DNA from: a virus | Taxonomy: Duplodnaviria; Heunggongvirae; Uroviricota; Caudoviricetes | DNA: 38,365 nucleotides | Virus record (IMG/VR): IMGVR_UViG_2778261245_000001 | Span: 1 to 38,365 of that record | Direction: 5' to 3' (one strand) | Part shown: positions 1 to 38,365 of the stretch, piece after piece | Position numbering within the stretch: position 1 is the first letter of the stretch | How the letters are laid out: the number at the start of each line of letters is the position of its first letter | Made by a program: the position numbers and the translations under genes | Notes under the pieces: generated by a model | Database searches by the model: none | Told to the model about the DNA's origin: nothing | Seen by the model: only the letters and a program-made list of their open reading frames with translations

Positions 1-336
1 TTACGCAGCTCGTTGCTGCGTCCGGTGCTGACTGTGTGCCGGGAAAGCGACGGCGTAATCAACAACAGCCTGTTCAGTTGCCTCATCGGTACGGTTCTTA
101 AGGTTAGGAGCGCGGCGACTACGATTAATCAGCGCATCCACACCACCTTCATCGACCAGTTCGCGGTAACGATAAAACGTATCACGCGAAACGCCCATGA
201 TTTTACAGGCTTTTGATACGTTGCTGAGTTCTTCAGCCAGATTGAGCAAACCGGTTTTGTGTTTGATAACGGGATTGGTAGTATGAAGCATGAGAGTTAC
301 CTCGTGTTTTGTATAAGGATTCGACACCCATATCAA
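1..336 (-). mobile_element. Truncated IS-type transposase N-terminal HTH fragment (111 codons, stop codon at 1-3)
   Basis: Translation has an HTH-rich N-terminus of the kind found in IS481/IS3-type transposases (GVSRDTFYRYRELVDEGGVDAL) but terminates after 111 aa with no catalytic domain; family assignment is from memory. Confidence 0.4.
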
Positions 337-402
337 AACCGGTAACTCTCAACCTTTCAAGGCTCAGTGTCAGATCAAGTCGCGACTAATACATGTAAAT
401 AT

Positions 403-1533
403 TCATATTGTTAAAGTTACCCAATTTTTTCCGCGGAGATCGTTATAACGATCAGTTTGTTGCTGGGTTTTATGTCCCAGCAATTTCTGAGTATCTATTC
501 CCTGTTCTTTGTATAGCCTTTCTGACAATGAACGTTGCTCATGAAAGGTTGCTGGGGTTCCTTCACCCCAATCAATTTCAGCCAGATCCCTTGCTTTGCT
601 AAAATTCATAGTCAGAGTATTAGCTTTTACTTGTGCCCCACGTTCTGCCTGTGAAGTTGATCTGAAAAAATGTACTAAGTATGGACTATCTACATAGTCA
701 CGGCAGCGAGCTACAACATCGCGCAGGCTCCAGTTGATTACATTCAAACGAAGAGAAAGAGGAATGGCTATTTTGCTGCCGGTTTTTTCCTGTTCGATAT
801 GCAGATGATCATCCCAGATATCGCTGAATTTCATTTTGGATATATCTCCCAAACGTTGGCCAGTAACCAGCGCTAACAGCATGGCATTTCCCATGTAACG
901 ATGAGTGGAGTCTGCGATATCAAAAATTTTTTGCCATTCTTCCAGGCTGAGGCGTTGACGGGTGATTTTCCTTCTGGGTTGCTTCGTCGCAAGAGCAGGG
1001 TTATACCCTGGTGGAACTTCGCCATAATGCTGTGCTTCCTTAAACACATCGATTAATACAGACCTTACGACTTGGGCCATTCTAGGCTGTCCAGCTGTAA
1101 TATACTCATCAAGCAATTGTGCTATATCTCTGACATCAACGGATGAGATCAACTTCATTCCTGCTCGTTCTCTGAGCAAGGATACTGGTTTGGCTTTTTG
1201 CTTATAGGTATTGAGTCTTATATCACCACTTTTGAGCCTATCATCCTGGATCGCTTGATAGCGATCTAACCAGGTTGACGTTGTGATCGCTTTTCCTTTG
1301 CAGGTTGCGATCCTGTCACTGATAGCCAGAATCTGTCGGGTTCTTTGTTCAGCCAGGCGTGTATTGGCTTCAGTGGCAATAGCGATGGCTTCAGCTTCGT
1401 TAGTTCCCAACGCATGAAATTTCCCTGTTACTGGATGCTTATACCGCCAATAGACTTTATTTACCTTCCTACTATAAAGCGGATATAAGTTAGGTACTGA
1501 AACATTATTCTTACGCGGTCTGGCTGCCATCAC
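403..1533 (-). CDS. int: Lambda-family tyrosine integrase
   Basis: 376 aa; C-terminal catalytic region ending FHEQRSLSERLY...LLGHK...YNDLRG closely parallels the lambda Int C-terminus (FHELRSLSARLY...LLGHK...YRDDRG); followed by excisionase as in lambda. Confidence 0.9.
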   Translation of the reverse strand: MMAARPRKNNVSVPNLYPLYSRKVNKVYWRYKHPVTGKFHALGTNEAEAIAIATEANTRLAEQRTRQILAISDRIATCKGKAITTSTWLDRYQAIQDDRLKSGDIRLNTYKQKAKPVSLLRERAGMKLISSVDVRDIAQLLDEYITAGQPRMAQVVRSVLIDVFKEAQHYGEVPPGYNPALATKQPRRKITRQRLSLEEWQKIFDIADSTHRYMGNAMLLALVTGQRLGDISKMKFSDIWDDHLHIEQEKTGSKIAIPLSLRLNVINWSLRDVVARCRDYVDSPYLVHFFRSTSQAERGAQVKANTLTMNFSKARDLAEIDWGEGTPATFHEQRSLSERLYKEQGIDTQKLLGHKTQQQTDRYNDLRGKNWVTLTI

Positions 1534-1756
1534 TCAAGATCCGTTGCAAAAGTAATGAGTCATTTTTCTTGATTACTGGTGTTACCAACTCCCCAACTAA
1601 CTCAGCGTCCTCACGCACTCGCCATAACCGACCTTGTTTCATGGCCGGTGGGCAAAATAAATTCTGCTTAGCATAACGACGCAATGTGGACACACTTGGA
1701 GGATTACTTCTGTATTTTTCAGAGGCCCATTCTTCAAGAGTTAACATTTGAAGCAT
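1511..1756 (-). CDS. xis: Excisionase (Xis-like DNA-binding protein)
   Basis: 81 aa ORF immediately upstream of and overlapping int start by 23 nt; small basic winged-helix-like sequence; position as lambda xis. Confidence 0.7.
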   Translation of the reverse strand: MLQMLTLEEWASEKYRSNPPSVSTLRRYAKQNLFCPPAMKQGRLWRVREDAELVGELVTPVIKKNDSLLLQRILSDGSQTA

Positions 1757-1918
1757 ATGCGATCACCTTGTTACTTCACTAACTGTTCAGTCTCTGCATA
1801 TCGACCCTGCAAGGTCGGTTAGTTTCTCCACAAAACAGAGAAGAGCACCTGTGGCCACAACTATCAGGATGGATCGGGTTATGACCCCGTCATCCGGGGA
1901 TACTCTTCTCTGTTTTGT

Positions 1919-1965
1919 AAAAAGGGCGGTACCAGCCGGAAGCAAGGGTACAAGCTGGTACCGCC
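1919..1965 (-). terminator. Rho-independent terminator for leftward transcription, upstream of xis
   Basis: Perfect 12-bp GC-rich stem GGCGGTACCAGC / GCTGGTACCGCC (1925-1936 / 1954-1965), 17-nt loop, followed on the minus strand by CTTTTT. Confidence 0.55.
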
Positions 1966-2249
1966 AAGACTACACACAGCATAAAGTTGTGGTGCCGGGT
2001 GCCTCCCGGTGCCTGGCGAAGGTTGCACACCAGGCGGGTGGGTATCCACAGAAGGTCGACTGTCAGCCTCAACCTTAACCCGCGTGCGCTGAGCCGCATT
2101 CACCACAACGCTAAGGATTCTCTCTGGTTGAAAATACTTAGCTGTTATGTGCCTGCTTTTAGCCACATCAGGCGAGGTGGACCTGGTTATTCCCCAACAA
2201 CAAGGATTCGGTTAATCTGGTTATCCCCAACAACGCAAAAGGAAAAGAA

Positions 2250-2684
2250 ATGTCCGGTAATATCTATACGCTGTACAAATCCCACTGTGAAAATGTTGGA
2301 AAGTATCGGGGCATTGAAATCAGTGGGGTAGTGTCATCAGTCGAAATAAGCAAAGTTGAATCAAGGGCAACATTACTAACTCTTCTGGACCTTGTGTTAC
2401 ATGAGCACCGGAAGAAATTCGGCACTCCCTATAATCAGTTGAATGGGAAAAAGGCTCTGGTTCACCTTATTCTGATGAAGCATCACTGGATGCCAAAACA
2501 GATTAATGAGATGAAATTTGATGAACTTCTTCTTTCAATTCAGGATGAACTCACACTTGATAAAATAAGCGTAACCGCCCAGAAATTTTTAGATTATCGA
2601 GACTGGAGATCACAAATTCATCACTTTGATGATTTTGACGAAAATGAATGGGATCCTAATTTGTCTGCACAATATCTAAAGTAA
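2250..2684 (+). CDS. Hypothetical protein, 144 aa (accessory gene between xis and cI)
   Basis: ORF with AGGA-type RBS about 8 nt upstream of ATG; preceded by two direct repeats; no family recognised. Confidence 0.55.
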   Translation: MSGNIYTLYKSHCENVGKYRGIEISGVVSSVEISKVESRATLLTLLDLVLHEHRKKFGTPYNQLNGKKALVHLILMKHHWMPKQINEMKFDELLLSIQDELTLDKISVTAQKFLDYRDWRSQIHHFDDFDENEWDPNLSAQYLK

Positions 2685-2862
2685 CATCCTGTGATAAAAC
2701 CGTGATTTCCTGATCCAGTTTTTTTAAGGAGTCTATTGTTTCCTGTCGATAAGACAGCACTTCACGAAGCTGGTTTATAGCTGCCAGCTTCTTTGTCATC
2801 CACTCATAAATTTCCTCATCTGTGTAGTCAGGCGCGACGATTTTGGGTTCTGTTTTGTGCAT
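2656..2862 (-). CDS. Hypothetical small protein, 68 aa (convergent with 2250-2684, 3-prime ends overlap)
   Basis: ATG at 2862 preceded by a strong GAGGAGG Shine-Dalgarno about 7 nt upstream; ORF track lists a TTG-extended version to 2877. Confidence 0.5.
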   Translation of the reverse strand: MHKTEPKIVAPDYTDEEIYEWMTKKLAAINQLREVLSYRQETIDSLKKLDQEITVLSQDVTLDIVQTN

Positions 2863-2921
2863 TTCACACCTCCTCAAGTTATCAGTTACTTGTTGATGGG
2901 GACCAGATTGTTAAAGAGCTA

Positions 2922-2947
2922 AGCGTCCTGTAGGGCGCTTTTTTGTT
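2922..2947 (+). terminator. Rho-independent terminator, plus strand
   Basis: Stem AGCGTCC / GGGCGCT (one G-U pair), loop TGTA, followed by TTTTTTGTTG. Confidence 0.45.
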
Positions 2948-3061
2948 GCTAACGAATCATCCTGGACTTCATATGCCCCAGGCGGCTACTTCGTGGGCGT
3001 CCTGCCTGTTTGTTGTTTTTCTTGGGTACATTATGTATCTCAAAGGTACATTGTCAAGTAT

Positions 3062-3083
3062 AAAAAAACCTGCCGAAGCAGGT
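3062..3083 (-). terminator. Rho-independent terminator immediately downstream of the CI repressor gene
   Basis: Hairpin ACCTGC-CGAA-GCAGGT (3068-3083) preceded on plus strand by A7, i.e. T7 after the hairpin on the minus strand; 14 nt after the cI stop. Confidence 0.7.
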
Positions 3084-3096
3084 TCATAAACATTGA

Positions 3097-3771
3097 TTAG
3101 GCTTTGATTTTGTATCTTCTTGGTTTTCCTGAGAAAATCACAGTACCAATTATAGAGCAATTACCGTTGATCTTAATGTAAGGCTCAGGCCAGTTTGGGT
3201 TTAACGCTTTGAGATAACGCTGTGTCCCATCTTCTATCAACCTTTTGAAGGTGGTTTCACCTGTATCGTGCATCAATGCAATAACGTCGTCACCGTGGCA
3301 GGCAGGTACTTCAGGATCGACAAAAATCATGTCTCCCGGGCGGTACTCATCAATCATTGAATCACCTATCACCCGCAAGATATAAGTCATTTCCCCACAG
3401 GGTACAGGGCAGGGATACGTTTCTGCTGTGCTCAAATCAACCTCAGAATATCCAACTTCTTTCCATGCTCCGGCCTGTACCCATGATATGACAGGGACTA
3501 ATGTGATTTGTTTATTAGTGATTGAAACATCAGGTTTTTTTGTGATGTTCGTTGTCTGGTGTTCTTGATCGAGCCATCCGACAGGCAGGTCGAAACATTT
3601 TTCGATGTGTCGTGCCATGCTGTCACCGATATTTTTAGTAGCACCATCTCCCATAAACCTGCTGGTTTGGGTTGGCTCGCGATCAATCATAGTGGCAAAG
3701 GAAGAATTCCCGCCAACACCATCTCTCAGTTTTCTGGCGTTAGACCGCCGGATGTCATGGATTGTTTTCAT
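3097..3771 (-). CDS. CI-type prophage repressor (N-terminal HTH plus C-terminal S24 LexA-like peptidase domain)
   Basis: 224 aa; C-terminal ...YILRVIGDSMIDEYRPGDMIFVDP... is the S24 autocleavage domain signature; divergent from a cro-like gene; same length as e14 CohE. Confidence 0.9.
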   Translation of the reverse strand: MKTIHDIRRSNARKLRDGVGGNSSFATMIDREPTQTSRFMGDGATKNIGDSMARHIEKCFDLPVGWLDQEHQTTNITKKPDVSITNKQITLVPVISWVQAGAWKEVGYSEVDLSTAETYPCPVPCGEMTYILRVIGDSMIDEYRPGDMIFVDPEVPACHGDDVIALMHDTGETTFKRLIEDGTQRYLKALNPNWPEPYIKINGNCSIIGTVIFSGKPRRYKIKA

Positions 3772-3786
3772 AACGAAATTAAAACC

Positions 3787-3807
3787 CTTGTACCGTTAAG
3801 GTACAAG
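3787..3807. promoter_or_regulatory. Candidate operator: 21-bp palindrome CTTGTACC-GTTAA-GGTACAAG in the cI-cro divergent intergenic region
   Basis: Perfect 8-bp inverted arms; an isolated GGTACA half-site recurs at about 3850-3855 next to the cro RBS; putative -35 TTGAAG (3812-3817) and -10 TAATAT (3834-3839) for cro lie between. Confidence 0.45.
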
Positions 3808-3861
3808 TATCTTGAAGGTTCATTTTAATCATGTAATATGTATATTGGAGGTACATATTGT

Positions 3862-4062
3862 ATGAAAGCGTATTGGGACTCTTTAACCAAAGAACAGCAG
3901 GGCGAGTTGGCCGGAAAAGTTGGCTCAACACCTGGCTACTTACGGCTGGTTTTCAATGGCTATAAAAAAGCCAGTTTTGTGCTGGCTAAAAAACTTGAGC
4001 AATGCACGTCAGGTGCAATTACGAAATCTGACTTAAGACCGGATATCTATCCGAAAGATTAG
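3862..4062 (+). CDS. Cro-like small HTH regulator
   Basis: 66 aa from ATG 3862 with GGAGG RBS at about 3847-3851; divergent from cI; ORF track lists a longer version from 3838. Confidence 0.7.
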   Translation: MKAYWDSLTKEQQGELAGKVGSTPGYLRLVFNGYKKASFVLAKKLEQCTSGAITKSDLRPDIYPKD

Positions 4063-4093
4063 CAGAACACTTTCAATTTTTAACCACAGAACG

Positions 4094-4663
4094 ATGAGGC
4101 TAATCGTGGGTAAGCATCACTGGAAAATAGAAAAACAGCCTGAGTGGTACATGAAAGCTGTCAGAAAAACTATCGCGGCGTTGCCGGGTGGTTACGCTGA
4201 AGCCGCTGACTGGCTGGATGTAACAGAGAACGCTTTATTCAACCGCCTTCGTGCAGATGGCGATCAGATTTTTCCGCTGGGATGGGCAATGGTTTTACAG
4301 CGTGCTGGTGGCACTCACTTCATTGCTGATGCTGTGGCGCAGTCTGCAAATGGCGTATTTGTGTCTCTTCCTGACGTCGAGGATGTGGACAACGCCGATA
4401 TTAACCAGCGTCTGCTGGAAGTCATTGAACAGATCGGCAGTTATTCAAAACAGATTCGTTCAGCAATCGAAGACGGTGTAGTGGAACCGCATGAGAAGAC
4501 AGCAATTAACGACGAGCTGTATCTCTCAATTTCGAAGCTGCAGGAGCATGCAGCACTGGTCTACAAAATCTTTTGCATTTCAGAAAGTAATGACGCCCGC
4601 GAGTGTGCAGCTCCGGGCGTCGTGGCGTCGATTGCTTCTGGTTGTGGAGAAACTAACGCATGA
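4094..4663 (+). CDS. YdaT/YmfL-like early regulatory protein (CII-position gene)
   Basis: 189 aa ORF directly downstream of cro; size and position match e14 ymfL and Rac ydaT; start may be the internal ATG at 4151. Confidence 0.5.
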
Positions 4664-4998
4664 ACAGTTTAACAACACACTACCGTCGCTCGCAACTGAT
4701 TGCGCTTCCTGTACCGGGTGGAAAAGCGAAGGTGGAATATTGCTATGCAGTGAATGTACCAGGTGACAGGGAAATTGTAACCCACAGCTTTGCAGAGTGG
4801 GCTGTGGGTGATTTCAACCGGCAGAAGGAGACAGTCCTTTGCGACAAGTTAACCGCTGGTTCAAAGATCACTACGGAGTGCCCGTCAGAGTTATTCGTTG
4901 GGAGCCGGAAACACAACGGGTTATCTACCTCCGTGAAGGCTATGAGCATGAGTGCTTCAGCCCGCTCGAACAGTTTCGTCGTAAATTCAGGGAAATAG
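4660..4998 (+). CDS. Hypothetical protein, 112 aa (YmfM-position gene)
   Basis: ORF overlapping previous stop (ATGA-type coupling); same length and position as e14 ymfM; no family recognised. Confidence 0.45.
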
Positions 4999-5007
4999 AG
5001 GTCGGTC

Positions 5008-5949
5008 ATGAGCACTAAATTAACCGGCTATGTATGGGATGGTTGCGCTGCGTCAGGCATGAAATTATCCAGCGTGGCAATTATGGCCCGCCTGGCTGAT
5101 TTCAGTAATGACGAAGGTGTGTGCTGGCCATCAATTGAAACCATTGCCCGTCAGATTGGCGCGGGGATGAGTACCGTCAGAACGGCTATCGCACGGCTGG
5201 AAGCAGAAGGCTGGTTAACGCGTAAGGCGCGTCGCCAGGGTAACCGCAATGCGTCGAATGTTTATCAGCTTAACGTTGCGAAGCTTCAGGCAGCGGCATT
5301 TTCTCAACTGTCAGATTCTGACCCGTCAAAATCTGACGCATCAAAATCTGACCCGTCAAAATTTGATGCGTCGAAATCTGGCAAAAAAGCGGGTTTTCAC
5401 CCGTCAGAATCTGGCGGGGATCCGTCAGTAAAATCAAAACATGATCCGTCAGATAAAAAACCTTCTCGTCCGGACGCTTCGCAACCGGACACGCAGACGG
5501 CTGAACAGGATTTTTTAACTCGCCATCCTGATGCGGTTGTATTCAGCCCTAAAAAGCGCCAGTGGGGGACGCAGGATGATTTGACCTGCGCACAGTGGCT
5601 CTGGAAAAAAATCATCGCCCTGTACGAGCAGGCTGCCGAATGTGACGGCGAGGTGGTTCGTCCCAAAGAACCGAACTGGACAGCCTGGGCAAACGAAATT
5701 CGCCTGATGTGTGTACAGGATGGGCGTACTCACAAACAAATCTGCGAGATGTACAGCCGCGTCAGCCGCGATCCGTTCTGGTGCCGTAACGTGCTCAGCC
5801 CGTCGAAGCTGCGGGAAAAATGGGATGAGCTTTCCCTGCGCTTATCGCCGTCCGTCAGCACGTACACCGAAAAACGCGAGGACCCGTACTTCAAAGCCAG
5901 TTACGACAACGTGGACTACAGCCAGATCCCGGCAGGATTCAGAGGGTGA
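5008..5949 (+). CDS. Phage replication initiator (lambda O-like: N-terminal HTH, internal iteron-encoded repeat region, C-terminal domain)
   Basis: 313 aa; N-terminal winged-helix-like segment; central low-complexity DPSKSD repeats encoded by DNA iterons; position after cro/cII-like genes. Confidence 0.7.
   Translation: MSTKLTGYVWDGCAASGMKLSSVAIMARLADFSNDEGVCWPSIETIARQIGAGMSTVRTAIARLEAEGWLTRKARRQGNRNASNVYQLNVAKLQAAAFSQLSDSDPSKSDASKSDPSKFDASKSGKKAGFHPSESGGDPSVKSKHDPSDKKPSRPDASQPDTQTAEQDFLTRHPDAVVFSPKKRQWGTQDDLTCAQWLWKKIIALYEQAAECDGEVVRPKEPNWTAWANEIRLMCVQDGRTHKQICEMYSRVSRDPFWCRNVLSPSKLREKWDELSLRLSPSVSTYTEKREDPYFKASYDNVDYSQIPAGFRG
5311..5455. repeat. Iteron array (candidate replication origin) inside the replication-initiator gene
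   Basis: At least 7 tandem copies of a 12-15 bp unit resembling CCGTCA(A/G)AATCTGA, e.g. gacccgtcaaaatctgacgcatcaaaatctgacccgtcaaaatttgatgcgtcgaaatctgg. Confidence 0.55.
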
Positions 5950-6440
5950 TCATGAGTCTGTTAAATGACGTTCAGAAATTCATTGAAGCCCATCCGGGGT
6001 GTACTTCCGGAGACATTGCGGATGCTTTTGCAGGTTACTCACGGCAGCGCGTTCTGCAGTCTGCAAGCAAGTTACGTCAGAGTGGGCGTGTGGCTCACCG
6101 TTGTGAAGGAGATACACGCAGACATTTCCCGCGCCTGACTGAGAGAGCGCAGGAACCGGAACCACAACCAGTTCGAGAAACCAGACCTGTGCGCAATTTC
6201 TATGTCGGCACTAACGATCCACGGGTGATTTTGTGCCTGACCCGCCAGGCTGAAGAACTGGAGTCCAGGGGCTTATACCGTCGTGCTGCAACCGTGTGGA
6301 TGGCGGCATTCCGTGAAAGCCACTCCCAGCCAGAACGAAACAATTTTCTGGCGCGTCGTGAGCTGTGTTTACGTAAAAGCAGCAAGCGCGCTGTATCGAG
6401 TGATGAGTGGTATCTGTCAGGGAATTACGTGGGGGCGTAA
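5946..6440 (+). CDS. Hypothetical protein with C-terminal PerC/Pch-like regulator motif
   Basis: 164 aa; C-terminal LESRGLYRRAATVW...ARRELC resembles the PerC/Pch family signature (recalled, not searched); N-terminal part looks winged-helix-like. Confidence 0.4.
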   Translation: MIMSLLNDVQKFIEAHPGCTSGDIADAFAGYSRQRVLQSASKLRQSGRVAHRCEGDTRRHFPRLTERAQEPEPQPVRETRPVRNFYVGTNDPRVILCLTRQAEELESRGLYRRAATVWMAAFRESHSQPERNNFLARRELCLRKSSKRAVSSDEWYLSGNYVGA

Positions 6441-6766
6441 TGACGACGTTAACTCAATGCCAGCAGCAGGTGCTGGATATGCTGATTTCTTATCAGAAAG
6501 AGCGTGGCTTTCCGCCAACCAATCAGGAGGTGGCAACCATGCTGGGATACCGTTCAGTGAATGCAGCGGTAGAGCATCTTCGCGCACTGGAGAAAAAAGG
6601 CGTCATCACGATAAAGCGTGGCGTGGCCCGGGGGATAACGCTTCATACCGCGGTGAAGGACGACGACAGCGAGGCGGTCGGGATTATCCGCGCACTGCTT
6701 GCCGGTGAGGAAAACGCAAGGCTGCGTGCAACCCACTGGTTACATGAGAGGGGCCTGAAAGTATGA
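6440..6766 (+). CDS. LexA N-terminal DNA-binding-domain-like protein lacking the S24 peptidase domain
   Basis: 108 aa from ATG 6440 (TAATG overlap with upstream gene); residues TLTQCQQQVLDMLISYQKERGFPPTNQEVATMLGYRSVNAAVEHLRALEKKGVITI align closely with the LexA N-terminal winged HTH; no Ser/Lys peptidase region. Confidence 0.65.
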   Translation: MTTLTQCQQQVLDMLISYQKERGFPPTNQEVATMLGYRSVNAAVEHLRALEKKGVITIKRGVARGITLHTAVKDDDSEAVGIIRALLAGEENARLRATHWLHERGLKV

Positions 6767-7152
6767 AGCTGATCCTGCCTTTTCCGCCCAGCGTGAACAC
6801 GTACTGGCGACACCCCAACAAAGGGGCGTTTGCTGGTAAGAGCCTGATAAGCGCGGCGGGGCGAAAATTCCAGAGCGCAGCGTGCGCAGCAATAGTTGAG
6901 CAGTTACGTCGTCTGCCGAAACCAACGTCGGCACCTGCTTCAGTGGAGATCGTGTTGTTTCCTCCGGATAACCGGATCCGCGATCTGGACAACTATAACA
7001 AGGCGCTGTTTGACGCCCTGACCCACGCGGGTGTGTGGGAAGACGACAGCCAAGTGAAAAGAATGTTGGTGGAGTGGGGACCGGTTATCCCGGAAGGGAA
7101 GGTCGAGATCACTATCAGTAAGTACGAGAAACCGGCGGGTGCAGCCGCCTGA
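6763..7152 (+). CDS. rusA: RusA-family Holliday junction resolvase
   Basis: 129 aa; motifs PPSVNTYWRH and RDLDNYNKALFDALTHAGVWEDDSQV match RusA ([36 protein letters not shown]). Confidence 0.85.
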   Translation: MKLILPFPPSVNTYWRHPNKGAFAGKSLISAAGRKFQSAACAAIVEQLRRLPKPTSAPASVEIVLFPPDNRIRDLDNYNKALFDALTHAGVWEDDSQVKRMLVEWGPVIPEGKVEITISKYEKPAGAAA

Positions 7153-7171
7153 TTAAGAGGAGAAACGAAGT

Positions 7172-7969
7172 ATGAATAATCTGATGGTCATTGATGGTAT
7201 TGAAGTTCGTCGTGATGCTTATGGGCGTTACAGCCTGAACGATCTGCACAGGGCTGCCGGTTCTCTGGATAAGCATAAGCCTGCATTCTGGCTCCGCAAT
7301 GAGCAAACTGAACGTTTAATAAGCGAGTTGCAGATTTGCAACTCGGTCAATATAGAGCCAGTTAACGTTATTCGTGGCGGAAATAACCAGGGGACGTATG
7401 TCTGCAAAGAACTGGTGTATGCCTATGCAATGTGGATCAGCCCGTCATTCCATCTGAAGGTGATCCGTACTTTCGATATGGTAACCAGCGCACCGGAAAA
7501 ATTATCCGGACAGGCTGCTGACAAGATGCAGGCTGGTGTGATTCTGCTGGACTTTATGCGCCGGGAATTAAACCTGTCTAACTCTTCAGTGCTTGGTGCC
7601 TGTCAGAAACTCCAGGAGGCTGTTGGCTTACCGAATCTGGCACCGCGCTATGCCATTGATGCTCCTGCTGATGCACTCGATGGCTCAAGCCGCCCTACGC
7701 TATCATTGAGTGCACTGCTGAAGCAGTATGGTATCCGCCTTACGGCTAATCAGGCATATCACCAGATGGTGAAGCTGGGGATCGTCGAACAGCGCGAACG
7801 ATACAGCCGTACCGCGATTAACAACATCAAAAAATTCTGGTCGCTGACAGCGAAAGGCTGCATGTTCGGCAAGAACATCACCAGTCCCGCAAATCCGCGC
7901 GAGACGCAGCCGCACTTTTTCGAATCCCGATTCCCTGAGCTGTTAAAGCTGCTCGATACCGTTCATTGA
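7172..7969 (+). CDS. KilA-N/Bro-N-type DNA-binding domain protein (putative antirepressor-like)
   Basis: 265 aa; N-terminal region has the character of a KilA-N/Bro-N domain, recognised from memory only; common early-region phage gene. Confidence 0.45.
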   Translation: MNNLMVIDGIEVRRDAYGRYSLNDLHRAAGSLDKHKPAFWLRNEQTERLISELQICNSVNIEPVNVIRGGNNQGTYVCKELVYAYAMWISPSFHLKVIRTFDMVTSAPEKLSGQAADKMQAGVILLDFMRRELNLSNSSVLGACQKLQEAVGLPNLAPRYAIDAPADALDGSSRPTLSLSALLKQYGIRLTANQAYHQMVKLGIVEQRERYSRTAINNIKKFWSLTAKGCMFGKNITSPANPRETQPHFFESRFPELLKLLDTVH

Positions 7970-7976
7970 GGTTACC

Positions 7977-8965
7977 GTGAGAGCACTACTGACCCCTGAA
8001 ATTGCCCCGCGTATGGGGATCGTATTGTTCAGACCAGGTTCAGAGCTGATGCCCCTGTTTATGCAGGGGCGTGTCCTGCTGGAGCCTGAGCCGGAGCATT
8101 ATTCATCTTTCGCCAGTGGTGCCGTTCCCGCGGCATCACAACCGCTGGCGGATGATCCTGCCGTTCGGGCCGTGTTCCGTAATGAGGCAGTGATTCGTCG
8201 TGCTGGTGGGGTGGAATGTCTTGAAAGCTGGTTACTTCGTGAAAAAGGCTGCCAGTGGCCTCATTCCGACTGGCACAGCGAGAACATGACCACAATGCGA
8301 CACGCGCCGGGCGCAATCCGTCTGTGCTGGCACTGTGATAACCAGCTGCGCGATCAGTTCACGGAACGGCTGGAATCAATGGCAACGGATAACTGTGCCC
8401 GGTGGGTGTTATCTGTCGTGCGTCGGGATCTCGGTTTTAATGATAGTCACGTTGTGACAATGCCGGAACTGTGCTGGTGGCTGGTTCGTAATGACCTGGC
8501 GGATGCCTTACCGGAAAGTGCAGCCCGTAAGGCACTGAGATTACCGAAGCCTGTTGTGCCGTCTGTCACCCGGGAAAGTGACCTTGTGCCTTCGGTTCCT
8601 GCCCCAGCATCATCCAGGATAAAGCGAAAAAGGTGCTGGCGCTGAAAGTGGATCCGGAGTCGCCGGAGTCTTTTATGTTACGCCCCAAACGTCGCCGCTG
8701 GGTTAATGAAAAGTACACGCGCTGGGTTAAGACGCAGCCGTGCGCATGTTGTGGAAAGCCTGCTGATGATGCCCACCACCTGATAGGTCACGGTCAGGGT
8801 GGAATGGGTACAAAAGCGCATGACCTTTTTGTGTTGCCTTTGTGCAGAAAGCATCACGACGAGCTGCATGCGGATACCGTGGTATTTGAAGAGAAGTATG
8901 GCTCCCAGTTGGAGCTGATATTTCGTTTTATTGATCGTGCGCTGGCAATTGGCGTGCTGGCCTGA
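7977..8965 (+). pseudogene. DUF968/YdfU-like gene split by a frameshift into two ORFs (7977-8645 and 8633-8965)
   Basis: Two adjacent ORFs in different frames (222 + 110 aa) whose sum matches a roughly 330-aa DUF968 protein; the second carries a Cys/His zinc-binding-like motif CACCGKPADDAHH...PLCRKHHDELH; junction lies at an A5 run near 8604-8608. Confidence 0.5.
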
Positions 8966-8979
8966 TTTGGTGGAGAAAG

Positions 8980-9330
8980 TTGATGCGTGATATGTATGAA
9001 GTATTGGACCGCTGGGGAGCATGGGCTGCAGCAGAAAATAGTGGTGTGGACTGGCAGCCGATAGCGGCTGGTTTCAAGGGACTTTTACCACACGGTAAAA
9101 AGTCACGTCTCCAGTGTGATGATGATGAAGGCATCATGATAGATAGTTGTGTGGCTAGGTTGCGTAAATATAAGCCGGAAGAGTATGAGCTGATAATTGC
9201 TCACTTTGTTATCGGTATCTCATTACGCACTATTGCGAAGAAGAGAAAATGCTCTGATGGGACTATAAGAAAAAAGTTGCAAGCTGCATTGGGATTTATT
9301 GATGCAGTTATATATATAATACATGGGTAA
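8980..9330 (+). CDS. Late-gene antiterminator Q
   Basis: 116 aa; LDRWGAWAAAENSGVDWQPIAAGFKGL...KSRLQCDDDEGIMIDSCVARL matches the Q-family pattern of lambdoid prophages. Confidence 0.8.
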   Translation: MMRDMYEVLDRWGAWAAAENSGVDWQPIAAGFKGLLPHGKKSRLQCDDDEGIMIDSCVARLRKYKPEEYELIIAHFVIGISLRTIAKKRKCSDGTIRKKLQAALGFIDAVIYIIHG

Positions 9331-9337
9331 TTTATTA

Positions 9338-9356
9338 GACGGCCATATTGGCCGTC
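9338..9356. terminator. Bidirectional hairpin terminator between Q and the convergent cassette
   Basis: Perfect hairpin GACGGCCA-TAT-TGGCCGTC with AT-rich flanks on both sides; overlaps the stop codon of the 9355-10542 gene. Confidence 0.55.
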
Positions 9357-10542
9357 AGCTAAATAAATATGTAATAGCATAAGGCGTAAGTAAAAAGTAG
9401 AATCTAAATGTAAGATATAAGCCACATAAAACTATAATTCCTAATGAGGCAAAAACAACTTTCTGAACAAGCAATCTTGTGGTTAAACTATCAAATGTAT
9501 CCTTTATATCTTCGTAAATAGCCTTGAAGTTATATTCTGCTTGTTGTTTTTTATGATTTAACTCATCATTTATTGCTGTTAAAGTTTGCCATTGATTAAA
9601 TAGAACAAATAGAATCATAATAGTGAAGAACAATGCACCCAACACTACAGCTGTGTTTATTAATGCTTGACTATCCCAACCATTAGCCTGCTTCATTTGA
9701 GTCGCAACGATAATTGTTGCGACGGGGATACCTAATATCTGATTTTGTATGTCACTGAATACTTTATGTATTTTCCCCATCTCTTCTATTTTGGCTACTC
9801 GTAACTGATCCAGTATTTTCTCGTAAGAAAAACCAGAAACGAATACTTTGTATCCTTTTTGATAACTTTCATAAAGTTGTCCTAAATCCCTTAACATGAA
9901 GGAAAAAGAGGTTTCTTTAGTTTTAGATTCACATGATGATTTTATACTACTTGCTAAAATAGTAAGTTTTTGATCTTTATGCGTATCTTCTGCAAAGTTT
10001 GCGATCAAATTATGAATCAGATCTCCATTAACATTCATAAGATCATCGCTAGAATAATTTACTGGAATTTTTAGTACGTTGGATTCGACGAATACCAATT
10101 CAAAATTTGTTTCATCTAAATAAGCAGAACAATCTTTGAATAAAGTAATTAAGCTCAAAACATCTCTGTACTTGGATATAATAGCAGGCGACTTTTTATC
10201 CCTGTTGTGATAATTAAGTTCGATTATAAAGAAGTTACTGGCTTCCTTTATCCTATTTTTAGGATTTTTTAAATACTCATTAAAAGAGAAATGTAGCTGC
10301 CCCAATCGTAATTTGGGGGGGGTTATATGTAAGGTTATAGTTTGGCCTAACTCAATGTTGCCAGATTCAAGGGTGATGCCAAAATCATGGGGATTCTCTG
10401 TGATATCGTTGATGATGTCACAGAGCTCCTCGTTTGAAAGAATGAGTGATGCTTCAGATAGGGTACCTGCAAATGTAGCGGCCTTGTAAATAGTCACTAA
10501 GTCTTTGAAGGTTCTCTGATTGTTACTGCTCATCCTCTTCAC
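9355..10542 (-). CDS. Hypothetical protein with large N-terminal soluble domain and C-terminal two-helix transmembrane hairpin (cassette gene B)
   Basis: 395 aa, AT-rich codon usage; hydrophobic segments ALINTAVVLGALFFTIMILFVLF and VVFASLGIIVLCGLYLTFRFYFLL near the C-terminus; start overlaps upstream gene stop (GAGGATGAG); ATG at 10533 is an alternative start. Confidence 0.6.
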   Translation of the reverse strand: MKRMSSNNQRTFKDLVTIYKAATFAGTLSEASLILSNEELCDIINDITENPHDFGITLESGNIELGQTITLHITPPKLRLGQLHFSFNEYLKNPKNRIKEASNFFIIELNYHNRDKKSPAIISKYRDVLSLITLFKDCSAYLDETNFELVFVESNVLKIPVNYSSDDLMNVNGDLIHNLIANFAEDTHKDQKLTILASSIKSSCESKTKETSFSFMLRDLGQLYESYQKGYKVFVSGFSYEKILDQLRVAKIEEMGKIHKVFSDIQNQILGIPVATIIVATQMKQANGWDSQALINTAVVLGALFFTIMILFVLFNQWQTLTAINDELNHKKQQAEYNFKAIYEDIKDTFDSLTTRLLVQKVVFASLGIIVLCGLYLTFRFYFLLTPYAITYLFS

Positions 10543-11557
10543 CTAATTCTGATAAAATCTCTGATCTTAGCGTATCCGGAATCTCGGTAAGTATCAATTT
10601 ATCGTTTTCTGAATCATAAAGAACGCTGCCATCATGCAAGGCCGCACGCTCGAATTTCAGAGACCAATGTTTGGACTTTCCTTTGAAACTAACAAGCCCA
10701 CGTATAACGTTGCCATCAGGCACGAACCCATCAGAGAACTCCAGATCGTCATTGGTTAACTTTTCAACTAACAACTCAGGAGCAGTTGGCCATATCTCGT
10801 TTGCAAAAATTTGAGTGTCGAAAGTTTCACCAGAACGATTTAAATTTTTTAATTTTTCATGAGCCTTATTTAGGAACTCTTCACGTGCCTCTGGTTCAAA
10901 ACCTCTTTCAGTAGCAAATTCTAAAAGTGCATTCCGTAATTTTGTTGTTTCTTGTTTGGCAATTAGAATATCGTTGCAACCTAAAAACTTTTTGAAATAA
11001 CCTGCTACTGAATTTTGCCCCTTTAGAAAGCTAATATATCTCTCTTTGCCATTCTGGCGCCCAGTTAAGTCAATTCGTCCCGCTACTCGAAGTTTAGCAA
11101 TGTCTAGATATTCACTTTCTTGAATTTCAAAATCGTGGACTGAAGAGCCAACTGCTGATGTTAGGATTGCAACCATCAAATAATGATTTCCATTTACCTC
11201 ATTATGGGCAATTATTACATAACCACCAGTAGACATTGATTCATCATCGGCTCTGGCTTTTAAATGATTGATCATTCGGATACTAGTATCATAAAAACTA
11301 TGTGTTTTATTTACGAAATAATCATCAACGATATTACCCATAGGGTAACTATCGCGGTCATCTTCAAATTTCCCATATCCTTTACCTGCTCTCCCAGAGT
11401 ACCTTTCAGTAAGTGCGTTAGAGAGGTCTTTTGATGCTTGCTGAACAGGTTTTTCTGAAGGACAAGGAATAATGGTGGCTAACCCCTGTTGTTCCTTGTT
11501 CATAATGTGAACAATAAACTTATGAGTGATATTAGTGGGGGTCGCTGATGCAGTCAT
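10523..11557 (-). CDS. YejK/NdpA-family nucleoid-associated protein homolog (cassette gene A)
   Basis: 344 aa; similarity to E. coli YejK along the whole length as recalled: N-terminal ITHKFIVHIMNKEQQ (YejK INQIALHQLIKRDEQ), central YLDIAKLRVAGRIDLT...RYISFLKG...FLG (YejK YLDINHADIVARIDLT...RYLTFLKG...FLG), C-terminal KLILTEIPDTLRSEI (YejK TLTIKGTPPNLRDQL); AAGGA RBS upstream. Confidence 0.65.
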   Translation of the reverse strand: MTASATPTNITHKFIVHIMNKEQQGLATIIPCPSEKPVQQASKDLSNALTERYSGRAGKGYGKFEDDRDSYPMGNIVDDYFVNKTHSFYDTSIRMINHLKARADDESMSTGGYVIIAHNEVNGNHYLMVAILTSAVGSSVHDFEIQESEYLDIAKLRVAGRIDLTGRQNGKERYISFLKGQNSVAGYFKKFLGCNDILIAKQETTKLRNALLEFATERGFEPEAREEFLNKAHEKLKNLNRSGETFDTQIFANEIWPTAPELLVEKLTNDDLEFSDGFVPDGNVIRGLVSFKGKSKHWSLKFERAALHDGSVLYDSENDKLILTEIPDTLRSEILSELGEEDEQ

Positions 11558-11592
11558 AACAACATCCTTTTAATGGTTTTGAACAATTGGTG

Positions 11593-11620
11593 TTGATAAT
11601 ACTTCAAAAAATACTAATGC
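11593..11620 (+). promoter_or_regulatory. Putative late promoter (PR-prime-like) upstream of tR-prime
   Basis: TTGATA (about 11593-11598) with an AT-rich -10 candidate (TACTAA/TAATGC) 14-16 nt downstream; position about 60 nt upstream of a terminator and 230 nt upstream of the holin. Confidence 0.3.
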
Positions 11621-11673
11621 GTACGCAAAAAATACAGTACTCTGTTAAGAGTGGTTACTTCGCCACACAGCTT

Positions 11674-11700
11674 AAACCCGCCGTCGAGCGGGTTTTGTCG
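11674..11700 (+). terminator. Rho-independent terminator upstream of the lysis cassette (candidate tR-prime, the Q target)
   Basis: Stem AAACCCGC / GCGGGTTT with loop CGTCGA followed by TTGTCGTTTCT. Confidence 0.6.
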
Positions 11701-11847
11701 TTTCTGGGCTTTGGTATTCGTTGGGCTTGGTCTATCTAGCTCTTATCCATTGGCTCGGCTTCTTTTACGTTTCCGCTTCTGATTTGCGGTTCGTGGTACT
11801 CCCTCAATTTGCACCTCTTGTATCGGCGAGGTGAGAGATAACTACAA

Positions 11848-12174
11848 ATGCCTCATAACCCAAATACTTGGCTGGAGTTGGTCCAGAGCTGGTGGCGTGG
11901 AGACACACCGCTGGGCGCAGTGATTATGTCGATTGTTATGGCTGGTTTGCGCATTGCCTATTTTGGCGGTGGTGGTGGCTGGAAGCGAAAAACACTCGAA
12001 ATTCTACTCTGTGGCGCTCTGACGCTGACTTTTGCATCCGCTCTTGAGTATGTCGGATGGCCTAAATCGCTTTCTGTTGCCATTGGTGGTGGGGTGGGGC
12101 TGATCGGTGTCGATGCTATTCGTGGGGCTGCAATGAGAGTAATCGGTAATAAGTTTGGTGGCTCTAAGGAGTAA
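11848..12174 (+). CDS. S: Holin (lambda S-like class I)
   Basis: 108 aa; multiple hydrophobic segments and charged C-terminus; pattern parallels lambda S; immediately precedes endolysin. Confidence 0.8.
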   Translation: MPHNPNTWLELVQSWWRGDTPLGAVIMSIVMAGLRIAYFGGGGGWKRKTLEILLCGALTLTFASALEYVGWPKSLSVAIGGGVGLIGVDAIRGAAMRVIGNKFGGSKE

Positions 12175-12177
12175 TTT

Positions 12178-12654
12178 ATGCAGGTACTAAATTCCCAGCG
12201 TAAAGCTTTCCTCGATATGGTGGCATGGTCAGAAGGAACGGATAACGGGCGACAACCGACACGTAACCACGGTTATGATGTTATTGTTGGTGGTGAACTG
12301 TTCACTGATTACTCCGATCACCCTCGCAAACTTGTCACGCTAAACCCAAAACTCAAATCAACAGCCGCCGGACGTTACCAGCTTCTTTCCCGTTGGTGGG
12401 ATGCCTACCGTAAGCAGCTTGGCCTGAAAGACTTCTCTCCAAAAAGCCAGGACGCTGTGGCATTGCAGCAGATTAAGGAGCGTGGCGCTTTACCGATGAT
12501 TGATCGCGGTGATATTCGTCAGGCTATCGACCGTTGCAGCAATATCTGGGCTTCACTGCCGGGCGCTGGTTATGGCCAGTTCGAGCATAAGGCTGACAGC
12601 CTGATTGCAAAATTCAAAGAGGCTGGCGGAACGGTCAGAGAGATTGAGGTATGA
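12178..12654 (+). CDS. R: Endolysin, lytic transglycosylase (near-identical to lambda R as recalled)
   Basis: 158 aa; [148 protein letters not shown] matches lambda R almost residue for residue. Confidence 0.95.
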
Positions 12655-13088
12655 GCAGAGTCACCGCGATTATCTCCGCTCTGATTATCTGCATCATCGT
12701 CTGCCTGTCATGGGCTGTTAATCATTACCGTGATAACGCCATCGCCTACAAAGAGCAGCGCGATAAAGCCACATCCATCATCGCTGACATGCAGAAGCGT
12801 CAACGTGATGTAGCAGAACTCGACGCCAGATATACAAAGGAGCTTGCTGATGCTAACGCGACTATCGAAAGTCTCCGTGCTGATGTTTCTGCTGGGCGTA
12901 AGCGCCTGCAAGTCGCCGCCACCTGTGCAAAGTCAACGACCGGAGCCAGCAGCATGGGCGATGGAGAAAGCCCAGGACTTACAGCAGATGCTGAACTCAA
13001 TTATTACCGTCTCCGAAGTGGAATCGACAGGATAACCGCGCAGGTTAACTACCTGCAGGAATACATCAGGACGCAATGCCTTCGATGA
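12651..13088 (+). CDS. Rz: Inner-membrane spanin Rz
   Basis: 145 aa; N-terminus [31 protein letters not shown] matches lambda Rz; coiled-coil body. Confidence 0.9.
12844..13035 (+). CDS. Rz1: Outer-membrane lipoprotein spanin Rz1, embedded in the +1 frame of Rz
   Basis: 63 aa; signal peptide with lipobox-like LGVSAC followed by proline-rich segment, fully nested in Rz as in lambda. Confidence 0.8.
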
Positions 13089-13338
13089 TAGCGATAATTT
13101 TACTCATCATCCTTCACATCTGGCTCTGTAGACAGGGTGGTGCTTACTTCTGGAGCGAATCCAGATTAAACATCTCATTGCTGATGCTTGATATTGAGCA
13201 TCTGGCGCGCGGTAAGGGCTGTGTTGAGATAAGTGCCAGTTCATTACAAAGCTATATCTAATGGAACCTGAAATAATTTGTCATTGTCATGACAAGAAAA
13301 TTCATTAATGATGAGCTCTCATTATACGGGAGGTAGAT

Positions 13339-13587
13339 ATGGCATTTCGTTATTTTGAACTTACCGAAAATATTCCTTTTGAGGATGCAAGAGAGCTTCA
13401 CGTACAGTTCAAACACCACTTAGAATATGTTGTAAAGGCATTATTTATGTTAGGAACACATGAAAAGCATTTAATTGTTGAAGGCCGGGATGACGAATCG
13501 ATAACACAGATATTTGGTGGGCATGATGAAAAGTTTATGCATCTTTATCATATCGATGAATATGAAAAACGTGAAGACTTAATCTAA
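13339..13587 (+). CDS. Hypothetical small protein, 82 aa
   Basis: ORF with GGAGG-like RBS (gggaggtagatATG); preceded by a perfect 12-bp palindrome TTGTCATGACAA at about 13284-13295. Confidence 0.4.
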   Translation: MAFRYFELTENIPFEDARELHVQFKHHLEYVVKALFMLGTHEKHLIVEGRDDESITQIFGGHDEKFMHLYHIDEYEKREDLI

Positions 13588-13702
13588 CCTCCTACGACTG
13601 TTTTTATTGCCATCATAAAAGCCATTCCTTGCAGAGTGGCTTTGATAATGGATATCCCAACAAGCGGATAAGACAATAAATATACCCACCAGGGGATAAA
13701 CA

Positions 13703-13948
13703 ATGTCTAAAATCACGGTTACACCTGCATAGCAGATCCGCTTAAACCTGCTGGCGAAACTGAACTATGACACCGCCGCTGCAGCAGACGCGATTAAGTT
13801 TGTTGGTGACGATCCGTTGAAGTATCAAATCTTTGTGAACCAGTTAAGCTGGGTAATATCTGAAAGCGGGCTGGTAGCCAGAACGACGAAAGCTATCAAA
13901 GAGTCGGAAGACACACTACTGTGGTTTGAAGCTGAATCTGGTTCATAA
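13703..13948 (+). pseudogene. 81-codon reading frame with good RBS interrupted by an in-frame TAG at codon 10 (13730-13732)
   Basis: AGGGGA RBS 7 nt upstream of ATG 13703; frame reads MSKITVTPA-TAG-QIRLNLLAKLNYDTAAAADAIKFVGDDPLKYQIFVNQLSWVISESGLVARTTKAIKESEDTLLWFEAESGS, stopping at TAA 13946-13948 directly before the next gene. Confidence 0.4.
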
Positions 13949-13996
13949 GTGAATGAATGTGGTAATTTAATCCTCCGCAAAAAAAAGGGGATAAAA

Positions 13997-14218
13997 ATGC
14001 TAAAGAATGTCATAGCTATTTTACCGGGTGACGCGTTTGATCATGTTGTTGTCCAGGACGACCTGGAGATTGTTACCTTCAGGGGTGACAAGGGCGGCGT
14101 GCTTACTATGCCTATCGAGGAGTACGAACTAGACGGGATAAGTTATAACGTCGCACGTTGTGACGGTATGGTCACTGACGAAAAAGTTGAGAAGGCTATC
14201 AGACACTTCACCAAGTAA
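13997..14218 (+). CDS. Hypothetical small protein, 73 aa
   Basis: ATG with AAAGGGGA RBS; ORF track lists a GTG-extended version from 13949; followed by a strong terminator. Confidence 0.45.
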   Translation: MLKNVIAILPGDAFDHVVVQDDLEIVTFRGDKGGVLTMPIEEYELDGISYNVARCDGMVTDEKVEKAIRHFTK

Positions 14219-14235
14219 TAATCAGCTTCCGAACC

Positions 14236-14260
14236 AAGCCTCGCAATAGCGAGGCTTTTT
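14236..14260 (+). terminator. Rho-independent terminator
   Basis: AAGCCTCGC-AATA-GCGAGGCTT followed by TTT. Confidence 0.75.
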
Positions 14261-14272
14261 AACGACAGAGGT

Positions 14273-14467
14273 ATGACAGTGGTTCTTACAGCTAAGCAGT
14301 TTGAAGACCTTGCATCCTTCGCGAAGGAAGATAGCCAGCCTCAATACACCATCGCAACCGGAATAATCCCAGAATTCGAAGATGATTGTGAGTTTATCCC
14401 CGTTTATGCCGGGCTCATCGCTTATTTAGAGTTACTGAATCACGGTGTATTGCAACTCGACCACTAG
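14273..14467 (+). CDS. Hypothetical small acidic protein, 64 aa
   Basis: ORF between two terminator-bounded units; no family recognised. Confidence 0.35.
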   Translation: MTVVLTAKQFEDLASFAKEDSQPQYTIATGIIPEFEDDCEFIPVYAGLIAYLELLNHGVLQLDH

Positions 14468-14541
14468 CGACATTACGCCAAGTATTCATCAAGTGCCTAG
14501 TTTAATGTTAAATTATTCCCTCATTCATAAAAGGGAATGTT

Positions 14542-14943
14542 ATGAAAATAGATCACGAGTATTTGAAAGGTCTTTTGGAAGCTTTCGAGGCGTCTGAAGA
14601 GCCGCATACTGATATAAAGCAGCTGCAGCTGGCTGGGTATGACTACAGCACCGATGAATTTTTATTCCATATGCGTTTATTGGCTGATCGTCAACTAATT
14701 GCTAGAACAGACGGCAAGTATGGGTTTGGTTTCTCTGAGGCTGCTGATGGAGGATCATGGTTCGTTATACCGTTACGATTAACTTCAAGCGGTCATGACT
14801 TCCTTGAAGCTCTCAGGAATAAAGAGGTTTGGAATTCTCTCAAGACCGGCTTTAAAGATGCAAGCATTGGAACATTAGTTGACGTTTCAAGGCGTTTGCT
14901 GGATGGTTATATTCAGAAAAAAATTGACGACTTAATTGGCTAA
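14542..14943 (+). CDS. DUF2513-like prophage protein (winged-helix-like), 133 aa
   Basis: N-terminus MKIDHEYLKGLLEAFEASEE resembles the DUF2513 family as recalled; own terminator downstream. Confidence 0.45.
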   Translation: MKIDHEYLKGLLEAFEASEEPHTDIKQLQLAGYDYSTDEFLFHMRLLADRQLIARTDGKYGFGFSEAADGGSWFVIPLRLTSSGHDFLEALRNKEVWNSLKTGFKDASIGTLVDVSRRLLDGYIQKKIDDLIG

Positions 14944-14960
14944 TATTTTATATAACCATC

Positions 14961-14986
14961 AGCCCCGCAATCGCGGGGCTTTTTTA
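14961..14986 (+). terminator. Rho-independent terminator
   Basis: AGCCCCGC-AATC-GCGGGGCT followed by TTTTT; stem-loop design almost the same as the terminator at 14236-14260. Confidence 0.75.
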
Positions 14987-15077
14987 TTGCCATTATGATG
15001 GCAGATATATTGCTATGGCGTAACAGGATTTCAACTATGAACCCAACAGAAGCAGCTACATCACCGAAGGACGGATA

Positions 15078-15428
15078 ATGCCACCACGCACACCAAAAGC
15101 CTGCCGTGTTCGCGGGTGCCGCCATACCACCACTGACCCGTCAGGTTATTGCGAAAGCCACAAAAGCGAAGGCTGGAAGCAATACAAGCCAGGACAATCC
15201 CGTCATCAGCGCGGCTACGGTTCGAAGTGGGATGTTATCCGCGCGCGTGTGCTGAAGCGTGACAAAGGTTTATGTCAGTTATGTCTGCGTGCCGGTGTGG
15301 TGCGTGAGGCGAAAACCGTTGACCACATCATCCCTAAAGCGCATGGCGGCACTGATGCCGACAGCAATCTGCAGAGCCTGTGCTGGCCGTGTCATAAGGC
15401 GAAGACGGCCCGTGAACGGTTGAAGTAA
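15078..15428 (+). CDS. HNH endonuclease (packaging-associated, HK97 gp74-like position)
   Basis: 116 aa; Cys-rich N-terminus and C..C...DHIIP...H.....NLQSLCWPCH HNH motif; sits directly upstream of terminase small subunit. Confidence 0.85.
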   Translation: MPPRTPKACRVRGCRHTTTDPSGYCESHKSEGWKQYKPGQSRHQRGYGSKWDVIRARVLKRDKGLCQLCLRAGVVREAKTVDHIIPKAHGGTDADSNLQSLCWPCHKAKTARERLK

Positions 15429-15454
15429 GAACCAGTTCCCACTGCCAGAGGGGA

Positions 15455-15514
15455 GGGGCGGGTCAAATCTCTGTGACCTGACGTCTTCCGGACTGCCCGC
15501 CCCATCGTTTTTTT
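15455..15514. other. Candidate cos/packaging-site region between HNH and terminase genes
   Basis: G-rich inverted repeat GGGGCGGG (15455-15462) / CCCGCCCC (15496-15503) with 33-nt spacer followed by T7; inference from HK97-like gene order. Confidence 0.3.
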
Positions 15515-15553
15515 ATACCCGCGAAAAATGAAATTTAAACAGGAGTGCCGCAT

Positions 15554-16048
15554 ATGGCTGGAACGGCGGGGCGTTCCGGGCGTCGCCCCAAGCCAACGGC
15601 GCGCAAGGCGCTGGCCGGAAACCCCGGCAAGCGAGCCCTGAACAAAGATGAACCTGTTTTTACGCCCATCAAAGGGGTTGAGCCACCGGAGTGGTTCGCA
15701 GAAGAAAATCTCCCTCTCGCTACGATCATGTGGCAACTGACAACCAAAGAACTCTGCGGTCAGGGCCTGCTGTGCGTGACTGACCTCGCGGTGCTTGAGC
15801 GGTGGTGCGTAGCCTATGAGTTCTGGCGACGTGCCGTGAAAAATATTGCCAGCCAGGGCAACACCATCACCGGTGCAATGGGCGGTATGGTCAAAAATCC
15901 GGAGCTGACCGCCAAGAAAGAACAGGAGTCCGAGATGAGCAGCACGGGGGCAATGCTCGGACTCGACCCCAGCAGCCGCCAGCGTCTGATTGGCCTGGCG
16001 GGGCAGAAGAAAGCCACTAACCCGTTTCTGAAAATTATCGAATCATGA
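15554..16048 (+). CDS. Terminase small subunit (P27 family)
   Basis: ATG 15554 with AGGAG RBS; N-terminal [14 protein letters not shown] typical of P27-family TerS; precedes TerL with overlapping stop/start. Confidence 0.8.
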
Positions 16049-17778
16049 GCCGGAAATCTTACCCCAACGTAAATGCAGCCAATCAGTATGCCCGTGATGT
16101 CGTGCGCGGAAAGATTGTGGCCTGCCAGTTTGTGATTCAGGCCTGCCAGCGCCATCTTGATGACCTGATGGCGGAAAAAAGTAAGTCGTTTCGTTACCGC
16201 TTCGACAAGGACCTGGCTGAACGGGCCGCGAAATTTATTCAGCTGTTGCCGCACACCAAGGGTGAGTGGGCATTCAAACGGATGCCCATCACGCTGGAGC
16301 CGTGGCAGCTATTTGTGATCTGCTGTGCGTTTGGCTGGGTCAATAAAGGCACCCGGTTGCGCCGCTTCCGGGAGGTGTATACCGAAATCCCCCGTAAGAA
16401 CGGCAAATCAGCAATCTCTGCCGGTGTTGCCCTGTATTGTTTTGCCTGTGATAACGAGTTTGGCGCGGAAGTGTATTCCGGTGCCACGACAGAGAAACAG
16501 GCGTGGGAAGTCTTTCGCCCGGCGCGACTGATGTGTAAACGCACACCCATGCTGACGGAAGCGTTCGGGATTGAGGTTAACGCCTCAAACATGAACCGTC
16601 CGGAGGATGGCGCGCGGTTTGAACCGCTGATCGGTAACCCTGGTGATGGTTCATCACCCCACTGTGCGGTGGTGGATGAATATCACGAGCACGCCACCGA
16701 TGCGCTTTATACCACGATGCTTACCGGGATGGGGGCGCGACGTCAGCCACTGATGTGGGCCATCACCACCGCCGGGTACAACATTGAGGGGCCGTGCTAC
16801 GACAAGCGGCGGGAAGTTATCGAGATGCTCAACGGTTCGGTACCCAACGATGAACTGTTCGGGATCATCTATACCGTTGATGAAGGTGACGACTGGACCG
16901 ACCCGCAGGTGCTGGAAAAAGCCAATCCAAATATTGGCGTGTCGGTTTATCGCGAATTTTTGTTAAGTCAGCAGCAGCGTGCTAAAAATAACGCCCGTCT
17001 GGCAAACGTCTTTAAAACAAAACACCTCAATATCTGGGTGTCGGCGCGTTCGGCGTATTTCAACCTGGTGAGCTGGCAGAGCTGCGAGGATAAATCACTG
17101 ACCCTTGAGCAGTTCGAGGGGCAGCCGTGCATTCTGGCCTTTGACCTGGCGCGTAAGCTGGATATGAACAGCATGGCGCGACTTTATACCCGCGAGATTG
17201 ACGGTAAAACGCATTACTACAGTGTGGCCCCGCGTTTCTGGGTACCGTATGACACGGTGTACAGCGTCGAGAAAAATGAAGATCGCCGGACAGCCGAACG
17301 CTTTCAGAAATGGGTGGAAATGGGCGTTCTGACTGTTACCGCTGGTGCGGAGGTGGATTATCGCTACATCCTCGAGGAGGCCAAAGCGGCGAACAAAATC
17401 AGCCCGGTCAGTGAGTCACCCATCGACCCCTTCGGGGCGACCGGGCTGTCGCATGACCTTGCTGATGAAGACCTGAACCCCATCACCATCATTCAGAACT
17501 ACACCAACATGTCCGATCCGATGAAAGAGCTGGAAGCGGCGATTGAATCGGGGCGCTTTCATCATGACGGCAATCCCATCATGACCTGGTGTATCGGCAA
17601 CGTGGTCGGCAAAACCATTCCGGGTAACGATGATGTGGTGAAGCCTGTCAAGGAGCAGGCGGAAAACAAAATCGATGGTGCGGTTGCACTGATTATGGCG
17701 ATCGGTCGGGCAATGCTCAAAGAACCCGACGATTTCCTCTCATCTCTTGATCCGGACGATGCTCTCTTAATTCTATGA
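16045..17778 (+). CDS. Terminase large subunit
   Basis: 577 aa; size, position and ATPase/nuclease-like layout. Confidence 0.9.
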
Positions 17779-17930
17779 AATCACTAATTGCTGATGTTAT
17801 CGGGCTGGCTGGTTTTGGCCTGCTTACGTGCGGGTTTTACCTGCAGTTTGGTATGGCTCCGGCTCTGATGCTGTCCGGCGGTTTACTGCTGGTGGGCGCA
17901 CTGGCTATGGCCAGAAGGGGGACGCGTGCT
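17775..17930 (+). CDS. Possible small hydrophobic protein (51 aa) between terminase and portal
   Basis: ATG overlapping the TerL stop (ATGA); translation [53 protein letters not shown] is almost entirely hydrophobic; below ORF-track size cutoff. Confidence 0.3.
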
Positions 17931-19152
17931 GCTTGATGCTCTGTTCAGAAGTAAATCACTGGAGAATCCTTCCACCCCGATAACCGGGGATGCCGTTGAT
18001 ACTGATGGGCTGTTCCGGGCAGACGTTTATGTCAGTCCTGAAACTGCGATGAAACTGGCTGCGGTGTATTCCTGTATCTATGTCCTGTCTTCCAGCCTTG
18101 CCCAGATGCCGTTGCATGTTATGCGCAGGCACAATGGGAAGGTTGAGCCCGCACGCGATCATCCGGCGTTTTATCTGGTTCATGATGAGCCCAATACCTG
18201 GCAAACCAGTTACAAATGGCGCGAACTGAAGCAACGTCACATCCTTGGCTGGGGGAATGGGTATACCTGGGTGAAACGTAATCGTCGCGGTGAAGTCATA
18301 TCCCTGGATTGCTGTATGCCGTGGGAAACGACGCTGATGAATACTGGTGGCCGATACACCTACGGTTTGTACAACGAATATGGGGCGTTTGCGATCAGCC
18401 CCGACGATATGATCCACATCCGTGCGCTGGGTAATAATCAGAAGATGGGGCTGAGTCCGATTATGCAACATGCCGAAACAATAGGCATGGGGATGAGCGG
18501 TCAGAAATACACAGAAAGCTTCTTCAGCGGTAATGCCCGTCCGGCGGGGATAGTATCCGTTAAAAGCGGACTCAATAAGGACAGCTGGGGCTGGCTTAAA
18601 GATCAGTGGCAGAAGGCATCGCAGGCGTTACGCAGCCAGGAAAACAAAACCATGCTGCTGCCAGCCGATCTGGATTACAAGGCACTGACTGTGTCGCCAG
18701 TTGACGCTCAGATCATTGACATGATGAAACTGAACCGTTCAATGATTGCCGGTATTTTCAATATTCCTGCGCACATGATTAATGACCTCGAAAAAGCCAC
18801 CTTCTCCAATATTTCTGCGCAGGCGATTCAGTTTGTCCGCTACACGATGATGCCGTGGGTGACGAACTGGGAGCAGGAGCTTAACCGTCGCTTGTTTACC
18901 CGCGCTGAGTTAGCCGCCGGGTATTACGTCAGGTTCAATCTGACGGGGCTTTTACGCGGAACTCCACAGGAGCGCGCGCAATTCTATCACTTCGCTATTA
19001 CCGATGGATGGATGAGCCGTAATGAGGCCCGTGCATTCGAGGATATGAATCCGGTTGAAGGGCTGGATGAGATGCTGGTAAGCGTGAATGCTGCTAACCC
19101 GGCAGGAGATTTTAAGCCCCCAAAAAATGATGAGGGAAAAACCAATGAATGA
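17926..19152 (+). CDS. Portal protein (HK97 family)
   Basis: 408 aa directly downstream of terminase; position and size. Confidence 0.85.
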   Translation: MLLDALFRSKSLENPSTPITGDAVDTDGLFRADVYVSPETAMKLAAVYSCIYVLSSSLAQMPLHVMRRHNGKVEPARDHPAFYLVHDEPNTWQTSYKWRELKQRHILGWGNGYTWVKRNRRGEVISLDCCMPWETTLMNTGGRYTYGLYNEYGAFAISPDDMIHIRALGNNQKMGLSPIMQHAETIGMGMSGQKYTESFFSGNARPAGIVSVKSGLNKDSWGWLKDQWQKASQALRSQENKTMLLPADLDYKALTVSPVDAQIIDMMKLNRSMIAGIFNIPAHMINDLEKATFSNISAQAIQFVRYTMMPWVTNWEQELNRRLFTRAELAAGYYVRFNLTGLLRGTPQERAQFYHFAITDGWMSRNEARAFEDMNPVEGLDEMLVSVNAANPAGDFKPPKNDEGKTNE

Positions 19153-19747
19153 CCGTGAAATCCGTTGTTACAGCGGTGAGGTGCGTGCTGAGCGGCATGA
19201 CGATAACCCTGCGCACATTATCGGTTATGGATCGGTGTTTGACTGTCGTTCTGAGCTGATATTTGGTTCATTCCGCGAAATCATCCGGCCCGGCGCTTTT
19301 GACGATGTGCTTGGTGATGATGTACGCGCACTGTTTAACCACGATCCTAATTTTATTCTTGGGCGTAGTGCAGCAGGCACGCTGAATCTTTCAGTTGATG
19401 AGCGCGGATTGCGCTATGACATCCAGGCTCCGGAGACACAGACCATTCGTGATCTGGTGCTGGCCCCGATGCAACGTGGAGATATTAACCAGTCATCTTT
19501 TGCTTTCCGTGTCGCCCGTGACGGCGAGGAGTGGTATCAGGATGAGGACGGGGTTGTTATTCGCGAGATAACCCGCTTTTCCCGTCTGCTGGATGTCAGT
19601 CCTGTGACATATCCTGCCTATCAGGAGGCTGACTCGGCTGTTCGCTCCATGAAAGCATGGCAGGAGGCGCGCAACAGCGGCGCGCTACAGAAAGCCATTA
19701 ATCAACGTATGGCGCGTGAACGCGTCCTGACCCTTCTTAACGCGTAA
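19145..19747 (+). CDS. Prohead maturation protease (HK97 family)
   Basis: About 200 aa from ATG 19145 overlapping portal stop; between portal and capsid as in HK97. Confidence 0.8.
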   Translation: MNDREIRCYSGEVRAERHDDNPAHIIGYGSVFDCRSELIFGSFREIIRPGAFDDVLGDDVRALFNHDPNFILGRSAAGTLNLSVDERGLRYDIQAPETQTIRDLVLAPMQRGDINQSSFAFRVARDGEEWYQDEDGVVIREITRFSRLLDVSPVTYPAYQEADSAVRSMKAWQEARNSGALQKAINQRMARERVLTLLNA

Positions 19748-19757
19748 AGGAAACATC

Positions 19758-20987
19758 ATGAAACTGCATGAACTGAAACAGAAACGTAATACTATCGCAA
19801 CTGACATGCGCGCCCTGAATGAAAAAATTGGTGATAACGCATGGACGGAAGAGCAGCGCACTGAGTGGAACAAAGCAAAATCCGAACTGGAAGCTCTTGA
19901 TGAACGAATTGCACGCGAAGAAGAACTGCGTCGTCAGGATCAGGCGTACATTGAAAGCAATGAGGAAGAGCAGCGTCAGAATCTTGATCCGGAAAACAAT
20001 TCGCAACAGGATGAGAAACGAGCTCAGGTTTTTGATAAGTGGATGCGTCACGGTGCCAGTGAGCTGACATCAGAAGAGCGAAAGGCGTTGCGTGAACTTC
20101 GTGCCCAGGGTGTAGCTCAGGATGAAAAGGGCGGATATACCGTACCAGAAACATTCCTGGCGAAAGTTGTTGAGAAGATGAAATCCTACGGTGGCATCGC
20201 CAGTGTGGCGCAGATTCTGACCACTTCTGACGGTCGCACCATGGAGTGGGCAACAGCTGATGGTACTTCCGAAGTTGGTGTTCTGCTGGGCGAAAATGAA
20301 GAAGCCGGTGAAGAAGACACCGATTTCGGTATGGGAAGTCTTGGGGCGCTCAAAATGACATCGAAAATCATTCGTGTGTCTAATGAGTTGCTGCAGGACA
20401 GCGCGATCGATATGGAAGCTTATCTTGCCCGTCGCATTGCTGAACGTATTGGTCGTGGTGAAGCCCGTTATCTGATTCAGGGGACGGGGGCTGGTACGCC
20501 TAAACAACCCAAAGGGCTGGTCGCATCTGTGACCGGCACAACACAGACTGCCGCGGCAAATACGGTGAAGTGGCAGGAAATTCTGGCTCTGAAACACAGC
20601 ATTGATCCTGCATATCGTCGCGGACCGAAATTCCGCCTGGCGTTTAACGATAATACGCTGAAACTGATCAGTGAGATGGAAGACGGTCAGGGACGCCCTT
20701 TATGGTTGCCGGATATTGTTGGTGTGGCACCTGCTTCAGTGTTGAATGTACCGTATGTCATTGATCAGGAAATTGATGATATCGGGGCGGGTAAAAAATT
20801 CATGTTCTGTGGTGACTTTGATCGCTTCATTATCCGTCGTGTGCGATACATGATTCTTAAACGTCTGGTTGAGCGTTACGCGGAATATGATCAGACCGGT
20901 TTTCTGGCCTTCCATCGTTTTGACTGTATCCTGGAAGACACCTCTGCCATTAAAGCGCTGGTGGGGAAAGGTAGCGTTGGTGGTTGA
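19758..20987 (+). CDS. Major capsid protein (HK97 fold) with N-terminal scaffold-like delta domain
   Basis: 409 aa; charged coiled-coil N-terminus (first about 100 aa) followed by capsid domain; position after protease. Confidence 0.9.
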   Translation: MKLHELKQKRNTIATDMRALNEKIGDNAWTEEQRTEWNKAKSELEALDERIAREEELRRQDQAYIESNEEEQRQNLDPENNSQQDEKRAQVFDKWMRHGASELTSEERKALRELRAQGVAQDEKGGYTVPETFLAKVVEKMKSYGGIASVAQILTTSDGRTMEWATADGTSEVGVLLGENEEAGEEDTDFGMGSLGALKMTSKIIRVSNELLQDSAIDMEAYLARRIAERIGRGEARYLIQGTGAGTPKQPKGLVASVTGTTQTAAANTVKWQEILALKHSIDPAYRRGPKFRLAFNDNTLKLISEMEDGQGRPLWLPDIVGVAPASVLNVPYVIDQEIDDIGAGKKFMFCGDFDRFIIRRVRYMILKRLVERYAEYDQTGFLAFHRFDCILEDTSAIKALVGKGSVGG

Positions 20988-21065
20988 TTAGTCTTTTTAC
21001 GTAATACAGCACGCCGCGTAATGCGGTTTTTTTGTGCCCGCGTTCTGGCGGGCACAGGAGGTTTT

Positions 21066-21389
21066 ATGCTGTTAAAAATGGAAGAGATTAAGCTTCAGCT
21101 CCGTCTGGATGATGATTTCTCTGATGAAGATGAGTTGCTTGAACTGCTTGGTAAGGCCGCTCAGAGTCGTACGGAAAACTTCCTTAACCGTAAGTTGTAT
21201 GCAACCGCAGATGACAGGCCTGCGGATGATCCTGATGGGCTTGTGATATCTGATGATGTGAAGCTGGCGCTTCTGCTACTTGTCAGCCATTTCTACGAAA
21301 ACCGCTCAACGGTTACAGACGTTGAGAAAATGGAGTTGCCAATGAGTTTTAACTGGTTGGTTGCTCCTTATCGCCTTATACCACTATGA
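21066..21389 (+). CDS. Head-tail connector protein (gp6-like)
   Basis: About 107 aa from ATG 21066 with AGGAGG RBS; acidic small protein after capsid gene. Confidence 0.65.
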   Translation: MLLKMEEIKLQLRLDDDFSDEDELLELLGKAAQSRTENFLNRKLYATADDRPADDPDGLVISDDVKLALLLLVSHFYENRSTVTDVEKMELPMSFNWLVAPYRLIPL

Positions 21390-21796
21390 AAATTCGTCAG
21401 GCGCAGACCAGCGCAACCTACATACTGCCGGACCCAGGCGAGCTGAATAAACGCGTCCTGATCCGCCAGCGGGTGGATATGCCCGCGGATAACTTTGGCG
21501 TGGAGCCTCAATACCCGGTTGCGTTCCGGGCATGGGCGAAGGTTATCCAGACCAGTGCCACCACCTGGCAGGAAACCGCGCAGATCGGAGACGCCATCAC
21601 CCATTACATCACCATTCGCTACCGCCGGGGGATCACTGCTGATTATGAGGTGGTCTGTGATGACAGTGTGTACCGGGTGAAACGTCAGCGTGATCTGAAC
21701 GGGGCGCGGCGCTTTCTGCTGCTGGAGTGTACGGAACTGGGTGCCGAAGAACAAATGGGAGGACGCAGTGGAGCAGACAGCATTTTTACACGTTGA
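21386..21796 (+). CDS. Head closure / head-tail adaptor protein
   Basis: 136 aa, overlapping start, position in head-completion block. Confidence 0.6.
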   Translation: MKIRQAQTSATYILPDPGELNKRVLIRQRVDMPADNFGVEPQYPVAFRAWAKVIQTSATTWQETAQIGDAITHYITIRYRRGITADYEVVCDDSVYRVKRQRDLNGARRFLLLECTELGAEEQMGGRSGADSIFTR

Positions 21797-22292
21797 TTTC
21801 AAACAACCGGAGGAGATGGAGTTTAATCGTGCCAGGCTCCGAAGGGCATTTGTTCAAATCGGGCGTGTCTATATGCGTGATGCCCGGCGGCTGGTGATGC
21901 GACGTGGTCGGTCTGCTCCAGGTGAAAACCCCGGCTATCAGACCGGACGACTTGCGCGTTCTATAGGTTATTACGTCCCCCGTAAAAGCTCCCGTCGTTC
22001 TGGCCTGATGGTCAGGATTTCCCCTAACCAGAAAAACGGGCAGGGTAACCGGCGTTTTCCTGAAGGTTCTGCGTATTATCCGGCGTTTCTGTATTACGGT
22101 GTGCGTCATGCCGCATACGGGATGAGCAAAAAGGATAAGCGCCAGAAAAAGCAGCATTCATCCCGCTGGCGGCTGGCACCACGTAATAACTTTATGGCTG
22201 ATGTCATCGACCAGCGTCGTTACTGGACACAAAAGTTACTGTCCCGTGAGTTACAGCGGTCATTACGTCCTGTAAGAAGGAAAAAAACATGA
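21768..22292 (+). CDS. HK97 gp10-like neck/tail-attachment protein
   Basis: GTG 21768 with GGAGG RBS 5 nt upstream; basic protein in head-completion block. Confidence 0.55.
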   Translation: MEQTAFLHVDFKQPEEMEFNRARLRRAFVQIGRVYMRDARRLVMRRGRSAPGENPGYQTGRLARSIGYYVPRKSSRRSGLMVRISPNQKNGQGNRRFPEGSAYYPAFLYYGVRHAAYGMSKKDKRQKKQHSSRWRLAPRNNFMADVIDQRRYWTQKLLSRELQRSLRPVRRKKT

Positions 22293-22849
22293 AACTGACG
22301 CCTGTTATTGCTGCGCTGCGTGCCCGCTGCCCGTATTTTGAAAACCGGGTGGCAGGCGCGGCCCAGTTCAAAAATCTGCCGGAGGTCGGAAAGCTGAAAC
22401 TCCCGGCGGCATATGTGGTACCGGGGGATGATTCTCCGGGAGAAAACAAAAGCCAGACCGACTACTGGCAGGAGCTGAAAGAGGGCTTCTCCGTGGTTGT
22501 CATACTGAGTAACTGGCGTGATGAGCGCGGTCAGTTTGCCTCGTATGATGTGGTGGACGATGTCCGGCAGATGCTCTTTAAGGCCCTGCTGGGCTGGAAC
22601 CCGGAAGCGTGCGGTAACCCGATTACCTATGACGGCGGCACGCTGCTGGATCTGAATCGTCATGAGCTGATTTATCAGTTCGATTTTTCGGTCATCAGCG
22701 AGCTGACCGAAGACGATACCCGCCAGCAGGATGAGCTGAACAGTCTGGATGAACTGCGAACGCTGGCGATTGATGTTGATTATCTCGATCCCGGTAACGG
22801 GCCTGACGGCGATATCGAACATCACACCGAAATAACCATTCCTTCCTGA
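22289..22849 (+). CDS. Tail completion / terminator-like protein
   Basis: 186 aa immediately upstream of the sheath block; assignment by position only. Confidence 0.45.
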   Translation: MKLTPVIAALRARCPYFENRVAGAAQFKNLPEVGKLKLPAAYVVPGDDSPGENKSQTDYWQELKEGFSVVVILSNWRDERGQFASYDVVDDVRQMLFKALLGWNPEACGNPITYDGGTLLDLNRHELIYQFDFSVISELTEDDTRQQDELNSLDELRTLAIDVDYLDPGNGPDGDIEHHTEITIPS

Positions 22850-22857
22850 GAATCTTC

Positions 22858-23028
22858 ATGTTTGTGAAACCTGTTAAAGGGCGGTCAGTGCCTGACCCTG
22901 CCCGCGGTGACCTTTTGCCCACCGAAGGGCGAAATGTTGACGAGAACAACTACTGGCTGCGCCGTGAAGCAGCGGGTGATATCCGGCGCGTGAATAAAAA
23001 GGTGAACACCGATGACGATAAGCTTTAA
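22858..23028 (+). CDS. Small DUF2635-like protein preceding tail sheath (56 aa)
   Basis: ATG 22858, MFVKPVKGRSVPDPARGDLLPTEGRNVDENNYWLRREAAGDIRRV; such a small gene commonly precedes the sheath gene in Mu-like tail modules; below ORF-track cutoff. Confidence 0.4.
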   Translation: MFVKPVKGRSVPDPARGDLLPTEGRNVDENNYWLRREAAGDIRRVNKKVNTDDDKL

Positions 23029-24508
23029 CACCATTCCGTCGAATACGCTGGTTCCGCTGTTTTATGCGGAAATGGATAACTCGGCGGCGAATACTGCACA
23101 GGACAGCGGGGCATCGTTGCTGATTGGTCACGCCAATAACGGTGCAGAGATTGTTGCCAACAGTCTGGTGCTGATGCCGTCGGCAGACTATGCACGCCAG
23201 ATTTGTGGTGTGGGAAGTCAGCTGGCGCGTATGGTCGAGGCTTATCGCCAGACCGACCCGTTTGGCGAGCTGTATGTGATTGCCGTTCCGGAAGCCACAG
23301 GCGCGGCGGCAACGGTTACGCTGACGGTGACCGGAGCAGCAACCGAAACCGGCACGGTGAATGTTTATGTGGGACGTACCCGCGTGCAGGCACCGGTGAC
23401 CAACGGCGATAACGTCACGACGATTGCCAGCAGTATCAAAGATGCCATCAATGCCGTTCCGGCCCTGCCGTTTACGGCTTCATCTTCGGCAGGCGTGGTC
23501 ACACTGACCGCGCGTCATAAGGGGCTTTGCGGGAATGAAATTCCTGTCAGCCTCAATTACTACGGCTTTGGTGGGGGCGAAGTGCTGCCAGCGGGCGTAC
23601 AGATTGCCGTGGCGACGGGTACCGCCGGAACGGGTGCTCCGGTTCTCACCGGCGCGGTGGCTGCAATGGCGGATGAGCCGTTTGATTATATCGGACTGCC
23701 GTTCAACGACACGGCCTCCGTTAACACGCTGGTGACCGAGATGAACGATACCAGCGGTCGCTGGAGCTATGCGCGTCAGCTGTATGGTCATGTGTATACG
23801 GCAAAGATCGGCACGCTGTCAGAACTGGTGACCGCAGGTGACCAGTTTAACCAGCAGCACATTACCCTGGCGGGGTACGAAAAAGAGACCCAGACGCCTG
23901 CCGACGAACTGGCGGCAAGCCGTACCGCCCGCGCAGCGGTGTTTATTCGCAACGATCCGGCACGTCCCACGCAGACCGGTGAGCTGGTGGGTATGCTGCC
24001 TGCGCCGAAGGGGAAACGGTTCACGATGACCGAACAACAGACCCTGCTGTCTCATGGCGTGGCAACGGCGTATGTCGAAAGCGGGGTACTGCGCATTCAG
24101 CGTGATGTCACCACGTACAGGAAAAACGCTTACGGGGTTGCGGATAACAGCTACCTAGACAGTGAGACTCTGCATACCAGCGCGTATGTACTGCGCAAAC
24201 TGAAATCCGTCATTACCAGTAAGTACGGGCGTCACAAGCTTGCCAGTGACGGTACCCGCTTTGGTCCCGGTCAGGCGATTGTCACCCCGGCGGTGATCAA
24301 AGGGGAACTGCTGGCAACCTACCGTCAGCTTGAGCGTGCGGGGATCGTGGAAAACTACGCACTGTTTAAGCAGTACCTGGTTGTGGAGCGTGATGCCAGC
24401 GATCCGAACCGCCTGAACACGCTGTTCCCGCCTGACTATGTTAACCAGTTGCGTGTCTTTGCCGTGGTTAACCAGTTCCGTCTTCAGTATTCAGAGGAGT
24501 CCGCATAA
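23012..24508 (+). CDS. Tail sheath protein (Mu gpL-like)
   Basis: 498 aa; first large gene of the tail block followed by tube and chaperones. Confidence 0.85.
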   Translation: MTISFNTIPSNTLVPLFYAEMDNSAANTAQDSGASLLIGHANNGAEIVANSLVLMPSADYARQICGVGSQLARMVEAYRQTDPFGELYVIAVPEATGAAATVTLTVTGAATETGTVNVYVGRTRVQAPVTNGDNVTTIASSIKDAINAVPALPFTASSSAGVVTLTARHKGLCGNEIPVSLNYYGFGGGEVLPAGVQIAVATGTAGTGAPVLTGAVAAMADEPFDYIGLPFNDTASVNTLVTEMNDTSGRWSYARQLYGHVYTAKIGTLSELVTAGDQFNQQHITLAGYEKETQTPADELAASRTARAAVFIRNDPARPTQTGELVGMLPAPKGKRFTMTEQQTLLSHGVATAYVESGVLRIQRDVTTYRKNAYGVADNSYLDSETLHTSAYVLRKLKSVITSKYGRHKLASDGTRFGPGQAIVTPAVIKGELLATYRQLERAGIVENYALFKQYLVVERDASDPNRLNTLFPPDYVNQLRVFAVVNQFRLQYSEESA

Positions 24509-24864
24509 TGGCCCGTATCGGGGGAACCTGTTATTTCAAAATTGACGGTCAGCAGCTATCGCTGACCGGCGGCATTGAGGTGCCCATGAACAGGACGGTC
24601 AATGATGACATCATCGGCCTGGACGGTTCAGTGGACCGCAAGGAAACTCACCGTGCGCCTTATGTCAAAGGGACCTTCAAGGTGCCGAAGAATTTTCCGG
24701 TGAGCAAAATCACCTCGTCTGATGAGATGACCATCACTGCCGAGCTGGCGAACGGTCAGGTCTATGTACTGTCGTCTGCCTGGCTGCACGGCGAAGCGAA
24801 CCATAATGCCGAAGAAGGCACGGTCGATCTTGAGTTCCACGGTGAAGAAGGGGATTACCAGTAA
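24508..24864 (+). CDS. Tail tube protein (Mu gpM-like)
   Basis: 118 aa immediately after sheath with ATGA-type overlap. Confidence 0.8.
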   Translation: MARIGGTCYFKIDGQQLSLTGGIEVPMNRTVNDDIIGLDGSVDRKETHRAPYVKGTFKVPKNFPVSKITSSDEMTITAELANGQVYVLSSAWLHGEANHNAEEGTVDLEFHGEEGDYQ

Positions 24865-25133
24865 TGAAAGAGCTTGAGTTAAAGAAACCGATTACCGCTC
24901 ATGGCGAGACACTCTCCGTACTGGAGTTTGATGAGCCCACCGGGAAAGATGTCCGCGAGCTGGGGTATCCCTACCAGATGAATCAGGATGAGTCCGTCAG
25001 ACTTCTGGCGCATGTGGTGTCGAAATACATTGTGCGGCTGGCGAAAGTGCCGCAAAGCTCTGTCGACCAGATGTCTCCGGCAGACCTGAATGCAGCGGCG
25101 TGGCTTGTGGCTGGTTTTTTCCTCCAGGCCTGA
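24864..25133 (+). CDS. Tail assembly chaperone (G-like)
   Basis: 89 aa between tube and tape measure; contains a slippery heptamer near its 3-prime end. Confidence 0.7.
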   Translation: MKELELKKPITAHGETLSVLEFDEPTGKDVRELGYPYQMNQDESVRLLAHVVSKYIVRLAKVPQSSVDQMSPADLNAAAWLVAGFFLQA

Positions 25134-25282
25134 CGGCTGAATACCTCACTGATCGCTTCTTTGACTGCGCCAGCTACTGGCGCATTAATCCCTTCGAATT
25201 GCTGAATATGCCGATCAGTGAAATTCCCTTGCTGGTCAGTCAGGCAAACAGGATAGAGCAGGAGAAACGCACACATGGCTGA
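25100..25282 (+). CDS. -1 frame extension giving the G-T-like frameshifted chaperone
   Basis: ORF in the -1 frame overlapping the end of the G-like gene; slippery T TTT TTC at 25115-25121; extension ends at the start of the tape measure gene. Confidence 0.5.
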   Translation: MACGWFFPPGLTAEYLTDRFFDCASYWRINPFELLNMPISEIPLLVSQANRIEQEKRTHG

Positions 25283-27107
25283 ATTTGAGCTTAAGGCGTT
25301 GATCACCGGTGTCGACAGGCTTTCTCCCGCGCTGTCGAAAATGCAAAAGAAAATCCGGGGATTTAAACGCCAGGCGGAAGAAGCGTCACAGGGTGGGCTG
25401 GCGCTTGGTGGAGGACTGGCAGCGGGGCTGACGCTTTCCCTGAAATCTTATGCCGATCAGGAAAACGCCGCTACCGGGCTGAAAGTCGCCATGATGGATG
25501 CGAACGGCGAGGTTGGAAAGAGCTTTCAGGACATCAATAAACTGGCTATTGGCCTGGGTAACCAGCTACCCGGTACAACGGCTGATTTCCAGAACATGAT
25601 GCAGATGCTGGTGCGTCAGGGGATCCCGGCAGAAAACATTCTGGGTGGTGTGGGTAAAGCGACAGCTTATCTTGCGGTACAACTGAAAAAAACACCGGAA
25701 GCGGCTGCTGAGTTTGCTGCAAAGATGCAGGATGCTACCGGAACGGCGTCAGAAGACATGATGGGGCTGTTCGACACTATCCAGAAGGCGTTTTATCTGG
25801 GCGTTGACGATACCAACATGTTGTCCTTCTTCACTAAAACCAGTTCTGTTCTGAAGATGGTGAACAAGGACGGTCTTCAGGCTGCACAGAGCCTTGCCCC
25901 CATCAGCGTCATGATGGATCAGATGGGGATGAACGGGGAGTCGGCAGGTAATGCCCTGCGAAAAGTTATCCAGTCCGGATTAAGTGTTAAGAAAATCAGG
26001 GACGTCAATAAAGTCATGGCCCGCCAGAAACTCGGGGTACAGCTCGATTTTACTGACGGCAAAGGAAGTTTTGGCGGTCTTGATAACATGTTCAGGCAAC
26101 TGGCAAAGTTGCGAAAACTGACCGACGTTAAGCGAACAGGCGTACTTAAGGCAATATTTGGTGATGATGCCGAAACCCTTCAGGTGGTCAATGTCCTGAT
26201 CGATAAAGGAAAGGATGGCTACGATCAGATCCAGCAGAAGATGAATAAACAGGCCAGCCTGAATAAACGTGTTCAGGCTCAGCTTGGTACGCTGTCCAAC
26301 CTGTGGGAGGCAATGACGGGGACCGCAACTAACGGTCTTGCAGCTATTGGCGGAGCATTTTCTGGTGACGCTAAAAATATCACGCAATGGCTGGGGGAGT
26401 TGGGGGAAAAATTCACGAAGTTTGCGGATGAAAATCCCCGGGTTATTCGCGGCGTCGTCGGGCTTGCTGCCGGTCTTGCGATTCTGAAACTGGGATTGAT
26501 GGGCGTTGGCGGTGCCATCAGTATTGTCAGCAGGATCATGTCGATGACGCCGATTGGCATGATTGCGACGGCGATAGCCCTGGCTGCGGGATTAATTATC
26601 ACTAACTGGGATGTTGTCGGACCTTATTTTAAGAAACTCTGGGAAACCATTGGTCCTTATTTTGAGGCTGGCTGGGAACTCCTTAAGAAAGTTTTTGCCT
26701 GGTCGCCGCTGGGGATGGTGATCAATAACTGGGGGCCGGTTGTTAAGTGGTTTCAGGATATGTGGGACAAGCTGAAGCCAATTATTGAGTGGTTTACCGA
26801 CAGTTCCGGTGACACGGTCGATGCCATTAACTCTGCGCAGTGGGGCGCGGGTGCTTATGATGCTTATGGGACGGGAATACCGACGCGGGGATACACACCT
26901 TATCCGGCGGTGGATCCGGCTCAGTCAAACAACGCCTCCGATGCCACAGGCCCGAATCCCTTCATGATTAACAAAGCTATCGCGCCAAAAGTTGATGGCG
27001 AGATCAAGGTTTCATTTATGAATATGCCACCAGGTATGCGGGTTACGGAAACACGTTCCAGTGGCATTGATATTAATCACGATGTTGGGTACACCAGATT
27101 TAGGTAA
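25275..27107 (+). CDS. Tail tape measure protein
   Basis: 610 aa, coiled-coil rich with glycine-rich hydrophobic segment; position after chaperones. Confidence 0.85.
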   Translation: MAEFELKALITGVDRLSPALSKMQKKIRGFKRQAEEASQGGLALGGGLAAGLTLSLKSYADQENAATGLKVAMMDANGEVGKSFQDINKLAIGLGNQLPGTTADFQNMMQMLVRQGIPAENILGGVGKATAYLAVQLKKTPEAAAEFAAKMQDATGTASEDMMGLFDTIQKAFYLGVDDTNMLSFFTKTSSVLKMVNKDGLQAAQSLAPISVMMDQMGMNGESAGNALRKVIQSGLSVKKIRDVNKVMARQKLGVQLDFTDGKGSFGGLDNMFRQLAKLRKLTDVKRTGVLKAIFGDDAETLQVVNVLIDKGKDGYDQIQQKMNKQASLNKRVQAQLGTLSNLWEAMTGTATNGLAAIGGAFSGDAKNITQWLGELGEKFTKFADENPRVIRGVVGLAAGLAILKLGLMGVGGAISIVSRIMSMTPIGMIATAIALAAGLIITNWDVVGPYFKKLWETIGPYFEAGWELLKKVFAWSPLGMVINNWGPVVKWFQDMWDKLKPIIEWFTDSSGDTVDAINSAQWGAGAYDAYGTGIPTRGYTPYPAVDPAQSNNASDATGPNPFMINKAIAPKVDGEIKVSFMNMPPGMRVTETRSSGIDINHDVGYTRFR

Positions 27108-27114
27108 AGACGAA

Positions 27115-27136
27115 CAGGGAGGGCCGTCCCTCCCTG
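27115..27136. terminator. GC-rich hairpin between convergent tape-measure and opposite-strand accessory gene
   Basis: Perfect 9-bp stem CAGGGAGGG / CCCTCCCTG with 4-nt loop; no strong T-tract on either side. Confidence 0.4.
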
Positions 27137-27139
27137 AAC

Positions 27140-27586
27140 TTACTGTGCGAACACGCAATTTCGGCCTGATGGGGAGCCGACAATTCTGGACATTTTTTCG
27201 CAAATAACAGTTACTTGTTCTCCTTTTTTAAGAGCAGCAGCTGTTGATTTTTCAGAGTCTTGCATCTCCATTCTTGCTGGCATGAATTCATTTTCAGTTC
27301 TGAATTTAATAATTATAGAGTCAGTAAAGTCCTTATCAATGGATTGTACGATACCTCTAACGGCGATTAATTTACCTTTTAACTGTTCATCGGTAGCGAC
27401 TTCATTTTCTTCATACTCTTTAAACAGCTGTCGAGCAGTAGTGTTGTAGATTTCTTTTTGCGGTGCCGCAGCTTCCGTATCGGATGAGTATGAAGAATTA
27501 GAGCCTTTATCGTTATTGCCTGCAAAATATCCAATAATCACCAACCCGATGAAAATATATAAAATCCATTTTAATAATTTCTTCAT
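27140..27586 (-). CDS. Membrane-anchored or secreted OB-fold protein (tRNA_anti-like family), accessory gene on opposite strand
   Basis: 148 aa, AT-rich; N-terminal hydrophobic helix KWILYIFIGLVIIGYFAG; motif YEENEVATDEQLKGKLIAVRGIVQSIDKD...KKGEQVTVICE fits the OB-fold pattern of that family as recalled. Confidence 0.55.
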   Translation of the reverse strand: MKKLLKWILYIFIGLVIIGYFAGNNDKGSNSSYSSDTEAAAPQKEIYNTTARQLFKEYEENEVATDEQLKGKLIAVRGIVQSIDKDFTDSIIIKFRTENEFMPARMEMQDSEKSTAAALKKGEQVTVICEKMSRIVGSPSGRNCVFAQ

Positions 27587-27696
27587 GTTATCACCTTAAT
27601 GCTAATAATTTATATAGTTACAAATGGTAATGGCTACCACTACAAATTATGGCATTACCAGTAAATATTACTACTGATAATAAATATGGGACTTAT

Positions 27697-29025
27697 ATGA
27701 CGTGGAAAGACAGGCTTCAGGATGCGTCATTTCGCAGCGTGCCGTTTAAGGTTGAAGAAGAAAGTGCGGGAACCGGTCGCCGTGTGGAAACACATGAATA
27801 CCCGAACCGCGACAAGCCCTATACCGAAGATCTGGGAAAAGTCACTTTCCGCCCGTCCATCACAGCTTATGTGGTGGGAGATGACTGCTTTGACCAGCGC
27901 GATCGCCTGATTGAAGCGCTGAATAAACCCGGTCCCGGCACACTTGTCCACCCGACATATGGTGAGCTGAAAGTCTGTGTTGACGGGGAAGTTCGGGTCA
28001 GCACATCGAAAAGTGAAGGGCGTATTGTCCGCTTTGACCTGAAGTTTGTCGAAGCAGGAGAACTCTCTTACCCCACATCAGGTGCGGCGACGGCGCAGAC
28101 GCTGATGTCATCCTGTTCTGCACTGGATGACTGCATCAGTGACAGCTTCAGCGGTTTCAGTATCGATGGTGTGGCGGATTTCGTGCAGAACGACGTTATC
28201 GGTAATGCCAGCACAATGCTTGGGTATGTTTCTGATGCGATGAAAGTGGTGGATTCTGCCGTATCGGATGCCGCCAGGCTGTTGCAGGGGGATATCTCGG
28301 TACTTCTGCCGCCGCCATCCTCAGGCAAAAATTTCGTTGAGCAGGTGCAGAAAATGTGGCGTACCGGGAAACGCCTTTATGGTAACGCCAGCGACCTGGT
28401 CACCATGATCAAAACGCTTTCCGGTGTCAGCCTCGGCAGCGATCTGCAACCGCGCGGCGTCTGGAAAACGGACAGTAAAACCACCGCCACGGCGACGCAG
28501 CAGCGTAACGTGGTTGCCAGCACCCTTCGTACGACCGCAATCAGCGAAGCGGCGTATGCCGTCACCCGATTGCCTGCGCCAACAACTTCCGCGGTGATGC
28601 AGAATTCCGCAGTGGGGCAGGCAACAACACCCGCGCAGAGCACTGGCTGGCCTTCCGTCACGCATCCGGCACTGAACAATGCACCGGCGGTGAAAAACAC
28701 GGTTGACCTGCCAACGTGGGAAGAACTGACCGACATTCGCGACACACTGAATACGGCAATTGATAAGGAGTTGTCCCGTACAACCAGTGATGCGCTGTTT
28801 CTGGCGCTGCGCCGGGTGAAAGCAGATCTGAATGCGGATATCAACACGCGCCTTGAACAGTCTGCACGGATCATTCAGCGCACACCGGATGAGGTTTTAC
28901 CCGCGCTGGTGCTGGCGGCGACCTGGTTTGATAACGCGGCGCGTGACGCGGACATTATCCGGCGTAATGCCATTACGCATCCCGGCTTTGTGCCGGTGAT
29001 CCCTCTGAAGGTGCCAGTGCAATGA
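27697..29025 (+). CDS. Mu gpN-like DNA circularisation / tail protein
   Basis: About 442 aa from ATG 27697; first gene after tape measure in Mu-type baseplate block. Confidence 0.75.
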   Translation: MTWKDRLQDASFRSVPFKVEEESAGTGRRVETHEYPNRDKPYTEDLGKVTFRPSITAYVVGDDCFDQRDRLIEALNKPGPGTLVHPTYGELKVCVDGEVRVSTSKSEGRIVRFDLKFVEAGELSYPTSGAATAQTLMSSCSALDDCISDSFSGFSIDGVADFVQNDVIGNASTMLGYVSDAMKVVDSAVSDAARLLQGDISVLLPPPSSGKNFVEQVQKMWRTGKRLYGNASDLVTMIKTLSGVSLGSDLQPRGVWKTDSKTTATATQQRNVVASTLRTTAISEAAYAVTRLPAPTTSAVMQNSAVGQATTPAQSTGWPSVTHPALNNAPAVKNTVDLPTWEELTDIRDTLNTAIDKELSRTTSDALFLALRRVKADLNADINTRLEQSARIIQRTPDEVLPALVLAATWFDNAARDADIIRRNAITHPGFVPVIPLKVPVQ

Positions 29026-30101
29026 ACGACAATGTCACGCTACGGGTAAATGGCCGGGAGTGGAATGGCTGGACATCGGTGCGCATCGGTGCCGGTATTG
29101 AACGGCTGGCGCGGGATTTCAGTGTGGAGATCACTCGCCAGTGGCCGGGAGATGAGGGTATCACCACGCTTCAGCCGCGCATTAAAAACGGTTCAAAAGT
29201 GGAAGTGCTGATTGGTGATGAGCTGGTGATCACCGGCTGGGTGGAGGCGACTCCCGTTCGTTACGATGCCCGTTCGGTCAGCACCGGTATTGCCGGACGT
29301 AGTCTGACGGCTGACCTGATTGACTGTGCAGCCGAACCGACACAGTTTAACGGACGCTCGCTGGTGCAGATTGCGCAGGCGCTTGCTGCGCCTTTCGGCA
29401 TTGAGGTGGTGAACAGCGGTGCGCCATCGGGTGTTATTCCTGATGTTCAGCCTGATCACGGTGAAACGGTGATTGAGGTAATCAACAAAATACTCGGTCA
29501 GCAGCAGGCGCTGGCTTACGACGACCCGCACGGCAGGCTGGTGATTGGCGGTATTGGCTCAACGCGGGCACATACCGTGCTGGTACTTGGGGAAAACATC
29601 CTTTCCTGTGATACGGAGAAGAGTATCCGGGAGCGGTTTTCTGTTTACCAGGTGGCGGGGCAGCGTGCCGGAAACGACGATGATTTCGGTGAGGCCACCA
29701 CCACCGCGCTGCGGGCCCGCACAGAGGACGCATTTATTGCCCGTTACCGTCCGATGTATATCAGGCAGACAGGGCAGGCCACGGGGGCAGGTTGTATTGC
29801 GCGTGCTGACTTTGAAGCCCGACAACGGGCGGCGCGGACGGATGAAACCACCTATGTGGTGCAGGGCTGGCGACAGGGTAACGGTACGCTGTGGCAGCCC
29901 AACCAGCGGGTGATTGTCTTCGATCCGGTCTGTGGTTTCGACAATACCGAACTGCTTGTCTCGGAAGTCACGTTTACTCAGTACCAGAACGGCACCCTGA
30001 CGGAAATCCGTGTCGGCCCACCTGATGCTTATCTGCCTGAACCCGAAGCCCCCGGCGCGCGGAAAAAGAAAAAAGCCAGAGTACAGGAGGACCCGTTCTG
30101 A
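29022..30101 (+). CDS. Mu gpP-like baseplate hub protein
   Basis: 359 aa, position in Mu-type order. Confidence 0.75.
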   Translation: MNDNVTLRVNGREWNGWTSVRIGAGIERLARDFSVEITRQWPGDEGITTLQPRIKNGSKVEVLIGDELVITGWVEATPVRYDARSVSTGIAGRSLTADLIDCAAEPTQFNGRSLVQIAQALAAPFGIEVVNSGAPSGVIPDVQPDHGETVIEVINKILGQQQALAYDDPHGRLVIGGIGSTRAHTVLVLGENILSCDTEKSIRERFSVYQVAGQRAGNDDDFGEATTTALRARTEDAFIARYRPMYIRQTGQATGAGCIARADFEARQRAARTDETTYVVQGWRQGNGTLWQPNQRVIVFDPVCGFDNTELLVSEVTFTQYQNGTLTEIRVGPPDAYLPEPEAPGARKKKKARVQEDPF

Positions 30102-30649
30102 TGAGGACGATTGAAGCCATGCAGCGACAACTCCTCGGCCTGATTGGGCGGGCCGTGGTGAAAAGCATCAGTGCCGCCACGAAATGTCAGACCGTGGATG
30201 TGTCCCTGATTGCCGGTGAACCCAAAGCCGGGGTTGAACATCTTGAACCCTACGGTTTTACCGCAAGGGCAAACAGCGGTGCGGAAGCGGTGGTGTTGTT
30301 TCCGGATGGAGACCGTTCTCATGCGGTGGTTGTTACGGTGTCGGACCGTCGCTACCGCCTGAAAGGGCTGCAGACTGGGGAGGTGGCTGTCTATGACGAT
30401 CAGGGGCAGTCCGTGACGCTGACCCGGGAGGGGATCGTGGTGGACGGTGCAGGTAAAACGATCACGTTTCGCAATGCGCCTAAGGCACGTTTTGAAATGG
30501 ACCTGGAAGTGACAGGACAGGTGAAAGACCTGTGCGACTCCAGCGGCACCACCATGTCAGCGATGCGGCTTGCCTATAACGGGCATCGTCACAGAGAGAA
30601 CGGTCAGGGCAGTAACACCGACAAACCTGATAAAGCGATGGAGGCATGA
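30101..30649 (+). CDS. Baseplate spike/assembly protein (Mu gp45-like, V-type)
   Basis: 182 aa, position in Mu-type order. Confidence 0.65.
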   Translation: MRTIEAMQRQLLGLIGRAVVKSISAATKCQTVDVSLIAGEPKAGVEHLEPYGFTARANSGAEAVVLFPDGDRSHAVVVTVSDRRYRLKGLQTGEVAVYDDQGQSVTLTREGIVVDGAGKTITFRNAPKARFEMDLEVTGQVKDLCDSSGTTMSAMRLAYNGHRHRENGQGSNTDKPDKAMEA

Positions 30650-31074
30650 TGGAACTGTGGCTGACGGTGAACGGTAAACGCACCTGCGCCAGCGCACCGC
30701 TGGATCCGCTGACCCGCGCCGTGGTGATTTCCCTGTTTACCTGGCGGCGGGCGGAGCCTGATGACAACGCCGGCGTCCCGATGGGATGGTGGGGGGATAC
30801 CTGGCCTGCGGTACAGAATGACCGTTACGGCTCCCGACTGTGGCTGCTTCAGCGCAGCAAACTGACCAATCAGCTGGTGCAGACGGTAAGGGGGTATATC
30901 CGCGAATGCCTGCAATGGATGATTGATGATGGCGTGGTGTCCCGTATTGATCTGGATATCCGCCGCACCGGGATTAATGAACTGGGTAACAGTATCACTC
31001 TCTGGCGTCGTGACGGACCGGTAATGATTTCTTTTGATGATCTGTGGAGTGCGATAACGCATGGCGGACAGTGA
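30646..31074 (+). CDS. Mu gp46-like baseplate protein
   Basis: 142 aa, position in Mu-type order. Confidence 0.65.
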   Translation: MMELWLTVNGKRTCASAPLDPLTRAVVISLFTWRRAEPDDNAGVPMGWWGDTWPAVQNDRYGSRLWLLQRSKLTNQLVQTVRGYIRECLQWMIDDGVVSRIDLDIRRTGINELGNSITLWRRDGPVMISFDDLWSAITHGGQ

Positions 31075-32119
31075 ATTTCAGCGCCCGACGCTGGCAGAAA
31101 ATATCAGTATGCTCCGTAACGATTTATTCGCCTGGCTGGACGTCAGCGACACGCTCCGGCGCATGGATGAAGACGTGCGGGCAAAGGTGTATGCGGCGGC
31201 GCTGCATACGGTTTACGGGTACATCGATTATCTGGCAATGAACATGCTGCCTGACTTGTGCGATGAGTCCTGGCTGGCGCGACATGCTGCGATGAAACGA
31301 TGTCCGCGCAAGGGGGCCACGGCTGCCAGCGGGTATATGCGCTGGGAAGGTGTCAGCGATGGCCTGAAGGTGACCGCCGGGAGTGTTATTCAGCGCGATG
31401 ACCTGGTGCAGTACACGGCAACTGCCGATGCAACCAGCTCCGGTGGTGTCCTGCGCGTGCCGATCGCCTGCTCAAGTGCAGGCGCGGTCGGTAACGCTGA
31501 CGACGGTACGTCATTAATCCTGGTCACGCCGGTGAATGGTCTGCCGTCTTCCGGCGTGGCAGATACACTGACAGGTGGATTTGATACTGAAGAGCTGGAA
31601 ACGTGGCGCGCCCGCGTCATTGAGCGGTATTACTGGACGCCTCAGGGCGGGGCTGACGGGGACTATGTCGTCTGGGCTAAAGAAGTTCCCGGCATTACCC
31701 GCGCATGGACATACCGACACTGGATGGGAACGGGGACTGTCGGTGTGATGATTGCCAGCAGCGACCTGATTAATCCCATTCCGGAAGAATCAACGGAAAC
31801 GGCGGCAAGGCTGCATATCGAGCCACTGGCCCCGGTGGCAGGCTCTGATTTGTATGTGTTCAGGCCGGTGGCACATACGGTGGATTTTCATATCCGTGTG
31901 ACGCCGGACACACCGGAAATACGGGCTGCCATCACCGCGGAGTTGCGTTCGTTCCTGCTGCGTGATGGTTATCCGCAGGGGGAACTGAAGGTATCGCGTA
32001 TCAGTGAGGCGATTTCCGGAGCGAACGGGGAATACAGCCATCAGTTGCTTGCACCGGCAGACAATATCTCCATTGCAAAAAATGAACTGGCGGTACTGGG
32101 GACGATTTCATGGACGTGA
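31061..32119 (+). CDS. Baseplate J-like protein (Mu gp47-like)
   Basis: 352 aa, position in Mu-type order. Confidence 0.75.
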
Positions 32120-32694
32120 CAAACGATGATTACATCCGTCTGTTGTCGGCACTGTTGCCCCCCGGTCCGGCGTGGTCAGCCAGCGATCCGGCGATTGCCG
32201 GTGCGGCACCGTCATTAACCCGCGTTCATCAGCGTGCGGATGCCCTGATGCGGGAGCTGGATCCGCGCACCACCACTGAACTGATAAACCGCTGGGAGCG
32301 TCTGTGCGGTCTGCCGGATGAATGTATTCCCGCAGGGACACAGACCCTTCGCCAGCGTCAGCAACGGCTGGATGCGAAGGTTAACCTGGCGGGCGGCATC
32401 AACGAGAATTTTTATCTTGCACAGCTTGCTGCCCTGGGCAGACCAGACGCTACCATCACGCGATACGACAAAAGCACGTTCACCTGCTCATCGGCCTGTA
32501 CTGACGCGGTGAATGCGCCGGAATGGCGGTATTACTGGCAGGTCAACATGCCAGCCGCCACAAACACCACCTGGATGACATGTGGCGATCCCTGTGATTC
32601 CGCGCTGCGTATCTGGGGCGACACCGTTGTCGAATGTGTGCTTAACAAACTCTGCCCGTCGCATACCTACGTAATTTTTAAATATCCGGAGTAA
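32110..32694 (+). CDS. Mu gp48-like tail protein (DUF2313, e14 YmfQ-like)
   Basis: 194 aa directly upstream of tail fibre gene, as ymfQ in e14. Confidence 0.7.
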
Positions 32695-32697
32695 TCC

Positions 32698-33468
32698 ATG
32701 CATCGTATAGACACGAAAACCGCGCAGAAGGATAAGTTCGGCGCGGGTAAGAACGGTTTTACCCGTGGTAACCCCCAGACTGGCACACCTGCCACCGATC
32801 TCGATGATGACTACTTTGATATGTTGCAGGAGGAGCTTTGCAGCGTGGTGGAGGCATCCGGTGCCAGCCTGGAGAAGGGGCGAAACGACCAGTTGCTTAC
32901 CGCGCTTCGTGCTCTGCTGTTAAGCCGCAAGAATCCGTTTGGTGATATCAAATCGGATGGCACGGTGAAAACGGCTCTCGAAAACCTTGGTTTGGGAGAA
33001 GGCTCTGCATTACCTGTTGGTGTGCCTGTTCCATGGCCTTCAGCCACACCGCCAACAGGCTGGCTGAAATGCAACGGTGCGGCATTTTCTGCTGAAGAAT
33101 ACCCGGAACTGGCAAAGGCTTATCCAACAAATAAATTACCTGATTTACGCGGTGAGTTTATTCGTGGCTGGGATGACGGGCGCGGTATTGATGCAGGACG
33201 TGTTTTATTGAGCATTCAGACAGGGATGCTGGAAAAACACCGCCATATTGTTGTTGCAAATGATGGTTACGACACAAAAGATGAATGGGAACTGGCTACG
33301 ATTTTCAAAAAGACATACACACAAGGACGGGGACTTGATGCCACAAATACAGGAGGGAGTCTGATCCCATCACCGACACTTCATTCACGAGGGAGTATCG
33401 GTAATACTGGCGGGAATGAAACCCGTCCACGAAATATTGCATTTAATTTTATCGTGAGGGCTGCATAA
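32698..33468 (+). CDS. Tail fibre protein: constant N-terminal part fused to the currently expressed variable C-terminal part
   Basis: 256 aa; recombination crossover site lies inside the gene at about codons 93-101 (ALENLGLGE); glycine-rich C-terminal region. Confidence 0.75.
32975..33000. other. Left crossover site of the invertible segment (Hin/Gin/Pin-type 26-bp site)
   Basis: CTCTCGAAAACCTTGGTTTGGGAGAA, imperfect palindrome resembling hix/gix sites; its right half is repeated inverted at 34865-34879. Confidence 0.6.
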
Positions 33469-34070
33469 TGGATAACGCCGTATTAAATAGCGAGCTTATT
33501 GCCACGAAGGCGGGGAATATTACCGTCTATAACTATGATGGTAAAACTCGGGAATATATTTCCACTTCAAATGAATATCTTGCCATTGGTGTCGGTATCC
33601 CTGCATATTCCTGTTTAGATGCCCCTGGCACACATAAGGCGGGTTATGCTATCTGCCGTTCGATGGATTTAAACTCATGGGAATATGTGCCAGATCATCG
33701 CGGTGAAATTGTCTATAGCACCGAAACAGGAGAATCGAAAGAAATCACAGCTCCGGGTGATTATCCTGAAAATACAACCACTATCGCCCCGTTAACGCCA
33801 TACGATGAATGGAATGGTGAGAAATGGGTGACAGATACCGAGGCACAGCACGGCGCAGCAGTAGATGCAGCAGAAGCACAGCGCCAGTCGCTGATTGATA
33901 CTGCAATGGCCTCCATCAGTCTGATTCAACTGAAATTACAGGCCGGACGGAAGCTGACGCAGGCAGAAACAACCCGCCTTAACGCTGTGCTGGATTACAT
34001 TGACGCGGTGACGGCAACAGATACCAGCACAGCGCCGGATGTCATCTGGCCTGAATTGCCGGAGGCGTAG
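33468..34070 (+). CDS. Tail fibre assembly protein (chaperone) for the expressed fibre variant
   Basis: 200 aa; immediately follows fibre gene; C-terminal region similar to that of the opposite-strand paralog (TSTAPDVIWPELP vs TSGAPDIEWPTPP). Confidence 0.7.
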   Translation: MDNAVLNSELIATKAGNITVYNYDGKTREYISTSNEYLAIGVGIPAYSCLDAPGTHKAGYAICRSMDLNSWEYVPDHRGEIVYSTETGESKEITAPGDYPENTTTIAPLTPYDEWNGEKWVTDTEAQHGAAVDAAEAQRQSLIDTAMASISLIQLKLQAGRKLTQAETTRLNAVLDYIDAVTATDTSTAPDVIWPELPEA

Positions 34071-34494
34071 GCCATTCAATATCTGGCGCACCGGAAGTAT
34101 CGATCAGCTCCAGTGCGTCCAGATAATCCAGCCACAAATTATATTGCGCCAGTTCCTCACCTTTCAGACGACCAATAGCGGCTTTACCAGGCCATTGCTT
34201 ACCGTTCATGTATTCGTTAGCCTGGTTAATTAGTAGCTGTCTTTCTGATTCAGTAATTTCAATAAGCTCTTCATGAGTAGGTGGAGGAATATCTGCCCAC
34301 GCAGGTAGTCCATCCTCTCCGGCAATACGGACTTTTCCTTGTGGCGGTTCAGCCATAAACTCACTGACAATATTTTGATTCACCTCCTTAGCATCTGATA
34401 AATCCCATCCTACTGATTTATATTTATCAATCATATCCACAGGGAAAAAAGCATTATGCCTGGCACTATAAACATATTCGTTCATATAAATCAC
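34042..34494 (-). CDS. Alternative tail fibre assembly protein (opposite orientation)
   Basis: 150 aa; paralogous C-terminus to 33468-34070; convergent arrangement typical of invertible fibre cassettes. Confidence 0.7.
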   Translation of the reverse strand: MIYMNEYVYSARHNAFFPVDMIDKYKSVGWDLSDAKEVNQNIVSEFMAEPPQGKVRIAGEDGLPAWADIPPPTHEELIEITESERQLLINQANEYMNGKQWPGKAAIGRLKGEELAQYNLWLDYLDALELIDTSGAPDIEWPTPPAIQAR

Positions 34495-34505
34495 CCTGAA
34501 TAAAA

Positions 34506-34878
34506 TTACTCACCAACAGCCCACCAACTGTAATGCATAGATACCGTGTCACTGGTTGATGACGTTCTGTAAGCAGAATTAAAGCCGGTTAACGTAGGGC
34601 CTTCTGCAGTCATCACGAACCCTCGCCCAGCGCCTAAAGGCGCACCGCCATCACCAGAATGGGTAAGAATGGCGCAGTCCGCTTTTTTAGGGAAAGGGAT
34701 AGGAAATGTAATCCTCATTGTTTGCGTCGATAATTTCGGCATAGCCTCGCCTCGACCATATTGCAGAATTTTACCGTTGGGTAATTTCATCCATCCATCA
34801 CCACTGGCAAAAGAGGCCATGTCCGGTATCTGATTTTCCCCTGTCCCTACATCCCGTTTTGCCGCTTCTCCCAAACCA
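34506..34878 (-). CDS. Alternative variable tail-fibre C-terminal segment (promoterless; expressed only after inversion)
   Basis: Minus-strand ORF whose 5-prime end coincides with the right crossover site (encodes INVGLGE matching the ENLGLGE junction of the expressed fibre); the ORF-track N-terminal extension to 34919 lies outside the segment and is probably not real. Confidence 0.55.
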
Positions 34879-34891
34879 ACGTTTATGAAAA
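34866..34891. other. Right crossover site of the invertible segment
   Basis: Reverse complement reads ...CATAAACGTTGGTTTGGGAGAA, sharing the 15-nt block TTGGTTTGGGAGAAG with the left site in inverted orientation. Confidence 0.6.
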
Positions 34892-34945
34892 TGCAGAAAT
34901 AACGAGCAAATGGCATCATTCCTGCTTTTGTCAGGGGGATCTACC

Positions 34946-35500
34946 ATGCTTATTGGCTATGTACGCGTATCAACAAATGACCAGAACACAGATCTACAAC
35001 GTAATGCGCTGAACTGTGCAGGATGCGAGCTGATTTTTGAAGACAAGATAAGCGGTACAAAGTCCGAAAGGCCGGGACTGAAAAAACTGCTCAGGACATT
35101 ATCGGCAGGTGACACGCTGGTGGTCTGGAAACTGGACCGGCTGGGGCGCAGTATGCGGCATCTTGTCGTGCTGGTGGAGGAGTTGCGCGAACGAGGCATC
35201 AACTTTCGTAGTCTGACGGATTCAATTGATACCAGTACCCCAATGGGGCGCTTTTTCTTTCATGTGATGGGTGCCCTGGCTGAAATGGAGCGTGAACTGA
35301 TTGTTGAAAGAACAAAAGCTGGACTGGAAGCTGCTCGCGCACAGGGACGAATTGGTGGACGTCGTCCCAAACTTACACCAGAACAATGGGAACAGGCCGG
35401 ACGATTAATTGCATCAGGAGTTCCTCGCCAGAAGGTGGCGATTATCTATGATGTTGGTGTGTCAACTTTGTATAAGAGGTTTCCTGCAGGGGATAAATAA
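34946..35500 (+). CDS. pin: Serine DNA invertase (Hin/Gin/Pin family)
   Basis: 184 aa from ATG 34946 with AGGGGGA RBS; MLIGYVRVSTNDQNTDLQRNAL...DTLVVWKLDRLGRSMRHL...GRRPKLT is the resolvase/invertase catalytic and HTH signature; matches PinE as recalled. Confidence 0.9.
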   Translation: MLIGYVRVSTNDQNTDLQRNALNCAGCELIFEDKISGTKSERPGLKKLLRTLSAGDTLVVWKLDRLGRSMRHLVVLVEELRERGINFRSLTDSIDTSTPMGRFFFHVMGALAEMERELIVERTKAGLEAARAQGRIGGRRPKLTPEQWEQAGRLIASGVPRQKVAIIYDVGVSTLYKRFPAGDK

Positions 35501-35606
35501 AGTTAAAGACACTTTTTGTACAAAAGAGAATAAAACAACAGCAACTTGTTGCAATTTTATCAATAAAAGTAGTATTGTCGTGAAAAATTGATTAAAGATT
35601 AATATT

Positions 35607-36440
35607 ATGCATGTTTTTGATAATAATGGAATTGAACTGAAAGCTGAGTGTTCGATAGGTGAAGAGGATGGTGTTTATGGTCTAATCCTTGAGTCGTGGG
35701 GGCCGGGTGACAGAAACAAAGATTACAATATCGCTCTTGATTATATCATTGAACGGTTGGTTGATTCTGGTGTATCCCAAGTCGTAGTATATCTGGCGTC
35801 ATCATCAGTCAGAAAACATATGCATTCTTTGGATGAAAGAAAAATCCATCCTGGTGAATATTTTACTTTGATTGGTAATAGCCCCCGCGATATACGCTTG
35901 AAGATGTGTGGTTATCAGGCTTATTTTAGTCGTACGGGGAGAAAGGAAATTCCTTCCGGCAATAGAACGAAACGAATATTGATAAATGTCCCAGGTATTT
36001 ATAGTGACAGTTTTTGGGCGTCTATAATACGTGGAGAACTATCAGAGCTTTCACAGCCTACAGATGATGAATCGCTTCTGAATATGAGGGTTAGTAAATT
36101 AATTAAGAAAACGTTGAGTCAACCCGAGGGCTCCAGGAAACCAGTTGAGGTAGAAAGACTACAAAAAGTTTATGTCCGAGACCCGATGGTAAAAGCTTGG
36201 ATTTTACAGCAAAGTAAAGGTATATGTGAAAACTGTGGTAAAAATGCTCCGTTTTATTTAAATGATGGAAACCCATATTTGGAAGTGCATCATGTAATTC
36301 CCCTGTCTTCAGGTGGTGCTGATACAACAGATAACTGTGTTGCCCTTTGTCCGAATTGCCATAGAGAATTGCACTATAGTAAAAATGCAAAAGAACTAAT
36401 CGAGATGCTTTACGTTAATATAAACCGATTACAGAAATAA
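35607..36440 (+). CDS. mcrA: McrA-like HNH endonuclease (modified-cytosine restriction)
   Basis: 277 aa, AT-rich; C-terminal CENCGKNAPFYLNDGNPYLEVHHVIPLSSGGADTTDNCVALCPNCH HNH motif; same length and position (after pin, before icd fragment) as mcrA of e14; N-terminus MHVFDNNGIEL as recalled for McrA. Confidence 0.8.
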   Translation: MHVFDNNGIELKAECSIGEEDGVYGLILESWGPGDRNKDYNIALDYIIERLVDSGVSQVVVYLASSSVRKHMHSLDERKIHPGEYFTLIGNSPRDIRLKMCGYQAYFSRTGRKEIPSGNRTKRILINVPGIYSDSFWASIIRGELSELSQPTDDESLLNMRVSKLIKKTLSQPEGSRKPVEVERLQKVYVRDPMVKAWILQQSKGICENCGKNAPFYLNDGNPYLEVHHVIPLSSGGADTTDNCVALCPNCHRELHYSKNAKELIEMLYVNINRLQK

Positions 36441-36673
36441 AATTATTTATTAAAGTCACATTTAAGACGTAATACCCTACAGGGTAAAAATTTTCTCTGA
36501 TCTTAACTTCTGCAAATGTTAACTGCTATTTTTATGCTAAAAATGGTTATCAAAACTCAAAAACACATGTTTATAATCAATGAGTTATAGAAATGCTAAG
36601 GGCTAATGAGTTATATGCAAATTAGTAAAATTATGTTGCTATGTCAAATAGTTACGATTTAGTCATCTAACTA

Positions 36674-36838
36674 ATGTTACGCCATATGGGTTGGACTGAA
36701 GCGGCTGACCTGATTGTTAAAGGTATGGAAGGCGCAATCAATGCCAAGACCGTAACCTATGACTTCGAACGTCTGATGGAAGGCGCTAAACTGCTGAAAT
36801 GTTCAGAGTTTGGTGACGCGATCATCAAGAACATGTAA
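36674..36838 (+). pseudogene. icd: Displaced 3-prime fragment of isocitrate dehydrogenase gene (icdC-like), marking the prophage right junction
   Basis: Encodes (M)[53 protein letters not shown], matching the Icd C-terminus; homology begins abruptly at about 36671 after AT-rich phage DNA. Confidence 0.85.
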
Positions 36839-36861
36839 TCACTACATGTGTTAAATATTTA

Positions 36862-36890
36862 AACGGGCGTATAATACGCCCGTTGTTTTA
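36862..36890 (+). terminator. icd transcription terminator
   Basis: Perfect 10-bp stem AACGGGCGTA / TACGCCCGTT with loop TAA followed by GTTTTATTTAT. Confidence 0.8.
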
Positions 36891-36940
36891 TTTATGTGGA
36901 TATTATTAATAGCATATCGAGCATATTTATATAAAACCTA

Positions 36941-37264
36941 TTACTTGAGCCCATATGGGCATATTTTTATAATACAACTCTTATGCAAACATTTATTTGT
37001 TATTTCGCTTTCTCCTGGAGGACACTCTTGACAGCTTTTGAGTAAACTCCATAAATTCTTGTTGAATGGTGCAATGTTATAAATAGTAATAGGGTATTCT
37101 TTATCCTTAAGGATAATACCAGGCTTAACCGGTGTAAATATACTTCCAGGAGGAAGAAATATAGTAGATTGATACCAGATGATCATTTTCATATCACCCC
37201 ATATGGCTGAAAAAGATATGCCGCATGTAGGTTGAATTACCGTGTCAATTACTACCCACTTCAT
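36941..37264 (-). CDS. iraM: Anti-adaptor protein IraM (RssB inhibitor)
   Basis: 107 aa; [41 protein letters not shown] matches IraM as recalled; position between icd fragment and ycgX as in E. coli K-12. Confidence 0.75.
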
Positions 37265-37722
37265 TTGTTATGTCTTATCCCACGGTATTTAATATAGTTC
37301 ATTTGGATGTTCATTTCTTTATTTTGCATATGAGTATATTACCCTTCAAAAAAAATAAATTAATTAAAACGATTGCTTATATAAAACAAAACTTAAAGCA
37401 AGGAATCTCAATGGATGTTAAACAAAATGAGATTTAGTGAAAACAATAAATTATTCACTTCGTTTTAGATTTGTTTAGCTATAATGTTATACATTCAAAT
37501 GACTGAACATCCTGTAATTAAAACATAGCCTTTATGCTACTTTGTGCCAATTTGCTAAACATTATGGTTGCCTTTTTATATAACGATAATAATGAATATA
37601 AGCATGACATGAGAATAAGGTTTCAATTTTTGAGTTATATAGGAAAGGTTTAACCTGTTCCTGGCTAAAATACATATAACTGGATGATGACTAAACCAAA
37701 ACACATGTGCGTTAAGTATTGA

Positions 37723-37750
37723 AACGGGCGTATGGCACGCCCGTTGGTTT
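37723..37750 (+). terminator. Second copy of the icd-terminator-like hairpin
   Basis: Stem AACGGGCGT / ACGCCCGTT, loop ATGGC, followed by GGTTTTAT; about 55 nt including upstream ACATGTG..TTAA.TATT is roughly 85 percent identical to 36845-36895. Confidence 0.6.
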
Positions 37751-37960
37751 TATAAATATGTTAACCGTTATAAAATAACGTATAGAAAGTCAAGTGATCA
37801 CATTTCAAATATCAATTTGATAGTATTGGCCTGGTGATTATTTATGGGTAGCAATAAAAGGACCGTATTTATCATCCATAGGGATAGTCTCTGTACTTTT
37901 ATTCCCATTATGCTAATGCCTTACTGAATTATGAAGCATTTCTTAAGCATCCAACTTTAG

Positions 37961-38365
37961 CTAGATTAATGGTTTATTATTTTCTACATCTTCAATATAT
38001 AAAAGCGTATTATCAATGGCGTAGTAACTGCGTTTGTTATGATTAACATCAGTAACCCAACGAAAAACGCCCGCGCCTGCCAGTGTTGAACAGTATTCCC
38101 GAAATGTAGATTTTCCGCAAATATGAAGCAATGCGGCCTCTTTTATTTTAGCAGGGTTCTTGATCGTACTAACTTTTAACAGGTTCCTGGTTCCTCTTAA
38201 TAACAAAACCGTGTCATCGTGAGTAATAATTCTGATGTTATCCGTAGCCAGATAATAAATGTAATGTGCAATACGGTGATGTTTTAATTCTGAATAAAAC
38301 CAGGAGAAGTTTTGCTCTTTTCTCACTTGCTCAAACATCTTTTGAAAAACAACGACCTGATCCAT
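37961..38365 (-). CDS. ycgX: YcgX-like protein (DUF1398), host gene
   Basis: 134 aa complete ORF ending at the window edge; length and position after iraM match ycgX of E. coli K-12. Confidence 0.55.
   Translation of the reverse strand: MDQVVVFQKMFEQVRKEQNFSWFYSELKHHRIAHYIYYLATDNIRIITHDDTVLLLRGTRNLLKVSTIKNPAKIKEAALLHICGKSTFREYCSTLAGAGVFRWVTDVNHNKRSYYAIDNTLLYIEDVENNKPLI

What the first reader, a model, noticed from the sequence alone, without database searches (positions are those of the whole stretch)
27108..27696. Opposite-strand OB-fold membrane-anchored gene inserted inside the tail gene block
A single AT-rich minus-strand gene interrupts the co-directional tail operon between tape measure and the Mu N-like gene. 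It is bounded by a GC hairpin (27115-27136) on one side and an AT-rich promoter-like region with the inverted repeat TGGTAATG...CATTACCA (about 27635-27672) on the other. The product has an N-terminal membrane anchor and a tRNA_anti-like OB-fold motif. Genes at such positions are typically lysogenically expressed cargo (superinfection exclusion or envelope modification).
Basis: partly seen in the sequence, partly recalled or inferred. Interest (0 to 1): 0.55.

Follow-up and report, generated by a model that had tools for sequence, protein, structure and literature searches.

The report
Prophage cargo gene: periplasmic OB-fold protein
A small, foreign-looking gene for a membrane-anchored protein facing the periplasm sits backwards inside the tail genes of an E. 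coli SfV-like prophage; it is optional cargo, most likely protecting the host against other phages, and is a fairly ordinary example of a known phenomenon whose exact function is untested.

Summary
Window 27140-27586 (minus strand) encodes a 148-aa protein. It fills the 589-bp gap (27108-27696) between the tape measure gene and the Mu N-like "DNA circularization" gene of an SfV-like E. coli prophage.

- **Foreign composition:** GC is 37% (GC3 34%) against 51-56% in the flanks.
- **Protein:** it matches PF12869 (E=2.9e-19) and folds as an N-terminal TM helix, a disordered linker and an OB barrel closest to PDB 3F1Z.
- **Regulatory features:** the GC hairpin is real and conserved. The 8-bp inverted repeat is no better than chance.
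- **Dispensable:** about half of related E. coli prophages, and the viable phages SfV, SfI and SfII, have an empty junction. Others carry unrelated small genes there.
- **Under selection:** dN/dS is about 0.06 against a 71% allele at the same site.
- **Topology:** family-wide signals (signal peptides, lipoboxes, cytoplasmic zinc ribbon plus TM, a near-invariant Cys pair) place the OB domain in the periplasm, not on nucleic acid.
- **Context elsewhere:** homologues repeatedly sit just downstream of prophage repressors, or in P2-like defence hot-spots.

Best reading: a moron encoding an envelope-level exclusion protein. Cargo status is shown; function is inferred. It is a new member of a known kind, of moderate interest.

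The parts
27108..27696 (-). Whole cargo cassette (moron). It fills the gap between the tape measure stop codon and the N-like start codon, and replaces the ~64-bp intergenic region with a plus-strand terminator-like hairpin that is found in empty sites.
   Evidence: Alignment of the window with empty and alternatively occupied junctions (A2); span census; GC 36.8%.
27140..27586 (-). CDS of the 148-aa membrane-anchored OB-fold protein (RefSeq WP_000734912.1, 'OB-fold protein').
   Evidence: ORF. PF12869 E=2.9e-19. PHROG 8545 E=1.5e-49. Identical RefSeq annotation. dN/dS about 0.06 against the 71% allele.
27521..27583 (-). Codons 2-22: N-terminal signal-anchor / TM helix. K2, K3 and K6 lie on the cytoplasmic side.
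   Evidence: Hydropathy up to 2.16; AF2 helix 2-22.
27452..27520 (-). Codons 23-45: low-complexity Ser/Asn/Thr-rich disordered linker, variable in length among homologues.
   Evidence: pLDDT <50 for residues 25-39; variable block in alignment A1.
27149..27451 (-). Codons 46-146: OB-fold domain. It is acidic (pI about 5.6), has a near-invariant Cys pair (C129/C144) and the invariant residues Y58, N61 and D66.
27115..27136 (-). Terminator-like GC hairpin 3 nt after the stop codon of the OB gene. The stem is conserved in the divergent allele.
27590..27597 (-). Shine-Dalgarno AAGGTGAT, identical in the 71% allele.
   Evidence: Sequence; alignment A3.
27646..27654 (-). Predicted extended -10 promoter element TGC-CATAAT, about 55 nt upstream of the ATG. 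It is conserved as TGC-TATAAA in the divergent allele. This is a prediction only: there is no good -35, and the consensus scanner did not call it.
   Evidence: Footprint alignment A3; the scanner found no canonical sigma-70 site here.
27625..27660 (.). It flanks the predicted -10 but is statistically unremarkable and not conserved.
25275..27107 (+). Left flank: tail tape measure gene. Its C-terminal ~120 aa diverge together with the OB allele.
   Evidence: PF10145; comparison with L011 and with the empty-site carrier.
27697..29025 (+). Right flank: Mu N-like DNA circularization / tail protein gene.
   Evidence: PF07157; RefSeq start; 98% identical between carriers of the two OB alleles.

Best explanation
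The 589-bp stretch is a moron: a horizontally acquired, self-contained transcription unit dropped between the tape measure and Mu N-like genes of an SfV-type prophage.

It encodes a bitopic inner-membrane protein with three parts: a short cytoplasmic N-terminus with a TM helix, a flexible linker, and a disulfide-stabilised OB-fold domain in the periplasm.

It is transcribed against the late tail operon from its own weak, extended -10 type promoter and ends at its own hairpin. It can therefore be made in the lysogen while the tail genes are silent, and late read-through would oppose it by antisense transcription.

Its most likely job is envelope-level protection of the lysogen. The periplasmic OB domain would bind a conserved partner at the inner membrane or periplasm, either a host component that incoming phages use or the ejected tape measure / tail-tip proteins. 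That would block genome entry (superinfection exclusion).

**Status of each step**
- Shown: gene, fold, dispensability, mosaic distribution, purifying selection.
- Strongly inferred: periplasmic topology.
- Inferred: prophage expression.
- Hypothesis: exclusion activity and its target.
For: **Cargo status**
- Low GC and GC3.
- Empty junction in 28 of 60 sampled E. coli records, with unrelated alternative occupants in others.
- SfV, SfI and SfII lack the gene despite 97-98% identical flanks.

**Functional gene**
- A 71% allele sits at the same site in the same orientation.
- dN=0.17 with dS saturated, so dN/dS is about 0.06.

**Own signals**
- Conserved hairpin.
- Conserved SD and extended -10.

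**Fold**
- AF2 pLDDT 86.6.

**Periplasmic topology**
- 212 of 232 family members have a TM helix or signal peptide before the OB domain. 8 have lipoboxes, and 40 have CxxC zinc ribbons N-terminal to the TM.
- The Cys pair is present in 216 of 217 sequences.
- The domain is acidic, pI 5.6.

**Lysogenic or defence context of homologues**
- One is 13 nt downstream of a CI repressor in a P2/186-like prophage.
- One is in the repressor operon of Burkholderia phage Carl1.
- Of 27 dereplicated same-strand upstream neighbours in IMG/VR loci, 8 are Phage_CI_repr and 9 are HTH_3, 3 of those with Peptidase_S24.
- Neighbours include a TIR+SIR2 protein, OLD-like ATPases and a Gabija-like pair next to gpD.
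- Opposite-strand inserts occur in P2-like and Klebsiella tail blocks.

**Label and precedents**
- PHROG 8545 is labelled 'superinfection exclusion Sie-like'.
- Membrane Sie proteins that act on tape-measure or ejection-protein conduits are known: HK97 gp15, TP-J34 Ltp and P22 SieA, as summarised in PMC10883804.
- The divergent OB allele is co-inherited with a divergent tape measure C-terminus.
Against: - No experiment on any member of this subfamily was found.
- The PHROG label could not be traced to a characterised protein.
- There are no PADLOC or NCBIfam hits.
- No canonical sigma-70 promoter was detected, so expression in lysogeny is not shown.
- Invariant surface residues across distant members argue for a conserved ligand rather than a fast-evolving phage protein.
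- Pantoea and Erwinia copies look chromosomal, although they sit beside an integrase fragment.
- The same tape measure C-terminal allele exists with and without the gene, so the coupling to the tape measure may be mere linkage.
- 5'-truncated copies (E. coli 042 type) show that the gene is lost without consequence in some lineages.
Confidence: 0.5

Rival explanations
1. Lysogenic-conversion factor for host envelope fitness, unrelated to phages. The periplasmic OB domain would bind a host envelope component (peptidoglycan, glucans, a porin or an inner-membrane protein) and alter stress, serum or antimicrobial-peptide tolerance. Lambda Bor and Lom, or the periplasmic BOF-type OB proteins, do this kind of thing (own knowledge).
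For: - Periplasmic topology.
- Invariant residues over distant members suggest a conserved, non-phage ligand.
- Apparently chromosomal, species-wide copies occur in Pantoea next to copCD-yebY.
- The family is very large, with 7490 cluster representatives.
Against: - The recurrent placement next to repressors and among bona fide anti-phage systems points to defence rather than general fitness.
- PHROG label.
- The Erwinia-type 'chromosomal' locus carries an integrase fragment, so it looks like prophage debris.
Confidence: 0.22
2. Protection against other periplasm-crossing attacks, with the OB domain as blocker. Candidates are immunity to colicins, tailocins or T6SS effectors, or entry exclusion against conjugative DNA transfer.
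For: - Pantoea loci carry WapI-type immunity genes nearby.
- A PF12869 gene lies in a Klebsiella ICE region beside MobA/MobL and TIR genes (PMC4943203).
- Membrane-anchored periplasmic proteins are the usual architecture for entry exclusion (own knowledge).
Against: - No toxin or conjugation genes are linked in the window or in most viral loci.
- The association is with prophage lysogeny and tail modules.
Confidence: 0.12
3. Membrane-tethered nucleic-acid-binding abortive-infection protein of the AbiP / PdpSau type. The OB domain would sit in the cytoplasm, bind phage DNA or RNA and trigger membrane damage.
For: - The Pfam name and the 3F1Z title say 'nucleic acid-binding'.
- AbiP and PdpSau are membrane-anchored prophage or plasmid proteins with an OB-like domain (PMC10127798).
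Against: - Lipobox, cleavable signal peptide and zinc-ribbon-plus-TM variants all put the domain outside the cytoplasm.
- A near-invariant Cys pair fits an oxidising compartment.
- The domain is acidic (pI 5.6), whereas PdpSau's C-terminus is positively charged.
- PADLOC gives no Abi match.
Confidence: 0.05
4. Tail-related accessory: an assembly factor, or a cis- or antisense regulator of expression from the tape measure gene into the N-like gene, needed by this tail type.
For: - Position between the tape measure and N-like genes.
- Antisense orientation to the late transcript.
- The cassette replaces the plus-strand terminator-like hairpin of empty sites.
Against: - Absent from SfV, SfI, SfII and SfIV and from about half of E. 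coli relatives with near-identical tail genes.
- Homologues occur next to repressors, far from tail genes.
- Truncated copies persist in otherwise intact modules.
Confidence: 0.02
5. Selectively neutral hitch-hiker, or decaying remnant, with no current function.
For: - 5'-deleted copies lacking promoter, start codon and TM anchor occur in E. coli 042, DG342-2 and five IMG/VR contigs.
- Several shorter variants occur in the protein cluster.
Against: - Strong purifying selection between the two alleles.
- Invariant motifs across 232 relatives.
- The exact protein is seen on at least 1000 contigs.
Confidence: 0.05

Closest known systems
HK97 gp15 moron (superinfection exclusion; Cumby et al. 2012, as summarised in PMC10883804 and PMC3594210)
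   Same: A small, single-gene moron inside the tail gene block next to the tape measure gene of an E. coli temperate phage. [quoted passage not shown]
   Different: gp15 is a tiny YebO-like membrane protein without an OB domain (own knowledge), and HK97 has a non-contractile tail. No sequence comparison was run here. Here the tail is Mu-like and contractile, and no phenotype is known.
TP-J34 Ltp (Streptococcus thermophilus prophage lipoprotein)
   Same: A membrane-tethered, outward-facing prophage protein encoded near the lysogeny module. It blocks DNA injection, and the block is overcome by tape measure changes. One BFVD structural neighbour of our model carries the 'Host cell surface-exposed lipoprotein' name used for this family (a lead only).
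   Different: Ltp uses helix-turn-helix-like repeat domains, not an OB fold (own knowledge). It is from a Gram-positive host and is lipid-anchored rather than TM-anchored.
P22 SieA
   Same: A prophage-expressed inner-membrane protein of about 160 aa that blocks DNA delivery by interfering with the periplasmic and membrane ejection conduit (PMC10883804).
   Different: SieA has three predicted TM helices and no soluble periplasmic domain. tblastn of our protein against 50,697 phage records did not hit P22.
PDB 3F1Z / Pfam PF12869 'tRNA_anti-like' (Klebsiella putative nucleic-acid-binding lipoprotein)
   Different: Only 16% identity. 3F1Z is a structural-genomics entry with no assigned function. 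The 'nucleic acid-binding' name is an inference from the fold.
AbiP (Lactococcus) / PdpSau (S. aureus prophage)
   Same: Membrane-anchored, mobile-element-encoded anti-phage proteins with an N-terminal TM helix and an OB-like domain (PMC10127798).
   Different: Their OB-like domain is cytoplasmic, basic and binds nucleic acid, and they act by abortive infection. Here the domain is predicted to be periplasmic and acidic.
phi80 Tai (orf63) 'noncontiguous operon' moron
   Same: A defence gene placed in divergent orientation inside a Q-dependent late operon. It is on in the lysogen and opposed by late transcription (PMC11364771).
   Different: Tai is cytoplasmic, blocks tail assembly, lies upstream of the packaging genes and has a paired counter-defence gene. 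No such partner is evident here.
CcmE (haem chaperone) and C. difficile TcdC
   Different: Unrelated functions and contexts; no specific sequence motifs are shared or were tested.

Membership tests
Pfam PF12869 (tRNA_anti-like OB fold) | Sequence match to the family HMM above the gathering threshold | tested here: met
   69.5 bits against a cut-off of 23.5, E=2.9e-19, covering profile positions 5-131 of 146.
Pfam PF12869 (tRNA_anti-like OB fold) | OB-barrel fold like the founding structure 3F1Z | tested here: met
Pfam PF12869 (tRNA_anti-like OB fold) | Nucleic-acid (tRNA anticodon-like) binding implied by the name | not testable with these tools
   Indirect evidence argues against it: extracytoplasmic targeting in 212 of 232 members, the Cys pair, and pI 5.6.
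Moron (Juhala/Hendrix sense; PMC3594210) | Present in some and absent from other closely related phage genomes at the same position | tested here: met
   Empty junction in 28 of 60 sampled records and in SfV, SfI and SfII; alternative occupants in others.
Moron (Juhala/Hendrix sense; PMC3594210) | Base composition different from the surrounding genome | tested here: met
   GC 37% and GC3 34% against 51-56% and 56-60%.
Moron (Juhala/Hendrix sense; PMC3594210) | Own terminator | tested here: met
   Hairpin 27115-27136, dG -19.5, z=-2.87, stem conserved in the divergent allele; the T-tail is weak.
Moron (Juhala/Hendrix sense; PMC3594210) | Own promoter | tested here: inconclusive
   The scanner found no canonical sigma-70 site upstream. 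A conserved extended -10 (TGC-CATAAT in the window, TGC-TATAAA in the other allele) was seen by footprinting.
Moron (Juhala/Hendrix sense; PMC3594210) | Expressed from the repressed prophage | not testable with these tools
   Only indirect: homologues lie co-directionally downstream of CI repressors.
Superinfection-exclusion proteins (functional class) | Located in the cell envelope | tested here: met
   Prediction only: TM helix 2-22, with family-wide signal peptides, lipoboxes and TM helices.
Superinfection-exclusion proteins (functional class) | Blocks infection after adsorption, at DNA entry | not testable with these tools
   No experimental data found.
PHROG 8545 ('superinfection exclusion Sie-like') | Match to the PHROG profile | tested here: met
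   E=1.5e-49, 169 bits, full length. The functional label could not be traced to a characterised protein.
P22 SieA family | Three TM helices and sequence similarity to SieA types A-C | tested here: not met
   A single TM helix; tblastn against the phage collection hit no P22-like phage; SieA topology from PMC10883804.
AbiP / PdpSau membrane-anchored Abi proteins | Cytoplasmic, positively charged nucleic-acid-binding C-terminal domain | tested here: not met
   Domain pI 5.6; extracytoplasmic targeting signals across the family; no PADLOC hit.
HK97 gp15 / YebO family | Sequence homology to gp15/YebO | not tested
   No gp15 sequence was compared. The resemblance is positional and conceptual only.
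Known anti-phage defence systems (PADLOC-DB v2) | Match to any defence-protein HMM | tested here: not met
   0 families at E<=1.

The most novel reading that the evidence does not exclude
The PF12869 subfamily would be a large, so far uncharacterised class of prophage-borne entry-exclusion proteins. It has 164 clusters at E<=1e-30 within a superfamily of about 7500 clusters.

They would work through a periplasmic OB domain. This would be the first OB-fold Sie protein, and the first Sie described for Mu-like contractile tails. It would capture either the tape measure C-terminus or N-like protein ejected ahead of the DNA, or the incoming DNA end itself, in the periplasm.

That reading would also overturn the family's 'tRNA anticodon-like, nucleic-acid-binding' annotation in its cytoplasmic sense.
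Probability: 0.3. Interest if true: 0.6.

Novelty: new member of a known kind. Interest (0 to 1): 0.4.

Why it matters
Morons in tail operons are a known source of prophage-encoded host protection. This one adds a widespread, experimentally untouched protein family. The exact protein is on at least 1000 contigs, and thousands of relatives exist.

Its database name ('tRNA_anti-like', 'nucleic acid-binding') is probably misleading about where it acts. If it excludes phages at the inner membrane, it would be:
- a simple single-gene resistance determinant relevant to phage therapy against E. coli, Shigella and Klebsiella;
- a handle on how contractile Mu-like tails pass DNA across the periplasm.

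The junction between the tape measure and N-like genes is also a clean natural 'cargo slot', with at least four interchangeable occupants, and is useful for mining further candidates.

Tried and rejected
- **PDB sequence searches:** a single-sequence and a profile search gave nothing meaningful. Only fold comparison found 3F1Z.
- **Defence and naming libraries:** PADLOC and NCBIfam gave no hits for the OB protein or for two alternative cargos.
- **Literature:** searches on PF12869, tRNA_anti-like, WP_000734912, 'Sie-like', OB-fold plus exclusion, and SfV morons found no study of this protein.
- **PHROG label:** tracing the 'Sie-like' label through deposited phage genomes with three different family members returned only unannotated hypotheticals.
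- **Tab and Tai:** Tab (JBD26) and Tai (phi80) were considered as relatives and rejected. Neither is a membrane or OB protein.
- **AbiP/PdpSau analogy:** rejected on topology and charge.
- **Inverted repeat as operator:** rejected as not above chance and not conserved.
- **The 27649 ATG as the N-like start:** rejected in favour of 27697. My own first coordinate (27698) was off by one and was corrected after a frame error.
- **AFDB50 fold search:** unavailable.
- **HK97 gp15 paper:** PMC3430355 is not held.
- **Cys-Cys distance:** model coordinates are not exposed, so the distance could not be measured.
Full report
**What is there.**
The window is an E. coli lambdoid prophage of the SfV type. 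Its genes include:
- integrase 403-1533(-) and an S24-type CI repressor 3097-3771(-);
- HK97-like head genes and a Mu-like contractile tail, with sheath, tube, tape measure 25275-27107 (PF10145), Mu N-like 'DNA circularization' 27697-29025 (PF07157), and baseplate genes related to Mu gp44-48.

An identical locus is annotated in E. coli STEC005. The finding's coordinates, 27108-27696, are exactly the gap between the tape measure stop codon and the N-like start codon. The gap holds one minus-strand ORF, 27140-27586, of 148 aa. RefSeq calls it 'OB-fold protein' (WP_000734912.1).

**Checking the described features.**
- **Composition.** The gene is clearly foreign: GC 37.1% and GC3 33.6%, against 51-56% and 56-60% in the two flanking tail genes.
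- **Hairpin.** The GC hairpin at 27115-27136 lies 3 nt after the stop codon on the gene's own strand. It has a 9-bp stem with 7 GC pairs, dG -19.5 kcal/mol and z=-2.87. A 71%-identical allele at the same site keeps the GGGAGGG/CCCTCCC stem with a different loop (z=-3.49). The T-tail is weak.
- **Inverted repeat.** TGGTAATG/CATTACCA is really at 27625-27632 and 27653-27660. About 20% of dinucleotide shuffles of the upstream 110 nt match it, it folds no better than shuffles (z=-1.04), and it is not conserved. I do not regard it as a feature.
- **Conserved upstream elements.** The Shine-Dalgarno AAGGTGAT (27590-27597) is conserved. So is an extended -10-like element TGC-CATAAT (27646-27654, minus strand; TGC-TATAAA in the other allele), about 55 nt before the ATG. 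The consensus scanner did not call a canonical promoter there, so the promoter is a prediction.

**The protein.**
PF12869 (tRNA_anti-like) matches at E=2.9e-19, well above threshold. PHROG 8545, labelled 'superinfection exclusion Sie-like', matches at E=1.5e-49.

**Which side of the membrane?**
All lines of evidence point to the periplasm.
- The N-terminus is KK..K followed by a hydrophobic helix.
- Close homologues replace the anchor with a lipobox (ISGC). Longer ones have a cleavable signal peptide plus extra periplasmic modules, or a cytoplasmic zinc ribbon followed by one TM helix and then the OB domain.
- Of 232 family members collected, 212 have such a signal before the OB domain. The 20 exceptions are mostly fragments.
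- Two cysteines (C129, C144) are both present in 216 of 217 ungapped sequences, as expected for a periplasmic disulfide.
- The domain is acidic, pI 5.6.

So the family name's implication of cytoplasmic nucleic-acid binding is unlikely to describe this protein. Y58, N61 and D66 are invariant in all 232 sequences, and the QSIDKDF and N.F.PAR motifs are nearly so. This suggests a conserved ligand or partner.

**Is it needed for the tail? No.**
A synthetic 'empty-site' query (400 bp of the tape measure 3' end joined to 400 bp of the N-like 5' end) matched 1101 E. coli records. In 60 rows taken evenly down the ranking, the spans were as follows:

| Span | Records | Occupant |
|---|---|---|
| 864 bp (about 64-bp intergenic) | 28 | empty site |
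| about 1484 bp | 11 | 176-aa TM-anchored hypothetical, plus strand |
| 1297 bp | 3 | 125-aa PH-domain protein |
| 1390 or 1247 bp | 5 | OB gene, intact or 5'-truncated |
| N-like gene matched only | 11 | tape measure 3' end diverged |

A further variant carries a 164-aa secreted protein. The viable phages SfV, SfI and SfII share the tape measure to N-like block at 97-98% identity with the empty junction, where SfII's record annotates a terminator. SfIV also has no cargo.

The alignment of junctions shows that the cassette begins right after the tape measure stop codon and ends about 10 nt before the N-like ATG. It replaces a plus-strand hairpin and T-run that empty sites and plus-strand cargos keep (dG -18.7, z=-3.1). 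E. coli 042 and others carry a copy with about 143 bp deleted, which removes the promoter region, start codon and TM anchor.

**Is it functional? Yes.**
A 71%-identical allele (P0008) sits at the same junction in the same orientation. Between the two alleles dN is 0.17 and dS is saturated, so dN/dS is about 0.06. The exact protein occurs on at least 1000 contigs, and is named only 'OB-fold protein', 'tRNA_anti-like' or 'hypothetical'.

**Where do relatives live?**
- In a P2/186-like prophage the homologue starts 13 nt after the CI repressor gene on the same strand.
- In Burkholderia phage Carl1 it is the last gene of the repressor operon, followed by an annotated terminator and abutting tail gene D.
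- In a P2-like metagenomic prophage a lipoprotein version is an opposite-strand insert between gpU and gpD, just after the tape measure gene.
- In a Klebsiella phage a zinc-ribbon version is an opposite-strand insert in the baseplate block.
- IMG/VR holds 102 relatives. Among 27 dereplicated same-strand upstream neighbours outside the E. coli junction group, 8 are Phage_CI_repr proteins and 9 carry HTH_3, 3 of those with Peptidase_S24.
- Downstream neighbours include P2 gpD (9 loci), a TIR+SIR2 protein, OLD-like AAA_15/21 ATPases and a Gabija-like pair of OLD-TOPRIM ATPase and UvrD helicase. The gene therefore often sits in the lysogeny and defence hot-spot of P2-like phages.
- Pantoea and Erwinia copies lie in a small-gene island next to copCD-yebY. 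In one case the island carries an integrase fragment and a bPH_2 gene. The PH-domain gene that occupies the E. coli junction in some prophages looks like the same kind of protein, but I did not scan it against Pfam. These islands look like prophage remnants.
- The family as a whole is large: 7490 cluster representatives at E<=1e-3, and 164 at E<=1e-30.

**How it most likely works.**
- *Shown:* an optional, selected, foreign gene with its own terminator-like hairpin, encoding an OB-fold protein with an N-terminal membrane anchor.
- *Strongly inferred:* the OB domain is periplasmic and disulfide-bonded.
- *Inferred:* it is expressed from the prophage. This rests on homologues being co-transcribed with repressors, and on the opposite orientation to the late operon, which gives the phi80 Tai 'noncontiguous operon' logic (PMC11364771).
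- *Hypothesis (about 0.5):* it protects the lysogen at the envelope. It would bind either a conserved host component needed for genome entry, or the tape measure or N-like proteins ejected ahead of the DNA.

Characterised precedents are HK97 gp15, TP-J34 Ltp and P22 SieA. All three are membrane proteins that block DNA delivery, and all are escaped by changes in tape measure or ejection proteins (PMC10883804).

One suggestive detail concerns the tape measure protein. The tape measure proteins that accompany the two OB alleles are virtually identical up to about residue 490 and then diverge over the last 120 residues, while the N-like proteins are 98% identical. So the divergent block is 'tape measure C-terminus plus OB allele'. 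However, the window's tape measure allele also occurs with an empty site at 98% identity, so this may be plain linkage.

**Rivals.**
- An envelope fitness factor unrelated to phages (0.22).
- Protection against colicins, tailocins, T6SS effectors or conjugative entry (0.12).
- A cytoplasmic AbiP/PdpSau-like nucleic-acid-binding Abi protein (0.05; contradicted by topology and charge).
- A neutral or decaying remnant (0.05; contradicted by purifying selection).
- A tail accessory (0.02; contradicted by distribution).

**Comparison with the known, and novelty.**
It is a bona fide member of PF12869 and PHROG 8545, and it fits the moron definition on three of four sequence-testable criteria (the promoter is inconclusive). 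It is not a member of the SieA, AbiP/PdpSau, Tab or Tai families, nor of any PADLOC family.

No experimental study of this subfamily was found. The PHROG 'Sie-like' label could not be traced to a characterised protein.

The phenomenon, a moron in a tail operon that probably protects the host, is well known. The specific protein family is uncharacterised and its name is probably misleading. I rate it a new member of a known kind, interest 0.4.

Noticed in passing
window 9355-11557 (minus strand; low-GC island 9051-11700, minimum 29.5% GC): A second opposite-strand cargo lies between the Q/antiterminator region and the holin. It has two overlapping genes: a 344-aa NA37 nucleoid-associated protein homologue (PF04245, E=8.3e-69) and a 395-aa protein with no Pfam or PADLOC hit. 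This is the slot called a moron in SfIV (PMC3851460). The otherwise identical STEC005 prophage has different content here.
   Followed up: partly
window 35607-36440 (+), within low-GC island 35251-38350: A full-length Type IV methyl-directed restriction enzyme (PADLOC PDLC03656, E=6.5e-203; HNH domain) lies at the prophage end after the tail-fibre region. It is a bona fide defence gene on the same prophage.
   Followed up: partly
window 34042-35500: A Gin/Cin-like serine invertase (Resolvase+HTH_7, 34910-35500) lies next to oppositely oriented tail-fibre / fibre-assembly ORFs (34042-34919, minus strand). This suggests an invertible host-range segment, as in Mu and P1.
   Followed up: no
L008 1900-1965 (E. 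coli DA33137 empty junction); equivalent position in L002, L003, L009: Empty junctions and plus-strand cargos keep a strong plus-strand hairpin and T-run (CCCACTCCGGTGGG-T6; dG -18.7, z=-3.1) just before the N-like RBS. This is an intrinsic-terminator-like element in the middle of the tail operon, and SfII annotates it as a terminator. The OB cassette lacks it.
   Followed up: partly
L002 3200-3730; L003 2920-3414; L009 1956-2333: The same junction holds at least three other interchangeable small genes: a 176-aa TM-anchored protein, a 164-aa secreted protein, and a 125-aa protein that RefSeq annotates as PH domain-containing (I did not scan that one). The two scanned have no PADLOC or NCBIfam match. 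A gene with a precomputed PF03703 (bPH_2) hit also neighbours an OB homologue in an Erwinia-type island (L020 3714-4133).
   Followed up: partly
window 26745-27107 (tape measure codons ~490-610) vs L011 6470-6830: The tape measure proteins of the two OB-allele carriers are nearly identical for 490 residues, then diverge sharply with a 20-aa indel over the C-terminal ~120 residues adjacent to the cassette. The N-like proteins are 98% identical.
   Followed up: partly
L004 3140-3526 (E. coli 042), L010, L042-L046: A 5'-truncated OB gene, lacking the promoter region, start codon and TM anchor through a ~143-bp deletion, is annotated in RefSeq as an intact 128-aa 'OB-fold protein' with a non-ATG start. 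It is probably a pseudogene.
   Followed up: yes
window 27550-27600 vs L011 5990-6040: The ribosome-binding site and first ~12 codons are identical at the nucleotide level between alleles that are otherwise saturated at synonymous sites. dS is 0.31 for codons 1-22 and saturated elsewhere. This could be a recombination breakpoint or a constraint on translation initiation.
   Followed up: no
window 13051-14540: A low-GC (35%) stretch between the lysis genes and the DUF2513 gene (14542-14943) holds only short ORFs of 53-89 aa, all uncharacterised.
   Followed up: no
L090 5483-9081; L058 3231-4571; L081 5485-7008: In IMG/VR prophages the OB homologue sits directly beside a Gabija-like pair (OLD-TOPRIM ATPase plus UvrD helicase), a TIR+SIR2 protein, or OLD-like AAA_15/21 ATPases.
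   Followed up: partly

Follow-up and report, generated by a model that had tools for sequence, protein, structure and literature searches.

A probable two-state tail-fibre switch, the invertible P segment, in a full-length prophage of the e14 family

Introduction

Towards the right end of the stretch of viral DNA analysed here (38,365 nt in full, hereafter the window), a tail-fibre gene, an oppositely oriented fibre-like reading frame and a gene for a serine DNA invertase lie side by side. This arrangement raises the question of whether the DNA between them is a switch that joins one fibre N-terminus to either of two C-termini, and if so, which of the known invertible segments it represents and what its inversion brings about. 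An earlier note on this DNA had proposed a host-range switch driven by Pin and parallel to the G segment of Mu, the C segment of P1 and the P segment of e14. The present analysis supports this interpretation: the region is very probably a two-state, serine-invertase-driven DNA switch, the invertible P segment of an e14-family prophage. Judged by its sequence, the locus has the features of the whole group of systems but is, with respect to e14, the P segment of that prophage family itself and not a mere analogue of it.

The feature is therefore already known. Plasterk & van de Putte (1985), on the P segment, and Mehta et al. (2004) are cited in the reference list of PMC4272514, and PinE and the P segment of the cryptic e14 prophage in Escherichia coli K-12 were recently studied by Kirigo et al. 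(2025; PMC12529663). Here we describe the crossover sites, fibre parts, assembly chaperones and invertase of the locus, together with its two orientations in sequenced genomes and the explanations that compete for it.

Genomic context

According to its gene content, the window contains a full-length prophage of the e14 family integrated at icd. The right end of the prophage has the order pin-mcrA-icdC that marks the e14 P segment: pin is followed by mcrA (35607-36440) and by icdC, the duplicate of the C-terminal part of icd (36674-36838), beyond which lie iraM and ycgX. Upstream of the switch are Mu-like baseplate genes (gp43-48 types) and genes for a tape measure protein, a sheath, an HK97-type capsid, a portal and a terminase; farther upstream, an S24 repressor and a lambda-type integrase are encoded in an early region of lambdoid type. 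The window has all major head and tail genes (the inventory was made at the level of presence). The product of mcrA was recognized by PADLOC as mREase_IV (6.5e-203) and constitutes defence cargo adjoining the switch. Scans of the whole window for tRNA genes and Rfam families yielded no matches.

When compared with K-12 MG1655 using BLAST, the window showed colinear blocks at 96-99% identity. The gene order ymfQ, stf, tfa, tfa, stf', pin, mcrA is the same in K-12 e14, as is the position at icd with icdC, iraM and ycgX. The two elements differ in extent, because K-12 e14 lacks the DNA corresponding to window positions 5242-16641 and 17701-31331, whereas the prophage in the window is full length. 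The window can be read as a picture of the intact ancestor from which the K-12 e14 remnant derives, in which a complete set of Mu-like tail genes leads into the switch, and a full-length relative of this kind could allow the effect of P inversion on host range to be tested with real virions. The record ON470584, labelled as a phage and resembling an isolated relative, is actually a prophage excised from a bacterial assembly and gives no support for virion production.

Crossover sites and the invertible segment

Within the 38.4 kb of the window there are exactly two copies of the 15-mer TTGGTTTGGGAGAAG, one on the plus strand (32987-33001) and one on the minus strand (34865-34879), which bears out the claim of the earlier note that two inverted 26-bp hix/gix-like sites share a 15-nt block. 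It is part of an inverted repeat of 20 nt with 95% complementarity (32982-33001 and 34865-34884), the longest inverted repeat of the region. The left pix site (32975-33000, plus strand) reads CTCTCGAAAACC TT GGTTTGGGAGAA, with the core TT at 32987-32988, and the right pix site (34866-34891) reads, on the minus strand, TTTTCATAAACG TT GGTTTGGGAGAA, with its core at 34878-34879. The two sites are alike at 21 of 26 positions. In each, two 12-bp half-sites flank the TT core as an imperfect dyad, with 8-9 of 12 positions in agreement between them, and the half-site that is identical in both (GGTTTGGGAGAA) points into the segment. Two inverted 26-bp sites with 12-bp half-sites and the same 2-bp core, as found here, are what characterizes the Hin/Gin/Cin/Pin (Din) family of DNA-invertase switches. 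The pix sites align gaplessly with the gixL/R and cixL/R sequences of the annotated records for Mu and P1, and the TT core corresponds to the crossover point annotated in P1.

Both 26-mers are present letter for letter in MG1655 (L001 12779 for the left, L001 14606 for the right). Regarding further sites, a search of the window with a relaxed pattern allowing up to 3 mismatches, for which 0.07 matches were expected by chance, did not yield a third one, and the arrangement is therefore a simple two-state one. A shufflon of several segments, as in Min, was rejected for the same lack of extra crossover sites with up to 3 mismatches.

The invertible segment extends from 32989 to 34877, i.e., over 1889 bp between the core dinucleotides, and is in the opposite orientation to that in K-12 MG1655. 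The fibre DNA of the window follows K-12 stfP colinearly as far as position 33002 (96.3% identity), the inverted alignment begins at 32982, and colinearity resumes at 34865 and continues to 38365 at 97%. These switch points place the breakpoints exactly at the repeat. The distance from site to site is 1878 nt in the window and 1814 nt in K-12, and the shared repeat comprises 15 nt in the window as compared with 16 nt in K-12.

Fibre genes and assembly chaperones

The constant N-terminal part of the fibre (32698-32986, plus strand) comprises about 96 codons of the ORF 32698-33468 and lies outside the segment. The left pix site occupies approximately codons 93-101 of this 256-aa ORF, i.e., one crossover site is indeed situated inside the fibre gene at the junction of its constant and variable parts. 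The constant part is at present fused to C-terminal part A (32989-33468, plus strand), which is of the StfE type and contains a Collar domain (Pfam Collar, 1.4e-15; tail fibre and tail collar fibre families of PHROG). Residues 96-256, which represent part A, are 60% identical to K-12 stfE; the StfE-type tip is intact in the window, whereas stfE is annotated as a pseudogene in K-12.

C-terminal part B (34506-34877, minus strand) is currently unfused and contains a gp53-like C-terminal domain (Gp53-like_C, 1.8e-13). The right pix site forms the 5' end of this minus-strand coding stretch, which agrees with the position given for it in the earlier note. The description of the segment as promoterless did not hold in that form: the frame remains open beyond the segment up to an ATG at 34919, giving a 137-aa ORF (34506-34919) with 14 codons outside the segment, so that the unfused copy, having its own ATG there, is not obviously silent. 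That it lacks a promoter is suggested by a promoter and terminator scan of positions 32000-36600, in which no sigma-70-like match reading into the minus-strand ORF was found; the scan yielded 10 promoter-like sites as against 8.5 expected, which is background.

When the segment 32989-34877 was flipped in silico, the reading frame was kept and about 97 codons from the start of the fibre gene were joined to the gp53-like part, resulting in a fibre of 220 aa with the second chaperone gene downstream. A genome in the flipped state carries a fibre CDS of 663 nt annotated by PGAP as gp53-like, the length of which equals that of the predicted 220-aa fibre. The N-terminal portion common to both fusion products is about 97 aa long. 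The locus thus has a constant N-terminus outside the segment and, inside it, two opposed C-termini, each with its own chaperone and each in frame (256 aa and 220 aa). Beyond a short junction that they share, the variable parts are not related to each other (171 aligned columns contain 29 identities), and the tips belong to distinct domain families, Collar and Gp53-like_C. Tips from unrelated families fit the idea of differing receptor specificities.

Each variable part had been said to possess its own assembly chaperone, and Caudo_TAP matches were found for both genes. Chaperone A (33468-34070, plus strand, 200 aa; Caudo_TAP 3.2e-32) is a homologue of TfaE, 90.5% identical to the K-12 protein, and its start overlaps the stop codon of the fibre gene (TAATG). 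Chaperone B (34042-34485, minus strand, 147 aa; Caudo_TAP 5e-29, phrog_188 2.6e-61) is convergent with chaperone A, the two genes overlapping by 29 nt, and shows 51% identity to K-12 TfaP across the C-terminal 106 aa. The gp53-like part, by comparison, is only about 24% identical to the variable part of K-12 StfP (30 of 126 aligned columns). As far as the sequences indicate, the variable fibre tips are all that differs from K-12 within the switch, and this difference is ordinary cassette mosaicism.

Invertase and presumed recombinational enhancer

The invertase gene was reported to be immediately adjacent to the segment, and an ORF with Resolvase and HTH_7 domains does start 54 nt past the right site. 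This gene, pin (34946-35500, plus strand), is intact and codes for a 184-aa serine DNA invertase with matches to Resolvase (PF00239, 1.5e-51) and HTH_7 (PF02796, 1.4e-13). Its product shares 98% identity with K-12 PinE, 83% with P1 Cin and 79% with Mu Gin. It retains Ser9 and the other invariant residues, and 120+ columns are invariant across PinE, Gin and Cin. Pin accordingly has the resolvase catalytic domain, the nucleophilic serine (Ser9/10) and the C-terminal HTH of the small serine recombinases. Only 4 of its 184 residues differ from PinE, all of them in the C-terminal third and outside the catalytic domain. The crossover sites and the invertase are hence those of the studied K-12 e14 system.

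A presumed Fis-dependent recombinational enhancer is located at 34964-35035 (plus strand; nt 19-90 of pin), the positional homologue of the enhancer annotated in P1 cin. This stretch is identical to K-12 pinE at 72 of 72 positions, to P1 at 57 of 72 and to Mu at 55 of 72, a degree of conservation that coding constraint alone could explain. The identity to K-12 covers the first 110 nt of pin, including the 72 enhancer-homologous nt. By analogy with the related systems, inversion would depend on Fis.

Comparison with Mu, P1 and Hin

The Mu G segment is laid out in the same way, gp47-gp48 being followed by the constant part of the fibre, a segment holding two C-termini and two chaperones, and the invertase; in the window, the Mu-like baseplate genes gp45-48 likewise precede the switch. 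The gix sites of Mu align with pix. The G segment differs from the segment in the window in its size (approximately 3 kb), its perfect repeats of 34 bp and its TC core. The Mu fibre S measures 504 aa, whereas the fibre in the window measures 256 or 220 aa, and the variable parts and chaperones (U/U') of Mu belong to other families than those of the window.

The P1 C segment shares with the window the TT core of its cix sites and an inner half-site, GGTTTAAGAGAA, which is near-identical to the GGTTTGGGAGAA of pix. Its enhancer lies within the 5' end of the invertase gene, as presumed for pin. However, the P1 segment is 4.2 kb long, cin is found, with respect to the fibre gene, at the opposite end of the segment, and the P1 fibre S, at 988 aa, is far longer than that of the window. 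The Hin system of the Salmonella H segment uses the same invertase family and the same 26-bp site architecture as Pin, but Hin inverts a promoter that controls flagellin genes, and coding C-termini are not swapped.

Both orientations in nature

A set of 5,426 complete E. coli genomes was surveyed for contiguous matches to the 2.8-kb locus, each orientation being used as the query. Because the segment makes up 67% of the query, a coverage of at least 80% is specific to one orientation. The orientation of the window was found in 85 complete genomes and the orientation flipped in silico in 81; the segment thus occurs in both orientations across genomes, as in the Din family, and the two are about equally common. 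The window's own allele is present in both states, namely in the window orientation in EC05 (99.9% identity) and in the flipped orientation in PK8568, 210205630 and SZQ1 (100%); comparison of the window with PK8568 shows a clean inversion of this segment.

Near-clonal cattle isolates of serotype O157 fall into both orientation lists at one chromosomal coordinate. In the O157 strains 114 and 133, the flanks of the segment are 100% identical (6,304 nt and 6,635 nt), and the sole difference at this place is the inversion of the segment between the sites. The switch copy of these strains is 94.5% identical to that of the window, and their prophage is closely related (97.2% over the tail region). 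In K-12, both orientations coexist within clonal cultures, as confirmed by PCR (PMC4272514). Quantitative PCR indicated about 30% inverted segments in wild-type K-12 and 49% under PinE overproduction, whereas the segment was locked in pinE mutants; inversion took place at the repeat TTGGTTTGGGAGAAGG (PMC12529663). Differences between assemblies of one strain are to be expected in the fibre ORFs described here.

Proposed mechanism and function

By the mechanism proposed for this locus, which is the usual one of the invertase family and the best supported here, Pin dimers would bind both inverted 26-bp pix sites, and an enhancer bound by Fis in the 5' coding part of pin would assemble the invertasome. 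Ser9 would then make cuts with a 2-bp stagger at the identical TT cores, and rotation of subunits and half-sites followed by religation would invert the 1.89-kb segment. In this way the constant, baseplate-proximal part of the fibre would be joined either to part A (256-aa fibre, the present state) or to part B (220-aa fibre), and in each orientation the gene for the matching Tfa chaperone would come to lie downstream in the same transcript. Because the fibre promoter, the start codon and the constant N-terminus are outside the segment, one tip and its matching chaperone would be expressed per orientation. From this we infer that expression is restricted to the fused copy and that the unfused copy is silent.

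A population of lysogens would accordingly be predicted to shed virions of two kinds, differing in the receptor-binding tip. A host-range switch has been demonstrated for Mu; for e14-type phages, two alternative receptor specificities, and hence a consequence for host range, are suggested by analogy with Mu and P1. For K-12 itself, the function of PinE inversion was called unclear, and a role in defence was proposed instead (PMC12529663).

Alternative explanations

According to that proposal, when carried over to the window, the switch would have been domesticated for the defence of the host, the relevant product being the chimeric ORF next to pin (34506-34919), which resembles StfE2. In K-12, StfE2 is formed after inversion from a few codons outside the segment and a gp53-like domain (residues 47-125); resistance to T2 was reported for cells in which the P segment is inverted, as was a lowered adsorption of T2 on production of StfE2, which is reported to block the adsorption of T2 and other phages (PMC12529663). 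The window is already in the configuration called inverted in K-12, with a StfE2-like ORF assembled: its 137-aa product has the same build, with 14 residues from outside the segment and Gp53-like_C at residues 45-136, and further defence cargo (mcrA) adjoins the switch. However, since the variable tips are different alleles from those of K-12, the claim made for StfE2 is not simply transferable, and the gp53-like part, with its identity of about 24%, does not allow the reported activity to be carried over. A PADLOC scan of the StfE2-like ORF gave no match, the scan of 32000-36600 revealed no promoter-like site reading into that ORF, and the effect in K-12 was mainly obtained by overproduction from a plasmid, the mechanism being based there on docking models. 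The complete set of tail genes in the window, unlike K-12 e14, makes the ancestral role in the fibre the simpler assumption. We therefore regard domestication for defence, the one rival that deserves to be retained, as unlikely here, although such a role may coexist with fibre switching.

A combination of the two roles in an apparently complete and possibly inducible prophage, by which one orientation would provide both the Collar-type fibre of the virions and a short StfE2-like protein (34919-34506) that is expressed in the lysogen and blocks the adsorption of competing phages, appears somewhat more doubtful still. If it were true, inversion by Pin would amount to a phase variation of host range and superinfection defence combined.

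The switch of fibre tips might also be a fossil, its sites and gene being kept but inversion having ceased in this lineage (e.g., through lack of pin expression) and the orientation having become fixed. A single assembled window necessarily displays one orientation, and Pin does deviate from PinE at the four residues mentioned, but these lie outside the catalytic domain, and the sites, the core and the enhancer region are those of the active K-12 system. An identical pin and segment allele moreover occurs in both orientations among different strains, and strains 114 and 133, whose prophage is related, differ solely by the flip, which makes a fossil switch very improbable.

That the inverted repeat, a short one (15 exact nt) in the coding sequence of two related genes, could reflect a chance match or paralogous fibre-gene homology devoid of a recombination function can practically be dismissed, because 38 kb should contain an exact 15-mer match on the opposite strand only about 4e-5 times, shuffled sequences yield 0.07-0.12 matches even if mismatches are allowed, the variable parts show no other relationship, the repeat is built as a 12-2-12 dyad like gix and cix, and the breakpoints of natural inversions fall exactly within it.

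Annotation

With the serine-invertase-driven fibre switch as the preferred reading, the locus should be labelled as an e14-family P segment, consisting of the pix sites, pin and alternative cassettes of stf and tfa. The names pinE and tfaE are already in use in the annotation of RefSeq genomes that carry the locus.

Comparison with the K-12 prophage e14

The cryptic prophage e14 of Escherichia coli K-12 MG1655 (L001) is a relative of the full-length prophage in the window (1-38365) and lies, like it, at icd. Comparison of the two revealed two large deletions in e14, corresponding to window positions 5242-16641 and 17701-31331, which account for the chimeric genes or pseudogenes ymfN (oweE/aaaE), beeE and jayE in K-12. 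The unfused copy of the fibre gene (34506-34919, minus strand) is an ORF with a start codon of its own, an ATG situated 14 codons beyond the edge of the invertible segment. The K-12 chimera StfE2, a short gp53-domain ORF formed on inversion of the P segment, has the same build, but the gp53-like parts of the two share only about 24% identity. Blocking of T2 adsorption was reported for the K-12 chimera (PMC12529663).

Invertase-adjacent cargo and the right end

Directly 3' of the invertase gene pin, the prophage carries as cargo the Type IV methyl-directed restriction gene mcrA (35607-36440, plus strand; PADLOC mREase_IV, 6.5e-203), which is followed by the icdC duplicate (36674-36838, plus strand) that marks the right attachment site. 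Whereas the window has mcrA after pin, the O157 relatives (L006/L007, 8865-9638) have a LEM-3-like GIY-YIG nuclease gene in its place, and the slot adjoining the invertase gene is therefore a site of exchangeable cargo.

The GenBank entry 'phage vB_EcoM-689R6' (ON470584.1, L004) is a prophage excised from a bacterial assembly, with icd and host genes included. Because the record starts at pin (L004 1-2309) and its fibre gene is truncated (516 nt), the contig break seems to fall at the invertible segment, as would be expected if the reads contained both orientations.

Left end and other regions

The left edge of the window cuts through an HTH_29-domain ORF (1-336, minus strand) that adjoins the integrase gene. 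Since strain PK8568, which carries the same segment allele in flipped orientation, has an IS481-family element at the matching position, this ORF probably encodes the N-terminal portion of an IS481-type transposase. A stretch of approximately 1.4 kb (13100-14500), which separates the ORFs of the lysis region from the small ones preceding the terminase, contains no ORF of at least 90 aa and yielded no match in tRNA and Rfam scans. A two-gene block (9355-11557, minus strand) lies on the strand opposite to the surrounding phage genes. Its 395-aa protein had no match in Pfam or PADLOC searches; the second product (344 aa) is an NA37/YejK-like nucleoid-associated protein (8e-69). The block may represent a moron or cargo cassette.

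Follow-up and report, generated by a model that had tools for sequence, protein, structure and literature searches.

mcrA as the terminal gene of an e14-family prophage at icd

What is the AT-rich gene that stands last in the prophage of IMG/VR record IMGVR_UViG_2778261245_000001, and what would it give to a lysogen? The window analysed in this paper is the whole stretch of 38,365 nucleotides of this virus record (Caudoviricetes), and the gene in question occupies positions 35607-36440. The initial annotation had proposed a McrA-type HNH restriction gene, carried as terminal cargo next to the attachment junction. According to the present analysis, 35607-36440 is mcrA (rglA), the last gene of an e14-family temperate prophage integrated in icd, and its product, EcoKMcrA, is a restriction endonuclease of type IV, solitary and modification-dependent; a probability of about 0.95 is assigned to this reading. 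Both the gene and its location are already known, and nothing about either is new here.

The terminal gene and its protein

The ORF listing of the window gives mcrA as an intact plus-strand frame of 277 codons plus stop, beginning with ATG. Its G+C content is 38.6%, compared to 49.5% in pin and 57.5% in the tail module (28000-33000), and the spacers flanking it have 23.6% on the pin side and 26.6% on the icd side. Together with a Pfam HNH match at residues 207-256, this composition agrees with the earlier description of an AT-rich 277-aa gene with a C-terminal HNH motif. The label "McrA-type" proved too modest: the alignment to E. coli McrA that had been suggested as a check gave 277/277 identical residues (100%) with McrA of K-12 MG1655 (b1159, EcoKMcrA), i.e., McrA itself. 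The two genes differ at only two DNA positions, both synonymous. The best PDB match, 6GHC ("5-methylcytosine-specific restriction enzyme A", E=2.9e-190), is aligned over residues 1-277 with 276/277 identical, and the sole mismatch concerns K198 of the window and MG1655, which is E in the crystallised chain. PDLC03656 (mREase_IV), a PADLOC model of type IV enzymes, likewise spans residues 1-277/277 (E=6.5e-203). Such identity to a characterised protein lies far beyond chance. NCBIfam contains no model specific to McrA, and the hits of its scan to IscB, HlpB and PT-DNA restriction models were far under their cut-offs and confined to the HNH domain. An antisense ORF inside the gene (36103-36390, 95 aa) was set aside as a by-product of AT-rich coding; matching genome records name mcrA only.

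The features of the locus are as follows:

34946..35500, plus strand: pinE-type serine DNA invertase (Pfam Resolvase, E=1.5e-51, and HTH_7; matching E. coli records name it pinE)
35501..35606, plus strand: AT-rich spacer between pin and mcrA (23.6% G+C)
35607..36035, plus strand: N-terminal NEco domain of mcrA, codons 1-143 (identical to crystallised chains 6R64, 6T21 and 6T22 over residues 1-143)
36225..36374, plus strand: HNH nuclease core of mcrA, codons 207-256 (Pfam HNH PF01844, E=3.5e-15)
36441..36673, no strand assigned: AT-rich prophage end, 233 bp (a single base differs from the right end of K-12 e14)
36473..36486, plus strand: weak terminator-like hairpin TACCCTACAGGGTA followed by an A/T-rich tail, 33 nt past the mcrA stop (from a consensus scan only)
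36674..36838, plus strand: icdC-type fragment, 165 bp, 54 codons (aligns with K-12 icdC; 86.6% to the K-12 icd 3' end)
36862..36884, plus strand: intrinsic terminator-like hairpin past the icd fragment (10-bp stem with 6 G-C pairs, then a T-run; conserved in K-12)
36941..37264, minus strand: iraM, the first chromosomal gene past the prophage (E. coli genomes bear an iraM annotation at the matching place)

Similarity to EcoKMcrA extends over the full length, and both parts of the enzyme are found: a NEco domain and an HNH domain with its core cysteines and catalytic histidines. NEco has been defined in PMC7145662 as the domain that reads Y5mCGR or 5hmC without flipping the base. In the HNH core, a residue check found all four catalytic histidines (H228, H229, H252 and H256). 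PMC6182155 describes cleavage products as absent in vitro for the alanine variants H228A, H229A, H252A and H256A, and reports H228A/H229A as catalytically impaired in restriction tests. The cysteines C207, C210, C248 and C251 are also all present, and by analogy with the HNH family they would act as Zn ligands. EcoKMcrA is described as a solitary type IV enzyme whose NEco domain prefers fully modified sites and accepts 5hmC (PMC6182155 and PMC7145662). The locus fits this solitary character, as a cognate methyltransferase partner is absent from it: no methyltransferase ORF was found on either strand of 34946-36838, and mcrA has the pin invertase on one side and the icd fragment on the other. 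The sequence identity, the domains, the catalytic residues and the position in the genome are all direct observations.

The signals around the gene are modest. Upstream, the spacer 35501-35606 presumably holds the mcrA promoter; it is kept at 93-100% across 22 related loci and is 97% identical to the K-12-type spacer. The promoter-like matches inside this spacer are weak (9-of-12 only), and no convincing sigma-70 promoter emerged from the scan of 34800-37400, which gave 11 sites against 9.1 +/- 3.1 in shuffles. Inspection by eye showed no clear Shine-Dalgarno sequence upstream of the mcrA ATG. An Rfam scan of 34500-38365 (E<=0.1) returned only two sub-threshold chance matches (SNORD72 and an L20 leader), with no known RNA element around mcrA.

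Downstream, the 233 bp of 36441-36673 are probably one arm of attP. Here AATGAGTTATA occurs twice in exact copies (36579-36589 and 36605-36615, 26 bp apart), and it is enriched relative to shuffles, with 4 matches at <=1 mismatch against 0.57 expected. By conjecture, these repeats may be candidate integrase arm-type sites of attP. The icd fragment that follows is annotated as partial isocitrate dehydrogenase in matching records; it is the displaced original icd 3' end, with its 5' edge as the attR junction. The hairpin at 36862-36884 is the native icd terminator, and iraM at 36941-37264 shows where on the E. coli chromosome the prophage lies.

An e14-family prophage of apparently full length

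Comparison of the window with the e14 region of K-12 by blastn yielded collinear blocks: int-xis (88.8%), repressor to ymfN (98.6%), a terminase fragment (97.6%), jayE-ymfQ-stf (96.3%, with tfa also matched) and pin-mcrA-icdC-iraM-ycgX (34865-38365, 97.1%). The gene set of e14 is found here as well, comprising intE/xisE, a ymfK-type repressor, ymfL-M, a Mu-like baseplate with ymfQ, and an invertible stf/tfa segment with pinE. At the right junction, prophage DNA abuts icdC and then iraM, and the junction base is the same as in K-12. The initial annotation had placed the gene after the invertase and before the icd fragment, at the very site that mcrA occupies in e14. Both statements hold: pin (34946-35500) lies upstream and the 54-codon icd piece (36674-36838) downstream, and the order of pinE, mcrA, the 233-bp spacer, icdC and iraM is literally that of K-12. 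The pin invertase is the last conserved phage gene ahead of the mcrA cargo, and its ORF can be extended upstream to an ATG at 34910 in the ORF listing.

The K-12 element shares with the window an identical McrA, the same neighbours and the same low G+C, but it is a cryptic, defective remnant of 15.2 kb left by deletion, whereas the window element measures about 36 kb and bears head, tail and lysis genes. Lysis, terminase, portal, capsid, sheath, tube, tape-measure and baseplate genes of the window have been lost from K-12 e14, and the ORF lengths in the window agree with the annotated genes of intact relatives. These two findings imply that the window holds an apparently full-length e14-family prophage. 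By the same sequence comparison, K-12 e14 is an element of this kind that has undergone deletion.

Other full-size members of the family exist. Both Escherichia phage vB_EcoM-689R6 (ON470584.1), whose McrA is 98.6% identical to that of the window, and an e14-like prophage of E. coli KE58 have mcrA directly behind the invertase gene; of the right-hand 20 kb of the window, 86% is matched by KE58, with an identity of 97.3%. These two and similar strains differ from the window in mosaic early and cargo regions. Among complete E. coli genomes, none covers >=80% of the left-hand 20 kb.

At the left end, int lies at 403-1533 on the minus strand; only some 400 bp of the window extend past it, and icd and attL are outside the window. 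The first 402 positions begin in a 111-aa HTH_29/HTH_28 ORF (minus strand, 4-336) that resembles the first ORF of an insertion sequence. With icd and attL outside the window, the left arm may be interrupted, or may bear other cargo. Near the opposite end, the Pin-invertible tail-fibre segment (32980-34920) stands in the orientation opposite to that of K-12 e14; 33418-34197 matches K-12 tfaE in reverse, so that in the window it is the tfaE-type pair that occupies the expressed strand.

Several other regions of the prophage also deserve mention. A very AT-rich island (9355-11557, minus strand, 32-39% G+C) separates the late-regulator region from the lysis genes and contains two overlapping ORFs. 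One of them encodes a nucleoid-associated protein of the NA37/YejK type, 344 aa long (Pfam PF04245, E=8e-69); the other, of 395 aa with hydrophobic C-terminal segments, had no match in Pfam or PADLOC. This pair could be a second moron or a defence pair. Between the tape-measure and DNA-circulation genes, and on the strand opposite to them, a 148-aa OB-fold gene (27140-27586, minus strand; tRNA_anti-like, PF12869) is present. It is shared with one relative (L004) and absent from an O157-type relative (L005), which indicates an insertion inside the tail operon. Finally, an AT-rich stretch of about 40% G+C (13000-15000) separates the Rz-like lysis gene from the HNH/terminase genes; it includes a 133-aa DUF2513 protein (14542-14943), as well as small ORFs of 82 and 89 aa that gave no matches.

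The slot after pin and the distribution of mcrA

In prophages that share the head, tail and pin module with the window at about 97% identity, the match to the window ends at the end of pin. Strain OkiPb01716 has hypothetical genes and a TrlF-family AAA-like ATPase after pin, and an O157:H7-type relative has a LEM-3-like GIY-YIG protein. The variability of the slot is thus directly observed, and the suggestion that the right arm serves for cargo gains support, in the few cases examined, from the different genes that relatives bear there. In the window this slot, bounded by the pin invertase and the attachment site, is occupied by mcrA as a moron of low G+C. A wider proposal is that the slot from pin to attR in e14-family temperate phages, which combine a Mu-like tail with a lambdoid early region, is a general, swappable hotspot of defence cargo, and that the mcrA of this apparently intact element could still be passed on through lysogenic conversion. 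The slot contains mcrA in the window and a TrlF-like AAA ATPase in OkiPb01716, and the O157:H7 relatives have a LEM-3-like GIY-YIG nuclease there. This proposal is offered tentatively, at a little under even odds.

Of 5,426 complete E. coli genomes, 340 have the gene, and every copy is chromosomal; many of these genomes are K-12 laboratory derivatives, and 321 of the 340 copies are at least 99% identical. In the phage collection, vB_EcoM-689R6 is the one record with an invertase followed by McrA. The order and spacing of pin, spacer, mcrA, spacer and icd fragment are invariant in 22 loci from Escherichia, Shigella and IMG/VR. Nucleotide identity in these loci is 98.8-100% for mcrA, 87.6-100% for pin and 85-100% for the icd fragment, so mcrA is conserved at least as well as its two neighbours. 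Its ORF is intact in 22 of 23 such loci. The exception is IMGVR_UViG_2617271049_000013 (L029, 2294-4131), where mcrA has suffered a frameshift and truncation and an acyltransferase-like membrane protein of 349 aa, on the opposite strand, takes the place of most of pin.

In Shigella flexneri SFBU0723 (CP182557.1; loci L006 and L007), two blocks of mcrA, spacer, icd fragment and iraM lie about 49 kb apart across the record start. The pin genes of the two are unlike, with 99.1% and 87.6% identity to the window pin. This double block could derive from duplication or from tandem prophages.

A more distant relative is found in Buttiauxella sp. (L010, 4001-4834), which has a full-length orthologue of 277 aa with 75% identity. 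It differs in its surroundings: pin, the icd fragment and tail genes do not adjoin it, and it lies in a non-phage chromosomal island near pepT. In this metagenome-assembled genome, the orthologue is flanked by an unrelated ORF of 194 aa and by one of 287 aa, and an unrelated 298-aa ORF on the opposite strand is nearby.

Predicted restriction and its role in the lysogen

The proposed mechanism follows published work on the identical K-12 protein (PMC6182155 and PMC7145662). EcoKMcrA dimerises via its C-terminal HNH domains to form one joint channel for DNA binding and cleavage. Each NEco domain independently binds Y5mCGR, methylated or hydroxymethylated and best with both strands modified, leaving the base unflipped, and the HNH site then cuts the DNA. 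A lysogen is consequently predicted to restrict CpG-type methylated DNA (e.g., DNA modified by M.HpaII) and T-even phage with non-glucosylated 5hmC. Dcm sites (C5mCWGG) are not targets of EcoKMcrA according to PMC6182155 and PMC7145662, and therefore the host would be safe. In vitro cleavage by EcoKMcrA is described in PMC6182155 as weak and only moderately dependent on methylation. Expression of the gene and a restriction phenotype in this strain are expected from protein identity; by the same reasoning, and in line with PMC6182155 and PMC7145662, the McrA of the window would restrict Y5mCGR/5hmC DNA in vivo. The gene would travel with the prophage and be lost on its excision.

The architecture resembles that of other modification-dependent nucleases. 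ScoMcrA of Streptomyces coelicolor (PDB 5ZMM) and the SRA-HNH and EVE-HNH enzymes (TagI, VcaM4I) also join an N-terminal modification sensor to a dimerising C-terminal HNH domain, and 5ZMM matches the HNH region of the window protein over residues 183-275 (E=7.2e-11). However, the sensors are unrelated: NEco works without base flipping, and SRA, EVE and SBD are other folds. ScoMcrA additionally restricts phosphorothioated DNA, as stated in PMC6182155.

Which role this activity would serve in nature is a further question. The main natural role could be a barrier against CpG-methylated DNA, either of the vertebrate host or of mobile elements with foreign cytosine methyltransferases, instead of a defence against phages. 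The Y5mCGR specificity includes CpG, full-length orthologues are reported mainly from commensals and pathogens of vertebrates, and a barrier to host DNA has been proposed (PMC6182155 and PMC7145662). On the other hand, rglA was originally defined by restriction of non-glucosylated 5hmC phage (PMC6182155), and carriage of mcrA by a phage fits superinfection exclusion. A primacy of the CpG role is considered unlikely, at roughly three chances in ten. One role does not exclude the other, and both would use an identical biochemical mechanism.

A much less probable alternative is that mcrA, while intact, is effectively silent in the lysogen, a remnant of the attachment arm that confers no restriction. 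The promoter signal not above background, the lack of a clear ribosome-binding site by eye and the decayed copy in L029, which shows that the gene can decay in nature, are what this alternative draws on. Yet an identical gene behind a spacer of 97% identity gives the classical McrA+/RglA+ phenotype in K-12 (PMC6182155), and this phenotype disappears once e14 is excised: excision leads to an McrA- phenotype and icd is restored from icdC (PMC4444293). The preservation of the ORF in all but one of the 23 loci, with 98.8-100% nucleotide identity among intact copies, also argues against silence, which is regarded as very improbable. A generic phage HNH endonuclease for packaging or homing, to which weak matches of the HNH domain alone to IscB, group II intron maturase and pyocin nucleases might point, is refuted by the full-length McrA identity including the modification-reading NEco domain, and the packaging-type HNH is a separate 116-aa gene (15078-15428) beside the small terminase subunit.

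For EcoKMcrA as the terminal product of this prophage, the significance beyond correct annotation is slight. The predicted restriction of CpG-type methylated or 5hmC DNA would be useful to know before transforming the strain or cloning methyltransferase genes in it. Moreover, mcrA confirms membership in the e14 family and places the right end of the element, with its attR junction, at single-base precision. The McrA of K-12 is now seen on a full-size prophage, at a place where relatives hold other nuclease or ATPase genes, and its position at the prophage end fits a known pattern of defence genes. If the tentative hotspot proposal is true, mcrA here could still be mobile by lysogenic conversion, whereas in K-12 it is a fossil.

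Follow-up and report, generated by a model that had tools for sequence, protein, structure and literature searches.

We describe here a stretch of 38,365 nucleotides (hereafter the window) in which iraM lies just beyond the right end of a resident e14-like prophage and is bracketed by two directly repeated copies of the icd terminator. We propose that this arrangement reflects serial use of icd as an integration site, the iraM cassette being the last remnant of an earlier prophage and the second terminator what is left of the block that this prophage displaced; from comparisons among genomes we give this reading a probability of roughly 70%. The repeat, an exact insertion/deletion polymorphism, a phage-borne icd block with its right edge, a less decayed allele in another strain, and the association of the IraM family with phages are all observed directly, and from these we infer that an icd-integrated prophage brought iraM, in what order the events took place, that the indel is a loss, and that the hairpins work as terminators. 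If true, the proposal offers a concrete mechanism for the presence/absence polymorphism of iraM, and a worked example of an attachment site in a housekeeping gene that gathers domesticated cargo.

The features on which the argument draws are as follows (window coordinates; icd itself and attL lie outside the window).

1-336: transposase fragment at the window start, inside or adjoining the prophage.
403-1533: integrase, at the prophage end opposite icdC.
34865-36673, plus strand: right end of the resident e14-like prophage, assigned by collinearity with K-12.
34910-35500, plus strand: pin, within that right end.
35607-36440, plus strand: mcrA (HNH match, E 3.5e-15).
36441-36673, plus strand: AT-rich right arm (26.6% G+C).
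36674-36838, plus strand: icdC, comprising the final 54 codons of icd with the stop, displaced from the gene and forming the left part of replacement block 1.
36844-36897, no strand assigned: direct repeat copy 1, the icd intrinsic terminator (hairpin 36861-36885, T-run to 36891).
36898-37702, minus strand: iraM cassette (805 bp, 29.9% G+C).
36941-37264, minus strand: iraM coding sequence (91-94% identity to proteins named IraM).
37265-37702, minus strand: iraM upstream regulatory region within the cassette, including the ymgK mini-ORF region.
37703-37757, no strand assigned: direct repeat copy 2, terminator only (hairpin 37722-37746), downstream of ymgL-ycgX and upstream of the iraM promoter region.
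37746-37800, plus strand: right flank of copy 2, with weak collinear likeness to the e14 attL arm (TAAC.GTTAT.AAAAT...TATCAAAA).
37798-37908, minus strand: ymgL, in the flank common to iraM-bearing and iraM-less alleles.
37961-38365, minus strand: ycgX (DUF1398), in the same common flank.

The segment 36674-36838, together with terminator 1, lies at the right junction (attR) of an icd-integrating prophage of the e14 type. The plus-strand open reading frame at these positions matches the C-terminus of the Pfam Iso_dh profile (profile positions 301-348 of 348, E 1.5e-6), and icdC is the annotated name of the corresponding segment in K-12. Window positions 34865-38365 are collinear with the right end of K-12 e14 and its flank at 97.1% identity, and the gene order (pinE, mcrA, icdC, iraM, ymgK, ymgL, ycgX) is shared. 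The junction has the character of an attR, with icd 3' homology beginning abruptly at the att core, at the end of the prophage opposite the integrase. Alignments of prophage-free E. coli genomes to the window start at 36674 or 36680 (positions 275 or 281 of a query beginning at 36400), which bears out the abrupt start that a preliminary description of this DNA had put at about 36671; in the prophage-free genomes 23CRST031, GZ04-0086, and w264 an intact icd continues into the same downstream DNA. Phage-sized open reading frames occur throughout the prophage, which measures ~36 kb in the window versus the 15-kb remnant in K-12. The genome closest to the window is that of strain EC05 (98.6%).

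The icd segment found at this junction is also carried by phages. A search of a phage collection with the icd 3' end returned 28 records, of which 26 matched 80% or more of the query length, and among the matches listed, which include phage 21 and many lambda-like isolates, the match runs from 36674 or 36680 to 36891 and ends there. The annotation of phage 21 gives the block as an ICDH-like protein and, after it, a terminator. In the O157:H7 strain SS17, the integrase gene begins immediately past the right edge of the block (equivalent to 36891), and in K-12 the icd end borne by e14 runs into a diverged form of the hairpin that is e14's own, AACGGGAGCGTAACGCTCCCGTT, beyond which lies the phage arm TGTTAGGCTGCTAACGGTTATCAAAATTTTATCAAAA. 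Judging from the phage 21/lambda-like, SS17, and K-12 junctions, icd-using phages of the e14 and 21 types carry a replacement block of ~218 bp with the terminator as its last element. The right edge of repeat copy 1 is the right edge of this phage-borne block. The crossover core is found at 36674-36690, ~165 bp upstream of the duplicated terminator block. The repeats had initially been described as the attachment-site region; they do represent the distal end of the ~218-bp replacement block, but not the crossover core.

The hairpin of terminator 1, AACGGGCGTATAATACGCCCGTT, occupies 36862-36884 and is followed by GTTTTATTTA; that of copy 2, AACGGGCGTATGGCACGCCCGTT, occupies 37723-37745 and is followed by GGTTTTATAA. 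Without gaps, 36847-36889 matches 37708-37750 over 43 nt (84%) at a spacing of 861, and with gaps 36844-36891 matches 37703-37753 over 51 columns (84.3%, E 1.2e-8 within the window), the two copies disagreeing at ~8 of the 51 aligned columns. These values agree with the preliminary description, in which the icd stop and terminator were said to be followed by a recurrence about 860 bp further on at about 85% identity. K-12 and other E. coli have both copies as well, and so do 28 IMG/VR provirus calls. G+C-rich hairpins followed by a T-run are common, and the bare stem pattern AACGGGCGTNNNNNNACGCCCGTT occurs at no fewer than 120 loci in genome contigs of unrelated bacteria (with no Escherichia among the matches listed), as would suit an origin of copy 2 as an unrelated terminator, alike by convergence or chance. 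The likeness, however, extends beyond the stem to the loop and the non-pairing flanks, ~20 nt on either side of the terminator, it holds over 51 columns at 84% (E 1.2e-8), and the hairpin pattern had no match in 100 dinucleotide-preserving shuffles. A further argument against convergence comes from a divergent allele described below.

Both hairpins pass an intrinsic-terminator consensus scan on the plus strand, the tails on the minus strand being less T-rich, and folding energies for the two hairpins on both strands range from -15.3 to -19.2 kcal/mol (terminator 1: -19.2 kcal/mol on the plus strand, -17.6 on the minus). Based on the scan and the folding, the hairpins would insulate icd, iraM, and ycgX-ymgL: copy 1 is probably a bidirectional terminator, serving icd transcripts on the plus strand and iraM transcripts on the minus strand, and copy 2 plausibly acts as the terminator of ycgX-ymgL and thereby insulates the iraM promoter.

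The iraM gene lies outside the resident prophage, because homology with the host begins to the left of iraM, the gene is present in prophage-free genomes, and the K-12 annotation ends e14 at 1211412 and places iraM at 1211680-1212003. In prophage-free E. coli the order is icd, terminator 1, iraM, terminator 2, ymgL, ycgX, as seen in at least 3844 of the 5426 complete genomes of the species. The order icd-iraM-ymgK-ymgL-ycgX is found in the prophage-free strains 23CRST031, with icd intact and both terminators present, GZ04-0086, and w264; in the latter two the terminator 2 region is degenerate and a search with the hairpin pattern gave no match there. Among the genomes examined, none combined iraM with a lone terminator copy where the junction was intact, a combination named beforehand as contradicting the proposed history: K-12 retains copy 2 with a mismatch in the stem, and strain B19695 has lost it through an IS1-associated deletion. 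Hryckowian et al. 2014 (PMC4045071) place iraM of K-12 on the e14 prophage, and the IMG/VR provirus calls all end ~1.1 kb beyond iraM and so enclose the iraM-ycgX segment. Were iraM part of the resident e14-type prophage, copy 2 would be the true right end of that prophage; this is refuted by iraM with both terminators beside an intact icd in prophage-free genomes, by host homology from 36674 onwards, to the left of iraM, and by the annotated end of K-12 e14 before icdC, and we give it next to no weight. The placement of iraM on e14 in PMC4045071 is imprecise, and provirus predictors overshoot the e14-type boundary by ~1.7 kb of host DNA.

Within the window, no icd coding homology was found upstream of copy 2, where local alignments were no better than those of shuffled sequence, and the distal repeat lacks target-gene sequence; such sequence was found only in a divergent allele shared by 19 E. 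coli genomes, those of strain 2013C-4282 and 18 others, which was reached via an IraM relative of 72% identity. The 2013C-4282 allele starts with an intact icd and terminator 1, followed by TGTTAGCATGCTAACGGTTATCAAAATTTTATCAAAA, which is nearly the attL arm of K-12 e14. An island of ~6 kb then contains a 455-aa open reading frame, an IS5 fragment, trkG, iraM' (72% amino acid identity), and a ymgB/ariR-like gene, and no integrase was found in it. After the ymgB/ariR-like gene come a homologue of window positions 37293-37659 and ~220 extra nt, and the allele ends with ATCAAGAATATGT, corresponding to the last four icd codons, then terminator 2', ymgL, and ycgX. Matched against each other within 2013C-4282, the icd end with terminator 1 and the terminator 2' region align over 67 nt (82%, E 5e-13), the alignment starting in coding sequence.

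This is the structure expected of an old e14-type icd prophage in which the displaced icd end has eroded to a few codons. Because the orthologous copy in 2013C-4282 is still fused to icd codons, the comparison shows that terminators of the copy-2 type descend from the icd block and are not convergent. The ATCAAGAATATGT fusion thus rules against the case, raised at the outset as a refutation, that copy 2 is an unrelated convergent terminator, and we consider that case extremely improbable. It is important to note that the e14-type arm, trkG, and iraM' of 2013C-4282 could stem from more than one event, and the arm is therefore no proof that iraM' arrived together with it.

A single terminator and no iraM, with a length exactly 861 bp shorter, are found in 1037 of the 5426 complete genomes (contiguous match to a 241-nt junction query), including the type strain ATCC 11775 and Seattle 1946; about a fifth of E. 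coli strains are thus without iraM. The preliminary description had asked whether iraM is missing from genomes with a lone terminator copy, and this check supports its reading. In UTI89, which has a single terminator, 825 bp separate the icd 3' end from ycgX, versus 1686 bp. The gene is absent from UTI89 and ATCC 11775 and, according to the literature, from CFT073; its patchy distribution had so far been described without explanation.

The missing 861-bp unit corresponds to the cassette plus one repeat. The single terminator of iraM-less alleles equals the usual copy 1 in its left part and loop, and copy 2 from the T-run rightwards; a stretch of 15 nt, CACGCCCGTTGTTTT, is identical in both copies and a crossover would fit there. 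A reading of the UTI89 terminator as a mosaic beyond one crossover was dropped, the usual copy 1 being identical to UTI89 through the loop; copy 1 of the window has lineage-specific changes relative to the usual copy 1 of other strains.

Over ymgL-ycgX (606 nt), alleles of the 861-bp type and empty alleles differ from one another by 0-4%, and each of them is 22-24% away from the 2013C-4282 allele, whose iraM cassette diverges by 21-28%. As flank and cassette have diverged to a similar degree, the linkage of iraM with ymgL-ycgX would be older than the split between the allele classes. The two empty alleles examined, UTI89 and WP9-S17-ESBL-11, both belong to the shallow cluster and form no group of their own. 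Because empty alleles nest among iraM-bearing ones, the iraM-less alleles are probably secondary deletions between the terminators and not never-occupied sites, and iraM was possibly lost more than once, the direction of the indel being read from a single-locus tree in a recombining species, without an outgroup (E. fergusonii, E. albertii, cryptic clades) for the region downstream of icd. The YcgX homologues of Escherichia sp. E10V10 (in a flagellar region) and E. albertii (in a lambdoid prophage) sit away from icd and are therefore uninformative on the icd locus.

The same indel lends itself to another interpretation, in which an integrative element inserted at the terminator hairpin rather than at the e14 core within icd, its own core lying in the right stem and T-run (CACGCCCGTTGTTTT), and brought its own diverged left hairpin half; the 861-bp cassette would then be the remnant of that element, and single-terminator alleles would be unoccupied or precisely excised attB sites. 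The exactness of the indel is in keeping with this, as is the empty allele, with copy 1 on its left and copy 2 on its right in the manner of attB against attL and attR, and the repeat in the window does span the terminator only. The icd codons before terminator 2 and the e14-type arm in the divergent allele, however, point to a core within icd, the repeat and the phage-borne icd block share their right edge, the cassette has no linked integrase, and empty alleles are nested among occupied ones. We therefore regard targeting of the hairpin as unlikely.

IraM controls RpoS stability under magnesium starvation, and chromosomal iraM has been reported as PhoP-regulated. Clusters at 91-94% identity to the window protein carry a precomputed PF11183 hit (IraM / PmrD-like anti-adaptor), and it is on this near-identity to named IraM clusters that family membership rests; an hmmscan of the window iraM product itself gave no Pfam hit at E <= 0.01. 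The cassette stands out by its G+C content (29.9% versus 46% for icdC and 49% for the whole window). The family has a marked association with phages: the window IraM matches phrog_4407 (E 7e-50), and an IraM relative of 64.5% identity is held by 46 phage records, mostly Stx2 or Stx2-converting phages. In assembled genomes, IraM homologues occur in two settings, one immediately after stxAB and the other, in a lambdoid prophage of E. albertii, in the interval from Q to the lysis genes; one more relative is located in an island with an integrase. Similarity at the DNA level between phage-type and chromosomal iraM is confined to the coding region (73% of nucleotides), the flanks being unrelated.

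In every intact phage examined, the IraM homologue occupies the moron slot of the late region, away from the prophage ends. A donor phage with iraM beside an icd attP block was not found among 52 IMG/VR loci with IraM homologues of 60-64% identity; the 28 IMG/VR loci with IraM at 91-99% are provirus calls of this same locus. With the gene in that slot and no icd block near any of these 52 loci, a relic origin requires at least two internal deletions. No integrase, other core phage gene, or arm-type site was found in the cassette (36898-37702), and similarity to the right (attR-side) arm of e14 in the iraM upstream regions of the window and 2013C-4282 was not significant, 75-318 of 500 shuffles equalling it. 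With no integrase or arm relic in the window cassette, the case for a relic rests on comparison with other genomes.

The lack of phage structural or integration genes in the cassette is what might be expected had no phage been involved, i.e. had the terminator been duplicated locally, by unequal crossing-over or repair-associated insertion, and iraM been acquired horizontally between the copies by chance; both hairpins would be useful as terminators, so selection could have retained the duplicate. A recent duplication in place is argued against by the ~8 of 51 columns at which the copies differ, compared with the 1-4% by which flanks differ among strains, and three further points weigh against this scenario: the divergent allele has an e14-type arm and an icd-codon remnant, the IraM family is tied to phages, and the repeat ends where the phage block ends. 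We see only a slight chance for it.

Serial integration at icd gives the best-supported account of the locus, in the following manner. The attP of an incoming phage would bring the ~218-bp block, made up of the terminal 165 bp of icd with the stop codon and the intrinsic terminator to its T-run. Upon integration, the phage block would be joined to icd and the previous block pushed to the far (right) end of the prophage, and repeated integrations would stack blocks in direct orientation, the newest nearest to icd and the surviving pieces of each prophage lying in between. The resident e14-like prophage would have displaced block 1 (icdC and terminator 1, 36674-36891); the next 805 bp, with iraM and its regulatory region, would be the last remnant of an earlier icd prophage; and terminator 2 (37703-37757) would be the rest of the block displaced by that prophage, its icd coding part having since been deleted. 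Recombination or replication slippage between the two copies, at CACGCCCGTTGTTTT, would delete iraM precisely, the 15-nt identity permitting the 861-bp-shorter alleles of the UTI89 type. That iraM sits on the relic of an earlier integration at icd was the central suggestion of the preliminary description, and the phage block edge, the 2013C-4282 allele, the phage-borne IraM family, and the 30% G+C of the cassette lend it support.

A still older layer may be present further to the right. The flank of copy 2 aligns locally with the K-12 e14 arm with a score of 14 in the window and 17 in UTI89, compared with shuffle means of 9.1-9.2; these scores were reached by 14 of 1000 shuffles for the window and 1 of 1000 for UTI89. 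The register of the alignment, counted from the hairpin, is the same in 2013C-4282, and the flank is also present in UTI89 and K-12. YcgX matches phrog_413 (E 4e-41), and a relative of 71% identity is found inside a lambdoid prophage of E. albertii. This arm-like flank and phage-type YcgX are suggestive, and positions 37746-37800 may mark where an e14-type phage integrated even earlier, so that ymgL-ycgX may lie on that older scar. In the 33 kb downstream of icdC in K-12, no further icd blocks or terminator copies were found beyond copy 2, leaving the right end of any older relic unmarked. Extending the argument, the region from icd to at least ycgX might consist of three or more stacked e14-type scars, namely the resident prophage, the relic with iraM, and a further relic with ymgL-ycgX, at whose start lie terminator 2 and a degenerate attL arm. 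One attachment site would then have supplied regulatory cargo (iraM, perhaps ycgX, and connectors of the AriR/YmgB type), and the repeated terminators would have served as deletion points for the iraM-positive/iraM-negative polymorphism between phylogroups. We put this extension forward tentatively and think it more doubtful than probable.

Among the closest known systems is e14 itself, whose attachment in icd of K-12, giving icd and icdC, is credited to Hill, Gray and Brody (1989) in passages of PMC6379469 and PMC13626634. The K-12 e14/icdC junction has the same structure as block 1 of the window (icdC and terminator 1 adjoining pin-mcrA) and is collinear and 97% identical with it. The literature that we found deals only with e14 icd/icdC, icd as a known prophage site, and the claim of iraM on e14; none of the papers found describes a second terminator copy beyond iraM or a relic. 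The attP of phage 21 and lambda-like phages holds the same ~218-bp block, including the terminator and with the same right edge at 36891; these attP sites are intact and in phage genomes, whereas copy 2 of the window would be a truncated chromosomal leftover.

Phage morons are cargo genes with their own promoter and terminator in the late regions of lambdoid phages. IraM homologues resemble them in that they lie, in Stx and E. albertii prophages, after Q or stx and ahead of the lysis genes, and chromosomal iraM likewise has its own promoter region and terminators. Unlike the phage moron copies, chromosomal iraM is fixed in most E. coli, is PhoP-regulated according to the literature, and has unrelated flanks.

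Serial integration at the 3' ends of tRNA and tmRNA genes produces stacked islands separated by repeated gene 3' ends. As in those scars, direct repeats of the target 3' end would separate the elements at the icd locus, the newest lying beside the gene and the older having decayed to a few cargo genes; in contrast to them, the target at icd is a protein gene with its terminator, and the older repeat in the window is without coding sequence. The serial integration scar is of a well-known kind, of which the proposed terminator-bracketed iraM relic would be a further example.

The interval between both icd terminators, which holds iraM in the window, is occupied by an alternative 6-kb island in 2013C-4282 (L147:6423-12740), as in 19 genomes altogether. 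The island of 2013C-4282 contains the following:

e14-type arm
455-aa open reading frame
IS5 fragment
trkG, which in K-12 is a gene of the Rac prophage
iraM', a divergent iraM
ymgB/ariR-like gene
42-codon open reading frame, minus strand, in an extra 220 nt ahead of terminator 2', the counterpart of terminator 2

The upstream region driving iraM in the window appears to be common to both the ymgB-like gene and iraM' of this island.

Terminator 2, the repeat beyond iraM, is less well preserved in K-12 (L135:3445-3497, corresponding to window 37706-37758), where a mismatch interrupts the stem (AACGGACGTG...CACGGCCGTT) and the folding energy is only -9.7 kcal/mol, versus -15 to -17 kcal/mol in the window. 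Constraint on this copy seems weaker than on copy 1, the icd hairpin after icdC. To the right of terminator 2, window positions 37746-37800 are similar to the phage arm of e14 attL, in identical register from the hairpin. The ymgL-ycgX segment may itself lie on a still older e14-type scar.

At terminator 1, the hairpin loop is inverted (GTATAACAC to GTGTTATAC) in both WP9-S17-ESBL-11 (L132:1683-1720) and B19695 (L133:2683-2720), with IS200C directly 3' of the terminator T-run in each strain. The former has the empty junction, lacking iraM, while the latter carries iraM. Taken together, this suggests that either insertions favour a hot spot beside the hairpin or iraM was lost independently a second time. 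In O157:H7 SS17 (L003:4219-5421), the DNA after the icd terminator belongs to a different prophage, one with CCCCAAAAC arm repeats; icdC, iraM, and ycgX have no match anywhere in the SS17 genome, and the right junction and its flank have therefore been deleted.

For this type of prophage, the provirus calls in IMG/VR (L149-L176) all stop approximately 1.1 kb past iraM, as does the window, and the predicted boundary therefore overshoots attR, the right junction at icdC, by approximately 1.7 kb into host DNA (window 36674-38365), taking in icdC, iraM, ymgL, and ycgX. The icd/attL junction is missing from the window, and int and attL may therefore have an IS element between them; the left end of the window carries:

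1-336, minus strand, transposase fragment (HTH_29), next to the integrase gene
403-1533, minus strand, prophage integrase gene

An IraM homologue with 64-69% amino acid identity is encoded directly downstream of stx2AB in Stx2-converting phages (L007:3206-5105, L008, and L009, together with phage records), so an anti-adaptor that stabilises RpoS may be among the genes that toxin phages carry.
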